NCBI GenBank assembly: GCA_934085565.1
Contig: CAKOHG010000003.1
Coordinates: 112,247-176,246 of the forward strand
Length of the DNA: 64,000 nt
Direction of reading: 5' to 3'
DNA from: an uncultured Bacilli bacterium
Lineage (GTDB): Bacteria; Bacillota_I; Bacilli_A; RF39; UBA660
Every line of letters starts with the position of its first letter. Position 1 is the stretch's first letter. The position numbers were made by a program, and so were the translations under genes. Shown piece by piece: positions 1 to 64,000 of this stretch. The notes under the pieces are model-generated. The model was not told the origin of the DNA. It was given only the letters and a program-made list of their open reading frames with translations, and ran no database searches.

Positions 1-522
1 AGTAGTAGTAAAAAAGGATCTTATAAGGGAGAAATTAAACTTGTTTCAGAAGAAGATGAAACCATAAAAGATGGAACAGAAATTGATGAGGATAATAATG
101 ATCGTGGACATTACGAAGACAAACCATTTAATCCAAGACAATTATGTGAAGAGGCTGAAAATTGTGATATAAGTCTTGCTAATTTTTGTACTTCTCCCAC
201 AGTAGCACGTACCTTTAAATTTTTAGGTTTATTATTCTATATAGCCAAAATACTAGTGCCAGGAATAATAATTGTCATGGGATTTGTTAATCTCTTTAAA
301 ATTATGACATCTGGTAAAACGGATGATGCCAAAAAATACGCAAAATCTATTATCATTCGTATTTTTGTGGGCATTGTTATTTTCTTGCTTCCAGGAATTA
401 TAAATACTATTTATGATGCTGCAAAATCAATAATTGGTTCAGGTGGTACCGGTGGTTTTGATAACTGTGCTACTTGTTTATTGGATCCAAATTCCGACAA
501 ATGTTATATTGAGGAAAATTAA
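1..522 (+). CDS. Secreted protein, 5'-truncated by the window edge; C-terminal VirB2/TrbC-like two-helix pilin module (paralog 0 of an array)
   Basis: C-terminal ~130 aa is about 80% identical to the C-terminus of the next gene. It has two hydrophobic helices separated by a KTDDAKKYAK loop and a CxxC...C tail, with a Cys pair before helix 1. Confidence 0.55.
   Translation, partial: SSSKKGSYKGEIKLVSEEDETIKDGTEIDEDNNDRGHYEDKPFNPRQLCEEAENCDISLANFCTSPTVARTFKFLGLLFYIAKILVPGIIIVMGFVNLFKIMTSGKTDDAKKYAKSIIIRIFVGIVIFLLPGIINTIYDAAKSIIGSGGTGGFDNCATCLLDPNSDKCYIEEN
140..522 (+). repeat. About 385-bp direct repeat, copy A (3' end of paralog 0), about 80% identical to 1782..2165
   Basis: By-eye alignment shows perfect runs such as TTGTTAATCTCTTTAA and ATTATGACATCTGGTAAAA shared by both copies. 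Confidence 0.6.
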
Positions 523-539
523 ATAAGGGGAGAATAAAA

Positions 540-2165
540 ATGTATAAAAAATTCAAACTATTCGTGATAATTAGTATTTCTGTTTTGTTTTTTAATGTGA
601 ATGTAAATGCCGCTGAAATTAGTAATACTTGTAAATACACATCACACAGTGGCTATAATACAGTTTATTTAGATATTTATGATGATAATACGGCTAAAGC
701 TTATGTAAAGTATTATTTAAAATCAACAGAAGGAAATGGTGAATTTTTCCCATATGATGACTTTGGCAAAAAAGCTAAAATTCAAAATTGGAACAAAAAT
801 GATACACAATATTCAAGTGAAAAATGTCCTTCATATGCCTTAGTAATGCCAACTTGGATAAATGGGTATAATACTTATTTTTCTGATTCTAAAAGTGATC
901 TTTCTACCACGCTTGGAAATAAAAAAGGATATGTGTTAGACAATGATAAATCTTTTGAGTCTTACGCTACTTGTGAGTATAAAGTTAAATATACTTCTAA
1001 CTCTTATATGAAATTTAAAATTGTTATTCGAGATAAAGATTATTCTAGACTTTATTATATGCAAAATATGGGAGATAATAAATATCAATATGTTAATGCT
1101 AATTTTTCTAAATTATTAAATTCACCAGCTTTATATTCTGGTTCAAATGTCTCAGAGGTTACTCAGATAAGTTCTCAAATTAATTCTGTAGAAGATATTT
1201 ATACGGCTTTTGAAGCAAATGGAAATAAATGTCCTTACATTATTTCAAAAAATGTTAAGGACCCAACTAATTTTACAATTGCTGTTTCAGCAGAATCTGT
1301 TCATGATGATGTAAATACTTTTTCTGCGTCTGCTATAGATGGTGGACAATATACCGAACAATCACCGGAACAAACAACTTTAACGAAAAGCTGTAAATCC
1401 CATTTTAATAAAAATGACATTCCGGCTTTAAATGGCGCAACATTTTTCTTTAATCAATATTCAGATGGAAAAAAAGAATTTTGTGCCAAAATAACGAATA
1501 TGTCTGAAGAACAATGTACAAATGTTTCTAAAATAAATAATTTTGGTTTGACTGTAACAACAAGATCAGAAAACTCTTATACATTTACGATTGATACTGA
1601 AACTTTTGATGATTTTTTCGGTGATAGTTGTATTGGTGATAAATTTTATATCGTAGAAGAAGCTGGAATTACTTCGGGATCTTATATTTTAACAACCAGT
1701 GAAGATAAAGCTAAAGAAGGAACGAATTATACTCAAGGAAAAGAGGGAGTCGACCTTGAAGATAAAGAATTTAATCCTTCTCAAATTTGTGAAGACGCTG
1801 AAAATTGTGATATTAGTTTAGATAATTTTTGTACAACTGGTAGTGTTGCTAGAACTTTTAAATTCTTAGGGCTATTATTTTATATTGCTAAGATATTGGT
1901 ACCAGGAATCATAATAGTGATGGGTTTTGTTAATCTCTTTAAGATTATGACATCTGGTAAAATGGATGACGCTAAAAAATATGCAAAATCTATCATCATT
2001 CGTATTTTTGTTGGGATTGCTATCTTTTTAATACCTGATATCATTCATACGATTTATAATAGTGCAAGTAACATTTTAGGTAATGGTGGTAGCGGTGGCT
2101 TTGACAATTGTGAGGCCTGTCTTATGCGTCCAACTTCAAAGGAATGCGTCATTGAAGAAAACTAG
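540..2165 (+). CDS. Secreted 541-aa protein: Sec signal peptide, 430-aa variable ectodomain, C-terminal VirB2/TrbC-like pilin module
   Basis: RBS GGGGAG; signal peptide ...NVNVNA|AE; C-terminal FLGLLFYIAKILVPGIIIVMGFVNLF - KIMTSGKMDDAKKYAK - IFVGIAIFLIPDII - GGSGGFDNCEACL...C. Confidence 0.6.
   Translation: MYKKFKLFVIISISVLFFNVNVNAAEISNTCKYTSHSGYNTVYLDIYDDNTAKAYVKYYLKSTEGNGEFFPYDDFGKKAKIQNWNKNDTQYSSEKCPSYALVMPTWINGYNTYFSDSKSDLSTTLGNKKGYVLDNDKSFESYATCEYKVKYTSNSYMKFKIVIRDKDYSRLYYMQNMGDNKYQYVNANFSKLLNSPALYSGSNVSEVTQISSQINSVEDIYTAFEANGNKCPYIISKNVKDPTNFTIAVSAESVHDDVNTFSASAIDGGQYTEQSPEQTTLTKSCKSHFNKNDIPALNGATFFFNQYSDGKKEFCAKITNMSEEQCTNVSKINNFGLTVTTRSENSYTFTIDTETFDDFFGDSCIGDKFYIVEEAGITSGSYILTTSEDKAKEGTNYTQGKEGVDLEDKEFNPSQICEDAENCDISLDNFCTTGSVARTFKFLGLLFYIAKILVPGIIIVMGFVNLFKIMTSGKMDDAKKYAKSIIIRIFVGIAIFLIPDIIHTIYNSASNILGNGGSGGFDNCEACLMRPTSKECVIEEN
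1782..2165 (+). repeat. About 385-bp direct repeat, copy B (3' end of gene 540..2165)
   Basis: As above. Confidence 0.6.
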
Positions 2166-2228
2166 AAAATACTAGTTTTTTTTCTTATAACTTGATATAA
2201 TTATTTTGTTGAAAAAGTGGGGCTTATT

Positions 2229-2774
2229 ATGAAAAATAAAATTAAGTATATTTTAATATTTATCATTAGTATTTCTATTATTTTTCCAAAATTGGTTTAT
2301 GCACAAAGCAATATAAATCAAAATAATATCTTGTTAATAAATGACGTTAATAAAAATATAAGTGATACTTTTATAACTTTAGATGCAGAAGTGAGTGATA
2401 CCACTGTTGGAGAAATTTGTAGTATGCCTCAATATCGTAAAACCATGCGCTTTTTTGGAACAATCGTTACGTTTGCTAAATATATTGTTCCTGTAGTAAT
2501 TATTGCTTTTGGAATAATGGATTTATATAAGGCTGTAGCAGGAGCTAAAGATGACGAGATAAAAAAATCATTTAAAGCTATTATGGTGAGAATAGCAGCG
2601 GGCGTTTTTATCTTTTTACTTCCAGGATTAGTACAGTTTTTCTTTAATATGTTAAATGAATGGAGCGATTACAAAGTTGATGTTTGTTGCTGTACCGAAT
2701 GTTTATTAAATTCAAGTTGTGATACGAATAGCTGCAGTAGTAGTTCTTGTAAAATAGAAGGGATGAATAATTAA
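2229..2774 (+). CDS. Secreted protein with C-terminal VirB2/TrbC-like pilin module (paralog); Cys-rich tail
   Basis: The ORF track starts at a GTG at 2217. The ATG at 2229 with an upstream AAGTGGGG is the likelier start. Signal peptide ...LVYA|QS; module TMRFFGTIVTFAKYIVPVVIIAFGIMDLYKAVAGAKDDEIKK...; tail CCCTEC...C...C. Confidence 0.55.
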   Translation: MKNKIKYILIFIISISIIFPKLVYAQSNINQNNILLINDVNKNISDTFITLDAEVSDTTVGEICSMPQYRKTMRFFGTIVTFAKYIVPVVIIAFGIMDLYKAVAGAKDDEIKKSFKAIMVRIAAGVFIFLLPGLVQFFFNMLNEWSDYKVDVCCCTECLLNSSCDTNSCSSSSCKIEGMNN

Positions 2775-3607
2775 TGAAAAAATCTTTGATGTTAATAATT
2801 GGATTGTTTATATTTAATTTGCCGATAGCTAATGCAGCTTATTATTATGTACTAGATAATGGTAATTATAATTTATGTGAAACAAGTATGCCTACTTGTA
2901 ACGAAGTCGATAAAGATGCTCCAGGGTTGACTGTTGATAATTCTGCTAAGGAAATCACTTATAATGGTGGATTCTATGAATTTAATTCAGATTATCAAGA
3001 TTATTATTATAGAACAACATACGGTCAAACTAGGATGTATTATTATATGTCTGGAGATAATTTTGTTTTGTGTAAAACGAAATCAAGTTGTCATACGTAT
3101 TCTCGAAATAAACTTGAGAATGCAGGAGCGATTATTTCTAATAGAAGTCAAGTAGAACTTTCTGAAGATGAAATTTATTATTACAACTCAACTTATGAAT
3201 CATCCTCTTCAAATAATAGTCAAAATAATAATTCTGATGGCTCAAATGCTGGTACCACGACGGGCACTAATAATACTCCTGCTACAGATGATGTAGGATA
3301 TTGTACCAAATTAAAAGCACCTTTAGAGTTTATTGGAAATATTGTATTGATTTTTAAAATAATTATTCCAATTATCATAATTATTTATGGAAGTGTTGAT
3401 TTCTTTCGTGCTATAACAGGAGCTAAAGATGATGAAATTAAAAAAGCAGCAAGATCACTTTTATTTAGAGTTTTAGCCGGTGTTGTTGTCTTTCTTCTTC
3501 CAACAATTGTTAGTTTTATTTTTACTTTAGTTAGTGATTTTGCTAATATTAAAGGATCTTTCAAATATTGTCAAAAATGTGTTTTTGATGTTCGAAATTG
3601 TAAGTAG
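2774..3607 (+). CDS. Secreted protein with S/N/T-rich linker and C-terminal VirB2/TrbC-like pilin module (paralog)
   Basis: Start overlaps the previous stop (TAATG). Signal peptide ...PIANA|AY; low-complexity SSSSNNSQNNNSDGSNAGTTTGTNNTP linker; module ...ITGAKDDEIKKAARS...; tail CQKCVFDVRNC. Confidence 0.55.
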   Translation: MKKSLMLIIGLFIFNLPIANAAYYYVLDNGNYNLCETSMPTCNEVDKDAPGLTVDNSAKEITYNGGFYEFNSDYQDYYYRTTYGQTRMYYYMSGDNFVLCKTKSSCHTYSRNKLENAGAIISNRSQVELSEDEIYYYNSTYESSSSNNSQNNNSDGSNAGTTTGTNNTPATDDVGYCTKLKAPLEFIGNIVLIFKIIIPIIIIIYGSVDFFRAITGAKDDEIKKAARSLLFRVLAGVVVFLLPTIVSFIFTLVSDFANIKGSFKYCQKCVFDVRNCK

Positions 3608-3612
3608 GTGAA

Positions 3613-4092
3613 ATGATGAAATTTAAATATATTACAGTTATTATCCTTAGTTTCTTTTTGGGATTAGGTTTTGCAAACGCAGAAGAAATTGTGCCATTAA
3701 AGAATGATATTGTACTTCTAGCAGGTGAAACTACTACAACAGCTGATACAACGACTAATAGTGGAACTACTAATTATTGTACTGGTTTACGTTCTACCTT
3801 TGTTTTTATCGGCCATTTAATTCGCCTTGCTAAAATTTTAATACCAATTATTGTTATCATTTTTGGAATGTTAGACTTTTTCAAAGCTGTAACAGGTTCT
3901 AAAGATGATGAAATCAAAAAAGCGGCAAAATCATTATTATTTAGAGCTCTTGCTGGGGTATGTATTTTCTTTTTACCAGCAATTATAGACTTTGTTTTCG
4001 GACTTGTTGATGGTTGGAGTAATAGTGAATATGAGTCTGGTTATCAAGATTGCTTTAAATGTGTTTGGGATGTTGGAAGTTGTACGAAATAA
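3613..4092 (+). CDS. Secreted protein with T-rich linker and C-terminal VirB2/TrbC-like pilin module (paralog)
   Basis: Signal peptide ...GFANA|EE; TTTTADTTTNSGTTNYC linker; module ...VTGSKDDEIKKAAKS...; tail CFKCVWDVGSC. Confidence 0.55.
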   Translation: MMKFKYITVIILSFFLGLGFANAEEIVPLKNDIVLLAGETTTTADTTTNSGTTNYCTGLRSTFVFIGHLIRLAKILIPIIVIIFGMLDFFKAVTGSKDDEIKKAAKSLLFRALAGVCIFFLPAIIDFVFGLVDGWSNSEYESGYQDCFKCVWDVGSCTK

Positions 4093-4120
4093 TGTAATTG
4101 TAAAAGGTTACATTTTTTTC

Positions 4121-4149
4121 TTGTTATAAAGTACTATTTCTAGTATAAT
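4121..4149 (+). promoter_or_regulatory. Sigma-A-type promoter TTGTTA-17-TATAAT upstream of gene 4175
   Basis: TTGTTA at 4121..4126 and TATAAT at 4144..4149 with a 17-nt spacer. A weak TGTAA/TTACA hairpin plus T7 run lies just upstream (about 4099..4118). Confidence 0.45.
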
Positions 4150-4174
4150 TTAAGATGAAAACGAGCGTGAAATT

Positions 4175-5197
4175 ATGAAAAAAAGGCTGTACATTTTACT
4201 TATTTTTGTTTGCTTATTTTGGAGTGTAAATGTCACTGCAGCGAGTTGTTCAAATGTAACTGAAAGCAGTGTAAAAACTTATTTTGCTACCAATGGCTAT
4301 TCTGGAGCAAAATATTGTAGTGGGGATAGAACTTTAGAAAATTCTGGATCTTTTCCACTTACGATTGCTTCTATATTAAAAAGTTACAATATGAATTATA
4401 TCCCAACAGATGTCTCTAAATATTTATGTGAGCATTACCAAGGAATGATAGAAGCTTCTAATTATAGTACCATTGTTAAAGCTAATGATGTTGAAGATGA
4501 GTTTAAAGTAAATATTGATAGAATAGAAAATACAATGACTGCTATTGATGAAACACTTGCAAATAAAAAGTCTGTTTTAGCTTCTATAAATAGCAGTAGC
4601 ATATTTGCTGACAATGCTAGTTTTATTGGTATTGTTATGAAAAAAAATGATCAATATTACATTATTAATACAGCTAGTCAAGATGAAAATAATACAAGTG
4701 GCTGGTATTCTAAAGATTCTCTAGAAGAAAATGTTTTGAATGCAATAGATACTGGTATGTGGTCAATTATTCCAAAAGATTGTGATAATAGTTCTGATAG
4801 TGTAGTTACAACAGCTGCTCAAACTGAGGGAGATCATAGTCCTTCTGAGGATCCTTATCCTGGAGCTGGACCAAATTTAGGTACAGACGATGAGGTGAAG
4901 TGTAATAAGATTTTTAAGAAAAATGGTAGTGATGAATTTAATGATCTCGGTCAATTTTTACAAAATGTGTTTTTAGGTATCAGACTTTTAGCGCCTGCTT
5001 TAGTTATTATTTTATCAACGATTGATTATATTAAAGCTATTGCTTCATCTAATCAAGATGATTTGAAAAAGGTAAATAAAAAAACAATAAAAAGAGTAGT
5101 TGCAGGTCTCATTATATTCTTTATTCCATTATTATTAGATATTCTATTCAAGTTATTTGGTATTTATGATTTATCAACTTGTGGAATAGGTAGTTAG
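4175..5197 (+). CDS. Secreted 340-aa protein with a divergent C-terminal VirB2/TrbC-like module (paralog)
   Basis: Signal peptide ...SVNVTA|AS; C-terminal LGIRLLAPALVIILSTIDYIKAIASSNQDDLKKVNKK...VAGLIIFFIPLLLDILF...STCG. It keeps the same two-helix plus D-D-x-K-K loop architecture. Confidence 0.5.
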   Translation: MKKRLYILLIFVCLFWSVNVTAASCSNVTESSVKTYFATNGYSGAKYCSGDRTLENSGSFPLTIASILKSYNMNYIPTDVSKYLCEHYQGMIEASNYSTIVKANDVEDEFKVNIDRIENTMTAIDETLANKKSVLASINSSSIFADNASFIGIVMKKNDQYYIINTASQDENNTSGWYSKDSLEENVLNAIDTGMWSIIPKDCDNSSDSVVTTAAQTEGDHSPSEDPYPGAGPNLGTDDEVKCNKIFKKNGSDEFNDLGQFLQNVFLGIRLLAPALVIILSTIDYIKAIASSNQDDLKKVNKKTIKRVVAGLIIFFIPLLLDILFKLFGIYDLSTCGIGS

Positions 5198-5211
5198 AAA
5201 AGGGTGATAGT

Positions 5212-7344
5212 ATGTTAAAAATGTTTTTGATAGCGGCTAATCCAGTTACTAGCTGGTTTAATAATCAAATGCATAGATTTTTATTATGGGTAGACCAATC
5301 TGTTTATTGGGCTGCCTCTCAATGCTATCAATTGTTTATGAAGTTAGCTACTGCTCAAATTTTTACAGATGATTTCTTCTCAAGTTTTGCTAAACGTATC
5401 TATGCCATCTTAGGTGTTTTTATGCTATTTTATTTGGTATATGCTTTATTAAACGCTATTGTAGATCCTGATAAATTAACAAACGATAAAGGAGCTGGCA
5501 AAATTGCTAAAAATTTAATTATATCTTTAGTTTTATTAGGACTTTTACCAAACCTTTTTGATTTGGCTTATCGTTTACAAAATTTTGTATTATCTTCTAA
5601 TTTACTCGGAGCTGTTATTTTGGGGTCAGATGTTATCGATGTTTCTGATTCAGAAGCAATAACTGAAAATAATGAAAGTTTAATTCGTTTTGGGGATTAT
5701 GCTTCTTTTACGGTTTTAAATGCCTTTTTAAATCCAGAAAATTTAAATCCAACTTTAGATGGTGGCTATAACTGGTATGGTGTTAAAAAGGAAATTTTAG
5801 AAGAGGGTAAATGGAAAAATTTACCATTGTTATCAGATGCGGTCTCTAATGGAACATCTATTGGAGGAGAAAATATTGTTTTGACGTATCGTCCTATTGT
5901 TTCAACAGCAGCCGGTGTTTTCTTAATTTATATGTTACTATCTTTCACTTTAGATTTAGGTGTTCGAGTAGTTAAATTTGCTTTTTATCAATTATTGGCA
6001 CCTATACCAATAGTTTTAAGGATTCTTCCTAGTAAAAAAGGAACTTTTGATAAATGGCTAAAGCAAACATTAAGTGTTTATTTTGAGGTATTCGTTCGTG
6101 TTGGTTTAATGTATATTGCCATTTACTTTATTAATGCTATTACGACAAATAATACATTAATGGAGATGTGGACAGAAAGTACTTCTGGAAAACTAGCTTT
6201 GGCGATTATCATTATTGGTGTGTTTGCATTTGCTAAACAAGCGCCTAAAATTATCAGTGATGTTCTTGGAATTGATACTGGAGGTCTTAAACTTGGCATT
6301 GGTGAAAAACTTAAAGCAGGCGGTTTCTTTGGTGCCGGAGCAATGTTGGGAGCAGGTGCTACCGGATTAGTTAGAAATGGAATCAATGGAGTTGGTAACG
6401 TTTTTAATAGTGGAAGATCAGCTGCTAATAGTTTTCGTAATGGTGAATTTAAAAATGGATTTAAAAATGTTGGTAAAGCAATGTTTGGCGTAGGTGCTGG
6501 GATTGGTTCAACTATTGCAGGTACAACATCAGGTATATATAATGCTTATGGAAGTGGTAAAAAGGCTGGAAATTTCAAGGATATGGTAAAAGCAGCCGGA
6601 GAAGGAGCTAAAAAAAGTTTGGATAATAGAGTTAAAAGAGCCAACTATATAGCTACTAATAATGGCATGCTTGGAAGTGCTAAAGCTAAAGCCATCGATA
6701 CATTAGGTGTAGCTAAAGAATGGGCAACAGGAACACCATTGAACAATTTCTTATCTCGTGTAAAATTTAAAGAAGATTTTTATAAAGAATTTGACGAATA
6801 TAAAACATTGTACGAAAACCCAGAATACAATGCTATGGACGCACAATTAAATCACTTACAAGCCTTAAAAGCACAAGGTGCAACTGTAACTGAAGATGGA
6901 ACACAAATAGATACAGCCATTGACACAATGAAAAATGCTATGACAAACAAACGACTTACGGCTATTAACAAGAATCCAAATGCTGCAGCTTATATAGCCT
7001 ATAATATGGCAAAATTTGCTAAAGACAATTTTAATCTTTATAAATCTCCTGACGTCGACTTTGATTTTAATGGTGCGAATATAGAAGATTTTATTTTGAA
7101 AGGTGATACAGTATACCATCAAGATGGTAAAGAATGGTCTAAAGAAGAACTAATGAAATTATATGAAAATGCAAATGCAGGTGATTATGCAATTGATACT
7201 AAAGGAAATGTTAATATTACGACTAGTTACGATTCAAAAGGAAGTATGAAATCACAAATTGGCGCAAGCAAAGTAGCCTTAAAATCGGCAAAACAAACAC
7301 CTGCTTATAAAGAAGCAGCAAAAAAAGAAGCAGCAAAAAAATAA
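5212..7344 (+). CDS. VirB6/TrbL-like polytopic membrane protein (T4SS channel component) with Gly-rich segment and Lys/Ala-rich C-terminal domain
   Basis: 710 aa with at least 6 predicted TM helices, GGFFGAGAMLGAGATGL glycine zipper and a long soluble tail. Its size and position next to VirB3/VirB4 match TcpH / Tn916 Orf15-type proteins. Confidence 0.5.
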   Translation: MLKMFLIAANPVTSWFNNQMHRFLLWVDQSVYWAASQCYQLFMKLATAQIFTDDFFSSFAKRIYAILGVFMLFYLVYALLNAIVDPDKLTNDKGAGKIAKNLIISLVLLGLLPNLFDLAYRLQNFVLSSNLLGAVILGSDVIDVSDSEAITENNESLIRFGDYASFTVLNAFLNPENLNPTLDGGYNWYGVKKEILEEGKWKNLPLLSDAVSNGTSIGGENIVLTYRPIVSTAAGVFLIYMLLSFTLDLGVRVVKFAFYQLLAPIPIVLRILPSKKGTFDKWLKQTLSVYFEVFVRVGLMYIAIYFINAITTNNTLMEMWTESTSGKLALAIIIIGVFAFAKQAPKIISDVLGIDTGGLKLGIGEKLKAGGFFGAGAMLGAGATGLVRNGINGVGNVFNSGRSAANSFRNGEFKNGFKNVGKAMFGVGAGIGSTIAGTTSGIYNAYGSGKKAGNFKDMVKAAGEGAKKSLDNRVKRANYIATNNGMLGSAKAKAIDTLGVAKEWATGTPLNNFLSRVKFKEDFYKEFDEYKTLYENPEYNAMDAQLNHLQALKAQGATVTEDGTQIDTAIDTMKNAMTNKRLTAINKNPNAAAYIAYNMAKFAKDNFNLYKSPDVDFDFNGANIEDFILKGDTVYHQDGKEWSKEELMKLYENANAGDYAIDTKGNVNITTSYDSKGSMKSQIGASKVALKSAKQTPAYKEAAKKEAAKK

Positions 7345-7364
7345 TAGAAAAGGGGTAAATTTAA

Positions 7365-7673
7365 ATGAATCAATATTTAATACCTGCCAACACAAAGAAG
7401 TCAAAACTTATTCTTGGCTTCTTTACTTGGATTGATTTAGCAATATTTGGTACAGGTTGTGGTATTACATTACTACTTTTGTTAATTTTCCAAGGCATGG
7501 ATTTTACAACAGCTATCATTGTATTACTGCCTGCTTTGATATCGGGATTTTTAGTTATCCCGGTACCAAATTATCATAATGTTTTACAACTTATTACTAA
7601 TATTGTGACATTTATGTTGGGAAGAAAAAGGTATTATTGGAAAGGCTGGTGTATTAAAGATGGCGAAAAATAA
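7365..7673 (+). CDS. VirB3-like small two-TM membrane protein
   Basis: 102 aa with two hydrophobic helices (LILGFFTWIDLAIFGTGCGITLLLLLIF / TAIIVLLPALISGFLVIPV). It lies immediately 5' of VirB4 and overlaps it by 14 nt. Confidence 0.4.
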   Translation: MNQYLIPANTKKSKLILGFFTWIDLAIFGTGCGITLLLLLIFQGMDFTTAIIVLLPALISGFLVIPVPNYHNVLQLITNIVTFMLGRKRYYWKGWCIKDGEK

Positions 7674-8229
7674 AAAAGAAGAAATAGCAAGTAAATGGAG
7701 TGAAGATTGGGTACCTCTTAAAAATATCATGAACGGTATGATTCAACTTGAAAACGGAGAATATGTAACAGGAGTTAAAATTGCTCCTAAAAATATCTTT
7801 ATTTTAGATGCAGGAACAAGAGATAATGTGATTTATCAATTAAGAAATTTTTATAATTCTATTAATTTTGAATTCTGGCTTGTTGTTGCAGATCGTCCGG
7901 TAGATATTAATGTTTATTTATCCCAATTACAAATTCAATTTAATCGAGCTAATAATGCGATTACTCGTAAACTTGTTCAAGAAGATATTAACAAAGCTAA
8001 TATGTTTATGAGTGCAGAATATAACGTAGTAGATACCGAATATTATATTTTATTTAAAGAAAAGAAAATGGATGTCATTCAAAAAAGATTACATACTTTA
8101 ATAAGCAATTTAGCAAACTGTGGCTTAAATAGTCAACAAACAAGTAATAATGATTTAAGAGTTATTTTAGATAATTTCTTTAATGGTGGGGCAGCCACGA
8201 ATTTTAGTGGGATGGTAGGTGTACGATGA
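7660..8229 (+). CDS. VirB4-family N-terminal domain, encoded as a separate ORF
   Basis: LKNIMNGMIQLENGEYVTGVKIAPKNIFILD resembles the N-terminal motif of Gram-positive VirB4 homologues (Tn916 Orf16 / TcpF / PrgJ class). It ends in an ATGA overlap with the next ORF. Confidence 0.5.
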   Translation: MAKNKKEEIASKWSEDWVPLKNIMNGMIQLENGEYVTGVKIAPKNIFILDAGTRDNVIYQLRNFYNSINFEFWLVVADRPVDINVYLSQLQIQFNRANNAITRKLVQEDINKANMFMSAEYNVVDTEYYILFKEKKMDVIQKRLHTLISNLANCGLNSQQTSNNDLRVILDNFFNGGAATNFSGMVGVR

Positions 8230-16091: not shown

Positions 16092-17804
16092 ATGACAAAT
16101 AAAACACGTTTTATTTTAGCAGGAATTGTTCTGCTCATTCTTATAAACACGCTTTTTTTTGCTTTAGGTTATTATTTTTATTTACATCCTATTTTAGGTG
16201 ACTTTGAAATTTTAAATATGGCTTATAGTAATGAAAATTTAACGTTATCTTTATCTAAAGCAAATAATGCGATAAGTTATACAGCCTCCATTTATCAAAA
16301 TAATGAAAAAATTTACGAAGAAAAAAGTAAAGATGAAACAATTATTTTACAAAATTTTGAACCAGATTATAATGAAAAATATCAAGTAAGTGTCATAGCT
16401 CAAGATAAAAATGCCAAAGAAAAAGTGAATTCTAATCAATTTGTCTATCAAAATAAACTACCTTCTTTAAAAAAAGAGAGTAATCGTTATTTGCTTTCTG
16501 GACATGATCTTTCTTTAGAGGTTTTAGGGTTTCAAGAAAATCAAAATTTATCTTTAGAAATTTATGCCGATAAAGAAAAAATATATGAAAAAGAAGTTTT
16601 AGAAAAGGATATTACCATTCCATCTTCTGTTTTCTCATCTTATATGGGTAGAGTTGTTGTTTATTTGAAAAAAGATGGTCACCATGTTTTAAGTACCATT
16701 AATTATTACTTAAATACGCCTATTGTAGGAAAACTTAAAACAACGACACCACTTGAAATAACTACACGTTATGATGATGTGACTTTAGATATCTCTGGTG
16801 GGGAAAATGCTAACCATTTTTATGCTTTATTTTATGAACAAGGTGTTCTTTCTAATACGGTAGAAGTTTCTAAATTTAATAATCAAATTTTTTTACCGGC
16901 TAGTCTTTTTATGGAAAATAAAGATTATTTAATTCAGATTAAAGCTGTTTATGAAGATTACTTTGAAATTGGTGAGGTTTTAGATTTTAATGTTCATATG
17001 GGGAAGAAAGAAACAACTTCTGCGGTTTATGTTAGTCATAATCCTAATTATATTAAGAATAATACTTTTGTATCTTTTAAAACAATCACGGAGGGTGCCA
17101 CGATTCACTATACTACGAATGGGGAAGATCCAACCATTAATAGTCCTATTTTAAAAGATAGTCTTTTGATTAATCAAAATATGACAATTAAAGTGTTGGC
17201 AACAAGTCGTAACCGTTATGATTCGCCAATAGAAACTTATCAGTTTAATATTGCCGAGAAAACGCCTGTTATCTTTTTAAGTCCATCTAATCAAAATGAA
17301 AACTATGGAGCTTCTAATACGGGTTACACTAATGAAATGGATATGATGAATAAAGTAGCGGATGTCGTAGAAGAAGTTTTAAAACAAAATGGTCTTATTG
17401 TATACCGAAATAATCCGAGAACCGATATCAATGCTTGGACAGCCACATCAAATTATGTTAAAGCAGATTTTCATTTTGCCATTCACTCAAATGCTTCTGG
17501 GAATCACAATGTCCGTGGTATTGAAATGTTTATTGATGATGAAACTTCTCCTTCTTTTGCCATTGCTTCTAATATTTATGAAAACTTATGGCAAATCTAT
17601 GATGGTAAAGATAACAAAGATTATAAAAGAGGTATTAAGTATGCGAGAGGTTCTTTAGGAGAAGCTAATGATGATTTTGTAAGATGTGGTAGCCTTATTG
17701 AAATTGCTTATCATGATGAAGTACATGATGCCTTATGGGTGGTTAATCACGTAAGAGAAATCGGAGAAAACCTTGCACAATCCATTATTTCTTATTATAA
17801 TTAA
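16092..17804 (+). CDS. N-acetylmuramoyl-L-alanine amidase (Amidase_3) with N-terminal TM and Fn3/chitobiase-like middle domain
   Basis: C-terminal ADFHFAIHSNASGNHNVRGIEMFID ... GSLIEIAYHD, typical of MurNAc-LAA. GATIHYTTNGEDPT matches a chitobiase/Fn3-like repeat. Confidence 0.65.
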   Translation: MTNKTRFILAGIVLLILINTLFFALGYYFYLHPILGDFEILNMAYSNENLTLSLSKANNAISYTASIYQNNEKIYEEKSKDETIILQNFEPDYNEKYQVSVIAQDKNAKEKVNSNQFVYQNKLPSLKKESNRYLLSGHDLSLEVLGFQENQNLSLEIYADKEKIYEKEVLEKDITIPSSVFSSYMGRVVVYLKKDGHHVLSTINYYLNTPIVGKLKTTTPLEITTRYDDVTLDISGGENANHFYALFYEQGVLSNTVEVSKFNNQIFLPASLFMENKDYLIQIKAVYEDYFEIGEVLDFNVHMGKKETTSAVYVSHNPNYIKNNTFVSFKTITEGATIHYTTNGEDPTINSPILKDSLLINQNMTIKVLATSRNRYDSPIETYQFNIAEKTPVIFLSPSNQNENYGASNTGYTNEMDMMNKVADVVEEVLKQNGLIVYRNNPRTDINAWTATSNYVKADFHFAIHSNASGNHNVRGIEMFIDDETSPSFAIASNIYENLWQIYDGKDNKDYKRGIKYARGSLGEANDDFVRCGSLIEIAYHDEVHDALWVVNHVREIGENLAQSIISYYN

Positions 17805-17827
17805 AAAGAATAGAAAAGAGAGTATTT

Positions 17828-18829
17828 ATGAAATATATAACATTTGCCATTCCTTGCTATAACTCTGAAAGTTATATGCACCATGCGATTGAAACCATTT
17901 TAACAGCTAAAGATGATGTAGAAATTTTAGTTATTGATGATGGCTCTTCTGATAACACTTTAAAAATTGCTAAAGAATATGAAGAAAAATATCCAGGTAT
18001 CGTTAAAGCCATTCATAAAGAAAATGGTGGTCATGGTTCTGGTGTCAATAAAGGTTTAAGCCTTGCTAAAGGTCTTTATTATAAAGTTGTTGATTCTGAT
18101 GACTGGGTAGATGAAGAAGCTTTAAAAAAGGTTTTAGAAACCATTAAAAAACTGGAAAAAGAAAAAAATTTAGTAGACATGATGGTTGTTAATTACGTCT
18201 ATGAAAGAGAAGATGGTCAAAAAGAAATTAACTATCATAAAACGCTTCCTGAAAATAAAGTATTTACTTGGGATGAAGTAGGAAATTTCAAAAAAGATGC
18301 TTATTTACTTATGCATTCTGTTATTTATCGTACTGCTTTATTAAAAGAAATTGATTTAAAACTACCAGAACATACTTTTTATGTAGATAATATTTTTGTT
18401 TATTATCCATTACCTTATATTAAAACGATGTATTATTTAGATGTTCCTTTTTATCGTTATTTTATTGGCCGTGAAGATCAATCTGTGAATGAAAAAGTAA
18501 TGATTAAAAGAATTGATCAACAAATATATGTGACTAAAACGATGATAGATTTCTTTAATCCTTATGATTTTTGGGATACTAATAAAAGATGTGCTAAATA
18601 TTTAATTCATTACATTGATATCATGATGAGTGTTTCTACGATTTTACTACAGGTAGCAAATACTAAAGAAGCAATGGAAAAGAAAAAAGAGTTATGGGAA
18701 TATTTGAAAGAAAAAAATCCTAAACTTTATAAAACTTGTTTAATATCTTTATCAGGTTCTACGAGACTACCACGCTTCTTAAGTGTTCCAGGTTATAGAA
18801 TAGCCAGAAAAATTTATAAATTTAATTAG
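17828..18829 (+). CDS. Family 2 glycosyltransferase
   Basis: ITFAIPCYNSESYMHHAIETIL...LVIDDGSSDNT...VVDSDDW (GT2 DxD motifs). Confidence 0.7.
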   Translation: MKYITFAIPCYNSESYMHHAIETILTAKDDVEILVIDDGSSDNTLKIAKEYEEKYPGIVKAIHKENGGHGSGVNKGLSLAKGLYYKVVDSDDWVDEEALKKVLETIKKLEKEKNLVDMMVVNYVYEREDGQKEINYHKTLPENKVFTWDEVGNFKKDAYLLMHSVIYRTALLKEIDLKLPEHTFYVDNIFVYYPLPYIKTMYYLDVPFYRYFIGREDQSVNEKVMIKRIDQQIYVTKTMIDFFNPYDFWDTNKRCAKYLIHYIDIMMSVSTILLQVANTKEAMEKKKELWEYLKEKNPKLYKTCLISLSGSTRLPRFLSVPGYRIARKIYKFN

Positions 18830-18839
18830 GAGGAATAGT

Positions 18840-19616
18840 ATGAAATATGATAGTAGATTATCTAAAGAAGAAACTACATTATGCCTTTTAATCTCTTTTT
18901 ATAAACTCGAACATACCTATGTATTTCGGCCCATTTACCTCCAAAAGTTATTTGAAGAACTAAAGTATGGTGATCAAAGTATTTATCAAAAGTTACAAGA
19001 TAAAATAGGTACTTTTAATTTACCAATGGAAATGTATTTAGATAAACTCTTAAAATTTAATTATCTCAAAAAACGAGATGAAATAAATTATGATATTACT
19101 ATTTCAGAGGATACGGCATTGCAGTTAGATAGAAAATTTAATCGGGATAAAGATTATTATGAGTCTGTGCGTAGTATTAAAAAGAGTTTAGATTATTTTG
19201 ATAAAAAACCAATTGAAGAAGAAATCGGTGAAGAATACAGTCTTATTATTACTCCAGAAGATTTCTTAATCGCGTTCTTCACTAAATTATTTTCTATCGG
19301 TGTATATACTTTCGATTTTGATACTTTTGAAAGTGCTTTTTCTTTTTCTATTTTAGATAATGAAGCTATGAAAAAATTTTTAGAATCTAGTTTTCATCAA
19401 CCTTTTGCTATGGAAGATATGGGTACATTAATAGCTAAAATTTTAGGAGTGGATGAAGATTTTCCTATTGATTCTCTTTGGCTAGGAACCATGGTAAAAA
19501 ATAAGCCTATGTTAGATACTCTTACCCTCAATAATGAACAAATTATTGATCTAATGGTGAAGAAATATATTGAAATGAAAAAAACTATTCAAAAAGGACC
19601 TTCCGTGGTAAAATAA
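18840..19616 (+). CDS. Hypothetical protein
   Basis: ORF with RBS GGAGGAA; no motif recognised. Confidence 0.3.
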   Translation: MKYDSRLSKEETTLCLLISFYKLEHTYVFRPIYLQKLFEELKYGDQSIYQKLQDKIGTFNLPMEMYLDKLLKFNYLKKRDEINYDITISEDTALQLDRKFNRDKDYYESVRSIKKSLDYFDKKPIEEEIGEEYSLIITPEDFLIAFFTKLFSIGVYTFDFDTFESAFSFSILDNEAMKKFLESSFHQPFAMEDMGTLIAKILGVDEDFPIDSLWLGTMVKNKPMLDTLTLNNEQIIDLMVKKYIEMKKTIQKGPSVVK

Positions 19617-19633
19617 TCACGGAGGTTTTTATT

Positions 19634-20395
19634 ATGTTTACAATTTCTGATTTACACGTTAAAGCCGATGACAAAGAAATTTTAAAAGGTTTTAATTTAA
19701 CAATAAATGAAGCCGAGACTCATATTTTAATGGGACCAAATGGAGCTGGTAAAAGTACAGTTTGTAAAAGTATTTTACATCATCCTCATTATGAAATAAC
19801 ATCTGGTCAAATTAGCTATCAAGGTAAAGATTTAACAAACTCTTCAACCGATGAAGTAGCTAAAAGTGGTATTTATTATATTAATCAAACACCAGTAGAA
19901 GTAGAAGGAATCAAAAATATGGAATTATTCCGAACTGCTTTGATGGCAAAGGGAGAAAAAGTAGATATTTTTTCTTTTAAAAAGAAATGTAATGCCATTT
20001 GTGAAAAATTAAAAATGGATCCATCCTTTTTAACTCGTAACGTTAATGAAGGCATGAGTGGTGGGGAAAGAAAGAAAAATGAACTTTTTGGTATGTGGCT
20101 TTTAAAACCATCTTTAATTTTATTAGATGAAGTGGATTCTGGGTTAGATGTGGATGCGATTAAAATTGTCGCTGCTAACTTAAAAGAATATCAAAAAGAG
20201 ACAGGTGCTAGTTTACTTGTCATTACCCATCAACCATCTTTAATTGAAAAACTAGAACCAGATCATGTTCATGTTATGAAAGATGGAAAAATTTTATTAG
20301 ATGGAGACAAAGATCTTGCTTTTGATACATTAAATAATGGCTTTTCCTCTTTATCATGGGCTGGTGTTATGACGGACGGTAGCCAAAATGAATAA
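19634..20395 (+). CDS. sufC: Fe-S cluster assembly ATPase SufC
   Basis: Walker A LMGPNGAGKST, signature LSGGERKK, LLDEVDSGLDVDA; about 250 aa. Confidence 0.85.
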   Translation: MFTISDLHVKADDKEILKGFNLTINEAETHILMGPNGAGKSTVCKSILHHPHYEITSGQISYQGKDLTNSSTDEVAKSGIYYINQTPVEVEGIKNMELFRTALMAKGEKVDIFSFKKKCNAICEKLKMDPSFLTRNVNEGMSGGERKKNELFGMWLLKPSLILLDEVDSGLDVDAIKIVAANLKEYQKETGASLLVITHQPSLIEKLEPDHVHVMKDGKILLDGDKDLAFDTLNNGFSSLSWAGVMTDGSQNE

Positions 20396-21023
20396 AATAA
20401 TATGTAACACGGTGGAAATGTTAGAGGGGCATTATGAAAAGCTTATTCTAAAAGAAAGTAATTCTAAAATTCATATTACAGAAGATACTACAGTCGATAA
20501 TCTTGTCTTTGAAGTAGATAATTTTGATGTTCATTTTATTTTTGAAGACAACGTTAAATTTTCTTTAAAAAGTATTTTAGACGTTAAAAATATTTCCGGA
20601 AAAATTCATTTAGAAGTTAATCATAAAAATGAAATTTATTTTGGCCTAGGCATTAAATCCTTTAGCCAAAACAAATTAGATGTACTAACTGATATGATTG
20701 GAAATGACAGTAATTGTGAAGTGAAAATTAGAATCGTGGGCGAAACCAACAGTAAGATGGTCATGAAAACAAGTGGTAATTTACCCCAAGATACTAAAAA
20801 CAATACGTTTGTAGAAGATGTTAAGTATTTGTTCGATGAAGACTCTTATATTGAAGTCTTACCAGAACTTTATGTTTTTTCAAACGATGTTCTAGCTAAT
20901 CATAATATGAGTGTAGGTAAAATAAGTGAAGAAGAATTATTTTATTTAGAAAGCAAAGGGTTGAATGAAAAAATGGCCCAAGATATTTACCGTGAGGGAT
21001 TTATAAACAGTATAAAAATGTAA
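20388..21023 (+). CDS. Miniature SufB/SufD-family protein (211 aa)
   Basis: C-terminal EEELFYLESKGLNEKMAQ matches the conserved SufB/SufD C-terminal helix (EEQLFYL-x-SRGI). It overlaps the sufC stop. It is only about half the normal SufD/SufB length. Confidence 0.55.
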   Translation: MNKIICNTVEMLEGHYEKLILKESNSKIHITEDTTVDNLVFEVDNFDVHFIFEDNVKFSLKSILDVKNISGKIHLEVNHKNEIYFGLGIKSFSQNKLDVLTDMIGNDSNCEVKIRIVGETNSKMVMKTSGNLPQDTKNNTFVEDVKYLFDEDSYIEVLPELYVFSNDVLANHNMSVGKISEEELFYLESKGLNEKMAQDIYREGFINSIKM

Positions 21024-21037
21024 AGGGGGACTAACTT

Positions 21038-22234
21038 ATGAATAGAAACGATTTTCCCATGTTATTAAATGATTATATTTATTTAGATAATGGGGCAACA
21101 ACTTTAAAACCTAAATGTGTTATTGATAAAGTGGTAGATTATTACCAAAATTACTCTGCTAATGCTCATCGGGGTGATTATGATATTTCTTTTAAAGTTG
21201 ATGAAGAATATGAAAAGGCAAGAGAGATTGTTCGTAGATTCATTAATGCTAAAGATAGAGAAAGTATTGTTTTTACGAGTGGTTCAACAGAAAGCTTAAA
21301 TATGATTGCTACAGGTTTCTTTAAAAAGTTTTTAGAGCCAGGAGATGAAATTTTAATTACTAAAAGTGAACATGCTTCTAATGTTTTACCTTGGTTTCGT
21401 TTGCAAAATGAACTAGGTGTTGTCGTTAAATATATTCCTTTAGATGATAACCATTATGTAACGGTGGATAACTTTTTAAAAGTAGTGACACCTAAAACGA
21501 AAGTAGTTTCTTTAGCTGCCATGACAAATGTTATCGGAGACGAAAGACCTATTAATGAAATTACTAAACTTGCTCATGAAAGAAATATTTTTGTAGTCGT
21601 AGATGGAGCGCAAAGTGTTCCTCATCAAAAAACAGATGTCACTTTATCAGATATTGATTTTTTAGCTTTTTCAGGGCATAAAATGTGCGGTCCAACGGGT
21701 ATTGGGGTTTTATATGGTAAAAAAGAACTTTTAGAAGAAATGGAACCTATTAACTTAGGTGGGGGCATGAATGAATCTTTTGATAGTCCGAGTGAAATAT
21801 ATTTAAAAGAACTACCAACAAGATTAGAAGCCGGAACACCTCATATTGAAGCAGCGATTGGTTTAGGAGAAGCTATTAACTACTTAGAAAGTATTGGCAT
21901 GGAGAAAATAAGTGCTTATGAAAAAGAACTACGTAAATATGCCTTAGATAAAATGCTTCAGATTCCTCATTTAGATATTTTGAATATAGAATCTGATGGC
22001 GGTATTATTTCTTTTAATGTCCAAGGTATTTTTAGTCAAGATGTTGCTTACTATTTAAACAAATATAAAGTTTGTGTAAGAGCCGGCAATCATTGTGCCA
22101 AGATTTTGAAAAATGAAGTTGGGGTAAAAAATAGTTTAAGAATGAGTCTTTATTTTTACAACACTAAAGAAGAAATTGATAATTTATGTGAATTATTAGA
22201 AGATATAGAAAAGATTAAGAAAGAGATGATTTAA
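21038..22234 (+). CDS. sufS: Cysteine desulfurase SufS (class V aminotransferase)
   Basis: PLP-lysine motif FSGHKMCGPTGIGVL; HRGDYDIS; 398 aa. Confidence 0.85.
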   Translation: MNRNDFPMLLNDYIYLDNGATTLKPKCVIDKVVDYYQNYSANAHRGDYDISFKVDEEYEKAREIVRRFINAKDRESIVFTSGSTESLNMIATGFFKKFLEPGDEILITKSEHASNVLPWFRLQNELGVVVKYIPLDDNHYVTVDNFLKVVTPKTKVVSLAAMTNVIGDERPINEITKLAHERNIFVVVDGAQSVPHQKTDVTLSDIDFLAFSGHKMCGPTGIGVLYGKKELLEEMEPINLGGGMNESFDSPSEIYLKELPTRLEAGTPHIEAAIGLGEAINYLESIGMEKISAYEKELRKYALDKMLQIPHLDILNIESDGGIISFNVQGIFSQDVAYYLNKYKVCVRAGNHCAKILKNEVGVKNSLRMSLYFYNTKEEIDNLCELLEDIEKIKKEMI

Positions 22235-22669
22235 ATGGATGAAGAAACAAGAAGAGAAATAATTCTAGAACATTATATGCAACCACTTCATAAACATAAA
22301 ACAGATGATACTTCTTATGAAATGGTTAATACTAACAATTCTTCTTGTATTGATAATTTAGACATTTATGTTCAAATTAAAGATAATAAAATAAATGATA
22401 TTTGTTTTGACGGAGAGGCTTGTGCTATTTCAACATCATCTACTTCAATTATGATTCGTAATCTAATTGGTAAAACGATTGATGAGGCTTTAAATTACAT
22501 TGAAAACTTTGAAAATATGTTAAATGAAAAGCCATATGATGAAAATATTTTAGAAGAAGGACTTGTTTATCAAGAAATTTATAAACAAGGGAATCGTAAG
22601 CACTGTGCTTATCTTCCTTATGAAGGTATCAAAAAAGTGTTATTACATGAAAAAGAGAAGACAAAATAG
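22235..22669 (+). CDS. sufU: SufU/NifU-like sulfur-transfer scaffold
   Basis: 144 aa; Cys residues in a C...DGEACAIS...C arrangement; immediately 3' of sufS. Confidence 0.75.
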   Translation: MDEETRREIILEHYMQPLHKHKTDDTSYEMVNTNNSSCIDNLDIYVQIKDNKINDICFDGEACAISTSSTSIMIRNLIGKTIDEALNYIENFENMLNEKPYDENILEEGLVYQEIYKQGNRKHCAYLPYEGIKKVLLHEKEKTK

Positions 22670-22719
22670 CGAATATTTTGTTTTTTCTTGCCTTTTAAAA
22701 AATTACTTATATAATATTT

Positions 22720-23511
22720 GTGAGGTTGGTAATAATGAATTTACAATATTTTAAACATAATTATACTTATATTACAAATAATGGAGAAATACATAATCTA
22801 TCACCGCAGGCTTATCATGAAACAGATTTAATGAATTTATTTATCCTATGCTTTTTGAAAGGCTTTGTTGTTGTAGAACATGATGGCAATTTAGATGATC
22901 CTAAAACTTGGAATGTCCTAATGCAGATTCCGAGTGAAATAGCTTTAGCTCAACAATCCATCGTGTTAAATATTTTAAAAAATAAAAATTATTTTCAAAG
23001 TTTTAAAGTTTCAGCATGTCCTGGAGATTATTATTATGAACATTTTTCTAAGAATTGTGACGGGAGTTATTATAAACCTAGTTATCCTAACTTTCCTGAA
23101 TTAGATTTATCATTACAAAATATTATTTTTAGTTCAGGTATTATAGCTACAATGAATAATCAAGTAGTTATAGATATAGAAAATTGTGATCTATTAGCAA
23201 GTTTAAAAATGTTATGTAATAGTTCCTTTTCTTCTGTAGAAGAAGGTATTCATTACATTTGGAAAAATGGTGGTTGTATTTTTTCACGTGATGAAGAAAA
23301 AGCTAATAATCGAATTTGTTTATTGCCAGATGAAACAGATTATTACTCACGAATGATTTTAAGTTATTTTATTAGTCATAAAATGTTAGGCTATATAGGT
23401 TATCAAAATATGAATTATGAACTTAGCAAATTTCCACAGTTTTTAGAAGATATTAATTTAAGTACAGAACGCGATATGACACGGGCTATTAGAAAAAACA
23501 ATTTGTTGTGA
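22720..23511 (+). CDS. Hypothetical protein (263 aa) downstream of the suf genes
   Basis: ORF only; no motif recognised. Confidence 0.3.
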   Translation: MRLVIMNLQYFKHNYTYITNNGEIHNLSPQAYHETDLMNLFILCFLKGFVVVEHDGNLDDPKTWNVLMQIPSEIALAQQSIVLNILKNKNYFQSFKVSACPGDYYYEHFSKNCDGSYYKPSYPNFPELDLSLQNIIFSSGIIATMNNQVVIDIENCDLLASLKMLCNSSFSSVEEGIHYIWKNGGCIFSRDEEKANNRICLLPDETDYYSRMILSYFISHKMLGYIGYQNMNYELSKFPQFLEDINLSTERDMTRAIRKNNLL

Positions 23512-23564
23512 AATTTGGAAAATATTAGTATAATTAGAGAGATTTAGGAAGTAGGAGGTTAGTT

Positions 23565-24971
23565 ATGAATTTACCGAATTTAAAAGAAGCTAAAAAAAGA
23601 GATGAAAAAGAAGTTTTATATATTAATCAACAATTAAGTGGTAATAATTCTTTTGCAGGCAAAAAATATTTTTTAAGAACATACGGTTGTCAAATGAATG
23701 AACACGATTCAGAAGAAATCGAAGGTATTTTAGAATATTTAGGAATGACTCCAACAGAAGAAATGGAAAGTGCAGATGTTATTATTTTAAATACTTGTGC
23801 TATTAGAGAAAATGCTCATGATAAAGTATTTGGTTACTTAGGAAGAGTAAAACACTTAAAAAAAGAAAGACCTGACGTTATCTTAGCTATCGGAGGCTGT
23901 ATGAGCCAAGAAGAAAAAATTGTTTCAGAAATCAAAGAAAGACATCCTTATGTTAATATTGTTTTTGGAACACATAATATTCATGAACTTGGCGAATATC
24001 TTTTAGATTGTGCTTCATCTAAACAAGATATTGAAGTCTTTAGTAAACAGGGAGATGTCATTGAAAACATCCGTTATAAAAGAGCCAGTCGTATCAATGC
24101 TTGGGTAAACATTATTTATGGCTGCGATAAATTTTGTACTTATTGTATCGTTCCTTACACAAGAGGAAAAGAACGTTCTAGAAAATTAGAAGAAATTGTT
24201 AAAGAAGTAGAAAAGTTAAAAGAAGATGGTTATCAAGAAGTAACTTTACTAGGACAAAATGTAAATGCTTACGGTCATGATTTAAAAGAAAATGTGTTAT
24301 TTTCTGATTTACTAGAAGCTGTTGCTAAAACAGGTATTCCAAGAATTCGTTTTGTTACTAGTCATCCTTGGAATTTTACTGATAAAATGATTGAAGTAAT
24401 AAGTAAGTATGATAATATTATGCCTTATATTCATTTACCTATTCAAAGTGGATCTTCAAGAATTTTAAAACTTATGGGACGTAGATATACTAAAGAGGAA
24501 TACTTAGAACTTTTCCATAAAATGAAAGAACAAATTCCTAATGTGGCTATTACAACAGATATTATTGCAGGTTTCCCAGGAGAAACAGAAGAAGATTTTA
24601 AAGATACTTTAGATATCGTAGAAGAATGTCAATTTGATGGGGCTTATACTTTTATCTTTAGTCCAAGAGAAGGTACTCCAGCTAGTCTTATGAAAGATGA
24701 GACTCCTTTAAAAGAAAAAGAAGAAAGATTATATCGTTTGAATGAAAGAGTAAATTATTATTCTAAACAAAACAATGAAAAACTACTTGGTAAAGTCGTT
24801 CAAGTTCTTGTTCTTGGAGTAAGTGAAAAAGATAGTACTAAAGTCTATGGTTATACTGATACCATGAAACTTGTAAATATTAAAGCACCAACAGACACGA
24901 TTGGTAAAATTGTTGATGTTAAAATTACGGATGCGAAAAGCTTTAGTTTAGATGGAGAATTAGTTATTTAA
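23565..24971 (+). CDS. miaB: tRNA-i6A37 methylthiotransferase MiaB (radical SAM MTTase with TRAM domain)
   Basis: TYGCQMNEHDSE N-terminal MTTase motif, radical SAM CDKFCTYC, C-terminal TRAM region; 468 aa. Confidence 0.8.
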   Translation: MNLPNLKEAKKRDEKEVLYINQQLSGNNSFAGKKYFLRTYGCQMNEHDSEEIEGILEYLGMTPTEEMESADVIILNTCAIRENAHDKVFGYLGRVKHLKKERPDVILAIGGCMSQEEKIVSEIKERHPYVNIVFGTHNIHELGEYLLDCASSKQDIEVFSKQGDVIENIRYKRASRINAWVNIIYGCDKFCTYCIVPYTRGKERSRKLEEIVKEVEKLKEDGYQEVTLLGQNVNAYGHDLKENVLFSDLLEAVAKTGIPRIRFVTSHPWNFTDKMIEVISKYDNIMPYIHLPIQSGSSRILKLMGRRYTKEEYLELFHKMKEQIPNVAITTDIIAGFPGETEEDFKDTLDIVEECQFDGAYTFIFSPREGTPASLMKDETPLKEKEERLYRLNERVNYYSKQNNEKLLGKVVQVLVLGVSEKDSTKVYGYTDTMKLVNIKAPTDTIGKIVDVKITDAKSFSLDGELVI

Positions 24972-24997
24972 AATTGCAAGAAATTGCAATTTTTTTA
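24969..24997 (+). terminator. Terminator-like element TTAAAATTGCAAGAAATTGCAATTTTTTT (copy 1 of 2)
   Basis: AAATTGCAA-gaa-(A)TTGCAATTT hairpin plus T7. An identical 29-mer recurs at 26671..26699. Confidence 0.5.
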
Positions 24998-25159
24998 TGA
25001 AAAAGTTGTGATATTTGAAATATTAAAGTGATTTTTAATATTCATTTAATGTTTTTAAAATATAATGAATTTACATCGAAAGGAAGTGATTCATTATTTT
25101 ATTAAAAATATAGTAACATTCTATTATTAACTAAATAATTTGAAAGGATAAAATTTATT

Positions 25160-26641
25160 ATGAGTAGAAATAAAAAGAATATTATAATGGGAGTTTTATT
25201 AATATTATTACTGGCAAGTTCTTTTTTTACAATAAATTATATTAAGAATCATGAAAATTTTAATGATTTTAATAAAAGTATGAAAGAAGAATCTCCTCCA
25301 AATATGACAAATGACGAAAGTAATAGTGGAGAACCACCAGAAAGACCAAGTAATGATACTGAAAATAAGCAACCTACGAATGTACATACTAATAATTCTA
25401 ACCTTAAAACTATTTACTACGTGATACTTACCTTAGAAAGCTTAGCAATTTCTTTAACAGTTATTTATTTAATAACTTCTAACTTTAATAAAAAAGGAAT
25501 TAAAGAAGTATTTAAAACAGGTGATAAAATCACAATTTTTATACTTAGTAATATTTTATTAACGGGTATTTTAACAGTAAGTTCTGTAGCAATGGTTAAC
25601 TATCATGATGCTTCATCAAACGAATTTAAAGAACAAGTGACAACAAAAGATGAAGTGAATTTAGATAAAAATACAGTAGTGGAAGAAGGAGATATTGATT
25701 TAAATCAATATGATTCCGATATTACTATAACAAAGGGTGGAACTTATACTTTCAGTGGTAATTTAAAACATTCTATTGTTGTAAATGCTGATAAGGAAGA
25801 TGTTGAAATAGTGCTAAATGGGGTAACTATAGAAACTGAAAGTACAGCCACTATTGTTGGTTTAGCTGCTAATAAGATAACGATAATTACCGCAGAAAGA
25901 ACAGAAAACATTTTAAGTGATGGTGGAAATTCTTCTTATGATGGATGTATTTTTAGTAATGCTGAATTAGTATTTGAAGGTAAAGGAAAGCTTATTGTTA
26001 ATGGCAATCAAAATGAAGGAGAAGGAATTGCTACTGAGGCTCAAAATATTACAATAAACTCTGGAACAATAATTATTACTTCCAATGATGATGGTGTAAA
26101 TGCCGGTGGTGATGGTGCCACAATAACCATTAATGGTGGAACAATTTATATTGATGCATCGGGTGATGGTATCGATTCTAATAAAGATGCCGTAATTAAT
26201 GGCGGAACTTTATTTGTTATGGGAAGTGATACGGGTGGAGATTCTGGAATTGATACAGATGATGGCTTTGTCATAAATGGTGGACTTGTAGTTGCTTTAG
26301 GAACTGATATGATTGAAACACCAGAAGATAATAGTAAACAAACAACTATCGCTTTTTCATTAAATGAAAAAATAGATAAAGATACTTTAGTCACTTTAAT
26401 GAAGGATGATGAAGTAGTAATAAGTTTTGAAGCAACAAAAAGTTTTAAAACTATTATTATAAGTAGTAATACTTTAACAAATGGAGATTATGCCTTATAT
26501 AAAGGAGGAAAAAATACAGGTACATTAGAGTATGGTATTTATAAAAATGGAGAATATACTAAAGGTGATAGTATAAAAGTGAATAATTTGGAGGTTTTTA
26601 CAATATCTAAAACCATAAATACATTTGGAAGTACAAGATAA
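25160..26641 (+). CDS. Membrane-anchored beta-helix repeat protein, Cthe_2159-like carbohydrate-binding family (tentative)
   Basis: N-terminal TM, second TM near aa 95, then repeated NGGTI(x)I...GDGIDSN / GGDSGIDTDDGF units typical of parallel beta-helix repeats. Confidence 0.4.
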   Translation: MSRNKKNIIMGVLLILLLASSFFTINYIKNHENFNDFNKSMKEESPPNMTNDESNSGEPPERPSNDTENKQPTNVHTNNSNLKTIYYVILTLESLAISLTVIYLITSNFNKKGIKEVFKTGDKITIFILSNILLTGILTVSSVAMVNYHDASSNEFKEQVTTKDEVNLDKNTVVEEGDIDLNQYDSDITITKGGTYTFSGNLKHSIVVNADKEDVEIVLNGVTIETESTATIVGLAANKITIITAERTENILSDGGNSSYDGCIFSNAELVFEGKGKLIVNGNQNEGEGIATEAQNITINSGTIIITSNDDGVNAGGDGATITINGGTIYIDASGDGIDSNKDAVINGGTLFVMGSDTGGDSGIDTDDGFVINGGLVVALGTDMIETPEDNSKQTTIAFSLNEKIDKDTLVTLMKDDEVVISFEATKSFKTIIISSNTLTNGDYALYKGGKNTGTLEYGIYKNGEYTKGDSIKVNNLEVFTISKTINTFGSTR

Positions 26642-26670
26642 GTTATTTTTCTATAAGAAGATATTTATTA

Positions 26671-26699
26671 TTAAAATTGCAAGAAATTGCAATTTTTTT
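26671..26699 (+). terminator. Terminator-like element, identical copy 2 of the 24969..24997 29-mer
   Basis: Same 29-nt sequence; hairpin plus T-run. Confidence 0.5.
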
Positions 26700-26819
26700 C
26701 ATGTTGATATATCTATTGCTTATCCAAAATATCTTTTATATACTTATTTTGTTTGAGAAATATTCTTTTCTTCGACAAGAAAATAGTTTGATTTATGATA
26801 CTTTTTAAAAGAGGCAAAT

Positions 26820-27248
26820 ATGAAAAAGAAAATTTTGACAATTTTAATAGCTATCGCTGTTGGAGCAATTCTTGCCCTTCCTACTTTATCTATGGCTTCG
26901 AAAGATAGCTCTAAAAAAGAAAATATGTTTATATTACAGTTAGGCATTTTTAAAAATTATGATAATGCATTCGAAAAAAAGCAAAGTGTCAAAGGCTCAA
27001 TTATTTATCAAAATAAAGATGTTTATTATGTTCTAGCGGGTGTTTCCAAGGAAGAAACGAATCTTTATAAAATTGAAGAATATTTACAAAATGAAAATAT
27101 TTCTTATTATAAAAAACAAATGATCATTTCTTATGATCCTGATAACTTGGAAAAATATAATTTACTGTTGCAAAAAACGAATGATGTAGAGACCATTAAA
27201 ACATTAAACGAAAAAGTATTGAAAGAAGTGGTGAAAAATGAGCTTTAA
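26820..27248 (+). CDS. Small secreted or anchored protein, possibly SPOR-like
   Basis: Signal/TM at the N-terminus; LQLGIFKNYDNAFEKKQSVKG...YYVLAGV is reminiscent of a SPOR domain. Weak evidence. Confidence 0.3.
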   Translation: MKKKILTILIAIAVGAILALPTLSMASKDSSKKENMFILQLGIFKNYDNAFEKKQSVKGSIIYQNKDVYYVLAGVSKEETNLYKIEEYLQNENISYYKKQMIISYDPDNLEKYNLLLQKTNDVETIKTLNEKVLKEVVKNEL

Positions 27249-27918
27249 GATTAAAGAATTACCTGAGGAAGAAAAACCAAGAGAAAAGGCTATTTCTCGT
27301 GGGGTTGAAAATTTAACGATTCCAGAGCTTATTGCCATCATTATTAAAACGGGTACTAAAGAAGAATCGGCGAAAGACTTAGGAGTAAGACTCTATAACG
27401 AACTTGGCTGTGTGGAAGGATTAAGAAATTTAAGGTTATCTAATTTAACTCGTTTAAAAGGCATAGGTAAAACCAAAGCCATTTCTTTAATGGCAGCTAT
27501 TGAACTTGGCAAAAGAATAAATGTTAATAATATAACAGGCTTAAAGAAAATCCATGAAACAAAAGATGTATATTTTTATTATGGTTCTTATTTTTTATTT
27601 GAGGAACAGGAAAAATTACTTGCTCTTTTTTTAAACAGTAAAAATGAAGTTATTAAAGAGAAAATAATTTTTATGGGGACGGCTAATCAAAGTATTGTTC
27701 ATCCAAGAGATATTTTTAAAGAAGCAATCTTAAACAATGCTATCAAAATAATAATTGTACATAATCATCCTAGTGGTAATGTAACTCCTAGTTTGGAAGA
27801 TAAAAAGTTTACCAAAAAGTTAAAAGAAGCAGGAGAACTTCTTTCTATACCTTTATTAGATCATGTTATTATAGGGAATAATACTTATTTTAGTTTTTTA
27901 GAACAAAATATTTTGTAA
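27238..27918 (+). CDS. radC: RadC-like JAB/MPN domain protein (UPF0758)
   Basis: N-terminal helix-hairpin-helix-like PELIAIIIKTGTKEES and C-terminal JAMM motif HNHPSGNVTPSLEDKKFTKKL. Confidence 0.8.
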   Translation: MSFKIKELPEEEKPREKAISRGVENLTIPELIAIIIKTGTKEESAKDLGVRLYNELGCVEGLRNLRLSNLTRLKGIGKTKAISLMAAIELGKRINVNNITGLKKIHETKDVYFYYGSYFLFEEQEKLLALFLNSKNEVIKEKIIFMGTANQSIVHPRDIFKEAILNNAIKIIIVHNHPSGNVTPSLEDKKFTKKLKEAGELLSIPLLDHVIIGNNTYFSFLEQNIL

Positions 27919-27979
27919 AAGATTGACTTTGTATTTTTAATTTAGATATAATCTTTCTGTTTTAGAAAGAAGTTTATTT

Positions 27980-28417
27980 ATGAAGTATAAGAAAATAACC
28001 GCATGGGTTTTATTTGTTTTTTGGTTAATTTTAATTTTTTATTTTTCTAATCAACCGGGAAGTGTTAGTAGTGATTTATCCAATAATGTTTTAAAGACTA
28101 TTTTAAATAATTTAGCTGTTTCCAATTTTAATATTTGGGTAAGCATTTTAAGGAAACTAGCTCATTTTACCGAATATTTCATTTTAAGTATTTTAACCTT
28201 AAACTTATTGAAGCAATATCGTAAAGTTGAAGCAGGGGAGTTTATGCTTGTCATGCTTTTTTGCTTTTTCTATGCTTGTACCGACGAATTTCATCAATTA
28301 TTCGTGGAAAACCGTGGTTCTTCTTTTTTAGATGTTTTACTAGATTATACAGGAAGCTTACTTTATTTAACGTTAAATGGTTTTACTAGAAATTTAAAAA
28401 GAGATGAGATTGATTAA
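27980..28417 (+). CDS. VanZ-family membrane protein
   Basis: LRKLAHFTEYFILSILT ... CTDEFHQLFVENRGSSFLDVLLDYTG, matching the VanZ-like pattern; 4 TM helices. Confidence 0.65.
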   Translation: MKYKKITAWVLFVFWLILIFYFSNQPGSVSSDLSNNVLKTILNNLAVSNFNIWVSILRKLAHFTEYFILSILTLNLLKQYRKVEAGEFMLVMLFCFFYACTDEFHQLFVENRGSSFLDVLLDYTGSLLYLTLNGFTRNLKRDEID

Positions 28418-28468
28418 AAAATAAAATAGCATTATAATAAACCCTACAATTATTTGAGGGAGATATAT

Positions 28469-29059
28469 ATGACAAGTGGAGATTGGAAAAAAGATTTAAC
28501 GAAAGATATTAAAAAAATTGAATTTGCTTTACGTCATCCTAAGTATGCCAATTTTAAAGTTAATAATCGTTTGCAATTAATAAAATTTTTACGAAAGCTC
28601 AATAAATTATGGCCATATTTTTTTACATCCGCTTTTATTTTTGAATGTCAACATGCCTTTAAACTAACGCCTATTATTTTTGATGATCGTGTAGAGCCTG
28701 AGATAAAGATAGAAAAAATAAATAAGAATATCCTTGATTATCCTTATGAATTGATTTTTGAAGATTTAAAAGAAGAAGGCAAAGAATCTCTTGGAGAAAA
28801 TATTTTATGGACAGGTTTTTATTTTATCAGTTTTTTCTACAGTGGTTATCTTTTAAGTTTATGGTATAGTACTCGTTATGGGGAGGCAATCGAAGGAAGC
28901 TTAACCGCAGAGATGAATTATACTTTAGAATATCAAAAAGAACAGTATGAACTTCTAAAAGAATTATTAGAAATCAAAAAAAATGATTTACAATTATTTG
29001 AAAATGAAGACGCGGTAGAAAAGGAATTTTCTTTAAAAAGGAGAAATTCTGATGAGTAA
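28469..29059 (+). CDS. Hypothetical protein, translationally coupled to the downstream amidoligase-like gene
   Basis: ATG at 28469 with RBS GAGGGAG (the track start at 28454 is TTG). Its 3' end overlaps the next gene by 8 nt. Confidence 0.35.
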   Translation: MTSGDWKKDLTKDIKKIEFALRHPKYANFKVNNRLQLIKFLRKLNKLWPYFFTSAFIFECQHAFKLTPIIFDDRVEPEIKIEKINKNILDYPYELIFEDLKEEGKESLGENILWTGFYFISFFYSGYLLSLWYSTRYGEAIEGSLTAEMNYTLEYQKEQYELLKELLEIKKNDLQLFENEDAVEKEFSLKRRNSDE

Positions 29060-30002
29060 TCTATCTAAATTAAAGGGAATTGAATTGAAAGAAATGCTAA
29101 ATGAAGTCGAAAAATTTCCTTTTTTATATCGTGAACTTTTAAATTTTAAAACAGATATTTCTATGGGAATAGAAATAGAATTTGAAAAAGCAAAAGTTTA
29201 TCCCTTGGCAGATTTTTTGAAAAATTATCCAGGATGGATAATGAAAAACGACACTTCTTTAACAAGAGGGATAGAAATTAATACGCCTATCATGTATAAC
29301 CGTAAAAAAGATTGGCAAGATTTAAAAGAAGTTTTACAAGAGCTACAAAAAGAGAAAGTAAATCCATATATTCATGCTGGAACACATTTTCATATTGGGG
29401 TACCTATTTTAGGAAATGATCTAGATGCTTGGCAAAATTTTTTATTGATGTATGCTTATTATGAAGATATTATAACTCGCTTTTTTTATGGAGAACGTAT
29501 AAAAGAAAGAATGACTTTTAAAGAGCATAGTAGTCCTATCGCTCCACTGTTAAGTAACTCAGTAGATAAAATAACTACTTTACCCTTTGTTGGAAAAGTT
29601 ATGTCCTTTTTTCCTTATACTCACGGAAATGCTCTTTGTTTATACAATGTTATGTTTAATGCTTTAAATACTAATAAAGTGCGTAATACAATTGAATTTA
29701 GAAGTCCAAATGGAACGATAAATGAAGTGATATGTCAAAATAATGTAAATACAGGTGTTTGTTTTTTACAAGCTGCTAAAACGGGTATGGTAGATAGAGA
29801 ATATTTAGAATATCAACTGAAAACGCACCCTGTAACAGAAACGAAAACCTTATTATATCGTTATATTAATTTAAGCAAAGCTTTAGAATTTTGTGATTTA
29901 GTATTCGAAGAAGATATTGATAAAATGTATTTTTTAAAACAATACTTAAAAGATTATCAAGAAAATAGAGGAACTTTTTTAGAAAGAAAAATCAAATTTT
30001 AG
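29052..30002 (+). CDS. Putative amidoligase-family enzyme (GCS2/GS-like carboxylate-amine ligase fold) (tentative)
   Basis: MGIEIEFE early beta-strand motif, R at about 72, and HAGTHFHIG resembling the conserved (S/T)xH(V/I)H motif of the 'putative amidoligase enzyme' family. Confidence 0.4.
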   Translation: MSNLSKLKGIELKEMLNEVEKFPFLYRELLNFKTDISMGIEIEFEKAKVYPLADFLKNYPGWIMKNDTSLTRGIEINTPIMYNRKKDWQDLKEVLQELQKEKVNPYIHAGTHFHIGVPILGNDLDAWQNFLLMYAYYEDIITRFFYGERIKERMTFKEHSSPIAPLLSNSVDKITTLPFVGKVMSFFPYTHGNALCLYNVMFNALNTNKVRNTIEFRSPNGTINEVICQNNVNTGVCFLQAAKTGMVDREYLEYQLKTHPVTETKTLLYRYINLSKALEFCDLVFEEDIDKMYFLKQYLKDYQENRGTFLERKIKF

Positions 30003-30026
30003 CATAAACTTTAACGGGTGAGGTCA

Positions 30027-31931
30027 ATGTTTTTTGATAATATACACACACGTATAAGATTTTTCTTTTTATTAATTTTTTGTTTGTTATTTATTATTAT
30101 TTGTCGAGTCTTTTATATCCAAGTTTTTTCATATGATAAACTAAGTTCTTTAGCAGAAAGTTTATGGAGTAGAAAACTTCCTATCGGGGCTGATCGAGGA
30201 GAAATCTATGACCGAAAGGGTCGTGTTTTAGCTACGAATCTTACGACAACTTCATTGGTGTTGATTCCTAATCAAATAAAAAATCCGGAAGAAGTAGCGC
30301 AAAAACTAAGTGAAATTTTAAATAGTGATTATAATGATATGCTCGCTCATGTTACGAAAAAGACAAGTATTGAAAGAGTTCATCCGGAAGGAAGACAACT
30401 CTCTTATGATATTGCTTCTAAAATCGAAGAACTTCATTTTGATGGTGTTTATTTGGTAAAAGAAAGTAAGAGATATTATCCCTATGGTACGGTTTTATCT
30501 CATGTCTTAGGGTATGTTGGTATTGATAATCAAGGTCTATCTGGCTTAGAGCTTACTTATGATAAATATCTGACAGGTGAAAATGGTGCTATAAAATATT
30601 TTTCAGATGGTAAAGGAAATCGTTTGGAATTATCTGAAGTTTATGAAGAACCTCAAAATGGTGTCAACTTGACACTTACTATTGACCTTGATTTACAGCT
30701 GGCTGCCGAAAGAGAACTGGATAATGCAGTGATGAAATATAATCCGGAACATGCGATTGCTCTAGCGATGGACCCAAATACGGGTGAAGTTTTAGCTATG
30801 GCTTCACGTCCTAATTTTGATTCGAATAATTATCAAGACTATGATACGACTACGATTAACCGTAATTTACCTATTTGGATGACTTACGAACCTGGTTCTA
30901 CTTTTAAAATAATGACACTTGCTTCTTCCTTAGAAGAAAAGACCGTGAATTTATTTGAAGATACTTATTATGATTCCGGTTCTGTTTCAGTAGATGGAGC
31001 AACCATCCATTGTTGGAAAAGTGGCGGTCATGGGGCGCAGACTTATTTAAACGTGGTTGAAAATAGTTGTAACCCAGGTTTTGTCTCACTCGGAAATAAG
31101 CTCGGGGTTGATAAATTAATGTCTTATATTAATAAATTTGGTTTTGGAGAAAAAACGGGCATTGATTTAAATGGCGAATCAAGTGGGATTTTATTTAATC
31201 CGAGCCGAATGGGACCAGTTGAACTTGCCACAACAAGTTTTGGTCAAGGTATCAGTGTTACTCCGATTCAACAAGTTACCGCGGTTTCAGCAGTTATTAA
31301 TAATGGCTATTTATACCAGCCATACATTGTAAAAAGTCTAGAAGAACCTGAAACCAAATCTATTGTTAAATTAAATGAACCCGTTTTAAGACGAAGAGTC
31401 ATTAGTGAAGAAAGTAGTAAACTCGCTCGTTTTGCCTTAGAAAGCGTTGTGGCTAATGGTTCAGGTAGAAATGCTTATATTGAAAACTATCGGGTAGGTG
31501 GTAAAACAGGAACTGCCCAAAAAGTAGAAGATGGTCATTATTTAGATGGTAACTATATTTTATCATTTGTTGGTTTTATGCCAGCTGATGACCCTAAGAT
31601 AGTTGTTTATGTTGCCATTGATAACCCGAAAGGAGTCACTCAGTATGGTGGAGTCGTGGCAGCTCCTATTGCTAAATCTATTTTAGAAACCGCTATCTCA
31701 GTTTTAAATATTGAAAGTTCTACCGAAGTTATGCCAAGAGAATATAATTGGAACGATACCAAATATTATAAAATTCCTGATGTTGTTGGAGAAACTAAAG
31801 AAGAAGCAAAAAAAAGTTTACAAGGCTTTCAAATAGAATATTCAGGGGAAGGAGAACATGTTTTGTATCAAAGTCCTAGTGGGAATTCTTATGTTAAAGA
31901 AAATGGAACAGTCTCTTTAATGCTTGGCTAA
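30027..31931 (+). CDS. Class B penicillin-binding protein (PBP2B/FtsI-like transpeptidase) with C-terminal PASTA domain
   Basis: SxxK = GSTFK, SxN = ENSCNPGF, KTG = GGKTGTAQ; PASTA-like YKIPDVVGETKEEAKKSLQGF at the C-terminus; N-terminal TM. The ATG at 30027 is preferred over the GTG at 30018. Confidence 0.85.
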   Translation: MFFDNIHTRIRFFFLLIFCLLFIIICRVFYIQVFSYDKLSSLAESLWSRKLPIGADRGEIYDRKGRVLATNLTTTSLVLIPNQIKNPEEVAQKLSEILNSDYNDMLAHVTKKTSIERVHPEGRQLSYDIASKIEELHFDGVYLVKESKRYYPYGTVLSHVLGYVGIDNQGLSGLELTYDKYLTGENGAIKYFSDGKGNRLELSEVYEEPQNGVNLTLTIDLDLQLAAERELDNAVMKYNPEHAIALAMDPNTGEVLAMASRPNFDSNNYQDYDTTTINRNLPIWMTYEPGSTFKIMTLASSLEEKTVNLFEDTYYDSGSVSVDGATIHCWKSGGHGAQTYLNVVENSCNPGFVSLGNKLGVDKLMSYINKFGFGEKTGIDLNGESSGILFNPSRMGPVELATTSFGQGISVTPIQQVTAVSAVINNGYLYQPYIVKSLEEPETKSIVKLNEPVLRRRVISEESSKLARFALESVVANGSGRNAYIENYRVGGKTGTAQKVEDGHYLDGNYILSFVGFMPADDPKIVVYVAIDNPKGVTQYGGVVAAPIAKSILETAISVLNIESSTEVMPREYNWNDTKYYKIPDVVGETKEEAKKSLQGFQIEYSGEGEHVLYQSPSGNSYVKENGTVSLMLG

Positions 31932-32014
31932 GTGTCTAATTATGTCAAGATAATTGTAAAAAAAAACGACTTTTATAATTTTAGTGTATAATACGGGTAG
32001 GTAGGTGATTTTAT

Positions 32015-33007
32015 ATGCTTATTCTTGCAAAAACAGCGTTAGCAATGATGTTAGGTTTTATTTTTGCAATTATAACCGGAATTATTGCAATTCCTTTATT
32101 GAAAAAGATAAATTTTAGACAACATGTCAGCCAAGTAATTGGTGAAAGACATTTGAAAAAAGAAGGAACTCCCACAATGGGCGGGATTATCTTTATTATC
32201 CCCGTACTATTAACTCTTTTCCTTCTTTACTTAAGAGGCAGTATTGAGTTAAATCATAATTTAATTATTTTACTCTTTGTCTTCTTAGCTTATGCTTTCT
32301 TAGGTTTTATTGATGACTGGTTAAAAGTAAAATATCATAATAATCAAGGTCTACGTATTTCTACTAAATTTTTAATTCAAATGGTGATTGCCCTTATTTT
32401 CTTTTATATCTTTATGAAAAATGGCGGGGAACCTGTTTTAAAAATTTCTTCTTTAAATCTTATTTTACCGATGGGATGGACCTTTGGCTTATTTATTTTA
32501 TTCTTACTGGTTGGAACAAGTAATGCGGTTAATATCACGGATGGTTTAGATGGCCTTTGTGGTGGGTTATCGATGATTGCCTTTGTCGCATTTGGTATCA
32601 TCACTTGGAATACCACTTGGATGGAAGGATATCAAGAAGTTGCTATTTTCTGTTTTGTGTTAGTAGGAGCTTTACTTGGTTTTTTACTTTTCAACTCCAA
32701 TCCTGCTAAAGTATTCATGGGAGACTTAGGAAGCTTATCTTTAGGTGCTGCGATGGCGACAGTAGCTATTATTACAAGACATGAACTTTCTTTAGCTTTA
32801 ATTGGCGGTGTCTTTGTCGTAGAAACCTTATCTTCTATGATTCAGATTATTGCTATTCGTAAATTTCACCGTAAAGTATTCAAAATGGCACCTTTACATC
32901 ATCATTTTGAACAATTAGGTTATAGTGAAACCGATATTGTTAAAGCATTCTACGTGGTTGGTTTAATTCTTGCTATGGCAGCCATTACATACGGTGTTTG
33001 GTTATAA
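32015..33007 (+). CDS. mraY: Phospho-N-acetylmuramoyl-pentapeptide transferase MraY
   Basis: 10-TM protein with FLGFIDDWLKV, GTSNAVNITDGLDGL and FMGDLGSLSLG motifs. Confidence 0.9.
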   Translation: MLILAKTALAMMLGFIFAIITGIIAIPLLKKINFRQHVSQVIGERHLKKEGTPTMGGIIFIIPVLLTLFLLYLRGSIELNHNLIILLFVFLAYAFLGFIDDWLKVKYHNNQGLRISTKFLIQMVIALIFFYIFMKNGGEPVLKISSLNLILPMGWTFGLFILFLLVGTSNAVNITDGLDGLCGGLSMIAFVAFGIITWNTTWMEGYQEVAIFCFVLVGALLGFLLFNSNPAKVFMGDLGSLSLGAAMATVAIITRHELSLALIGGVFVVETLSSMIQIIAIRKFHRKVFKMAPLHHHFEQLGYSETDIVKAFYVVGLILAMAAITYGVWL

Positions 33008-33078
33008 AGCATTCGAAAAGGAGTGCTTTTTTTCTTTTTTCTAGTAATTTAAGAAAATAACTGTTAATATAAGAAAAG

Positions 33079-33573
33079 GTGATAGTAATGAAAGAAAGTA
33101 AAATTAAAGACTTATTTGAAGATCCTAAGACCATTTATGTTTTTGATGTGGATGGCGTTTTAGCAAGATTAGAACTTGGTGAATATACTCATTATTTTTA
33201 TAATGATGAGATGTGGGAAAAAGCCTTGCAAACTCATGATTTTTATGACGAAATACGGCCAATTATTAGCATGCAAGATTTTATTCAAAAAAGAAATAAA
33301 GAACATATTTATGTTGCTACAAGAGTTTATAATGAAGTAGAACATAAGCAAAAGATTTCTTTTCTTGAAAAACATTATGGCATTTTAAAAGATCATGTTT
33401 ATCTTGTTTATAATAATGATGAAAAGTTAGATGTTATGAATAAAATCAAAGAATTACATCCTAATTTAGGAGATAAGTATTTTGTGATGATTGATGATAC
33501 GGTTGATGTTTTGAATCATATTATGGATAATTCTAACTTTAGTACGGTTCATATTAGTAGTTTCTTACAATAG
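33079..33573 (+). CDS. HAD-superfamily hydrolase, possibly 5'(3')-deoxyribonucleotidase-like
   Basis: Motif I VFDVDGVLA and motif IV MIDDT; about 160 aa. Confidence 0.4.
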   Translation: MIVMKESKIKDLFEDPKTIYVFDVDGVLARLELGEYTHYFYNDEMWEKALQTHDFYDEIRPIISMQDFIQKRNKEHIYVATRVYNEVEHKQKISFLEKHYGILKDHVYLVYNNDEKLDVMNKIKELHPNLGDKYFVMIDDTVDVLNHIMDNSNFSTVHISSFLQ

Positions 33574-33615
33574 TTTGAAACTTTTTTTCATTTTAAGACT
33601 CTTATTTAGTGAAGG

Positions 33616-34089
33616 GTGAAAAATATGCAAGAATTTAATGAATTTTATGAACAAACCTATGTAAAGTTTTATCGCTTCATTATTTTAAATATTCCTAATA
33701 TTTCTAATACCGATGATATTTTACAAGAAGCTTATTTAAAAATGTTTAAGATTTTAAGGAAAAAGAACATCGTAGATAAAGAAGCTTATCTTTATAAAGT
33801 AGGGTGGAATCTTATAAAAAAAGAATTTAAACTAAAAGATAGTTTACCACTTAATGAAGATTTAGGTTTATGTACCAATAACACTTATGATGGGGTTTTA
33901 CAAAAAATGGATTTAGAAACCATTTATAATTATCTAAAAACTAAAGATATTTTAGTTCAAAAAGCTTTTTATCTTTATTATTATGGACTTAGTTTAGAAG
34001 CAATTGCTACTACCTTAAATATTTCTTTATCGAAAGTGAAAAATGATATTTATAGAACCCTTAAAGAATTGAAAGGAGTTTTACAATGA
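33616..34089 (+). CDS. ECF-type sigma-70 family RNA polymerase sigma factor
   Basis: Region 2-like DDILQEAYLKMF and region 4 HTH GLSLEAIATTLNISLSKVKNDIYRTLKEL. Confidence 0.65.
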   Translation: MKNMQEFNEFYEQTYVKFYRFIILNIPNISNTDDILQEAYLKMFKILRKKNIVDKEAYLYKVGWNLIKKEFKLKDSLPLNEDLGLCTNNTYDGVLQKMDLETIYNYLKTKDILVQKAFYLYYYGLSLEAIATTLNISLSKVKNDIYRTLKELKGVLQ

Positions 34090-34748
34090 AAAATTCACAA
34101 AGTCAAAATTATCAAATGATTATGAAGAAAAAACAAAAAAAAGAACATCTTCAAAATGGAGTGTTAAGTAGTGCTGTGCTTGTTTTAGCGATTGGTTTAC
34201 TATTTTTCTGTAAAGTAGAGAAAAACTATTTTGAAGATAAGATAATTTGGAATGAAGGAGGGGTAGCTACAGAAAACACTGGAATGGTAGATACAACTAC
34301 TCGCTTTGACGAAAATTTGAGCGAAGAAGAAAATGAAGAATTTAATCGTTTATTAAATAATTATAAAAGCGAGTCAAATGATTTTATAAGAGGGCAATTA
34401 ATAGATATTTCAAAACATCAATTGAAAATTTATCAACTTATTAATAATGATTATTATAATAATTATTATGATGAACAGGCTTTTAAATTAAGCATTACTA
34501 TTTCTAATGAAAAAATAGATAAGATTTCTTTTGGCTGTATGACATTTGATTTTAATATTTCTTCTTCAATTAATAGTGAATCTTCTTTGATAAATGGTCA
34601 TTCTCTTATTTTAACGAAAGGTTATACTAGAACAGGTAATGAAATTTATTACCAAGCGAAATTTAATTATCAAGATTGGTGGTATATTATTACGTCTAAA
34701 GACGAAGAAAAAATACTTTCCATTGTGAAAAGTATTTTAACGACCTAA
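34086..34748 (+). CDS. Putative anti-sigma factor or membrane partner of the ECF sigma
   Basis: ATGA overlap with the sigma gene; single TM (VLSSAVLVLAIGLLFF) after a short cytoplasmic N-terminus. Confidence 0.35.
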   Translation: MKNSQSQNYQMIMKKKQKKEHLQNGVLSSAVLVLAIGLLFFCKVEKNYFEDKIIWNEGGVATENTGMVDTTTRFDENLSEEENEEFNRLLNNYKSESNDFIRGQLIDISKHQLKIYQLINNDYYNNYYDEQAFKLSITISNEKIDKISFGCMTFDFNISSSINSESSLINGHSLILTKGYTRTGNEIYYQAKFNYQDWWYIITSKDEEKILSIVKSILTT

Positions 34749-35717
34749 TTATTTTTCAACATAAAAAGCATAATATTCATCAAAAGTAATATCTTCATCA
34801 TGCATTGTTTTAGCAGCTTCTAAACCAACATAACGCCAATGCCATGATTCAGGACTATAGCCTGTTAAATAAGTTTTTCCTTCTGGGTATCTTTCAATAA
34901 AACCATATTTATAAGCATTGTTTTTTAACCATTTATAAGCTTCACTATCCGTAAAACTATCGGCTAAAGGTTCTGTTTTACTGGTCATATCAATAACTAA
35001 ACCGGTTTGATGTTCAGAGTGTCCAGGACGAGCGGCTGTTTCATCGGCTTTTCTTTCACCTTGAGTAGATACCCGGTAGTCATAAATTTCTTTTTGACTT
35101 TCATAATCTCGGTAACTAGAGGTTACCATAAGATAAAATCCCTGGTCATTGGCTGCTTGCCATAATTCTAAAAATTTGTCATAGGCATAATCAATAAGTT
35201 TATTTTCACCTTCTTCGCCATAAGCGTAAGAAAGTTCAATGTTTTTTAAATTTTCGGGTGTATAAGTTTCACTTAAAGCGTAAAATTTATTGACGTTCAT
35301 GAGCATACTTAAATCTTCATTAGTATTAAGTTCTAGTTGATACCATTTATGATTTGCATGAACATTCACAATAGAAATTACTTTAGCATAATCGGTTTCA
35401 TTATTTTTGTTGATATATTCTTTGTAGTCTTCTAAGTTTTTTTCTAAAAAATATTTTTGCTCTAAAAGACTAATAATCTTATCATCTTTATCATTATCAA
35501 TCAGTTTTTGCTGTTCTGTTTCGCTAAGTTTTGCAAAAATAGTTTTGGTATCTTCTAAACTATAGCCTTTTTCTAAAAGTTTGTATTCATTTGTTTGTTT
35601 ATATTGATAGTCATTATAATAGTTGATACCTAGAAGAATACCCACTATTAAAAAGACGATAAAGGCACCAAAATAATAAACTTTTTTCTTTAATTTTAAT
35701 CGCTTTTTCTTTTTCAT
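34749..35717 (-). CDS. VanY-type D-alanyl-D-alanine carboxypeptidase (peptidase M15B), membrane-anchored
   Basis: N-terminal TM; SEHQTGLVIDM zinc-binding motif and ESWHWRY. The stop codon abuts the stop of the convergent gene. Confidence 0.75.
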   Translation of the reverse strand: MKKKKRLKLKKKVYYFGAFIVFLIVGILLGINYYNDYQYKQTNEYKLLEKGYSLEDTKTIFAKLSETEQQKLIDNDKDDKIISLLEQKYFLEKNLEDYKEYINKNNETDYAKVISIVNVHANHKWYQLELNTNEDLSMLMNVNKFYALSETYTPENLKNIELSYAYGEEGENKLIDYAYDKFLELWQAANDQGFYLMVTSSYRDYESQKEIYDYRVSTQGERKADETAARPGHSEHQTGLVIDMTSKTEPLADSFTDSEAYKWLKNNAYKYGFIERYPEGKTYLTGYSPESWHWRYVGLEAAKTMHDEDITFDEYYAFYVEK

Positions 35718-35817
35718 ATCAAAGCCTCATTTCTAGCTTCATTATAGCAATTTTCCTTGCTATTTTCCATCATTTGTTGTAACATTTACTTAAGAGTAGT
35801 AAAGGATAGGTGGTACA

Positions 35818-36186
35818 ATGAACGAAAAAGGAAAAGAAATACTTGCAAAGTGTCCTAATTTTAACCGCATTGTTAATTTTGACTATGCGAAAGACGACCA
35901 AATTACTGCAAAACTAATAACGGTTTACCGTGACTATATATTTAAAATTAATTTAGAAGATGAAAGTGAAGTAAAAAGCGTCACTGAAATTGATTATGTT
36001 TTAGGAAGATATATTGATGACTATCAATTTAGAAGAGAACTACGTTGTGAAATAGTTCATGTTAAAATAAAAAAAGGTTTATCTTTCTTTGAAAGTTTAA
36101 AAGCTATTGTTTATAGCATCTTACATATTTTTGATAATTATTTAGAAAATTCAACCCGGAGAATATCCATAGCAAGATGGATTTAG
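35818..36186 (+). CDS. Hypothetical protein
   Basis: ORF only. Confidence 0.3.
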   Translation: MNEKGKEILAKCPNFNRIVNFDYAKDDQITAKLITVYRDYIFKINLEDESEVKSVTEIDYVLGRYIDDYQFRRELRCEIVHVKIKKGLSFFESLKAIVYSILHIFDNYLENSTRRISIARWI

Positions 36187-36238
36187 ACTTGTTTCTTAAA
36201 ATAAATTTTGGTATAATCACTTTTGTCGGAGGTAGCAT

Positions 36239-36355
36239 ATGAAAGTTTACAAGAAAAATTTACCAGATGGTATTAAAAAAATGTTTGCTTTAGAAAAAGG
36301 CGTAAAAGTTAAATATTTAAATAAAAAATACTATGACAAGAAAAAAACAAAATAA
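36239..36355 (+). CDS. Small Lys-rich ORF (38 aa; MKVYKKNLPDGIKKMFALEKGVKVKYLNKKYYDKKKTK), absent from the ORF track
   Basis: Strong signals: TTGTTT-16-TGgTATAAT promoter at 36190..36217 and RBS GGAGGT 5 nt upstream of the ATG. Confidence 0.3.
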   Translation: MKVYKKNLPDGIKKMFALEKGVKVKYLNKKYYDKKKTK

Positions 36356-36358
36356 GAC

Positions 36359-36387
36359 TTGCATGACAGGAAATATTTTGTTATAAT
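36359..36387 (+). promoter_or_regulatory. Sigma-A promoter TTGCAT-17-TATAAT driving tRNA-Met
   Basis: Consensus-like hexamers with a 17-nt spacer, about 15 nt upstream of the mature tRNA 5' end. Confidence 0.55.
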
Positions 36388-36402
36388 CATCTTGTTCTTT
36401 TG

Positions 36403-36478
36403 GCGGGATAGCTCAGCTGGCTAGAGCGACCGGTTCATACCCGGTAGGTCGGGAGTTCAAGTCTCTCTCCCGCTACCA
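36403..36478 (+). tRNA. tRNA-Met (anticodon CAT), elongator type, CCA encoded
   Basis: Cloverleaf is derivable by hand: acceptor GGCGGGA/TCCCGCU, D-arm GCUC-AGCUGGCUA-GAGC, anticodon stem ACCGG/CCGGU with loop UUCAUAC, T-arm GGGAG-UUCAAGU-CUCUC, discriminator A plus CCA. Close to Bacillus tRNA-Met. Confidence 0.85.
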
Positions 36479-36513
36479 AAAAGATAGTAACTTGATTATT
36501 TCAAGTTTATATG

Positions 36514-36544
36514 AGTCATTATCCTTGGATAGTGGCTTTTTTTA
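36514..36544 (+). terminator. Rho-independent terminator after tRNA-Met
   Basis: 10-bp stem AGUCAUUAUC/GAUAGUGGCU (two G-U pairs) with a CUUG loop, followed by U7. Confidence 0.55.
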
Positions 36545-36573
36545 TAAAAATAAGTAAAGAAAGATGGAATTTT

Positions 36574-38772
36574 ATGGGAAAGATAGAAGGTAAGATTCGA
36601 AATGTTATTTTTAATAGTGAGTCGGGTTTTTTAGTGGCTGTTTTTAGAGTTAAAAAAGCTCATGACGAACTTTTAAAAGAGTTAGAAGGTAAAAGTATTA
36701 CTATAACAGGGATGATGGCAGAACAAAATACAGAAGATACTTATATTTTAGAAGGTAGCTATATTCGGCATGAAAGATATGGAATGCAATTTTCTTTTCA
36801 AACTTATGAAAAGAAGTTACCAGAAGGAAAAGATGGTGTCATTGATTTTCTAGCCAGTCCTTTAATTAAAGGCTGTGGTATTAAAACCGCGGAACAAATT
36901 GTCGCTACTTTAGGAGAAGATGCTTTAAAACTTATTAAAGAAAATAAAGAAAATTTATTTTTAGTACCTGGAATGACCCCTAAAAAATGTGAAGCTATTT
37001 ATATAAGTGTCTTATCCTATTCTGAAGTGGATGATACGATTATTAAATTAAAAAATTTAGGCTTTTCCATGAATGAAGCTACCAAACTTATTAAACATTA
37101 TCAAGACAAAACCATGGTTTTTGTAGAACAGAATCTTTACCTTTTTAAAGAATTTATTCCTTTTAATAAATTAGATGCCATTTATTTAAAAATTCATGAA
37201 GCAGATGATGCTTTACGTATTAAAGAATGCTTAAAAGAAGCGATGGAAAGACAAAGCAGAGAAAGCGGAGATGCTTACTACTATTTAGATGAAATAAAAG
37301 AGAAAGTAAAAAAAGAATTTCAAATTCTTTTAGATGATGATACTTTAGAAAAATATTTAGATGAATTAGTAAATAGTAAAGATGTTATCATTGAAGAAGA
37401 TAATATTTATTTAAAAAAATATTATGATATGGAATGTGATATTGCCCATATTTTAAAAAGAATGAGTACATATCCTAAGAAAAGTATTAAAGGGTTAAAA
37501 GAAAAATTAGGCTATTTAGAAGATGTTTTAGAGGTAAAGTATAATAAAGATCAAGAAACTGCAATTATGACAGCTTTACAAAATCCTGTTTCAATTATTT
37601 CGGGAGGTCCAGGTACTGGTAAAACAACCATTGTGAATGCTATTACGAGATTGTTTATTGAAGTGTACAAACTTTCTCCTTTAGAAGTTTCTAGCCAAAT
37701 AGCCCTTCTAGCCCCGACAGGAAGAGCGGCTAAAAAGCTTTCGACAAGTACCCATTTACCAGCTTCTACCATTCATCGGTATTTAAAATGGAATAAAGAT
37801 ACAAATGATTTTCAAATTAACGAATATAATAAAAATTATCAAAAACTTATAATCGTGGATGAAACCAGTATGATTGATGAATATTTATTTGTTTCTTTAT
37901 TAAAGGGCATACCCGAATCAAGTCAAATTGTTTTTGTTGGCGATACTTTTCAACTTCCAAGCGTGGGAGCTGGTTTGATTTTAAATGATTTAGTTACTTC
38001 TCAACTTTTTCCTTATACTTCCTTAGATATGATTTATAGACAAAGTGAGAATTCTTATATTCCTATTTTAGCCAAAGAAATTAAAGAAAAGAATTTAAGT
38101 GAATCTTTTTTAGAGAAGAAAGATGATTATAATTTTCTTCCTTGTGAAGCTAAGAACTTAAAAGAAATGATAAGGCAAATTATTTTAAGAAGTCAAAGTA
38201 AGGGTTTAAAAGTAGAAGATGTTCAAATTCTTGCCCCTATGTATAAAGGAGAGAATGGCATTGATAATTTAAATGTTTTATTACAAGAGCTTTTTAATCC
38301 TCATGACGAGACTAAAAAGGAATTAAAATACTTTGATGTTGTTTACAGGGAGAAAGACAAAGTTTTACAACTTATCAATAATCCGGATTGTAATGTTTAT
38401 AATGGCGATATTGGTTATATTGATTCCATTAAAGAAATAGATAATCCTTATAAACACACCGAGGTTACCATTGATTTTGATGGTAATAAAGTCGTGTATA
38501 AAACGGAAGATTTACAAAGTATTAAACATGCTTATGCGATGACGATTCATAAAAGCCAAGGTAGTGAATTTCCTCATGTTATTTTACCAGTTACCAAAAA
38601 TTACTATAAAATGCTTTACAATAAACTCATTTACACAGGAGTCTCAAGAGCTAAAAAAAGTCTCGTTATTATTGGGGAAAAAGAAGCTTTTATGATGAGT
38701 GTTTATAATGATTACGCTACAAACCGTAAAACAGGTTTAAAAGAAAAGTTAATGTATAATTTTAGTCATTAA
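36574..38772 (+). CDS. recD2: ATP-dependent RecD-like DNA helicase (RecD2/YrrC family)
   Basis: Start is probably MGKIEGKIRNVIF at 36574, because the upstream part of the tracked ORF overlaps the tRNA terminator. Walker A ISGGPGTGKTT, Walker B IIVDETSM, C-terminal motifs AMTIHKSQGSEF; about 730 aa. Confidence 0.85.
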   Translation: MGKIEGKIRNVIFNSESGFLVAVFRVKKAHDELLKELEGKSITITGMMAEQNTEDTYILEGSYIRHERYGMQFSFQTYEKKLPEGKDGVIDFLASPLIKGCGIKTAEQIVATLGEDALKLIKENKENLFLVPGMTPKKCEAIYISVLSYSEVDDTIIKLKNLGFSMNEATKLIKHYQDKTMVFVEQNLYLFKEFIPFNKLDAIYLKIHEADDALRIKECLKEAMERQSRESGDAYYYLDEIKEKVKKEFQILLDDDTLEKYLDELVNSKDVIIEEDNIYLKKYYDMECDIAHILKRMSTYPKKSIKGLKEKLGYLEDVLEVKYNKDQETAIMTALQNPVSIISGGPGTGKTTIVNAITRLFIEVYKLSPLEVSSQIALLAPTGRAAKKLSTSTHLPASTIHRYLKWNKDTNDFQINEYNKNYQKLIIVDETSMIDEYLFVSLLKGIPESSQIVFVGDTFQLPSVGAGLILNDLVTSQLFPYTSLDMIYRQSENSYIPILAKEIKEKNLSESFLEKKDDYNFLPCEAKNLKEMIRQIILRSQSKGLKVEDVQILAPMYKGENGIDNLNVLLQELFNPHDETKKELKYFDVVYREKDKVLQLINNPDCNVYNGDIGYIDSIKEIDNPYKHTEVTIDFDGNKVVYKTEDLQSIKHAYAMTIHKSQGSEFPHVILPVTKNYYKMLYNKLIYTGVSRAKKSLVIIGEKEAFMMSVYNDYATNRKTGLKEKLMYNFSH

Positions 38773-38799
38773 GGGCATATTAAGCTTGAGGTGAATAAA

Positions 38800-38967
38800 A
38801 TGAAAAATATGTTAACAGGTGTTTTAATAGGCATGACTGCTGGCATGGGAGTGGCTGCCTATTGTCTTTCTAATCCATCCGCCCAGAAAAAAGCCAATAA
38901 AATGCTTAATAAAGCTATGGATAATGCCAATATGATGATGGATGATGTGAAAAGAAAAATGCGTTAA
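38800..38967 (+). CDS. Small membrane-associated protein (55 aa), absent from the ORF track
   Basis: RBS GAGGTG 7 nt upstream; one hydrophobic helix (LTGVLIGMTAGMGVAAYCL) then a charged tail. Confidence 0.3.
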   Translation: MKNMLTGVLIGMTAGMGVAAYCLSNPSAQKKANKMLNKAMDNANMMMDDVKRKMR

Positions 38968-39115
38968 AGAGGTCTATGATGGCCTTTTTTTCATGGTTAG
39001 ATACTTTATGCCTTTTTTATAAAAAAGCAACTAGTTTTGTCTTTTTAAAATTCTTTCTTGATTTACCTAAGTAAAACAGATATAATTTTAATAGAGTAGA
39101 ATACGAGGGAGAAAT

Positions 39116-40636
39116 ATGAAATTAAGATATAAGATAAGCTTAGTGGTAGTAGCTTTTTTAATTATAGCTAGTTTGTTTTTAGTTCAAAGTTATGCGTTGT
39201 GGTTAACGACTTATGAAGGACAAGAAAATATTTTAAGTGTTGGTTGTTTTGATGTTGACTTAGAAGAATTATCAAAACCAATTTCATTAAATAATACTTA
39301 CCCAATGAGTGATCAAAAAGGACTAACGCAAACTCCTTATAAATTTACGATAAAAAATACTTGTAATACTTCTGCAGAATATACGATTACTTTAAATACA
39401 TTAAAAACAGCTACTATGGATAAAAGTAAAATTAAGTTTGCTTTTACAAGTGGTACTGATGTTCCAACAAGTGGTGTTAATTTAGGAACTTATGCTTCTG
39501 TAACGTCTAATATAAATACAGATTTAGCTTATTTACAAACAGCAAATATTTTAGGTGATACTTTAAATGAATCTTTTATTCTTCAAAAAGGTGTTTTAAA
39601 AAATGAAAATGATACGGCTTCATTTAATCTTTATTTATGGATAGATGAAACAGCTGGGAATGAAGTACAAGGACAAAAATTTGTGGCAAGTGTTAATGTA
39701 CTTGCTAATGCAACTACGGTAGAACCAACGGCAGCAGATACGATTTCTAACTTAGCAAATGGCGCAAATAAATCTTCAACAGATGTTTATACCGTACCAG
39801 ATAAAACAAGTGATAGTTGTACTTATACTGTAGCTTATGATGGAACGAGTGATAACAATTTGAGATATGTTGGGTCTAATCCATGTAATTATGTTACATT
39901 TAATGGTGAAGAAGCAGGATGGAGAATTATAGGCGTATTAAATACTCCAGAAGGCCAAAGAGTAAAATTAATACGTGATGAATCTATAGGAACATATTCA
40001 AGGAGTAATAGCGGTACTGATTGGACAAATAGCGATTTAAAAGAAATGTTAAATAATGGTGCCTATTATAATAGGACAACTGGTCAATATTATAATAATA
40101 GTACGGCAATAACATTGGATTTTACAAGTACCGGTTTAACAGAAGAAGCCAGAAATCAAATAGATACGGTAACATGGAATTTAGGCGGATCAAGTGTTTA
40201 CAGTAGTGCAAATACAATTCAATTTTATACATATGAAAGAGGCACAGATGTATATAGTTGGGAATATCCAACTAAATGGCAAGGAAAAGTTGGATTAATG
40301 TATCCTTCTGATTACGGTTATGCCACGAGCGGAGGAAGTGACAGTAATCGAACCAGCTGTCTAAATAAAGAATTATATGAGTGGGATGATAGCTCTTATA
40401 GTGATTGTAAAAATAATGATTGGCTTTATAAATCTAGTACATATCAATGGACACTAACTTCGTATTCGGCTAATGATAGTGATGCATTTTACACCACTGA
40501 CAGTGGAGCCGTTTATATTGGCAGTCCATCAGAACCTCTGGCAATCCTTCCTTCGGTTTATTTAATATCTAAAACAACGATTTTAAGTGGAGAAGGTACT
40601 CCAGAAAATCCATATACAATAGGATTAAGTGAATAA
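39116..40636 (+). CDS. Secreted 506-aa protein with a TasA/camelysin-like (SipW-cognate-type) N-terminal signal region
   Basis: RBS GAGGGAG. N-terminus MKLRYKISLVVVAFLIIASLFLVQSYALWLTTYEGQENILSVGCFDVDL parallels the TasA signal GGGTWAAFNDIKSKDATFASGTLDL. The rest is S/T/N/Y-rich. Confidence 0.45.
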   Translation: MKLRYKISLVVVAFLIIASLFLVQSYALWLTTYEGQENILSVGCFDVDLEELSKPISLNNTYPMSDQKGLTQTPYKFTIKNTCNTSAEYTITLNTLKTATMDKSKIKFAFTSGTDVPTSGVNLGTYASVTSNINTDLAYLQTANILGDTLNESFILQKGVLKNENDTASFNLYLWIDETAGNEVQGQKFVASVNVLANATTVEPTAADTISNLANGANKSSTDVYTVPDKTSDSCTYTVAYDGTSDNNLRYVGSNPCNYVTFNGEEAGWRIIGVLNTPEGQRVKLIRDESIGTYSRSNSGTDWTNSDLKEMLNNGAYYNRTTGQYYNNSTAITLDFTSTGLTEEARNQIDTVTWNLGGSSVYSSANTIQFYTYERGTDVYSWEYPTKWQGKVGLMYPSDYGYATSGGSDSNRTSCLNKELYEWDDSSYSDCKNNDWLYKSSTYQWTLTSYSANDSDAFYTTDSGAVYIGSPSEPLAILPSVYLISKTTILSGEGTPENPYTIGLSE

Positions 40637-40645
40637 TTGAATATA

Positions 40646-40682
40646 AACTAACATTTTTAGGAATAGAGTGTTAGTTTTTTAT
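40646..40682 (+). terminator. Rho-independent terminator
   Basis: 8-bp stem AACTAACA/TGTTAGTT with a 15-nt loop and a T-run. Confidence 0.5.
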
Positions 40683-40862
40683 TTGAAATAAAATTCTTAT
40701 ATTTAATGCTTTTTCTTGATTTTGTTTTTGATGTGATTTTTAAGTATTATAAAGTAGATTTATATGTTAGAATATTGTTACTGTTTTTGGATTTATATCT
40801 TGTCAAAAAATAGTAATATATGATATGATGTCTTCGGTTTGAAAACTTGTGTGTAGTAAGGT

Positions 40863-41555
40863 GTGGTAGTAATGAATAATCAAGTGAATACAATGGATTT
40901 AAATAGAGATAAAACTTTTATATATTCTTTAAATAGAACAATGTATTTTTTTATTAAAAGATTATTTGATATTTTAATGTCTATTATAGGAATTATTGTG
41001 ATGATACCTATAGCTTTAATCGTTAAAATTTCTTATATGTTAACGGGTGATTTTGATAGTATTTTTTATAGTCAAAAAAGAATTGGAAAAAATGGAGTGG
41101 AGTTTAATTTTTATAAATTTAGAAGCATGATTCCAAATGCCGATGAAGTCTTAAAAGAGTTGTTAAAAAACGATAAAAAACTTGCTAAAGAATATAAAAT
41201 AAATAAAAAATTAGAACATGATCCAAGGGTTACTAAAATGGGAAATATCCTTAGAAAAACCTCACTCGATGAACTGCCTCAGGTTTTGAATATTATAAAA
41301 TCGGATATGTCGGTCGTCGGGAACCGCCCGTATTTACCAAGAGAAAAAGAAGATATGGGAATTTATTACAATGATATTATTAAAACAAAACCAGGTCTTA
41401 CAGGTTTATGGCAAGTCAGTGGAAGAAGCAACACAACTTTTGAAGAACGTTTGAGATTTGAACAAGAATATTCCAATACCTATGGTTTTAAGTTAGATAT
41501 AAAGATATTTTTTAAAACATTTGGGGCTGTGTTTAAACATAAGGGGGCTAAATAG
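40863..41555 (+). CDS. Initiating sugar phosphotransferase (bacterial sugar transferase family; polyprenyl-phosphate glycosyl-1-phosphate transferase)
   Basis: KRLFDILMSIIGIIVMIPI TM; KRIGKNGVEFNFYKFRSM; DELPQVLNIIKSDMSVVGNRP (Bac_transf signature). Confidence 0.8.
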   Translation: MVVMNNQVNTMDLNRDKTFIYSLNRTMYFFIKRLFDILMSIIGIIVMIPIALIVKISYMLTGDFDSIFYSQKRIGKNGVEFNFYKFRSMIPNADEVLKELLKNDKKLAKEYKINKKLEHDPRVTKMGNILRKTSLDELPQVLNIIKSDMSVVGNRPYLPREKEDMGIYYNDIIKTKPGLTGLWQVSGRSNTTFEERLRFEQEYSNTYGFKLDIKIFFKTFGAVFKHKGAK

Positions 41556-42685
41556 TGAAAAATCAAGAACCTATTAGAGTTGCTCAGATTGTTGGTAAAT
41601 GGGTTGGCGGCGGCGTTGAGGCTGTAGTAATGAATTATTATAAAAATATTGATAGAACGAAAATACAATTTGATTTTCTTTTCGATGATGATTCAATTGG
41701 TATTCCATATGAAGAAATCAAAAATTTGGGGGGAAGGGTTATTTTGATACCCCCATATCAAAAAATTTTTAAATATCATTATGAGTTGAAAAAAGTCTTG
41801 AAAGATGGGAATTATAAGATTGTTCATTCACACATCAACGCTTTGTCTGTTTTTAGTTTATTTGCTGCAAAGTGTGCAGGAGTACCGGTAAGAATCGCCC
41901 ATAGTCATAGCACGACTAATAGAAGAGAATGGAAAAAAAACTTATTAAAGCAATTATTGAGACCTTTTAGTAAAATATTTGCTACAAATTATATGTGTTG
42001 CAGTGAAATGGCTGGACGATGGTTATTTGGCGATAGAGAATATGATAGAGGAAATGTGTATCTTTTAAATAATGCAATCGATTTAGATAAGTTTAAATAT
42101 AATGCGAAAATAAGAAAAGCAATAAAAAATGAACTTAATATACCTGAATCAACACTAGTTATCGGACATGTTGGTAGATTCGTTGCTCAAAAAAATCATT
42201 CTTTTTTAATTGATGTATTTAATGAGTTTCATAAACAAAATAAAGATGCCGTTTTGATTCTGGTGGGACAAGGTCCACTAATGGAAGAAATACAGAAAAA
42301 AGTCGCGGATTTGAATTTAAATAAAAACGTTAGATTTTTGGGACAAAGAAATAATGTAAATGAATTATATAATGCAATGGATTTATTTCTTTTTCCGAGC
42401 TTATATGAAGGCCTTGGTATGGTTACAATAGAAGCACAAGCAAACTGCTTGAGCTGTCTTGTAAGTGATAAAGTTCCTTTAGCTGCTAAGATTTCAAAAT
42501 ATATAACATTTTGTTCACTCAATAAATCAGCTAAAGAGTGGGCTGAGCAGGCTGCTAAAATGGTGAATGAGTCAAAAATCAGAGGTAGCAAAAAATATGA
42601 AAGTGGCAATTATGACATAAAAAAAGAAGCCAAAAAATTAGAAAATAAATATATATTATATTGGAGGGAAAAAATTGATATTTGA
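41555..42685 (+). CDS. Family 4 (GT-B) glycosyltransferase
   Basis: C-terminal EGLGMVTIEAQANCLSCLVSD with the E-x7-E motif typical of GT4. Confidence 0.75.
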   Translation: MKNQEPIRVAQIVGKWVGGGVEAVVMNYYKNIDRTKIQFDFLFDDDSIGIPYEEIKNLGGRVILIPPYQKIFKYHYELKKVLKDGNYKIVHSHINALSVFSLFAAKCAGVPVRIAHSHSTTNRREWKKNLLKQLLRPFSKIFATNYMCCSEMAGRWLFGDREYDRGNVYLLNNAIDLDKFKYNAKIRKAIKNELNIPESTLVIGHVGRFVAQKNHSFLIDVFNEFHKQNKDAVLILVGQGPLMEEIQKKVADLNLNKNVRFLGQRNNVNELYNAMDLFLFPSLYEGLGMVTIEAQANCLSCLVSDKVPLAAKISKYITFCSLNKSAKEWAEQAAKMVNESKIRGSKKYESGNYDIKKEAKKLENKYILYWREKIDI

Positions 42686-43256
42686 GTATTTTGATTTCGT
42701 TTTAGGACTTGTTAAATTTTTCGTTTATAGAATTTTTTATTTTAATAGATTAAATGTTAAAGGGATACAAAAATTTTCTTTTCATACAAATTTTTGTGTA
42801 AAAAAGAATTCTAAAATTAATTTTGAACGTAACTGTAGAACAAGAAGAAATTGTACTTTTTATTGTTATGATGGTGCAACTATTGATGTTGGAAAAAATG
42901 TTTTTTTTAATGAAGGAAATATAATAAGTGCTAGAGAAAAAATTACAATTGGTGATAATTGCAATTTTGGAAATAACGTTTCTATTTATGACAATGATCA
43001 TGACTATAAGAATGATTTGAACAAGTATTTGACATCTAACGTAACAATTGGAAATAATGTATGGGTTGGAGCAGGAAGTATTATTTTGAGGGGAGTTTCT
43101 ATTGGGGATAATTGTGTAATAGCTGCTGGAACAATTGTAAATAAAAATATTCCAAACAATACAATTGTTTATCAAAAAAGAATGACTATAATTAATGATT
43201 TTAAAGAAACTACAAGAATTGATGAGAATAAGGAGAAGGAGTATGCCAAAAATTAG
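42675..43256 (+). CDS. Hexapeptide-repeat (left-handed beta-helix) sugar O-acetyltransferase
   Basis: IGDNCNFGNNVSIYD...IGNNVWVGAGSIILRGVSIGDNCVIAAGTIV hexapeptide repeats. Confidence 0.7.
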   Translation: MIFEYFDFVLGLVKFFVYRIFYFNRLNVKGIQKFSFHTNFCVKKNSKINFERNCRTRRNCTFYCYDGATIDVGKNVFFNEGNIISAREKITIGDNCNFGNNVSIYDNDHDYKNDLNKYLTSNVTIGNNVWVGAGSIILRGVSIGDNCVIAAGTIVNKNIPNNTIVYQKRMTIINDFKETTRIDENKEKEYAKN

Positions 43257-44043
43257 TGTAATAATGGGAATTTACAATACAAAGAGTAAGAAATATTTGG
43301 AAGTATCTATAAATTCTATTCTTTCTCAAACATACAAGGATTTTGAATTGATAATATGTGATGATGGATCATCTAATGATTGTGTAAAATGGGCCAAAGA
43401 AATATGTAAGAATGATAACAGAGTGATTTTTATAAAAAATGATACTAATCGTGGATTGGCATATACATTAAATCATTGTTTAAAATATGCAACAGGTGAA
43501 TTTGTTGCTAGGATGGATGATGACGACTTTTCACATATTGATAGATTTGAAAAACAAGTTAATGTTTTAGAAAAAAATAGAGATATAGATTTGGTGTCTT
43601 GCAACATCAATCTTTTTGATGACAATGGAGTGTATAATTCTTTAAAGTATCCAGCGGATATTAAGAATAAAGATTTTTTGTTTAATAGTCCAATTGTCCA
43701 TCCTGCGATAATGGCTAGAAAGTCTGCATTTGATAAAGTTGGGGGATATAAAGATAGTAAATATACCATTCGTGTTGAGGATTACGATCTTTTTATGAGA
43801 ATGAAGGCTGCAAATATTAAAATGTATGTCATTCAGGATATTTTATTTGATTATAGAGATGATCAGGCAAATTCTATTCGAAGAAAAAAATACAAATATA
43901 GAATTAATGAATTTTTTGTGAGATTAAATGGATTTAAAAAATTGCATCTGCTTCCTAAAGGATTAATATATGCATTTAAGCCGCTTATTGTTGGAATATT
44001 ACCTGTTAATGTAATTAGAAAAATAAGAGAGAGGAAGAAATGA
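43243..44043 (+). CDS. Family 2 glycosyltransferase
   Basis: The track starts at 43195; the ATG at 43243 with RBS AGGAGAAGGA is likelier. ISVIMGIYN...ICDDGSSND...ARMDDDD. Confidence 0.75.
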   Translation: MPKISVIMGIYNTKSKKYLEVSINSILSQTYKDFELIICDDGSSNDCVKWAKEICKNDNRVIFIKNDTNRGLAYTLNHCLKYATGEFVARMDDDDFSHIDRFEKQVNVLEKNRDIDLVSCNINLFDDNGVYNSLKYPADIKNKDFLFNSPIVHPAIMARKSAFDKVGGYKDSKYTIRVEDYDLFMRMKAANIKMYVIQDILFDYRDDQANSIRRKKYKYRINEFFVRLNGFKKLHLLPKGLIYAFKPLIVGILPVNVIRKIRERKK

Positions 44044-44047
44044 GAAA

Positions 44048-45364
44048 ATGATTATTTATGAATTACTAATTACTGTTATAATTTTCTGGATAATATCAAT
44101 TGTTGTAAGAAAAGATTTATTTTCTCCAGAATCATTATTATGTATATCATATATATTAGCAATTGTTTGTGCAATCTATAATATAGATAATTGGGATATT
44201 AATTTGCATTACAACACATATTTGGTAATAGTCATTGGTATTTTTAGTTTTTTTCTTCCATCTTTATTTTTTTATTTTTTTCACAAAAACAAGAATGCTA
44301 AAAATATATCAAAAAAATTAGAATGGATAGAAATAAAAAGTGGAAAACTGATGTTTTTAAACGTTATATCTTTAATTATTATGATGATATATTCCATTTA
44401 TTTTATAAAAGCTCTTGGAGGTTTTGGTGCACTTTTAAATTTCAGTAATGCAATGGAGATTTATAGAAATAAAACAATGTTACATCATCTTACATTAATT
44501 CCTTCTTGGATAAATTTTTTATCAAAAATATGCAGGGCTGTTTGTTTTGTTTATACATATATTTTAATAAACAATTTGATAATTGACAGAAAAAAAATGA
44601 AATCTAAAAGAAAAATTAAGAATCAATATATAATTGGCATTGCTTCCTACATTCCATTAACAATAATGAGTGGTGGAAGATATGATTTGATAGTATATAT
44701 TATTTACATAATTGTCGTCTTTAGCATTTTATTTACAATACACAACAAAAAAAGACTTCAGACAGGAAAAATATTAAAAATAGGTTTAATAGTTATGCTT
44801 GTTTTAATCATTTTTTCGAGTTATAGAGGATTAGTAGGAAGGACTGCTGAAAGTAATACTATCGATTATATTACTGAATATTTTGGAGGGTCTATTGCAA
44901 TTTTTGATATTTACATGCAGGAGTTGCATCCTAAAGCAGCCTATTTTGGACAAGAAACTTTTTCTGGAATTAGGAAACTGGCTTATCAATTCAAAATAAT
45001 AAATAATCAAGGCTTAAGTGAAGACGCCATGCTTTTTAGAACTACTTATAATAATAAAATTATAGGAAATGTTTATACTGGCTTTAGAAAACCTTATCAT
45101 GATTTTGGAATAGCAGGAGTTATAATTTTACAAATTATTTTGTCACTTATATTTAACAAACTGTATTACAATTGTTTTTATAAGAACGAAAAAAATAAAA
45201 TAAGTTTTAGAATAATTACTACAGGAACGTTATTTTATTGTATAGTTCTACATTCATATTCAGAAACTTTTTTTTGCAATGTATTGTCATTTAATTATCT
45301 TATGCTGTTTGTTATTATATATGCAATTATACATTTTTTAGAAAGAATAGAGGTAAAAATATGA
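44048..45364 (+). CDS. Polytopic membrane protein, putative Wzy-type oligosaccharide repeat-unit polymerase
   Basis: 438 aa with at least 10 TM helices and few conserved residues, lying inside a Wzx/GT locus. Confidence 0.5.
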   Translation: MIIYELLITVIIFWIISIVVRKDLFSPESLLCISYILAIVCAIYNIDNWDINLHYNTYLVIVIGIFSFFLPSLFFYFFHKNKNAKNISKKLEWIEIKSGKLMFLNVISLIIMMIYSIYFIKALGGFGALLNFSNAMEIYRNKTMLHHLTLIPSWINFLSKICRAVCFVYTYILINNLIIDRKKMKSKRKIKNQYIIGIASYIPLTIMSGGRYDLIVYIIYIIVVFSILFTIHNKKRLQTGKILKIGLIVMLVLIIFSSYRGLVGRTAESNTIDYITEYFGGSIAIFDIYMQELHPKAAYFGQETFSGIRKLAYQFKIINNQGLSEDAMLFRTTYNNKIIGNVYTGFRKPYHDFGIAGVIILQIILSLIFNKLYYNCFYKNEKNKISFRIITTGTLFYCIVLHSYSETFFCNVLSFNYLMLFVIIYAIIHFLERIEVKI

Positions 45365-46524
45365 ATGATTCAGAAAAAAAATATTTTGAAAAATTTGGAT
45401 ATAATTATTTTGGACCATTATTATTATGCTATTCTAATTGGCTTATTAAAAATTTAGAGGAAAACAACATAGATAAAGTATACTTTTTAGCTCGAGATGG
45501 CTACATTATGAAACAAGTTTTTGATATTGTTAATAATTCAAAAATCAAATCATATTATTTTTATGCATCTAGAAGAGCTGTAATTGTACCTTATTTATGG
45601 ATGATAAAAAATAAAGAAGAAATCTTTAAAGTAATAGCTTTTAACAAAAAAATAACTGTTCAATCTTTCATCAAAAAAGTTGGATTAGAAGATTATGATT
45701 TGACACACATATTAGAAAGGTATAATTATAATTTGCTCACTGAAATTAATACTGAAGAACTTGAGAGTTTTAATGATTTTTTCGAAGAAATATTTCCGCT
45801 AATAAAAGAGAACTCAAAAAAAGAATGGAAATCTTTGAATAATTATGCCAAGAAAAATAGTTTTGAAGGAAAAATTGCAATTGTTGACATTGGATGGAAT
45901 GGAACAATGCAAAATGCTTTTCAAAAATTATATAAAGATTATGATTTTGTGGGTTACTATTTTGGAATAGTTCCTTTCAATCATTTTAATAATTTAAATT
46001 TAAATGGATATATTTTTGATAAAAATAAAAATATAGAATTTTATCATAAGATGCACTATTTTATAAATATATTTGAATTTTTGTTTTTAGCACAACACGG
46101 TTCTGTAAAACGATATTTAGAAAATGGGAAAGATGTAGAGTTTTATAAATATGAATATGAAAATTCCATTGAGAAGAATATAGTTCAATACATTCAAAAG
46201 TTTGCAATTAAATATGTAAATGATAATAAAAATGCAAAGTTAAATGATGATAGAGTAATCAAAAGATTTATTAATTATTTTTTAAGACCATCATATAAAA
46301 CTGCTAAATTGTTTGGTAATTTAAAATTTAAAGATGATGAATTTAAATATATAGCAAAGCCTGATAAAAAAATAAATTACATTAAAAAACCTAAAAAATT
46401 ACTGAAAGATTTTTTGGATTCTAGTTGGAGAATTGGATTTTTAAAAAGAGTTTTAATGTTACCTTTTCCATATTATTCATTTAATAATATTGTAAGAAAA
46501 ATATATTTAAGTAAGGAGAAATGA
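45361..46524 (+). CDS. Hypothetical protein of the polysaccharide locus
   Basis: ATGA-coupled to Wzy; FLARDGY and IVDIGWNGTMQ motifs; family not recognised. Confidence 0.3.
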   Translation: MNDSEKKYFEKFGYNYFGPLLLCYSNWLIKNLEENNIDKVYFLARDGYIMKQVFDIVNNSKIKSYYFYASRRAVIVPYLWMIKNKEEIFKVIAFNKKITVQSFIKKVGLEDYDLTHILERYNYNLLTEINTEELESFNDFFEEIFPLIKENSKKEWKSLNNYAKKNSFEGKIAIVDIGWNGTMQNAFQKLYKDYDFVGYYFGIVPFNHFNNLNLNGYIFDKNKNIEFYHKMHYFINIFEFLFLAQHGSVKRYLENGKDVEFYKYEYENSIEKNIVQYIQKFAIKYVNDNKNAKLNDDRVIKRFINYFLRPSYKTAKLFGNLKFKDDEFKYIAKPDKKINYIKKPKKLLKDFLDSSWRIGFLKRVLMLPFPYYSFNNIVRKIYLSKEK

Positions 46525-46525
46525 T

Positions 46526-47479
46526 ATGAAAACAAAAAAAGGACTAATATCAATAATAACACCTGTATATAATGGGGAAAAATATATAGAAAGATGTATA
46601 AAAAGTGTACAAGCTCAATCATATAAAGATATAGAACATATTGTAGTTGATGACGGTTCTCAGGATAATACTAAAAAAATTTGCGAGAAATATAATGATA
46701 AAATAATTTTTATTTCCAAAAAAAATGAAGGTGTATCAAATGCAAGAAATACAGCACTTAATTGCGCAAATGGTGAATATGTTTTGTTTGTTGATGCAGA
46801 TGATTGGTTAGAAGTTGATATGTGTGAGTTATTGATAAAAGAAATAGAAAAAAAGGCGTGTGACATTGTAGTATGCGGATACAATAATTATTATGAAAAT
46901 AGTGGTAAAAATGAACCTATTTTATTAAAATTTGATGAAAGTGCTCAAAATAGTTTTACAGAACTTATTTCTGATGAAACAACAAACTTTGGTGGTTTTC
47001 CTTGGAACAAATTGATTCGCAGAGACGTAATAACACATTCATTTGATGAAAGTATACACTATTATGAAAATTTATTGTTTTTTTTGGACAATTGTAAAGA
47101 TGATATTAGATTTTCAACAGTTAATAAATGTTTGTATAATTATTGCATAAATGACACATCAGCTGTTCATAGTAAAAAATATTCTCTCAAAAAATTATCT
47201 GCGTTAGAATCTTTAAAGAAAGTTATTTCTTTATTACCACCTAAAACATTAATAATGCACAAAGTATATTTTATTAATAGTTACTTTAATAACTTATATT
47301 GTATAAAAAAATATTTTCCAGAACATATAGATGACATAAAGAAGTACAATATTTTGTTAGAAGAGTACTATAATGATGTTATGAAATCTCATGACATCTC
47401 ATCAAAGACAAAGATAAAAATATTTTTTATGAAGAAAATGAATTTTATATATGAAATATATAAAGGATTAAAGAAATAA
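46526..47479 (+). CDS. Family 2 glycosyltransferase
   Basis: ISIITPVYNGEKYIERCIKSV...VVDDGSQDNT...VDADDW. Confidence 0.75.
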   Translation: MKTKKGLISIITPVYNGEKYIERCIKSVQAQSYKDIEHIVVDDGSQDNTKKICEKYNDKIIFISKKNEGVSNARNTALNCANGEYVLFVDADDWLEVDMCELLIKEIEKKACDIVVCGYNNYYENSGKNEPILLKFDESAQNSFTELISDETTNFGGFPWNKLIRRDVITHSFDESIHYYENLLFFLDNCKDDIRFSTVNKCLYNYCINDTSAVHSKKYSLKKLSALESLKKVISLLPPKTLIMHKVYFINSYFNNLYCIKKYFPEHIDDIKKYNILLEEYYNDVMKSHDISSKTKIKIFFMKKMNFIYEIYKGLKK

Positions 47480-47480
47480 T

Positions 47481-49043
47481 ATGAAAGAAAATAATAGAAC
47501 TTCTAATTCTTTAAAAAATTCATTTTCTTCGTTGTTAAGTAATATTGTAGCTATTATAGTAGGATTTATTGCTCAAGCATTATTTTTAAAAATATTAAAT
47601 ACTGAATATCTTGGTTTGAATGGTTTATTTACAAATGTTTTAACGATGCTAAGTTTTTTTGAACTTGGGATTGGAAATGCTATAGTGTTTTATATGTATA
47701 AACCACTTGCAGAAAATAATGTTGAAAAAATTAAACAATTAATGAATTTTTATAAAAAATCATATAGAATAATTGCTTTGATTGTTTTTTCAATAGGGAT
47801 GTTATTATTACCATTTATTAAATATCTAGTTAATGATGTAAATATAGATATTAATATATATATTGTGTATTTTCTTTTTCTCTTAAGTACCGTTGTATCA
47901 TATTTAATGGTATATAAGCGAAATATGTTATATGCTGATCAGAAAAATTATTATATAAATATAATTCATTGTTTTTATTTAGTTTTATTAAATATTTCTC
48001 AATTAATATTTTTAGCTATAACAAAAAATTATTATTTATATTTAATAATTAAAATATGCTGTCAAATATTAGAAAATGTTGTAATAACGATTTTAGTTAA
48101 TAATTTATATCCGTACATTAATGAATCTAATAATTTAAAATTAGATAAAGAAACAGAAAAAAATATATTTCAAAAAGTAAAAGCTTTAATTTTTCATAAG
48201 GTAGGATATATAATTATAAATGGTACGGATAATATAATAATATCAAAATTTTTTGGATTGGTTGCAGTTGGGTTGTATTCAAATTATTATTTAATCATAA
48301 ATTCAGTATTTACCATGTTTAGTCAGGCTATTACATCCTTAACAGCCAGTGTAGGGAATTTATTAGTAAATTGTGATTCTACTAAATCGTTTAACATATT
48401 TAAAAAAATAAGATTTATAAATTTTATTGTTTCAACTTTTTGTGCAACATGTGTTTTATGTTTAATACAACCGTTTATTACTATTTGGATAGGTAAGGAA
48501 TATCTGTTAGATAAAATAATATTATTTGTTTTGGTTTTTAATTTATTTCAAAAACTACAAAGATGTACTTATATGACATTTAAAGATTCTGCTGGTATTT
48601 GGGAAGAAGATCGATTTGTTCCAATTATAGAATCGTTACTTAATATAATTTTCTCAATTTTATTATTAAAAATTTTTGGCCTAGCAGGGGTATTTTTGGG
48701 AACAATTGTAAGTGGATTAGCGTTATGGTGTTATAGTTATCCAAAATTTGTGTATAAGAAAATATTTTCGCGTAGTTATTTTGAATATGCTTTTGAAACT
48801 CTGAACTATATATTTATCTTTTGTATAATTGTATTTATTACATATATTTCAACTAATTTATATTTATTTTCAAGTAGTTTTGTACAATTAATATTTAATG
48901 GATGTCTATGTTTAATAGTGCCATTTGTATTAATTAGTATTGTTTTTAGAAAACATGAAGAATATAAGTATTTTTTAGAACTTATAAAAAAAATTTTATT
49001 TAAAATAATGAATAAAAGTAAATCTGTAAAACACCAGAAATAA
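47481..49043 (+). CDS. Wzx-type polysaccharide flippase (MOP superfamily)
   Basis: 520 aa with 12-14 TM helices; N-terminal pattern SLLSNIVAIIVGFIAQALFLKILNTEYLGLNGLFTNVL typical of Wzx/PST-family proteins. Confidence 0.65.
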   Translation: MKENNRTSNSLKNSFSSLLSNIVAIIVGFIAQALFLKILNTEYLGLNGLFTNVLTMLSFFELGIGNAIVFYMYKPLAENNVEKIKQLMNFYKKSYRIIALIVFSIGMLLLPFIKYLVNDVNIDINIYIVYFLFLLSTVVSYLMVYKRNMLYADQKNYYINIIHCFYLVLLNISQLIFLAITKNYYLYLIIKICCQILENVVITILVNNLYPYINESNNLKLDKETEKNIFQKVKALIFHKVGYIIINGTDNIIISKFFGLVAVGLYSNYYLIINSVFTMFSQAITSLTASVGNLLVNCDSTKSFNIFKKIRFINFIVSTFCATCVLCLIQPFITIWIGKEYLLDKIILFVLVFNLFQKLQRCTYMTFKDSAGIWEEDRFVPIIESLLNIIFSILLLKIFGLAGVFLGTIVSGLALWCYSYPKFVYKKIFSRSYFEYAFETLNYIFIFCIIVFITYISTNLYLFSSSFVQLIFNGCLCLIVPFVLISIVFRKHEEYKYFLELIKKILFKIMNKSKSVKHQK

Positions 49044-49102
49044 AACAGAATTCATTTAATAATAATTAAAAATTATTGCAAACAGAGATTTTCGATAGGA
49101 CA

Positions 49103-49124
49103 AGACTAGAAATAGTCTTTTTTT
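49103..49124 (+). terminator. Rho-independent terminator after wzx
   Basis: AGACTA-gaaa-TAGTCT hairpin plus T7, followed by a TTGTTATAAT promoter-like sequence. Confidence 0.5.
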
Positions 49125-49232
49125 GTTATAATTGATTATTTATTATTTTTTTAAATAAATGAAACAACACTATTTTTCCTCTTTTTATTTTACAAACAAT
49201 GTGAGATAATGCTGTTAAGGTAGGAATTAAGA

Positions 49233-52200
49233 ATGAAAAGGTCAAAAGAGTTTAAAAGAAAAGTTAATGGTTTTACGTTAATTGAACTTATAAGTGTTGT
49301 TAGTATTATGGCGATTATTTTATTAATCGCTATTCCAGCTTATACGACGATTACAAATAAGACTAAAGAAAATATTTATCAATCTAAAGTAACAGAACTT
49401 CTTGCTAAAGCTGAAAGTTATTCAGAAACTTCAAATGTTTTTGTTATGGATGTTAATACTTTAATGCAACAAGGTCTTATTAGTGCCGATAATGAATCCG
49501 GAAATCTAATCGATCCTAGATCAGATCGTAAGATGAATTGTGATATTATTGAAGTGAATTACGAAGGAAATACTTATAAAGCTAATTATATTGAAAATGA
49601 TACTTGTTTAGGAGAAGAAGAACTCAATAACCGTTATGGTATGGGTTATATTACGATTTATGATGAAAATGGTAATGAAGTATCTAATAATACATGGTCA
49701 CAAACAGCCTTTGAAAATTTTCAATTTCGTTTAAAAAATGAAAGTAATTTAGAAAATTTAGTTAGTTTAACTTGGAATGGGGAAGAAGAAAAAACTTGTA
49801 CCAAAGAGGAGTATGATGATTGTCTTTATCAAATAAGTGCCCAACTTATCAAAAATATAACAGTTACTTTAAATGTTGTTATGAATATTAACGGCCAAGA
49901 AGTTAATCAAAAATATAGTGCTCATGGTTTAATAGACCGTGAAAAACCGACAGTTTCAGTAGATGATGTAAATAATGAAAATTATACAACTGATTTAAGA
50001 AAAGTTAGTTTTGTTTTAGATGATAGATCTGGTAGTGGTATTTCTCATTATGCTGTGGTAAGTGATGATATCACATCTTGTGATAATGATGGAATTGTAT
50101 ATCAATCTACTGAAGATGTTCATCCAACAGTTTATCTGGATAATGGCGATTATATTGTTTGTGCAAAAGATAAGGTAGGAAATATTTCTGATATAGATGA
50201 CAAAAGTAAAGTTCATGTTGAAAAAGTTAATTCAAATAACTTTAAAATAAAAGTAACAAATAGTTCTAATAGTAATTGGACAAATAAAGATGTTACTTTA
50301 GCGGTTAGTTGGGATATTGAAAACATTGATTTTTGTGCTTATAAGTTAAATGACGGGGAATATCAACGTTATAATGGTGTTTATGATAGCAAAGGCTTTA
50401 CCTTTAAACCAAATTTTACAGGTGAACAAAAAACAACAGTATATTTTATGTGTTATGATAAAGCCGGTAATAAAAGTAATGAAGCTAACACAAGTGTTTT
50501 AATAGATACCAACAATCCAACGATAACTTATAGTATTCAAAATCAAACAGTTGGAAGCAATAGCTATTATAAAGGCTTAACTTTAAAAGCTGATGTTAAA
50601 GATAATTTGAGTGGTATATCTTCTATTAAATATTGTCAGGGAGAAAGTGATTGTACACCTGAAACAACGGCAACTGGTAGTTTCAGTGTCACTTTAGCCA
50701 GTGGAAAAAATCGTAAAGTTTGTGCTATTGTTGTAGATAAGGCTGGCAATTCTTCTGGAAAAGTTTGTTCATCTTCTTACAATGTCGATGGAGTAAAGCC
50801 AACAATTAGTTTAACTGAAAGTAGTACATCAGGAGAAAATGGCTGGGTTAAAAAAGCTACCATAACAGGTTCTTTAAATGATACCGTAAGTGGACTAGCT
50901 AGTGCTAAATATTGTCGAAGTAGTGCAAATTGTACACCTGATACGACAGTTTCTATTTCTAATAATCAAATCGTGGTGGATATTACCAATGCTTCTAATC
51001 AAAAAGTTTGTATGAATGTCACGGATAAAGCTGGAAATACTTCTAATACGGCTTGTAGTAAAAATTATTATGCTGACAATACGCTTCCAACTGTATCTAT
51101 TGATGTTTCTGCTTCTAATGGAAATGCAACAGTTACGGCAAGCAATGCCAAGGATAATTTAAGTGGGGTAGTAAGTTATCAATTCCGCTTTGATAATGGT
51201 AGTTGGATAACGAATTCTTCTAATAAATATACTTTCACAAACTTAACAGATGGTAATCATACATTTTATGTCAGGGTAAAAGATAAAGCCGGAAATTATA
51301 GTTCAGCTCCATCAAAAGTAGTAACTATTTCTAATGGACCTAGTCTTACTCGTATAGGAGACTTTATATCCAAAAATGCTTCTAGCAATGATAATATGAG
51401 AAATAATTATAATCTTGTACCACTTAATCAATCACAAATTGTAATTATTGATGGTGATGAAGTTTATTATGACAATGGAAAGCCTAAAAATACTTATTAT
51501 CTTGAAGCACAAGTGTTAAATGTTACTTCAAAAAGTTCTTCTTATGGTTCTATTGTAAAATTAATGAGTGAAGGAGCACCTCTTCCTGAATATAACGTTC
51601 GAGTGGATAATTCAACAATTGTTGTTGGAGGGGATGCCAATACAAGAGGTGGATCTGTTCGGGTAGCAACTCTTAAAATAAGTGGTAATTCTATTACAAT
51701 GCCTTATATTAGTTCTACTTTTGGTTCAGCTGGTTTTGAACGAGAAGGTATTGTGGGAATTTCTCATAGTCTTAACAGTGGAACAGTAGGAGTTTATTAT
51801 GACGATTCTACTTCAAGTAAACATAATTATGCTGTTAGAAGTTATACTTATACATCAGGTGGTATTAGCTCTGAAAGTAAATTATCAAGAAATGTCAATG
51901 ACATATACTATTATTTCCATGATATTTATGGCGCTGCTGGTTCCGTTTCTACAAGCCAAGGAACTTATGCTAGACAAAAAGTTTTTGATTATGCTGGTTT
52001 CTTTAATGGAACAGGAATTGTAAGATGTGATGATAATAGTATTTATCAAGATACTCAATGTAATAATAAGAAAGCGGAAAATAAAATTATTGATGTTGGA
52101 AATTATAGCAAATATTTAGGCAGTAATACCCAACAGGCTTATTTTTCTATGACAGCTTTAGGAAATGATAAAATTATTTTAACTATAAAAAATAAAACTT

Positions 52201-52418
52201 ACGATAGAAATAGCAAGACAACAACTTTAACAGGACACCTTTTGTTTTATAAAAAAGAAAATGGTAGTTGGAATTTAAAGAAAGAACTTAATGCTCCTGA
52301 AAATGGAGTTACTTATTCTAATTCTAGGTATTTATCCAATGAAGTATTACTTCCATTAACAACAAATGCCGCTTTATATAATTCTTATGCGGGTCTTTAT
52401 TACATTACTTTCTCTTAG
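49233..52418 (+). CDS. Giant (1061 aa) type IV pilin-like protein with prepilin (class III) signal and five tandem Ig-like repeats
   Basis: N-terminus KVNG|FTLIELISVVSIMAIILLIAIPA is the canonical prepilin-peptidase site (G|FTLIE with Glu at +5). Five repeats of about 95 aa each end in D-K-A/V-G-N-x-S. Ser/Gly/Tyr-rich C-terminus. Confidence 0.7.
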   Translation: MKRSKEFKRKVNGFTLIELISVVSIMAIILLIAIPAYTTITNKTKENIYQSKVTELLAKAESYSETSNVFVMDVNTLMQQGLISADNESGNLIDPRSDRKMNCDIIEVNYEGNTYKANYIENDTCLGEEELNNRYGMGYITIYDENGNEVSNNTWSQTAFENFQFRLKNESNLENLVSLTWNGEEEKTCTKEEYDDCLYQISAQLIKNITVTLNVVMNINGQEVNQKYSAHGLIDREKPTVSVDDVNNENYTTDLRKVSFVLDDRSGSGISHYAVVSDDITSCDNDGIVYQSTEDVHPTVYLDNGDYIVCAKDKVGNISDIDDKSKVHVEKVNSNNFKIKVTNSSNSNWTNKDVTLAVSWDIENIDFCAYKLNDGEYQRYNGVYDSKGFTFKPNFTGEQKTTVYFMCYDKAGNKSNEANTSVLIDTNNPTITYSIQNQTVGSNSYYKGLTLKADVKDNLSGISSIKYCQGESDCTPETTATGSFSVTLASGKNRKVCAIVVDKAGNSSGKVCSSSYNVDGVKPTISLTESSTSGENGWVKKATITGSLNDTVSGLASAKYCRSSANCTPDTTVSISNNQIVVDITNASNQKVCMNVTDKAGNTSNTACSKNYYADNTLPTVSIDVSASNGNATVTASNAKDNLSGVVSYQFRFDNGSWITNSSNKYTFTNLTDGNHTFYVRVKDKAGNYSSAPSKVVTISNGPSLTRIGDFISKNASSNDNMRNNYNLVPLNQSQIVIIDGDEVYYDNGKPKNTYYLEAQVLNVTSKSSSYGSIVKLMSEGAPLPEYNVRVDNSTIVVGGDANTRGGSVRVATLKISGNSITMPYISSTFGSAGFEREGIVGISHSLNSGTVGVYYDDSTSSKHNYAVRSYTYTSGGISSESKLSRNVNDIYYYFHDIYGAAGSVSTSQGTYARQKVFDYAGFFNGTGIVRCDDNSIYQDTQCNNKKAENKIIDVGNYSKYLGSNTQQAYFSMTALGNDKIILTIKNKTYDRNSKTTTLTGHLLFYKKENGSWNLKKELNAPENGVTYSNSRYLSNEVLLPLTTNAALYNSYAGLYYITFS
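50150..51350 (+). repeat. Five tandem ~285-nt intragenic repeats encoding Ig-like domains (signature CxxDKAGNxS)
   Basis: Motif occurrences at about 50161, 50455, 50733, 51020 and 51280, with about 285-nt periodicity. Confidence 0.5.
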
Positions 52419-52420
52419 AA

Positions 52421-52699
52421 ATGAGGGAAAGCATGTTTATTTGTATCTATTTACTTATTTTAAATTTTATAACGTTTATTGTTTTTGGCTTAGATAAATT
52501 AAAAGCTAAAAAACATAAATGGAGAATTAAAGTGAGTACTTTGTTAGGTTTATGCTTTTTAGGCGGATCTTTAGGTGGCTTAATAGGAATGTATACTTTT
52601 AGGCATAAGACAAAACAAAAATATTTTACTATAGGTGTACCACTTATGTTAATAACACAAGTGGTACTTATTATTTATCTATATATTAAATTGATATAA
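52421..52699 (+). CDS. DUF1294-family small membrane protein
   Basis: LDKLKAKKHKWRIKVSTLLGLCFLGGSLGGLIGMYTFRHKTKQKYF matches the DUF1294 pattern. Confidence 0.55.
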   Translation: MRESMFICIYLLILNFITFIVFGLDKLKAKKHKWRIKVSTLLGLCFLGGSLGGLIGMYTFRHKTKQKYFTIGVPLMLITQVVLIIYLYIKLI

Positions 52700-52749
52700 A
52701 TGTTGCATTTTTAAACAAAATAATATATTATTTAAACTATGGTGATGAT

Positions 52750-53868
52750 ATGAAAGAAGAAAATGTTGCAAAAATATTAAAAAAGATAAGAGAAAGTAAA
52801 AATTTAACACAAGATGAAGTGGCTAGTAAACTTAGTCTTGGAAGAAACGCTATCGTGAGAATCGAATCAGGTAAAAGAAAAGTAAGCGCTAGTGAACTAA
52901 GTCAATTTGAAAAGTTATATAATATTGATCTAGAAGATTATGTTGGAACTTCTAAAAAACAAGAGATTAAAGGTATTATCTTGGCTGGTGGCACTGGTAC
53001 GAGACTTTATCCTATAACAGAAGCTACCAGCAAACAGCTTGTTCCTGTTTATGATAAACCTATGATTTTTTATCCTTTAAGTGTTTTAATGGAAGCTAAT
53101 ATAAGAGATATTTTAATTATTACAACGAAAGAAGATCAAGAAAACTTTAAAAGACTTCTAGGGGATGGTACTCAATTTGGTATTCATTTATCTTATATAG
53201 TGCAGCCTAAACCAAATGGTCTTGCGGAAGCTTTTATTTTAGGAGAAGAGTTTATTGGTGATGCTCCTTGTGCTATGATTTTAGGAGATAACATTTATTT
53301 TGGTAATGGTTTGGAAAAAGAACTTTCTAAAGCCATTAATAATGCCATATCAGGAGATGCTACTATTTTTGGATATAAAGTAAAAGACCCTGAAAGATTT
53401 GGTATTATGGAAATAGATGAGTACAACAATGTCTTATCTGTTGAAGAAAAACCATTGCATCCTAAAAGTGATTATGCTATCACGGGGTTATATTTCTATC
53501 CCAAAGGAGTTTCATCTATAGCTAAAATGGTAAAACCAAGTCAAAGAGGAGAACTTGAAATAACGAGTTTAAATGATTTATATTTAAAACAGAATAAATT
53601 AAAAGCAAGATTACTTGGTGACGGTTATACTTGGTTTGATACAGGAACTTTTGAATCTTTATTAGATGCCTCTAATATGATAAGGACAATTGAAAATAAC
53701 AAAGACACATTAATTTGTAGTCCTGAAATAATTGGCTTAAATCACAAGTGGTTATCTTTAGAAGAATTTTCTAAAAGAGCAATTTTATTAAATAAAAATA
53801 AATATGGTCATTGTTTAATGAAGATAGCCGAGAAAGAAATAAAAAAAGAACGTACCAATAAAAACTAA
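52750..53868 (+). CDS. rfbA: Glucose-1-phosphate thymidylyltransferase (RmlA/RfbA) with an N-terminal XRE-type HTH domain fused in frame
   Basis: aa 1-65: LTQDEVASKLSLGRNAIVRIESGKRKVS (HTH_3). From aa 75: KGIILAGGTGTRLYPITEATSKQLVPVYDKPMIFYPLSVLM (RmlA N-terminus), with no Met at the junction (EIKGIIL). Confidence 0.75.
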   Translation: MKEENVAKILKKIRESKNLTQDEVASKLSLGRNAIVRIESGKRKVSASELSQFEKLYNIDLEDYVGTSKKQEIKGIILAGGTGTRLYPITEATSKQLVPVYDKPMIFYPLSVLMEANIRDILIITTKEDQENFKRLLGDGTQFGIHLSYIVQPKPNGLAEAFILGEEFIGDAPCAMILGDNIYFGNGLEKELSKAINNAISGDATIFGYKVKDPERFGIMEIDEYNNVLSVEEKPLHPKSDYAITGLYFYPKGVSSIAKMVKPSQRGELEITSLNDLYLKQNKLKARLLGDGYTWFDTGTFESLLDASNMIRTIENNKDTLICSPEIIGLNHKWLSLEEFSKRAILLNKNKYGHCLMKIAEKEIKKERTNKN

Positions 53869-53886
53869 TAAGGAGCGAAAAATAGT

Positions 53887-54198
53887 ATGACATTACAAGA
53901 ATTAGACAGATTAAGAAATTTAGTTATCAGATCAGAAATAAAGCCAACAGATTCTATAGAAGAAATGGTTTTTAAAGCATACTTAAAACATGAAAATTTA
54001 AAAGATACCGCAGATGAAATAAATAATTTGCAAATTAAAAAGGATAATAATGACTTCATTAAAATTTCTAAAGAAACTGTTTCTGAAATTATAAAAGATA
54101 AAAATAGTGAGTATATTATAAAAGATAAAGAACTTTATGATTTTGTAGAATCAAAATTTAAAAGTAATAAGAAAAAAGCTCAAAAAAGATGGGGATAA
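53887..54198 (+). CDS. Hypothetical protein
   Basis: ORF with RBS AGGAG; no motif. Confidence 0.3.
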   Translation: MTLQELDRLRNLVIRSEIKPTDSIEEMVFKAYLKHENLKDTADEINNLQIKKDNNDFIKISKETVSEIIKDKNSEYIIKDKELYDFVESKFKSNKKKAQKRWG

Positions 54199-54282
54199 AT
54201 ACAATAAAATGCTATTTTTTCTTGTTTTGCATTTTTATATGACTCATGATATAATTTTCATGTTGTTATGGAGGGATAAAAA

Positions 54283-55002
54283 ATGCAAACAACAGACCGT
54301 TTGTTAAATAGTACGTTTTTTAAAAGAGTAGGAGCTTATGTTTTAGATATTTTAATTGTATCTTTGGTAGTTTATTTATTATCATTTATACCATTTTTAA
54401 ATCCAAATCATAATGCTTATACAGAAAAATATAATGAACTTTTAAATTTGCAACAACAATATACAAATAATGAAATTAGTACGGAAGATTATGAAACAGC
54501 TTTTAAACCAATTGCTTATGAAATACATCGTTTAGAAACTAATTATGTTGTCATTGATCTTGTCGTTGTCTTATTATATTTTGCCGTTTTACAGTATTTT
54601 TGCAAAGGCCAAACGATTGGTAAAAAGTTATTTCAAATAAGAGTCGTAAGTAATGATAAAACACCTTTAACAATCGTTAATTTCTTATTAAGAAGTATTG
54701 TTCTTAATAATGTACTTATTTCTGTTATTTTACAATGTGTGATTCATTTTATGAATAGTGAAAATTATTTTAGTGTTTATCAAAATGTAAATCTTGTTGG
54801 TAATATTATTACTTATATTATTATCTTTATGGTTATTGTCAGAAATGATGGTCGTGGCTTACATGATTATATTGCTAATACAAAAGTTATTTTAGATAAT
54901 ACTCCGGCTATTGAAAGAAGAAGAGCGAAAGAAGAAAAAATATTAGATTTAGAAGCTAAAGAAGTTAAAAAGGATACTAAGAAGAAAAAGTCTATAAATT
55001 GA
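54283..55002 (+). CDS. RDD-family membrane protein
   Basis: RVGAYVLDILIVSLVVYLL ... DGRGLHDYIANTKV (R-D-D pattern), 3-4 TM helices. Confidence 0.6.
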   Translation: MQTTDRLLNSTFFKRVGAYVLDILIVSLVVYLLSFIPFLNPNHNAYTEKYNELLNLQQQYTNNEISTEDYETAFKPIAYEIHRLETNYVVIDLVVVLLYFAVLQYFCKGQTIGKKLFQIRVVSNDKTPLTIVNFLLRSIVLNNVLISVILQCVIHFMNSENYFSVYQNVNLVGNIITYIIIFMVIVRNDGRGLHDYIANTKVILDNTPAIERRRAKEEKILDLEAKEVKKDTKKKKSIN

Positions 55003-55007
55003 AAAGT

Positions 55008-56179
55008 TAAGTGTCCGATTGGGGCATAAAAAAAGACACATAGAATTACCTATGATACAATGTAAGTGCGAACTAACATTGGAGGTAATGAACTATGTGT
55101 CTTTTAAATTATAACAAAAAAGCGAAGAAATATAAACATATAACCTACTCTGAAAGAACTATGATAGAAACTTGGTATAATTCGGATAAAAAGAGTAAAA
55201 AAGAAATAGCAGAATTATTACATAAAAGCGAAAGGACAATTAGAAGAGAAATAAATCGTGGACTAATTACGATTAGAAATTATGATTGGACAGAGGGTAT
55301 AGAATATAGTGCAAGGGTAGCCCAAGATAAATATGAATATGGTATGACAAGTAAAGGTCCAGCGTTAAAATTAGATCAAGATATAAAATTGGTGGAACAT
55401 ATTGAAAATGAAATACTATGTAATAAAAAGTCACCTGAGGTAGTAGCTATACAGTTGAAGGATAATGGTTTTGATATAAAAATAAGTGGAAAGACCATAA
55501 GAAATGCAATAAAAAGCGGCTTAATATTTGAAAAAATACAAAATGGGAAAATAATATATAAAAAGGAATACAATAACAAGAATAAGGAAAAACGAGTATC
55601 TAAAATGATACCAGCTGAGAAAAGTATTGAACATAGACCAAAAGAAGCGAATACAAGGAAAGAATATGGGCATTGGGAAGGAGATTTAGTTGTAGGTAAG
55701 CAAGGAACCAAAGTGGTTTTATTTACATTAACAGAAAGAAAAACCAGACAGGAAATAATAATGAAACTTCCAAATAAAGAAACGAAGACAATAGCAAAAG
55801 CAATTGATAAAATAGAAAGAAGATATCAAGGGAAGTTTTATGAAGTTTTTAAAAGTATAACATTTGATAATGGAGTTGAATTCATGGGATTTGAGGGCAT
55901 AGAAAAATCCTGCTTGAGGAAAAAGAATAGAACAGAAGTATATTATGCTCATCCTTATTGTTCTGGTGAGAGAGGAACAAATGAAAATAATAATAGATTA
56001 ATAAGAAGATGGATTCCAAAAGGAACAGATATAACGAATATAAAAGTATCATTTATAAAGCAAATTGAAGATTGGATAAATAACTATCCAAGATTAATAT
56101 TTGGATATAAAAGTTCAAATATGTTATTATTAGAAATATAGATTAGCACTTATGAGGTAATTCAATGTGCGGACACTTA
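55008..56179 (+). mobile_element. IS30-family insertion sequence (about 1.17 kb) with imperfect terminal inverted repeats
   Basis: Left end TAAGTGTCCG...GAATTACCT...TAAGTGCGAACTAA; right end (reverse complement) TAAGTGTCCG-cacatt-GAATTACCT-ca-TAAGTGCTAAT. It encloses a single DDE transposase. Confidence 0.7.
55095..56141 (+). CDS. IS30-family DDE transposase
   Basis: N-terminal HTH (KKEIAELLHKSERTIRREINRG); catalytic core HWEGDLVVGKQG...ITFDNGVEF...ERGTNENNNRLIRRWIPKGTD (D, D(35)E spacing of the IS30/rve fold). Confidence 0.85.
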   Translation: MCLLNYNKKAKKYKHITYSERTMIETWYNSDKKSKKEIAELLHKSERTIRREINRGLITIRNYDWTEGIEYSARVAQDKYEYGMTSKGPALKLDQDIKLVEHIENEILCNKKSPEVVAIQLKDNGFDIKISGKTIRNAIKSGLIFEKIQNGKIIYKKEYNNKNKEKRVSKMIPAEKSIEHRPKEANTRKEYGHWEGDLVVGKQGTKVVLFTLTERKTRQEIIMKLPNKETKTIAKAIDKIERRYQGKFYEVFKSITFDNGVEFMGFEGIEKSCLRKKNRTEVYYAHPYCSGERGTNENNNRLIRRWIPKGTDITNIKVSFIKQIEDWINNYPRLIFGYKSSNMLLLEI

Positions 56180-56263
56180 TTATTTCCATTTATATAAGAA
56201 GAAAAAGTCTTAGTATTTTTTTTGATTTTTATGTGATATGATTATGGTAAGGAGAGATGGTAA

Positions 56264-56830
56264 ATGAAGAAAAGTTCAATTGTTTTAATTGTCATTGGTG
56301 TTGTCATTGTTTTATTTGGAAGCATTTTGATTGGTTCTTATAATAAAATGGTTACAAGTAAAGAAAATGTGACAACAGCTTATAGTAACTTAGATGTTAT
56401 GTTAGAAAGAAGAGCGGATTTAATTCCTAATCTTGTTAATACGGTTAAAGGATATACGTCTCACGAAAATGAAATAATTGATAAAATTACGAAAGCAAGA
56501 GAAAACTTAGTTAATGCGAGTAATATTGATGATAAAGCCAAAGCTAATGATGAGTTAACAAGTAGTTTAAACGCTTTATTAGTAGTTGTCGAAAATTATC
56601 CGGATTTAAAATCAAGTGCTAATTTTACTCAGTTATCAGATGAACTAGCGGGTACCGAAAATCGTATTTCAACAGCCAGACGTGATTACAATAATACGGT
56701 TAAAGAATATAACTTATTAATAAAGAAATTTCCTACTAATCTTTTAGCCGGTGTATTTGGTTTTAGTGAAGAAAAATATTTTGAAGCCGATGAACAAAAA
56801 AAGGATGTTCCAAATGTTAGCTTCGATTAA
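56264..56830 (+). CDS. LemA-family protein
   Basis: N-terminal TM; YNKMVTSKENVTTAYSNLDVMLERRADLIPNLVNTVKGY ... NYPDLKSSANF is the LemA signature. Confidence 0.8.
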   Translation: MKKSSIVLIVIGVVIVLFGSILIGSYNKMVTSKENVTTAYSNLDVMLERRADLIPNLVNTVKGYTSHENEIIDKITKARENLVNASNIDDKAKANDELTSSLNALLVVVENYPDLKSSANFTQLSDELAGTENRISTARRDYNNTVKEYNLLIKKFPTNLLAGVFGFSEEKYFEADEQKKDVPNVSFD

Positions 56831-57533
56831 AAAAGGAGCTTTGCTTCTTTTTTTAGTATTTTTTCCCTTTCAAGTTTTTGCATTAGTAAGTCCTACCAGT
56901 AGTTTTTATGTCAATGATTATGCCAATGTACTAAGTAGTGATACCAAAAATTATATTGTTAAAATGTCTTCTTTATTAGATAGTAAAACGAAAGCCCAAA
57001 TCGTCGTCGTTACCGTAAATGATTTAGAAGGTAGTGATATTGAAACTTACGCGACAGATTTATTTAGAAGTTTTGGTATTGGTGATAAAACAGAAAATAA
57101 TGGAATATTAATTCTACTTAGTAAAGAGGATAGGAAAGTTAAAATTGAAGTTGGGTATGGCTTAGAAGGGGATATTCCTGATGGTAAAGCCGGACGTATT
57201 TTAGATAATTATATGGTGAATTATTTAAAAGAAGATAATTATGATGAAGGTATTAAAAATGGCTATAATAAAATATTAGAAATTTTATGTGAAAAATACA
57301 ACGTTACTTTAGATGGTCAAGAAACGCCCACAGAAGAAAAGATAAATCCTTTTGAAACAGTTGTTAGTATTATTTTCTTTTTATTTCTTTTATATTTTAT
57401 GATGCGTTTTCCAGGATTTTGGTGGTTTTCTTCCGGTGGTCGTAACTTTAGGAGTGGTAGTTCATTTAGAAGTGGTGGTTTTTCTGGTGGCGGTGGTTCA
57501 TCAGGTGGAGGCGGCGCTTCCCGTGGTTTTTAG
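56814..57533 (+). CDS. TPM-domain (TLP18.3/Psb32-like phosphatase) membrane protein with Gly-rich C-tail; LemA partner
   Basis: Start chosen at ATG 56814 (RBS AAGGA). Signal peptide; YVNDYANVLSSDTKNYI; VVVTVNDLEG; GYGLEGDIPD; TM; GGGGSSGGGGAS tail. Confidence 0.65.
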   Translation: MLASIKKGALLLFLVFFPFQVFALVSPTSSFYVNDYANVLSSDTKNYIVKMSSLLDSKTKAQIVVVTVNDLEGSDIETYATDLFRSFGIGDKTENNGILILLSKEDRKVKIEVGYGLEGDIPDGKAGRILDNYMVNYLKEDNYDEGIKNGYNKILEILCEKYNVTLDGQETPTEEKINPFETVVSIIFFLFLLYFMMRFPGFWWFSSGGRNFRSGSSFRSGGFSGGGGSSGGGGASRGF

Positions 57534-57545
57534 AAAGGATAACAT

Positions 57546-58526
57546 ATGATAAATTTTACAAATGAAAATATTCAAAAAGAATTAACAAAAAAGAAAAGAA
57601 ATGTTTTAGTTAGTTTAGGCTGTGCGATTGTCTTTATTATTTTAATTGTTTTATTTAGTGTTTTAGAAGGAAATGAACAAGAAGTTAATTTGACAGAAGA
57701 AACTGGCTCAAGCACTAAGGCTAGTTTAGAAGTTTTTACTTCGCCGATAAATTTTGCCTATTATGAAAATGAAGACAGTGCCTTTTATATGGTTTATGCA
57801 ACAAAAGATAGAGAAAGAAACTTATTAGCCATTATTAAAATGAACGAAAGTGACTATGAAAGTCTTACAGATGTTTCTTTAGAAAATCCTAAAACAATAC
57901 ATGGTGTAACTGCAAATGTGCCAAGTGACATTAAAAATCTAGCTATGGAAACTTTAAAAGATGCAGATTTAGCGGTTGATAATTTTACAGATGGTTTTTA
58001 TCCCGTTTATTTAGATTTAACTGGTGAAAAAGTATCTTTAATGGGAACCATGGTTACTGTAAATGTTATTTTCTTAGTTGTTGCTTTAATTTGTTTATTT
58101 CTTACAATATTTGTAAAAAGTAAATATCTTAAAAGTTTAAAAAAATACTCTAAAGAGGAAATACAAGCTTTAGATAAAGAAATGAATGATAAAAATTCTT
58201 TATATTATGAAAGTGCGCATTTATATTTAACAAATAAAAATATTATTGATTTAACAAGAAGTATTAAAGTGATTCCTTATGAAGATATTGTTTGGTTTTA
58301 TTCTTATGAAATTAGACAAAGAGGAATTAAAACAGCTAGAAGTATTATTTTAAAAATGAAAAATGGCAAAAGCCTTTCTATTGCATATTTAGCTTCTATA
58401 GGTAAGAAAAATAATCAAACTTATGAAGAAATCTTTAAAATGATTGAACAGCATTGTCCACATGCTTTAGTAGGCTATAATAAAGAAAATGAAGAAAAGT
58501 TTAAAAGTCTTAATTTAAAATCTTAA
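57546..58526 (+). CDS. Hypothetical two-TM membrane protein
   Basis: ORF only. Confidence 0.3.
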   Translation: MINFTNENIQKELTKKKRNVLVSLGCAIVFIILIVLFSVLEGNEQEVNLTEETGSSTKASLEVFTSPINFAYYENEDSAFYMVYATKDRERNLLAIIKMNESDYESLTDVSLENPKTIHGVTANVPSDIKNLAMETLKDADLAVDNFTDGFYPVYLDLTGEKVSLMGTMVTVNVIFLVVALICLFLTIFVKSKYLKSLKKYSKEEIQALDKEMNDKNSLYYESAHLYLTNKNIIDLTRSIKVIPYEDIVWFYSYEIRQRGIKTARSIILKMKNGKSLSIAYLASIGKKNNQTYEEIFKMIEQHCPHALVGYNKENEEKFKSLNLKS

Positions 58527-58818
58527 TGATTTGGTCAAAGTATAAATAAGTCTTATCTTTAAAATAAATTTTAGGAGGAACAAGTTTTACAACAGTTCCT
58601 TTTTTTTGATAGAAATATCCTTCACGGTAGAAGATAAGAATGATAATTTCCCCACTGTGAAAAAAGTTTAAAAGTTTGGTTTCAATATCCATTTTTTCAT
58701 CTTCACTTAAAAGAGGTTTTTCATGGTAACTTCTTTTTCTATTTAATTCACTTAAAACTTCTTTTGTTTTGTAAAGAGATTCAAAAGCATGCCATTTAGT
58801 ATCTTCTAATCTAGACAT
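58510..58818 (-). CDS. YolD-like small protein (putative UmuD-like accessory partner of the Y-family polymerase)
   Basis: 102 aa. It is co-oriented with the Y-family polymerase gene, lies immediately 3' of it and overlaps it by 8 nt. Confidence 0.45.
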   Translation of the reverse strand: MSRLEDTKWHAFESLYKTKEVLSELNRKRSYHEKPLLSEDEKMDIETKLLNFFHSGEIIILIFYREGYFYQKKGTVVKLVPPKIYFKDKTYLYFDQIIKILN

Positions 58819-60058
58819 GATGACCTCCTAATTTTTGATTTTGTTCTTTTTCCGTAGAGTGAGAAAGAAGACTAGTAGCATATAAAAGACTATTTTTTCC
58901 AAATTTTTGATGAACAATATCTAAGGTTTTCATTAATTTTTCATCATTTAATTTTCTTTCATAAAACAAATCTAATTGAATACCTTTTTTGCTTTCTAAT
59001 CTTCCTAAGTGCAAACCTATTTTTCGAATGGGCATATCCATTTCATAATATCTATCGAATAAGGCTTTAAAATTTAAAAATAAAATTTCTTCATTATCTG
59101 TTTTTTCATCCAAAAGTAAAGAATGCGAAAATCCGCCTCCTAAGACTTTCGAATAAGAACAAAAAAGAGTAATATTTTGACATTCAAGATTTTTAAGACG
59201 TAATTTTTCCGTTAAATGTCCGAGCATTTCTTTTATGATAAGGAGACACTCTTCATTGTAATAATCTTTATATAAAACTTGGCTATGTCCTAGTGATTTT
59301 TGGGGAGGTGCTTTTATATTTTTGATAATCGTATTATCAATCCCATTGGCATGTTCAAAAAGTAAAAGACCCATTTTACCAAAATTTTTTTGTAATCTTT
59401 TAGGGGATGTGTGTGCTAAATCATAGATAGAATGAATATTCATGTTTAAAAGTCTTTTTTCTAAACGTTTACCAATTTGCCAAACTGAAGAAAGGTCAGT
59501 GATAGACCATAATTTAGTTGGAATATCTTCATAAGTCCAATAAGCAATATTGCTTTTCTTTTTCTTGGCTTCGATATCCATGGCAAGTTTCGCAAGAAGC
59601 ATATTAGGCCCAATGCCACAGGTAGCTACTAGTTTGGTTTTTTCAAAAATTGTTTTTAAAATATCCTCGGCTAATTGTTCTTCGTCCTTTTGATAATAAT
59701 CTAAATAATCAGTGACATCTAAAAAACATTCGTCAATAGAGTAAATGTGCAAATCTTCTTCACTTACATAATCAAGATAAATGTTAATAATTTCTTTTGA
59801 TTTTTCAACGTATCTTTTCATTCGAGGGTTAACAACAAAGTAAGAAATATCTTTAGGAATGTCATAAAGTCGCATTCTTCCCTTTAATCCTAAACTTTTA
59901 AGATAAGGTGTCACGGCTAAAGAAATCGCTTCTTTACGTTGTTTAATACTTGCGACGACTAAAGGAGTTTTAAAAGCATCTAAGCCTCTATCAACACATT
60001 CCACAAAGGCAAAAAAAGATTTTAAATCAATACACAATATCTTTCTATCTATTAGCAT
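58811..60058 (-). CDS. Y-family translesion DNA polymerase (UmuC/DinB-like)
   Basis: N-terminus ILCIDLKSFFAFVECVDRGLDAFKTPLVVAS (catalytic Asp in the DLKSFFA context), SIDECFLDVTD, and little-finger region; 415 aa. Confidence 0.85.
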   Translation of the reverse strand: MLIDRKILCIDLKSFFAFVECVDRGLDAFKTPLVVASIKQRKEAISLAVTPYLKSLGLKGRMRLYDIPKDISYFVVNPRMKRYVEKSKEIINIYLDYVSEEDLHIYSIDECFLDVTDYLDYYQKDEEQLAEDILKTIFEKTKLVATCGIGPNMLLAKLAMDIEAKKKKSNIAYWTYEDIPTKLWSITDLSSVWQIGKRLEKRLLNMNIHSIYDLAHTSPKRLQKNFGKMGLLLFEHANGIDNTIIKNIKAPPQKSLGHSQVLYKDYYNEECLLIIKEMLGHLTEKLRLKNLECQNITLFCSYSKVLGGGFSHSLLLDEKTDNEEILFLNFKALFDRYYEMDMPIRKIGLHLGRLESKKGIQLDLFYERKLNDEKLMKTLDIVHQKFGKNSLLYATSLLSHSTEKEQNQKLGGHHV

Positions 60059-60214
60059 AAAAAATCCTCCTTAAAACATTTGTTTGTATTATAACAATCT
60101 GCCTAATTTGATAACAATGGATATTTTTGGTAAATTTGTTTTCATTCGACAATTTTTGATTGCAATGCCTTTTTCTTTTTGATAGAATGTTAAAAGTTAA
60201 AGGAAAGTGAAAAA

Positions 60215-60856
60215 ATGGAAAAGGTAAGTCGTAGTCGTATTTGTTTTGTATTATTAGTAATTGCTGCTTTTGTTTTTATGACAGCAGGTTGTGAAAAGAA
60301 AGATTTAACGAAAGGAACTATTGAAGGATATTCTTATGAAGAAACTGATGAAGTTACTTCATATGTTAAAATTGTAACTGGTAAAGATGAAGTGATTTTA
60401 TTAGAACTTTATCCAGAAGTTGCTCCTCTTACGGTGCAAAATTTCCAAAAATTGGTTCAAGAAAAATTTTATGATGGTCTTACTTTCCATCGGGTTATTG
60501 AAGGTTTTATGATCCAAACGGGAGATCCACTAGGAAATGGTACCGGTGGAAGTGATACCACTATCAAAGGAGAATTTTCCAAAAATGGTGTTCAAAATGA
60601 TTTAAAACATGAAAAAGGAGTAGTTTCTATGGCTAGAAGTTCTGACATGGATTCGGCTTCAAGTCAATTTTTCATTTGTTCAGATACCAATGAATCCGTT
60701 TCTAGTTTAGATGGTAGTTATGCTGCTTTTGGTAAAACCATTGCCGGTTTAGATGTCGTAGAAAGAATTTCTAAAGTGCAAACAGATAGTAATGATAAAC
60801 CATTAAAAACAGAAAAAATGAAAAGTGTTCGTTTTGTAAAAGTAGAAAAAAATTAG
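60215..60856 (+). CDS. Cyclophilin-type peptidyl-prolyl cis-trans isomerase lipoprotein
   Basis: Lipobox FMTAG|C; FHRVIEGFMIQTGDP cyclophilin signature. Confidence 0.85.
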   Translation: MEKVSRSRICFVLLVIAAFVFMTAGCEKKDLTKGTIEGYSYEETDEVTSYVKIVTGKDEVILLELYPEVAPLTVQNFQKLVQEKFYDGLTFHRVIEGFMIQTGDPLGNGTGGSDTTIKGEFSKNGVQNDLKHEKGVVSMARSSDMDSASSQFFICSDTNESVSSLDGSYAAFGKTIAGLDVVERISKVQTDSNDKPLKTEKMKSVRFVKVEKN

Positions 60857-60932
60857 GTATTAGCATAAAGTTAATATCTTTTTTTATATCTTGACTTAGA
60901 GTGTACTCTAGGTTATATAATGAGTTAGGAAG

Positions 60933-61319
60933 GTGAGGAAAGTGACCAGTAAAGAAGTTTGTCTTAAATATAATGTATCCAATTATACTTTACATTATTA
61001 TGAAAAAGAGGGTTTAATTGGGCCTATTAAGAAAAATAAAAGTGATCATCGCATCTATTCGGAAACTGATTTGAAAAGATTAGAATTTATTTTATGTATG
61101 CGTAAAGCAAAGATTTCGATTAAAACATTAAAAGAGTATATTTTACTTTATGAAAAAGGAGAAAAAACGAAAGAAAAACGTTTAGAACTTTTGCAAAATG
61201 AATTAAATACTTTAGAAGAAAAAATAAAAGATATGAATGAGGCGAAGGATTATTTGACTTATAAAATAAAATTATATGAGCAAGATAAACTTGAGGAAAT
61301 ATTAAAGGAGAATGTATGA
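60933..61319 (+). CDS. MerR-family transcriptional regulator
   Basis: N-terminal HTH_MerR (VSNYTLHYYEKEGLIGP...RIYSETDLKRLEFILCMRKAKISIKTLKEY) and coiled-coil C-terminus. Confidence 0.75.
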   Translation: MRKVTSKEVCLKYNVSNYTLHYYEKEGLIGPIKKNKSDHRIYSETDLKRLEFILCMRKAKISIKTLKEYILLYEKGEKTKEKRLELLQNELNTLEEKIKDMNEAKDYLTYKIKLYEQDKLEEILKENV

Positions 61320-61789
61320 AAAATTTAATTGTTTATTATTCCTACACAGGAAATACTAAAAAAGTTGCAGAAGAAATAGCTAAAAAAGTAAATGGAACGT
61401 TATGTCCGTTAACATTAAAAGAAGATTATACAAAGGACTATGATGCTTTGGTAAATGAAATGGAAAGTAGTAATAATGAAAATAATCAACCAGAGTTAAA
61501 AGATTTAAATGTTTCTTTAGATGAATTTGATCGTGTCTTTGTCCTTACACCTGTTTGGTGGTACACGTTAAGTCGTCCTGTTAATACTTTTTTACATCAA
61601 AATAATTTGGAAGGTAAAGAAGTGGTTTTGATAAGTACTAATGCAGGATGGCTTGGTGAAACTTTTGAAAATATGGAAAAATTAATAAAAGGAAAAGTTC
61701 TTGGCACTATCAATTGTGTATTTAACAATGACGTTTGGCAAAATAAAGATGAGGTAGATAGTAAACTTCAAACCTTGCATTTAATTTAA
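61316..61789 (+). CDS. Flavodoxin-like protein
   Basis: LIVYYSYTGNTKKVAEEIAK (FMN-binding T/S-x-T-G-x-T motif); ATGA-coupled to merR. Confidence 0.65.
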   Translation: MKNLIVYYSYTGNTKKVAEEIAKKVNGTLCPLTLKEDYTKDYDALVNEMESSNNENNQPELKDLNVSLDEFDRVFVLTPVWWYTLSRPVNTFLHQNNLEGKEVVLISTNAGWLGETFENMEKLIKGKVLGTINCVFNNDVWQNKDEVDSKLQTLHLI

Positions 61790-61850
61790 CTTGCAAGAAA
61801 TAAAAAAACATTTTATGATACTTATATAGTAAGAAAGGAAGATATTTATT

Positions 61851-62720
61851 ATGGAAAAGGCAAAAGTTTATTTTACAAAGGAAATTACACCAGAAAGCTT
61901 AGTACGTTTATATGATGCTTTAGGCGTTCATTTAGATGAAAATGTAGCAGTAAAACTTCATTCAGGAGAAGAAGGTAATCAAAATTATTTACGTCCTGAG
62001 TTTTTAAAACCTATTATTGAACATGTAAATGGTACGGTTGTTGAATGTAATACTGCCTATGATGGTGCTCGTAATACTACGGAAAAACACGAGAAATTAT
62101 TAGAAAATCATGGTTGGAGTAAATATTTCAAAGTTGATTTATTAGATGCGGAAGGACCAGATAAAGAATTATCTATTCCCGATGGTTTTCAAATTAAAAA
62201 AGACTATGTTGGGAAAGACATTGATAATTATGATTCTATGCTTGTTTTATCCCATTTTAAAGGACACCCAATGGGTGGTTATGGAGGAGCTTTAAAACAA
62301 CTTTCTATTGGTATTGCATCTAGTTATGGTAAAGCTTATATCCATGGAGCAGGGGATCCAGATAAACTTTGGACAGCTCCACATGATGATTTTCTAGAAA
62401 GTATGGCGGACGCAGCTTATGCTGTTCATACAAAATTTAAAGATCATGTTGTCTATTTAAATGTTATGAAAAATATGAGTGTGGATTGTGATTGTTGTGC
62501 AGTTGCGGAAGATCCTTGTTTGAAAGATATTGGTGTTTTAATTAGTACTGATCCAATTGCTATTGATAAAGCTTGTCTTGATCTTGTTAATTCTTCTAAT
62601 GATGAAGGAGTTGCTCATTTTATGGAAAGAGTAAATTCAAGAAATGGCTTTCATACTATTGAAACGGCTGTTAAACATGGTTTTGGCACTACTGATTATG
62701 AATTAATAAATATTGACTAG
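61851..62720 (+). CDS. DUF362-domain protein
   Basis: N-terminal pattern KVYFTKEITPESL...KLHSGEEGNQNYLRPEF and a CDCC...C cysteine cluster typical of DUF362. Confidence 0.5.
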   Translation: MEKAKVYFTKEITPESLVRLYDALGVHLDENVAVKLHSGEEGNQNYLRPEFLKPIIEHVNGTVVECNTAYDGARNTTEKHEKLLENHGWSKYFKVDLLDAEGPDKELSIPDGFQIKKDYVGKDIDNYDSMLVLSHFKGHPMGGYGGALKQLSIGIASSYGKAYIHGAGDPDKLWTAPHDDFLESMADAAYAVHTKFKDHVVYLNVMKNMSVDCDCCAVAEDPCLKDIGVLISTDPIAIDKACLDLVNSSNDEGVAHFMERVNSRNGFHTIETAVKHGFGTTDYELINID

Positions 62721-62765
62721 AAAAAAAGCCGTTTAGCTATAAAGTTAACGACTTTTTTTGTGTCT

Positions 62766-63608
62766 TTAAATTTCAGTTTTTTGTAAATTTAAAATTTCTT
62801 CTTTTGATAATTCAGTAACTTTTTGAATAATTTCTAAGGAGACATTTTCAAGTAACATATTTTTTGCAACTATTATTTTTTCTTCTTTTTTGCCGGCCTC
62901 ATTAGCTTCTTTAAGTTCAGTATTATGGCATTTTTCTTCATCTTCTTCTTTGGTCATATAACTAAAAAATTCTGGGTCTTCATTTACTTTCTTAACTTCA
63001 TTCATAAATTTCATTACCTTTCTATCATTTGACAATTTTGCCAAGTCTTCTTCATTTAAATCAAGCATAATTAAATACTTGAATTTCTGAATGTTTACTT
63101 CGTCTTTAGCATACCAATAATTTAAGACTTTGTCCATATTCCATTCCACAATTTTAAAGTTACGAACAAAGTTTTTCTCACCATCATTCAAAGTATAAAT
63201 CCGACATATTTTATTATCTTTCTTATTCATACCATAAGTGAGATTTAATTGAATAATTAAAGTATCTTCACTATAACTATCACCTTTTAAAGTATATCTA
63301 CTATAAACGTTACATAAAAAGGCTAAGTTTCTGGTATGAAGATAATCTTTAGGTTCTGAATTAATCTCAATACCAATATAACCTTCACTCGTTTTTAAAA
63401 GCAAATCACAATACTTTTTACGAGTATTAATATTCCCTTGAAGGGTTTCTACATTAAGTCTTTGAATTTCATAGACTTTAAGGTTTAAAGTAAGCTCTAG
63501 TAAAGCTACTAATAAATCCTCATTTTCTTCTTTTAAAAATACTTCTTTAAATGTTCTGTCGTAACGACAACTGTAAAATTTTTTTGTTTCTTCTAATTCT
63601 CTTATCAT
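62766..63608 (-). CDS. Rpn-family (YhgA-like, PD-(D/E)xK) recombination-promoting nuclease / putative transposase
   Basis: N-terminal DRTFKEVFLKEEN (D-x-x-FK-x-hF motif); C-terminal EKCHNTELKEANEAGKKEEKII...LSKEEILNLQK domain. Confidence 0.6.
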   Translation of the reverse strand: MIRELEETKKFYSCRYDRTFKEVFLKEENEDLLVALLELTLNLKVYEIQRLNVETLQGNINTRKKYCDLLLKTSEGYIGIEINSEPKDYLHTRNLAFLCNVYSRYTLKGDSYSEDTLIIQLNLTYGMNKKDNKICRIYTLNDGEKNFVRNFKIVEWNMDKVLNYWYAKDEVNIQKFKYLIMLDLNEEDLAKLSNDRKVMKFMNEVKKVNEDPEFFSYMTKEEDEEKCHNTELKEANEAGKKEEKIIVAKNMLLENVSLEIIQKVTELSKEEILNLQKTEI

Positions 63609-63772
63609 GTCTAGTGTCCTCTTCTAAGAAAGATAATTTTGCTAGCTTTAAATTATCCTTCTACTTATATATACAAGAAAAATCTTCGATTTCCTTTTTT
63701 TTATGTGTAATTTGTCAAAAAAAATTTAATAAATAAAAAAATAAGCACCTTTAATGCTTACTTTTCATGAGT

Positions 63773-64000: not shown

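Follow-up and report, generated by a model that had tools for sequence, protein, structure and literature searches.

The Agrobacterium T-pilin VirB2 and TrbC of RP4 are closed by a head-to-tail peptide bond, and their N-terminus is not free. In type IV (T4P) pilins a conserved disulfide of the D-region stabilises the exposed end of the subunit; unlike the proteins described here, T4P pilins have an unrelated fold and assembly system, and their bond lies within a globular head rather than over a membrane hairpin. The topology of VirB2 is summarised in bioRxiv 10.64898/2025.12.18.695078, where VirB2-like proteins of the PrgF type are proposed to polymerise on a VirB6 pentamer, and where pilus modelling used one candidate per plasmid and no paralog array. 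Between 2 and 11 divergent VirB2-like genes in tandem (PF18895 or PF04956) are described for the type IV secretion systems (T4SSs) of Patescibacteria (CPR) in the accessible text of PMC12102498 and PMC12857230 (citing Wang et al. 2023).

Here we analyzed six tandem plus-strand ORFs (P0 to P5) at positions 1-5197 of the window, the 64-kb stretch of DNA under study, all of which have a C-terminal hairpin of two transmembrane helices. On balance we think it probable that they are paralogous VirB2-like pilins of a chromosomal, Gram-positive-type T4SS, with an N-to-C disulfide clasp. They resemble VirB2 and TrbC in the two-helix hairpin, the short charged cytoplasmic loop, the position of both termini outside and the VirB-type operon, and by analogy the ends would again be covalently joined, here by the proposed disulfide. 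They differ in the large N-terminal domain that is often present and in the Gram-positive-type host, and no sequence or fold match to the VirB2 T-pilin or TrbC was obtained. PrgF(B2) of Enterococcus pCF10 likewise has two transmembrane segments and a charged loop, is encoded directly 5′ of VirB6-, VirB3- and VirB4-like genes and belongs to a monoderm T4SS. However, PrgF is only 75 aa long, has neither cysteine nor passenger domain, and shows no profile similarity to the hairpin family (hhalign probability 1%). The CPR arrays, so far as the accessible text of those reports describes them, share the tandem VirB2-like genes beside virB4, the chromosomal loci mostly lacking a relaxase and the monoderm-related T4SS backbone, whereas the phylum differs, the present host being an uncultured member of the gut Bacilli. 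SpoIVA, PBP and MraY genes are present in this host.

Gene array and family assignment

P0 (1..522) is the 3′ part of a pilin-like gene whose 5′ end lies beyond the window start, and its hairpin module occupies ~133-519. P1 (540..2165) encodes a signal peptide (aa 1-24), an N-domain of ~390 aa and a hairpin module (1776-2162) that is 79% identical to that of P0 at the amino acid level and 75% at the nucleotide level. A signal peptide also begins P2 (2217..2774), P3 (2774..3607) and P4 (3613..4092), followed by a short N-region, an N-domain of ~150 aa and a Thr-rich linker, respectively, and then by the hairpin (2406-2771, 3290-3604 and 3766-4089). P5 (4175..5197), the last of the array and of the type that we designate B, has a signal peptide and a degenerate Peptidase_C39_2-like N-domain before its hairpin (4889-5194). 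All six genes stop at TAA or TAG, so that their tails are independent of the genetic code.

Directly 3′ of the array and on the same strand are genes for a VirB6/TrbL-like polytopic membrane protein (5212..7344; PF04610 TrbL, E=2.5e-4, with weak profile matches to MMCAP2_0566 and pLS20_p028), a small PrgI/VirB3-like membrane protein (7365..7673; PF12666, E=0.0063), which matches the N-terminus of the Mbov_0397 VirB4 model, and a VirB4-like ATPase (7660..10010). The latter is split over ORFs 7660-8229 (189 aa) and 8226-10010 (594 aa), which overlap and match NF045975 with E=5e-16 and 1.2e-100, respectively; the same split recurs in four related loci (L001, L003, L021, and L047). No relaxase came to light in the ORFs that were scanned at this chromosomal locus.

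The hairpin core aligns with PF18895 (T4SS_pilin) and with NCBIfam NF045849 (Mbov_0395 family pilin-like conjugal transfer protein), although the window proteins score under the curated cut-offs. Sub-threshold PF18895 matches were obtained for five of the six, the best being P0 (E=2.4e-5, with 24.7 bits where the cut-off is 26.6), with E-values of 0.0098, 0.001, and 0.0026 for P1, P2, and P3, and PF18895 was matched by 51 of 98 homologues at E<=1e-3. These matches identify the module, as far as sequence can, as a divergent relative of PF18895; together with the adjoining VirB6, VirB3 and VirB4 genes they bear out the pilin-like character that had been read from the letters alone. The PF18895 model, with its 71 positions, covers the hairpin only: it matches P3 at aa 185-249, leaving Cys 177 and Cys 266 outside. 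We found 135 homologues of P4, and the hairpin family comprises 10,076 representatives at E<=1e-3. An AF2 model of P4 (pLDDT 77.6) shows the two helices as a hairpin, with the CxxC on a further short helix at the C-terminus; confidence over the tail is only 60-70.

Conservation of the flanking cysteines

P0 and P1 have three cysteines on either side of the hairpin: C49, C55, and C63 (codons 145-189) and C156-x-x-C159...C168 (466-504) in P0, and C417, C423, and C431 (1788-1832) and C524xxC527...C536 (2109-2147) in P1. The remaining paralogs have a single N-side cysteine. In P2 this is C68 (2418-2420), with seven in the tail (C157, C158, C159xxC162, C168, C173, and C178; CCCTEC...C...C...C, 2685-2750); in P3 it is C177 (3302-3304), with C266xxC269...C276 (3569-3601); in P4 it is C56 (3778-3780), with C147xxC150...C157 (4051-4083) and an additional C117 within helix 2; and in P5 it is C243 (4901-4903), with C336 alone in the tail (5180-5182). 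The N-domains hold even numbers throughout (8 in P1, 4 in P3 and 4 in P5). Cysteine accounts for 1.04% of residues in the remaining window ORFs, and its placement in the six paralogs is far beyond chance. Every cysteine-flank peptide quoted in the sequence-only reading was recovered on translating the six ORFs; its statement that each paralog has a C-x-x-C applies to five of them and fails for P5, whose single tail cysteine (STCG) that reading had itself listed.

The same reading had also placed both clusters outside the membrane, and the deduced topology agrees: a canonical Sec signal peptide precedes an exported N-domain in each of P1-P5, and lysine and arginine abound in the loop between the helices.

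The sequence-only reading had named lack of conservation in other genomes as the finding that would speak against it; the cysteines are conserved. The pre-helix and first tail cysteines are among only 8 invariant columns in a 19-sequence module alignment. Among 145 representatives of 50%-identity clusters (top-150 set), the four Cys columns hold Cys in 98, 100, 99, and 79% of sequences, a level similar to that of R64, F72, and P75 in the hairpin core. The sample is biased towards Cys, since the profile used for ranking itself includes these columns. A less biased sample consisted of 281 modules from 78 gut-MAG genome loci, seeded on the loop motif, with the best 80 then chosen by how well they matched the entire P4 module (including its Cys flanks) in tblastn, and the other modules of each locus collected by profile scan (E<=1e-3). 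In this sample a Cys stands no more than 25 residues ahead of helix 1 in 277 of 281 modules; the tail holds an odd number (1, 3, 5 or 7) in 276, and 24 show the 1+7 pattern of P2. Four relatives (P0051, P0052, P0053, and P0155) have no N-side Cys and keep three in the tail.

Cysteine parity, spacing and the candidate clasp

Odd counts were found on the N-side in 251 of 270 proteins, on the C-side in 263 and on both in 245, in 20 distinct odd/odd patterns (e.g., 1/3, 5/3, 7/3, 3/3, 9/3, 1/7, 1/5, and 1/1); on inspection, many of the exceptions listed look like errors of the crude signal-peptide cut. If all cysteines are paired, odd numbers on both sides entail at least one N-to-C bond. Losses are paired as well. 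P5 and four relatives (P0254, P0182, P0119, and P0032), which look independent of one another by sequence impression rather than phylogeny, have a single tail Cys, with column 98 kept and columns 101 and 108 both gone. In the B type, a single tail Cys always goes with a single N-side Cys (65 of 65 modules), while the five without a tail Cys have 0 (L019 and L037) or 2 (L014, L017, and L020), never 1 (Fisher p=8e-8, kinship ignored). The sequences are related, so fewer independent events lie behind these parity and loss counts than the figures suggest.

Spacing points the same way. Each helix has a conserved Pro. Measured from these, modules of the CxxC type have their N-side Cys 22-24 residues ahead of the Pro in helix 1 and their first tail Cys a median of 23 residues past the Pro in helix 2; the match puts the two in register. 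In the B type the N-linker is longer (median 29) and the C-linker shorter (median 18), the sums being 46 in the CxxC type and 47 in the B type. Parity and paired gain and loss thus favour disulfides, specifically one N-side-to-C-side bond, and in P4 they point to a C56-C147 disulfide plus a small C150-C157 loop. The disulfide staple suggested earlier gains from this, but not as a general feature: since PrgF of pCF10 lacks Cys, the staple does not extend to all Gram-positive VirB2-like proteins.

Parity and paired loss would fit equally well with bonds between subunits, for example linking the tail Cys of a pilin to its neighbour's N-side Cys, cross-linking the polymer and leaving the hairpins unstapled; in solved VirB2 pili both termini are on the outer surface (bioRxiv 10.64898/2025.12.18.695078), where neighbours might be within reach. 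We consider this distinctly unlikely, as N and C counts are balanced within each paralog even though arrays mix 1+1, 1+3, 3+3, and 1+7, which makes same-chain partners simplest, and as the in-register spacing over one hairpin speaks for a bond within the chain; neither consideration settles the matter.

A metal site, in which the N-side Cys, the CxxC and the last Cys hold a structural ion such as Zn2+ and clamp the ends without a disulfide, would use a classic four-ligand set. It would also suit the gut habitat given in record titles, the hosts being presumably anaerobic and the setting reducing, and the negative result of a search through the 64-kb window and ~1.1 Mb of related loci for an ORF encoding an extracytoplasmic thioredoxin/DsbA-like CxxC protein. 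Against this, two cysteines suffice in the B-type paralogs and in five derived CxxC-type lineages, counts of 6 and 8 occur too, no conserved His or Asp co-ligand stands beside the motif in the 145 representatives, and metal binding does not predict strictly paired gains and losses, including 1/1 to 0/0 or 2/0. We therefore hold a metal site to be very improbable. Against the disulfide itself stand the presumably anaerobic hosts, the negative search for a thioredoxin/DsbA-like ORF in these regions and the four relatives that keep tail cysteines but no N-side Cys; Firmicutes, moreover, reportedly tend to avoid exported cysteines.

Returning to the N-to-C disulfide, we infer its chemistry, exact pairing and intramolecular nature, as well as pilus assembly and a stabilising role, in the following scheme. 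Sec would export each protein, short relatives without a signal peptide being inserted directly into the membrane, and the C-terminal hairpin would then span the membrane twice, its K/R-rich loop (consensus SKDDEIKK..K....R) facing the cytoplasm and its two ends the outside. Outside the cell, the Cys before helix 1 (profile column 9) would bond with the first Cys after helix 2 (column 98), i.e., C56-C147 in P4, C177-C266 in P3, and C243-C336 in P5. In the CxxC type the second CxxC Cys and the last Cys (columns 101 and 108; C150-C157 in P4) would close an 8-residue loop, and the surplus cysteines of P0, P1, P2 and the N-domains would form further pairs. The clasp would turn the hairpin into a covalent ring, keep its two helices in register, and shield the exposed ends while VirB4/VirB6 pull the subunit out of the membrane. 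Compared with head-to-tail cyclisation, such a clasp would leave the N-terminus free for a passenger domain. We found no earlier description in the literature of disulfide locking in two-helix T4SS pilins.

Passenger domains and the role of the module

Related loci have 2-8 tandem module genes each, and their last paralogs bear predicted cell-wall hydrolase domains. In P5 orthologues a Peptidase_C39_2, Amidase_3 or Peptidase_M15_4 domain lies N-terminal to the hairpin, which fits the suggestion that a clasp allows an N-terminal domain to stay attached. Hydrolase-fused pilin paralogs are not mentioned for the CPR arrays in the accessible text of PMC12102498 and PMC12857230.

These domains could also mean that the hairpin is a permanent two-helix anchor displaying exported enzymes or adhesin-like domains at the T4SS, with no pilus and with the clasp merely stabilising the anchor. 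The N-domains on most paralogs seem bulky for a pilus shaft, membrane-anchored VirB1-like enzymes do the hydrolase job in other Gram-positive T4SSs, and fold searches did not recover the solved conjugative pilins or any specific pilin match. Arrays start, however, with a short paralog without a passenger (126 aa in L001 and L003; 104-115 aa in two-gene arrays), which fits a major pilin accompanied by minor ones; the homology to PF18895 and the divergent VirB2-like arrays adjoining virB4 in Patescibacteria (accessible text of PMC12102498) also argue for pilins. We regard the anchor as rather unlikely; it bears on what the module does and could be true together with the staple.

The best Peptidase_C39_2 match among the P5 orthologues scored 39.2 bits (E=1.3e-9). 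Alignment with these orthologues places a Ser at the putative catalytic Cys position of the window copy, as assigned from the motif, and the His is absent.

Conserved cysteines around a pilin-like hairpin

The six tandem plus-strand genes P0 (1-522, truncated at its 5′ end by the window start), P1 (540-2165), P2 (2217-2774), P3 (2774-3607), P4 (3613-4092) and P5 (4175-5197) share a C-terminal module of about 105 residues, in which a hydrophobic helix is followed by a loop of the form SKDDEIKK..K....R and by a second hydrophobic helix. In the module alignment the conserved helices lie around P27 and P71 (P4 module numbering) with a short charged loop between them, and an AF2 model of the P4 module (pLDDT 77.6) predicts helices at 4-43 and 47-84, followed at 90-101 by a short one that bears the CxxC motif. 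The PF18895 T4SS_pilin model matched five of the six window proteins with 15.7-24.7 bits (E 2.4e-5 to 0.016; gathering score 26.6) and gave no match to P4. Precomputed PF18895.6 matches were present on several P4 homologues, and PF18895 was matched at E<=1e-3 by 51 of 98 aligned homologues (best 1e-7), while one of the 98 matched T4SS_CagC. On the basis of this transitive homology, the module may be read as a divergent PF18895 branch. The array is followed directly by a VirB6/TrbL-like gene (5212-7344), a PrgI/VirB3-like gene (7365-7673) and a VirB4-like ATPase encoded in two overlapping ORFs (7660-8229, 189 aa, and 8226-10010, 594 aa; NF045975 E=1.2e-100). A PF18895-type hairpin with such genes downstream points to the VirB2-like pilin hairpin of a Gram-positive-type type IV secretion system (T4SS), and the pilin-like identity of the module is well supported. 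Matches from a profile search of PDB sequences were discarded as spurious similarity to GPCR TM5-TM6, to which the weak 'Frizzled' Pfam matches are also attributed. An alternative genetic code was ruled out, as the pilin genes stop at TAA or TAG and TGA serves as a stop elsewhere.

The sequence-only reading had proposed that cysteines flank this hairpin in every paralog, with a CxxC motif after helix 2. All peptides that it quoted are present, the cysteine codons were checked one by one, and the flanking cysteines are confirmed; the CxxC motif is found in five of the six proteins and is missing from P5, which has only STCG. P0 and P1 each carry three cysteines before helix 1 (N-side) and three after helix 2 (tail), while the remaining four proteins have a single N-side cysteine together with seven (P2), three (P3 and P4) or one (P5) in the tail, and P4 has a further cysteine inside helix 2. 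In the other ORFs of the window, cysteine makes up 1.04% of residues.

Conservation extends to other genomes, as seen in alignments, in 145 database representatives and in 78 related loci. A search with P4 gave 135 homologues at E<=1e-3, every one of them from a gut metagenome or metagenome-assembled genome (MAG), and a 19-sequence alignment of the module contains 8 invariant columns, including the pre-helix cysteine and the first tail cysteine. When 1.84 billion cluster representatives were searched with a profile, 10,076 matched at E<=1e-3, of which 5,049 reached E<=1e-10. Among the 145 best new representatives, a set biased by the inclusion of the cysteine columns in the query profile, cysteine occupies profile columns 9, 98, 101 and 108 (C56, C147, C150 and C157 of P4) in 98, 100, 99 and 79% of sequences, on a par with the core positions R64, F72 and P75. 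To obtain the 78 loci, one genome per species was scanned with the loop motif as seed, and the best 80 matches by tblastn to the whole P4 module were kept. They are titled nearly all as gut MAGs (uncultured Bacilli, 'Tenericutes', Anaeroplasma, Ca. Coprovivens, Ca. Ventrenecus, Erysipelotrichaceae), and a few are titled otherwise (Muribaculaceae, one Phocaeicola vulgatus, one Mycoplasma sp.). Each locus holds 2-8 tandem module genes, 281 in total, and 277 of these modules have a cysteine no more than 25 residues before helix 1. Two types recur. The A type combines one N-side cysteine with CxxC...C; its short members (about 105-130 aa) lack a signal peptide and open each array. The B type, to which P5 belongs, has a signal peptide, one N-side cysteine and the C-terminus ...TCGIG, and is the last in the array, adjoining the VirB6-like gene.

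Location and probable pairing of the cysteines

Canonical Sec signal peptides are found at the start of P1-P5 (for example, with cleavage between MMKFKYITVIILSFFLGLGFANA and EE). Together with the exported N-domains, they imply that helix 1 starts outside the membrane; the inter-helix loop is rich in K and R, consistent with the positive-inside rule, which would place the tail outside as well. The predicted topology therefore agrees with the earlier placement of both cysteine clusters outside the membrane, an extracytoplasmic location that we consider well supported by these sequence features. Both ends outside is also the accepted topology of VirB2 (bioRxiv 10.64898/2025.12.18.695078).

Cysteine counts on the two sides are predominantly odd. 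Of 270 proteins, 251 have an odd N-side count, 263 an odd tail count and 245 both, in 20 different odd/odd patterns; many of the exceptions look, by inspection, like errors of the crude signal-peptide cut. A Dutton/Daniels-style parity test on other predicted secreted proteins of the window and loci used a similarly crude signal-peptide rule and had few independent families to draw on, the loci being homologous. The 281 locus modules have one (65), three (184), five (3), seven (24) or no (5) tail cysteines, so that 276 of them have an odd tail count, and the extra cysteines of the N-domains come in even numbers. If all exported cysteines are paired, odd counts on both sides would require at least one bond between the N-side and the tail. 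Inter-subunit disulfides are a possible alternative, in which the cysteines of one hairpin would bond with those of another.

The variants with fewer cysteines suggest which positions would be joined. P5 and the database homologues P0254, P0182, P0119 and P0032, assumed to be independent, each have a single tail cysteine, having kept column 98 and lost columns 101 and 108 together; this joint loss implies a 9-98 bond and a 101-108 bond. In all 65 B-type modules with one tail cysteine there is exactly one N-side cysteine, and the five modules in which the tail cysteine is lost have an N-side count of 0 or 2, never 1 (1/1 becoming 0/0 or 2/0). This compensation gives an uncorrected Fisher p=8e-8, reflecting at least two events. 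Four relatives lack the N-side cysteine and keep three in the tail. The spacing to the helices also shifts in a compensatory manner: in the A type the N-side cysteine lies 22-24 residues before the conserved helix 1 proline and the first tail cysteine a median of 23 after the conserved helix 2 proline, whereas in the B type the N-linker is longer (median 29) and the C-linker shorter (median 18), the summed linkers being 46 and 47, respectively. With this spacing the two cysteines would be in register, an indirect hint that they could come within bonding distance.

It is possible that the cysteines form a structural metal site, for which four of them could act as a Cys4 zinc motif. However, only two cysteines are present in the 65 B-type modules and in five derived lineages of the CxxC type, and both these two-Cys variants and the strict pairing oppose such a site. 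Heme attachment through CxxCH was rejected because no His follows the CxxC, as was a lipobox, since the residues before the N-side cysteine do not suit one and a Sec-type cleavage site is already present in the long forms. A motif screen (rather than an HMM search) of the window and the 78 loci found no ORF for an extracytoplasmic thioredoxin/DsbA-like CxxC protein; the CATC motifs that it returned were of the cytoplasmic thioredoxin-reductase-like kind only. Overall, we favor with some reservation a conserved disulfide between the N-side and the tail as the best explanation of these patterns.

Comparison with cyclised pilins

T-pilin and TrbC owe their ring form to peptide cyclisation. The sequence-only reading had suggested a disulfide staple in its place, and such a bond, between the N-side cysteine and the first tail cysteine, would give the same ring topology with the N-terminus left free, making it a reasonable substitute by analogy. 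The large N-domains before the hairpin in P1, P3 and P5 argue against head-to-tail cyclisation, unless they are cleaved off. If the disulfide forms, it would represent a second, chemically different closure of a conjugative-type pilin and would explain the retention of N-terminal passenger domains on such pilins.

VirB2-like pilins of Gram-positive-type T4SSs have been recognised only recently. PrgF of the Enterococcus plasmid pCF10 was described as an essential VirB2-like protein in a December 2025 preprint (10.64898/2025.12.18.695078). In contrast to the window family, PrgF is without cysteine, and hhalign found no profile similarity between the two, so the staple would appear to be specific to the window pilin clade. 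A limited literature search found no paper on conserved cysteines in this family, in which near-invariant cysteines stand at both outer ends of the hairpin across a very large number of representative clusters (10,076 at E<=1e-3). The patterns C...hairpin...CxxC...C and C...hairpin...TCGIG provide an annotation signature that is missed by the current Pfam model boundaries.

Genomic setting, passenger domains and neighbouring genes

The related loci have the same gene order, with the array followed by VirB6-, VirB3- and VirB4-like genes. The VirB4 split recurs in loci L001, L003, L021 and L047 and is thus not a sequencing error; in the Mycoplasma ICE the VirB3-like and VirB4-like parts are joined in a single protein (NF045975 model, 894 positions). 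A Pfam scan of 24 of the 47 ORFs of at least 120 aa lying wholly downstream of the T4SS genes found no relaxase or VirD4-like gene, and apart from one IS-like ORF the scanned ORFs are chromosomal housekeeping genes, including FtsK with a gamma domain, MiaB-like, RadC, a PBP with a PASTA domain, MraY, RecD2, VanY and DinB. That IS-like ORF, at 55095-56141, has HTH_38 and integrase core (rve) domains and is probably an IS30-type transposase; no other mobile-element gene was noticed in the window. A CDP-alcohol phosphatidyltransferase is also encoded downstream, and there is probably a Suf cluster at about 19.6-22.7 kb. The array of the close relative L003 is immediately preceded by genes for pyruvate kinase and SpoIVA (within L003:1-4600). 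A megablast comparison of window positions 1-12000 with plasmids gave no match. This arrangement is reminiscent of the chromosomal, relaxase-less T4SS of Patescibacteria, for which 2025 papers (PMC12102498; PMC12857230, citing Wang et al., 2023) describe arrays of 2-11 divergent VirB2-like genes adjoining virB4; the window locus looks like the gut-Bacilli counterpart of those arrays.

Passenger domains of peptidoglycan-hydrolase type are recognisable in several B-type orthologues, whose N-domains match Peptidase_C39_2 in L008 (10387-11487; 39.2 bits, E=1.3e-9), Amidase_3 in L024 (5387-6724) and L027 (11340-12575), and Peptidase_M15_4 in L014 (10396-12237). P5 has a C39-like domain (window 4175-4888) with SGSFP in place of SGCFP, that is, Ser for the Cys of SGC[FM]P, and without the His of HY[VI]. 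From the motifs, this Cys and His are taken to be the catalytic pair, and given the absence of both the domain is probably inactive. It is conceivable, although we think it unlikely as a whole, that the locus encodes a chromosomal, relaxase-less, Patescibacteria-like T4SS whose mixed pilus would consist of a short major pilin and additional minor ones. In place of cyclisation, an N-to-C disulfide would lock every subunit; the free N-termini of the minor pilins would carry passenger domains that include peptidoglycan hydrolases; and the function of the system would be to breach or tap adjacent cells, not to conjugate DNA.

The arrays may also bear traces of exchange between paralogs. The hairpin modules of P0 and P1 (133-519 and 1776-2162) are 79% identical in amino acids and 75% in nucleotides while their N-domains apparently differ, and two neighbouring L003 paralogs (5102-6283 and 6350-7630) have by eye essentially the same module with different N-domains, which suggests that the module was duplicated or gene-converted and the N-domains swapped. 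Some metagenomic homologues (P0021, P0023, P0041, P0031 and P0032) are chimeras of a P4-like N-half and a P2-like C-half or the reverse, joined exactly at the conserved loop GAKDDEIKK; either the paralogs have truly recombined there, or the repetition of the loop sequence has led to a false assembly.

Other proteins were noted in the window and the related loci. Just upstream of many arrays lies a family of about 165-185 aa (for example, L043:7679-8224 and 8247-8801) with an N-terminal hydrophobic segment (MKEAIGGAWIYLIVLVF...) and usually two cysteines. The family has no Pfam match, similar ORFs occur in 34 loci, and the equivalent region lies beyond the 5′ end of the window. An exported 570-aa protein at 16092-17804, 6 kb downstream of VirB4, combines Amidase_3 with Fn3-associated/CHB_HEX_C domains and could act for the T4SS as a separate cell-wall hydrolase or simply be an ordinary autolysin. 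The 1061-aa product of 49233-52418, in which a type IV pilin N-terminal methylation motif (PF07963) is combined with Ig-like domains and 18 cysteines, may likewise be exported to the surface of the same organism and is possibly rich in disulfides.

Follow-up and report, generated by a model that had tools for sequence, protein, structure and literature searches.

We report an uncultured bacterium of the human gut whose genome encodes a 1061-aa protein with the N-terminus of a type IV pilin, and we give a probability of roughly 55% to its being a modular minor type IV pilin that displays an adhesin at a filament tip. It would be an unusually large member of the known modular pilin adhesins. The gene lies in a stretch of 64,000 nucleotides, which we call the window, and the features that the argument draws on are these:

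40863..49043, + strand: Wzx/Wzy-type polysaccharide locus (Pfam), adjoining the pilin gene and outside the pilin unit
40863-41555, + strand: initiating transferase (Bac_transf; Pfam), conserved part of that locus
41555-49043, + strand: block of GT4, hexapeptide transferase, GT2, Wzy-like, unknown, GT2 and Wzx genes, a replaceable cassette
49094..49132, + strand: signals in the gap after wzx and ahead of the pilin gene, where a terminator-like hairpin with its T-run overlaps an extended -10-like box
49233..52418, + strand: gene of the modular type IV pilin-like protein, 1061 aa, stop codon included (ORF list, translation, Pfam and NCBIfam matches)
49233..49271, + strand: leader peptide, residues 1-13 (MKRSKEFKRKVNG), with the prepilin-peptidase cut predicted from sequence after Gly13
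49272..49643, + strand: mature pilin module, residues 14-137, alpha1 helix (16-67 in the model) and beta-sheet head with conserved Cys103 and Cys125
49644..49943, + strand: domain D1, residues 138-237, divergent beta-sandwich without DK(A/V)GN, part of the conserved family core (AF2 secondary structure)
49944..51368, + strand: domains D2-D6, residues 238-712, the stalk, built of five beta-sandwich repeats of Ig-like/OmpL47 type that all end in DK(A/V)GN
51369..52415, + strand: residues 713-1061, the predicted beta-propeller that forms the C-terminal head and varies as an exchangeable allele
52421..52699, + strand: DUF1294 small membrane protein (Pfam, 84.3 bits), directly downstream of the pilin gene
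52750..53868, + strand: HTH_3::NTP_transferase (RmlA-like) fusion (Pfam, NTP_transferase 237.5 and HTH_3 46.9 bits), conserved right flank

Pilin module, stalk and propeller head

The protein begins MKRSKEFKRKVNG|FTLIELISVVSIMAIILLIAIPA, with the class III signal KVNG|FTLIE, and a six-frame scan found no second prepilin motif in the window. Both the Pfam model N_methyl (25.0 bits, cut-off 21.2) and the NCBIfam model TIGR02532 IV_pilin_GFxxxE (22.0, cut-off 16.3) match above their cut-offs, which bears out the original prediction of a 1061-aa reading frame with a prepilin-peptidase-type N-terminus; the NCBI label for the protein is already "prepilin-type". The identical sequence was found on 14 contigs, and the cluster at 90% identity has 108 members. 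Among family homologues, down to ~20% identity, E18 is invariant and G13, F14 and T15 are nearly so; the prepilin motif is present in 142 of the 150 best representatives, and 58 of 61 family sequences pass the N_methyl cut-off. The organism also has peptidoglycan genes (PBP, MraY and an amidase).

The module that follows the leader has the predicted fold of a pilin. In the AF2 model a helix of 52 residues (16-67) leads into strands at 71-73, 105-111 and 114-120 and a further helix at 128-135, with pLDDT mostly 63-88 across the region, and Cys103 and Cys125 are invariant in 61 sequences. When the PDB was searched with a profile of the module, all 21 matches at E below 0.1 (2.6e-11 to 2e-2, in alignments that cover alpha1 only) were type IV filament subunits, including geopilin (2.6e-11), Streptococcus sanguinis PilE1 (9.3e-10), PilA, MshA, PpdD and GspG. 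Between strains no other part of the protein is as constrained as the module (dN ~0, dN/dS 0.00-0.05). A class III signal, a predicted helix of about 50 residues with a beta-sheet head, and kinship to solved pilins are the characters of a type IV pilin.

Beyond the module, the OmpL47-type domain NF047446 (NCBIfam, 73.6, cut-off 40) matches four stretches, and the Pfam families Y_Y_Y (31.0, cut-off 26.6) and Big_13 (31.3, cut-off 27) match as well. The five Ig-like repeats of the original prediction correspond to five beta-sandwich domains with DK(A/V)GN at residues 313, 409, 502, 598 and 684, of which D4 and D5 share 39% identity, and Foldseek matches them to strings of Ig/Fn3 domains; the model adds a sixth, divergent sandwich, D1, in which D235 is invariant and W155 and W181 almost so. 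The region after them had been described as rich in Ser, Gly and Tyr. The enrichment is there, but modest (S 12.3, G 8.6 and Y 8.9%), and we rejected low-complexity sequence for this region in favour of a folded beta-propeller, its predicted fold, which has no database signature. We regard the propeller as an exchangeable allele because its dS is 1.07, against 0.04-0.22 in the remainder of the gene; its dN/dS is 0.32, and this putative tip module is mosaic between strains. Pseudogenisation in relatives, raised earlier as a possible objection, was not seen: many strains have an intact copy that evolves under purifying selection. The succession of a pilin module (1-137), six beta-sandwich domains and a predicted beta-propeller is that of a modular pilin as described by Raynaud et al. 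(2021; PMC8179133), and the multi-domain build supports the earlier view of an adhesin-like surface protein.

We propose that the protein would be cut after Gly13 by a prepilin peptidase whose gene lies in another part of the genome, and that its hydrophobic alpha1 helix, together with the small head of the pilin module, would admit it to a PilB/Com-type filament machine, most likely as a tip subunit of low abundance. The six beta-sandwich domains could then act as a rigid stalk of roughly 20-25 nm (our own estimate) that keeps the propeller off the cell, past wall and polysaccharide layer, where it may bind a ligand, putatively a glycan or protein. Swapping of the propeller between strains as a cassette is what would be expected of an exposed adhesin or antigen. 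We know of no experimental precedent for the uptake of a 115-kDa subunit into a filament.

Filament machinery and modes of display

The protein had been noted as lacking pilus machinery nearby, and within the window this is so: tblastn with PilB, PilT, PilC, PilD and PilM of a canonical locus gave no match. In ~95 kb of the species' DNA, including the window and extensions of +/-10 kb, we saw no A24 prepilin peptidase, PilB/ComGA, PilC/ComGB or PilM-O, and no small GFTLxE major pilin. The contig does, however, carry a Tad/Flp-type filament locus just outside the window, about 57-62 kb upstream. Its T2SSE ATPase (369 aa) and TadB/C-like platform-like proteins lie at about 58-62 kb, and it is the only filament machine that was seen in this genome; two separate reading frames of 82 and 85 aa on the contig are Flp-like candidates. 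The putative pilins of this locus start MKEATG|ELN..., unlike the 1061-aa protein, so the locus is probably not its cognate system. The protein itself was rejected as a Flp/Tad pilin (about 50-80 aa, G/xxxxEY) on its 1061 aa and GFTLIE-type signal.

A PilB/ComGA-type system was seen in related MAGs only, and efforts to link a PilB to this species were unsuccessful. Three of these from gut Bacilli (L034, L091, L094) carry PilB-type T2SSE ATPases beside GFTLxE pilins and modular pilins, some of the ATPases standing alone beside GFTLxE pilins, and in another (L087) 12 kb hold two giant modular pilins together with major and minor ones. Related MAGs also hold many scattered pilin-like reading frames of 120-1400 aa without ATPase or other machinery within 10 kb, several MAGs having multiple such loci.

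This scatter, which counts against the filament-tip reading, fits equally well a use of the pilin module that is independent of filaments, and we consider such a use a possible, if less probable, explanation. The class III signal would serve as an export and anchoring device, cleaved or not, with alpha1 held in the cytoplasmic membrane or in a very short pseudopilus, and the Ig-like stalk would cross the peptidoglycan and polysaccharide to expose the propeller. An analogue exists in archaea, where sugar-binding proteins with class III signals form the 'bindosome' of Sulfolobus. It may be relevant here that the module sits mostly on large passengers (109 of 150 representatives have at least 400 aa), that in a cell with peptidoglycan (PBP, MraY, amidase) and a surface polysaccharide a membrane-anchored protein would need a long stalk too, and that neither a cognate major pilin nor a PilB-type ATPase was seen in the ~95 kb. 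Yet E+5 is invariant and dN is near zero across the whole pilin head, beyond the transmembrane segment, which suggests a constraint from subunit-subunit packing over mere anchoring. Moreover, relatives have giant modular pilins next to major and minor pilins and PilB-type ATPases, and the studied modular pilin, S. sanguinis PilB, belongs to type IV pilus filaments (PMC8179133).

A wider reading seems doubtful to us: the class III signal might, with a pilin module as 'carrier' and two beta-sandwich domains that are conserved, constitute a general display system for large surface proteins in the clade, uncultured gut Bacilli of low GC content. Such a pilin-anchored surfaceome would carry TSP1, Listeria-Bacteroides-repeat, Ig-like and propeller passengers with minimal, dispersed filament machinery, and would replace anchoring of the sortase/LPXTG type. 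If so, the 1061-aa protein would be one passenger of a bacterial equivalent of the bindosome that has not been described before, and not a classical pilus tip adhesin.

The carrier module recurs in 217 protein clusters (50% identity) of uncultured gut Bacilli with diverse passengers. It may on that account serve common but uncultured gut bacteria of humans and animals as a principal means of adhesion or colonisation.

The pilin gene and the polysaccharide locus

The neighbours originally assigned to the pilin gene, a Wzx/Wzy locus, DUF1294 and HTH::RmlA, were all recovered in place with Pfam. Within the cassette, genes start at 41555 (GT4), 42675 (hexapeptide transferase), 43195 (GT2), 45361 (unknown), 46526 (GT2) and 47481 (Wzx-type Polysacc_synt); the Wzy match at 44048 is weak (E 0.005, below cut-off). 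DUF1294 lies beside the pilin gene in close relatives only (L001, L009, L110, L112) and was not found beside its homologues in L005-L008. Of the terminator and promoter predicted ahead of the pilin gene, a terminator-like hairpin (49094-49127; fold dG -11.1 kcal/mol, z -2.5, followed by a T-run) and an extended -10-like box (TGtTATAAT, 49124-49132) can be read directly in the sequence, but a consensus scan called neither.

Comparison between strains separates the pilin gene from the cassette. Against the sister strain L001 the window has no nucleotide similarity from 41561 to 49095, where similarity returns; the GT/Wzy/Wzx cassette is exchanged wholesale among sister strains, L001 and L110 carrying different ones, while the pilin gene is kept. 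L110 pairs a window-type propeller (97%) with a different cassette, and in L110 and L112 unrelated genes (ApeA-HEPN, NERD/HRDC and an opposite-strand reading frame) stand between wzx and the pilin gene. Capsule loci of relatives do hold the gene, as had been proposed for checking, within the species and its closest sister lineage, but homologues of 57-69% identity follow rsmH-ftsL-PBP2B in the dcw region or lie elsewhere. Since cassettes swap independently, genes are inserted in between and distant homologues lie elsewhere, the link to the polysaccharide is positional and not functional: the pilin gene reads as a transcription unit of its own, in the conserved flank to the right of a Wzx/Wzy locus that itself varies, and neither conserved co-occurrence nor co-transcription with the biosynthetic cassette was found. 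The earlier proposal of a matrix scaffold co-expressed with the polysaccharide is thus not supported. For annotation, the lesson is that a neighbouring polysaccharide cassette does not imply a role in that pathway.

It is accordingly very unlikely that the propeller binds the strain's own polysaccharide and that the protein, regulated together with the locus, acts as a scaffold of matrix or capsule. The appeal of this idea is that the pilin gene adjoins the locus in all strains of the species and the closest sister lineage, that the RmlA-like gene downstream places it between sugar genes, and that the window strain and L001 differ in cassette and propeller allele alike; against this stand the L110 pairing, the intervening defence-type and opposite-strand genes, the terminator-like hairpin with its separate promoter-like box, the homologues in other places, and the highly diverse passengers of the family, which show no tie to polysaccharide loci.

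Least probable of all is a fortuitous signal-anchor on an ordinary membrane-anchored Ig-repeat surface protein without kinship to type IV filaments: N_methyl is a short motif scored modestly over its cut-off and no peptidase or cognate machinery was found in the ~95 kb, but the signal residues are conserved family-wide and lead into a complete pilin-like head with two conserved Cys residues, and 21 of 21 PDB matches are filament subunits. Related uncultured Bacilli also have surface proteins that share these Ig repeats but are not pilins (P0039-P0056), and in these the N-terminal signal is clearly different, so the pilin N-terminus is a specific choice. With motif and module conserved in a large family, the original claim of a true pilin N-terminus, and not a chance transmembrane anchor, is upheld.

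Comparison with known pilins and adhesins

[quoted passage not shown] 2021; PMC8179133). In S. sanguinis, PilB joins a pilin to a vWA module and PilC to a lectin (PMC8179133). The 1061-aa protein resembles these two in its monoderm host, the N-terminal pairing of a class III signal with a small pilin module, ahead of non-pilin functional domains, and the predicted presentation of a binding module on a filament, probably at the tip. Unlike them, it is about twice as large, places a six-domain beta-sandwich stalk between the pilin module and a propeller head without signature, is encoded outside any pil locus and is known from sequence alone. Filament display, if real, would widen the range of modular-pilin size and architecture to pilin, six Ig-like domains and propeller. 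The swappable head makes the protein a strain-level surface variable beside a capsule-type locus.

PilY1/PilC of Pseudomonas and Neisseria are large tip adhesins with a distal beta-propeller and variable N-terminal modules (PMC8179133), and the 1061-aa protein is likewise large, adhesin-like and predicted to end in a propeller. Those proteins, however, are non-pilins that dock on a minor-pilin complex via an IPR008707 propeller, whereas here the propeller is fused to its own pilin module and gave no match to the PilC/PilY1 family; with neither an IPR008707 propeller nor a non-pilin N-terminus, the protein was rejected as a member. Display on a filament would show that the PilY1-like solution, in which the pilus tip bears a propeller, can be built straight onto a pilin.

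CofB/TcpB (type IVb), GspK and Thermus ComZ are minor pilins with added or inserted domains, thought to be located at the tip (PMC8179133). The 1061-aa protein similarly adds structural domains to the pilin fold, but its gene is not inside a pilus or secretion operon as theirs are. These minor pilins run to about 300-550 aa, carry one or two added domains and, to our knowledge, show no allelic head swapping, unlike the 1061-aa protein. Com pseudopilins share its Bacilli host, and of the NCBIfam equivalog models ComGE and ComGC come closest to its N-terminal helix. ComGC-ComGG, however, have about 100-150 aa and come from a comG operon, and no comG genes were found near the pilin gene; on context, size and scores below the cut-offs (ComGE 30.9 against 49, ComGC 25.8 against 75, ComGD 14.9 against 70) this assignment was rejected. 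Finally, the stalk repeats belong to Big_13, Y_Y_Y and OmpL47-type families as in multi-Ig surface adhesins, but the anchor is a pilin module in place of LPXTG, a lipoprotein or an ordinary signal-anchor.

Architecture of the 1061-aa protein and its head

The protein comes from an uncultured gut bacterium with a GC content of 28.6 %, whose housekeeping proteins have near-identical counterparts placed by UniRef in 'Candidatus Ventrenecus sp.', and is encoded as follows:

49233-52418, + strand: pilin gene, an open reading frame of 1061 aa

It begins with MKRSKEFKRKVNG|FTLIELISVVSIMAIILLIAIPA, and the class III signal recognised in the original prediction is upheld by scores of 25.0 bits against Pfam N_methyl (cut-off 21.2) and 22.0 against NCBIfam TIGR02532 'IV_pilin_GFxxxE' (cut-off 16.3). 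A 97-100 % identical copy, MBD9074812.1, is named 'prepilin-type N-terminal cleavage/methylation domain-containing protein' at NCBI. As far as sequence can tell, the N-terminus is a real pilin module.

A confident AlphaFold2 model (33-sequence alignment, mean pLDDT 80.8) has a helix of 52 residues (16-67) and a small beta-sheet head that ends near residue 137. Six beta-sandwiches follow (D1-D6; approximately 138-237, 238-332, 333-426, 427-520, 521-616 and 617-712), and the C-terminal domain is rich in beta structure. The motif DK(A/V)GN closes five of the sandwiches (residues 313, 409, 502, 598 and 684), and these are the five Ig-like repeats already counted from the sequence; D4 and D5 are 39 % identical, and the repeats match Big_13, Y_Y_Y and an NCBIfam OmpL47-type domain (73.6 bits, four stretches). 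A Foldseek search of the PDB with the whole model returned nothing beyond generic strings of Ig/Fn3 domains. Modelled separately, residues 713-1061 form a beta-propeller (pTM 0.75) that corresponds to no Pfam family and whose Foldseek matches include surface ligand-binding propellers (Bacteroides XusB and BtuG) and glycan-active enzymes. The Ser/Gly/Tyr-rich C-terminal region of the original prediction is thus a folded head, without low complexity.

With the homologous proteins P0002 and P0003, the pilin module and domains D1 to D5 share 97-100 % identity, D6 shares 90-91 % and the propeller 56 %. With P0004 the propeller is 77 % identical, although the pilin module and the stalk are at 48-80 %. 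Against the sister-strain locus L001, Nei-Gojobori dS is 1.07 in the propeller and stays within 0.04-0.22 in the seven domains before it, and dN/dS is 0.32 in the propeller (<=0.33 in every domain). These comparisons indicate that the propeller is an old divergent head allele swapped in by recombination and still under purifying selection, neither decaying nor under runaway positive selection. Such a pattern would be expected of a head that is exposed and either binds a ligand or acts as an antigen.

We read the protein as a modular minor pilin, with a probability of about 0.55. It agrees with modular type IV pilins in sequence and fold, and when membership was tested it fell outside PilY1/PilC, the Flp pilins, the Com equivalogs and the polysaccharide pathway. 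Its processing, filament incorporation and ligand are what we infer: the prepilin would be cleaved after Gly13, its pilin module would let it enter a PilB/Com-type filament, where it would probably sit at the tip, and the propeller head would be presented on a stalk that by our own estimate measures roughly 20-25 nm. In the main rival explanation, the same class III signal would serve display independent of a filament, either membrane-anchored or at the level of a pseudopilus; we regard this as a possible, if not a likely, account.

The adjoining polysaccharide locus

The gene neighbours listed in the original prediction were all recovered by Pfam: Bac_transf, GT4, hexapeptide transferase, GT2, a Wzy-like protein (only weakly, E 0.005, under the cut-off), an unknown, GT2 and a Wzx-type flippase, with DUF1294 and then an HTH_3::NTP_transferase fusion (the HTH::RmlA gene) 3' of the pilin gene. 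A terminator and a promoter had also been proposed ahead of the pilin gene, for which there are two candidates:

49094-49127, between wzx and the pilin gene: terminator-like hairpin with a T-run (dG -11.1 kcal/mol, z -2.5)
49124-49132, between wzx and the pilin gene: extended -10-like box TGtTATAAT, read in the sequence

Both elements are present, but a simple consensus scan flagged neither.

Loci of a sister lineage (L001-L004, 83 % identical) have the pilin gene at the same position with another GT/Wzy/Wzx set. The L001 DNA aligns with the window at 39523-41561 (87 %) and 49095-55147 (93 %) and has no similarity to 41561-49095, so that the cassette is replaceable and the pilin gene opens the conserved flank to its right. 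Strain L110 combines a window-type propeller (97 %) with yet another cassette, in which a pyruvyl transferase is present, and carries ApeA-HEPN and NERD/HRDC genes in the gap that separates wzx from the pilin gene. L112 has the window's cassette, but its gap holds a NERD-HRDC gene together with an ORF on the opposite strand. Homologues that are 57-69 % identical stand straight after rsmH-ftsL-PBP2B, in tandem pairs or triplets, and those of about 45 % identity adjoin Laminin_G_3 proteins. Because the cassette is swapped while the pilin gene stays, because genes are inserted in the gap and because homologues occur in other contexts, the adjacency of pilin gene and polysaccharide locus is positional and confined to a lineage. 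These observations do not support the co-expressed matrix scaffold of the original prediction, and a polysaccharide-scaffold role for the protein is very improbable. Co-variation between propeller allele and cassette type was likewise considered and dropped, given the pairing in L110.

The wzx-pilin gap (window 49044-49232) is an insertion hotspot (compare L110:6549-10000 and L112:7787-10000), and its genes in other strains (ApeA-HEPN, NERD/HRDC and small unknown genes) resemble defence or accessory genes. In the conserved left flank of the cassette, the gene at 39116-40636 (+ strand), 87 % identical to L001 in nucleotides, encodes a 506-aa protein that has a hydrophobic anchor at its N-terminus and matches no Pfam or NCBIfam family. 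The 372-aa product of 52750-53868 (+ strand), kept in all strains seen, fuses an N-terminal XRE-type HTH_3 to a full RmlA-like nucleotidyl transferase, which suggests a sugar-nucleotide enzyme that may double as a DNA-binding regulator. Farther on are a 103-aa ORF (53887-54198) with a weak Recombinase-domain match and, between the RDD and LemA genes, an IS30-like transposase (HTH_38 and rve; 55095-56141, + strand) that is also in L009 and is missing from this site in L110, L111 and L112, a strain-level IS polymorphism.

Conservation of the pilin module and its family

In alignments down to about 20 % identity, E18 (+5) never varies, and G13, F14, T15, C103 and C125 vary little or not at all. 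When a profile built from the first ~146 residues was compared with the PDB (177,635 sequences), the sole matches were type IV filament subunits (among them geopilin, 2.6e-11; S. sanguinis PilE1, 9.3e-10; PilA, MshA, PpdD and GspG), and they cover alpha1 only. Between strains, the pilin module is the most constrained portion of the gene (dN ~0, dN/dS 0.00-0.05). Against this invariant glutamate, the pilin-only matches and the near-zero dN, the explanation of the N-terminus as a chance transmembrane anchor is hardly credible.

A first round of homologue searching found 67 relatives of 650-1730 aa, most of which start with ...KKG|FTL(I/V)EL.... With residues 1-146 as query, phmmer against 1.84 billion representatives returned 2501 proteins at E <= 1e-3, of which 217 reach <= 1e-10 and 26 reach <= 1e-30, and the matches run over the whole pilin module, beyond the helix alone. 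Among the best 150 representatives (median 651 aa; >=400 aa in 109), 142 have the GFTxxE motif, behind a leader of median 4 residues. N_methyl is passed by 58 of the 61 long members, whose passengers include TSP1 repeats (19), Listeria-Bacteroides repeats (10) and Big_13/Y_Y_Y (about 7). The conserved core consists of the pilin module and D1-D2, with D235, P239, D264, G267, G269 and D313 invariant. Motif conservation, length, passenger variety and this core together mark a carrier module dedicated to passengers that are large and varied. This agrees with the 'modular pilin' concept, which covers more than 1,200 proteins in 264 architectures, with an extreme case of 860 aa, that polymerise via the pilin module and are probably exposed at the tip (Raynaud et al. 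2021, PMC8179133).

The concept is already published, and the protein has its 'prepilin-type' label at NCBI; what is new is its scale and architecture (a pilin, six beta-sandwiches and an unsignatured propeller), its cassette-like head and the size of this uncharacterised carrier-module family in uncultured gut Bacilli. That these bacteria possess a general pilin-based surface display system is a broader proposal that we consider quite unlikely.

Two complete giant pilin paralogues occur in tandem straight after rsmH-ftsL-PBP2B in L006:10001-16403 and L007:8914-15312, and a third begins after the pair in L007. The same D4-D6 Ig-like repeats are found in non-pilin proteins of about 980 aa (P0039-P0056, e.g. 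Ca. Pelethosoma merdigallinarum) that start with a different signal, MRTRQKQRIIIGTLCAIVIGL..., and hence two anchoring systems use the same stalk repeats in related uncultured Bacilli.

Filament genes

The original prediction saw no pilus machinery in the window, and this held: six-frame translation has one prepilin motif, and queries from the canonical Cohnella locus found no PilB/T/C/D/M homologue there. One step beyond each window end on the same contig there was likewise no PilB/C/D/M homologue. A Tad/Flp-type locus lies outside the upstream end, ~57-62 kb upstream of the pilin gene, and recurs in a 95-96 % identical strain (L108):

L104:1-3301 (same contig, ~6-9.5 kb upstream of window position 1) and L108:6348-13440: Tad/Flp-type locus
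contents: two RcpC/CpaB-like proteins and a 369-aa T2SSE ATPase
contents: 298- and 262-aa polytopic TadB/C-like platform proteins (homologue named 'Flp pilus assembly protein TadB', JGI)
contents: two ~83-aa Flp-like ORFs (MKEATGELN, then a hydrophobic stretch), two ~160-aa ORFs and a 340-aa ParA-like protein

The locus was assigned to Tad from its neighbouring T2SSE ATPase, a weak match to RcpC and the one JGI name. No A24 peptidase was seen in the locus, and its small ORFs (Flp/TadE/TadZ-like by eye) have no significant Pfam/NCBIfam match, the best being archaeal Pilin_N at E 0.025. Since their N-termini differ from GFTLIE, the locus is probably not the cognate machine of the 1061-aa pilin.

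Loci from related gut Bacilli MAGs (L034, L091 and L094) contain lone PilB-type T2SSE ATPases, divergent from GFTLxE-type minor and modular pilins and with no PilC or PilD beside them. Two major-type pilins, one minor pilin and two modular pilins of 790-820 aa lie within 12 kb in L087; pilin-like genes in related MAGs are mostly scattered. Pilus genes thus seem to be dispersed as a rule in this clade, and the absence of machinery near the pilin gene is unremarkable. The literature on pili of RF39 and reduced-genome gut Bacilli held nothing specific to the clade.

The L034 ATPase as query had 8000 matches listed, at ~65 % identity, and the prevalent matches P0141 and P0163 have the same layout of orphan ATPase plus pilins; their 26 % GC and different neighbourhoods place them in other organisms than the window species. 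The GPTGSGK-motif 'ATPases' beside pilin genes in L035 and L054 proved to be FtsK and ABC transporters. L034:1654-10378 and L087:247-6828 share a conserved synteny of major pilin genes, nfo (AP endonuclease 2), PBP and efp, to which L034 adds its lone 397-aa T2SSE ATPase and two minor pilin genes; the window and L034 PBPs are 25 % identical, probably paralogues, and say little on relatedness. L091 and L094 have a recurring layout of Lon_C, Gate, two small (pilin-like) ORFs and a divergent T2SSE ATPase.

A type IV secretion (conjugation-like) cluster occupies window 256-10010 (+ strand) and runs on upstream in L104:8366-9983, with spoIVA, HU and pyruvate kinase (housekeeping) separating its parts. 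Its signal-peptide proteins, at least seven in number and 126-541 aa long, have a C-terminal two-TM hairpin in common, an unusual number of VirB2-like fusions for one locus. The copies at L104:8366-8746 and 8820-9983 come just under the cut-off of Pfam T4SS_pilin (PF18895; E 4e-5 and 2e-4), and those in the window have no Pfam match at E <= 1e-4. After the hairpin proteins come a polytopic protein of 710 aa and a protein of 102 aa, which by eye resemble VirB6 and VirB3 respectively, and then a TraC-like protein (PF26593) and a VirB4/TraG-P-loop ATPase; a VirD4-type coupling protein is found farther upstream, in L108.
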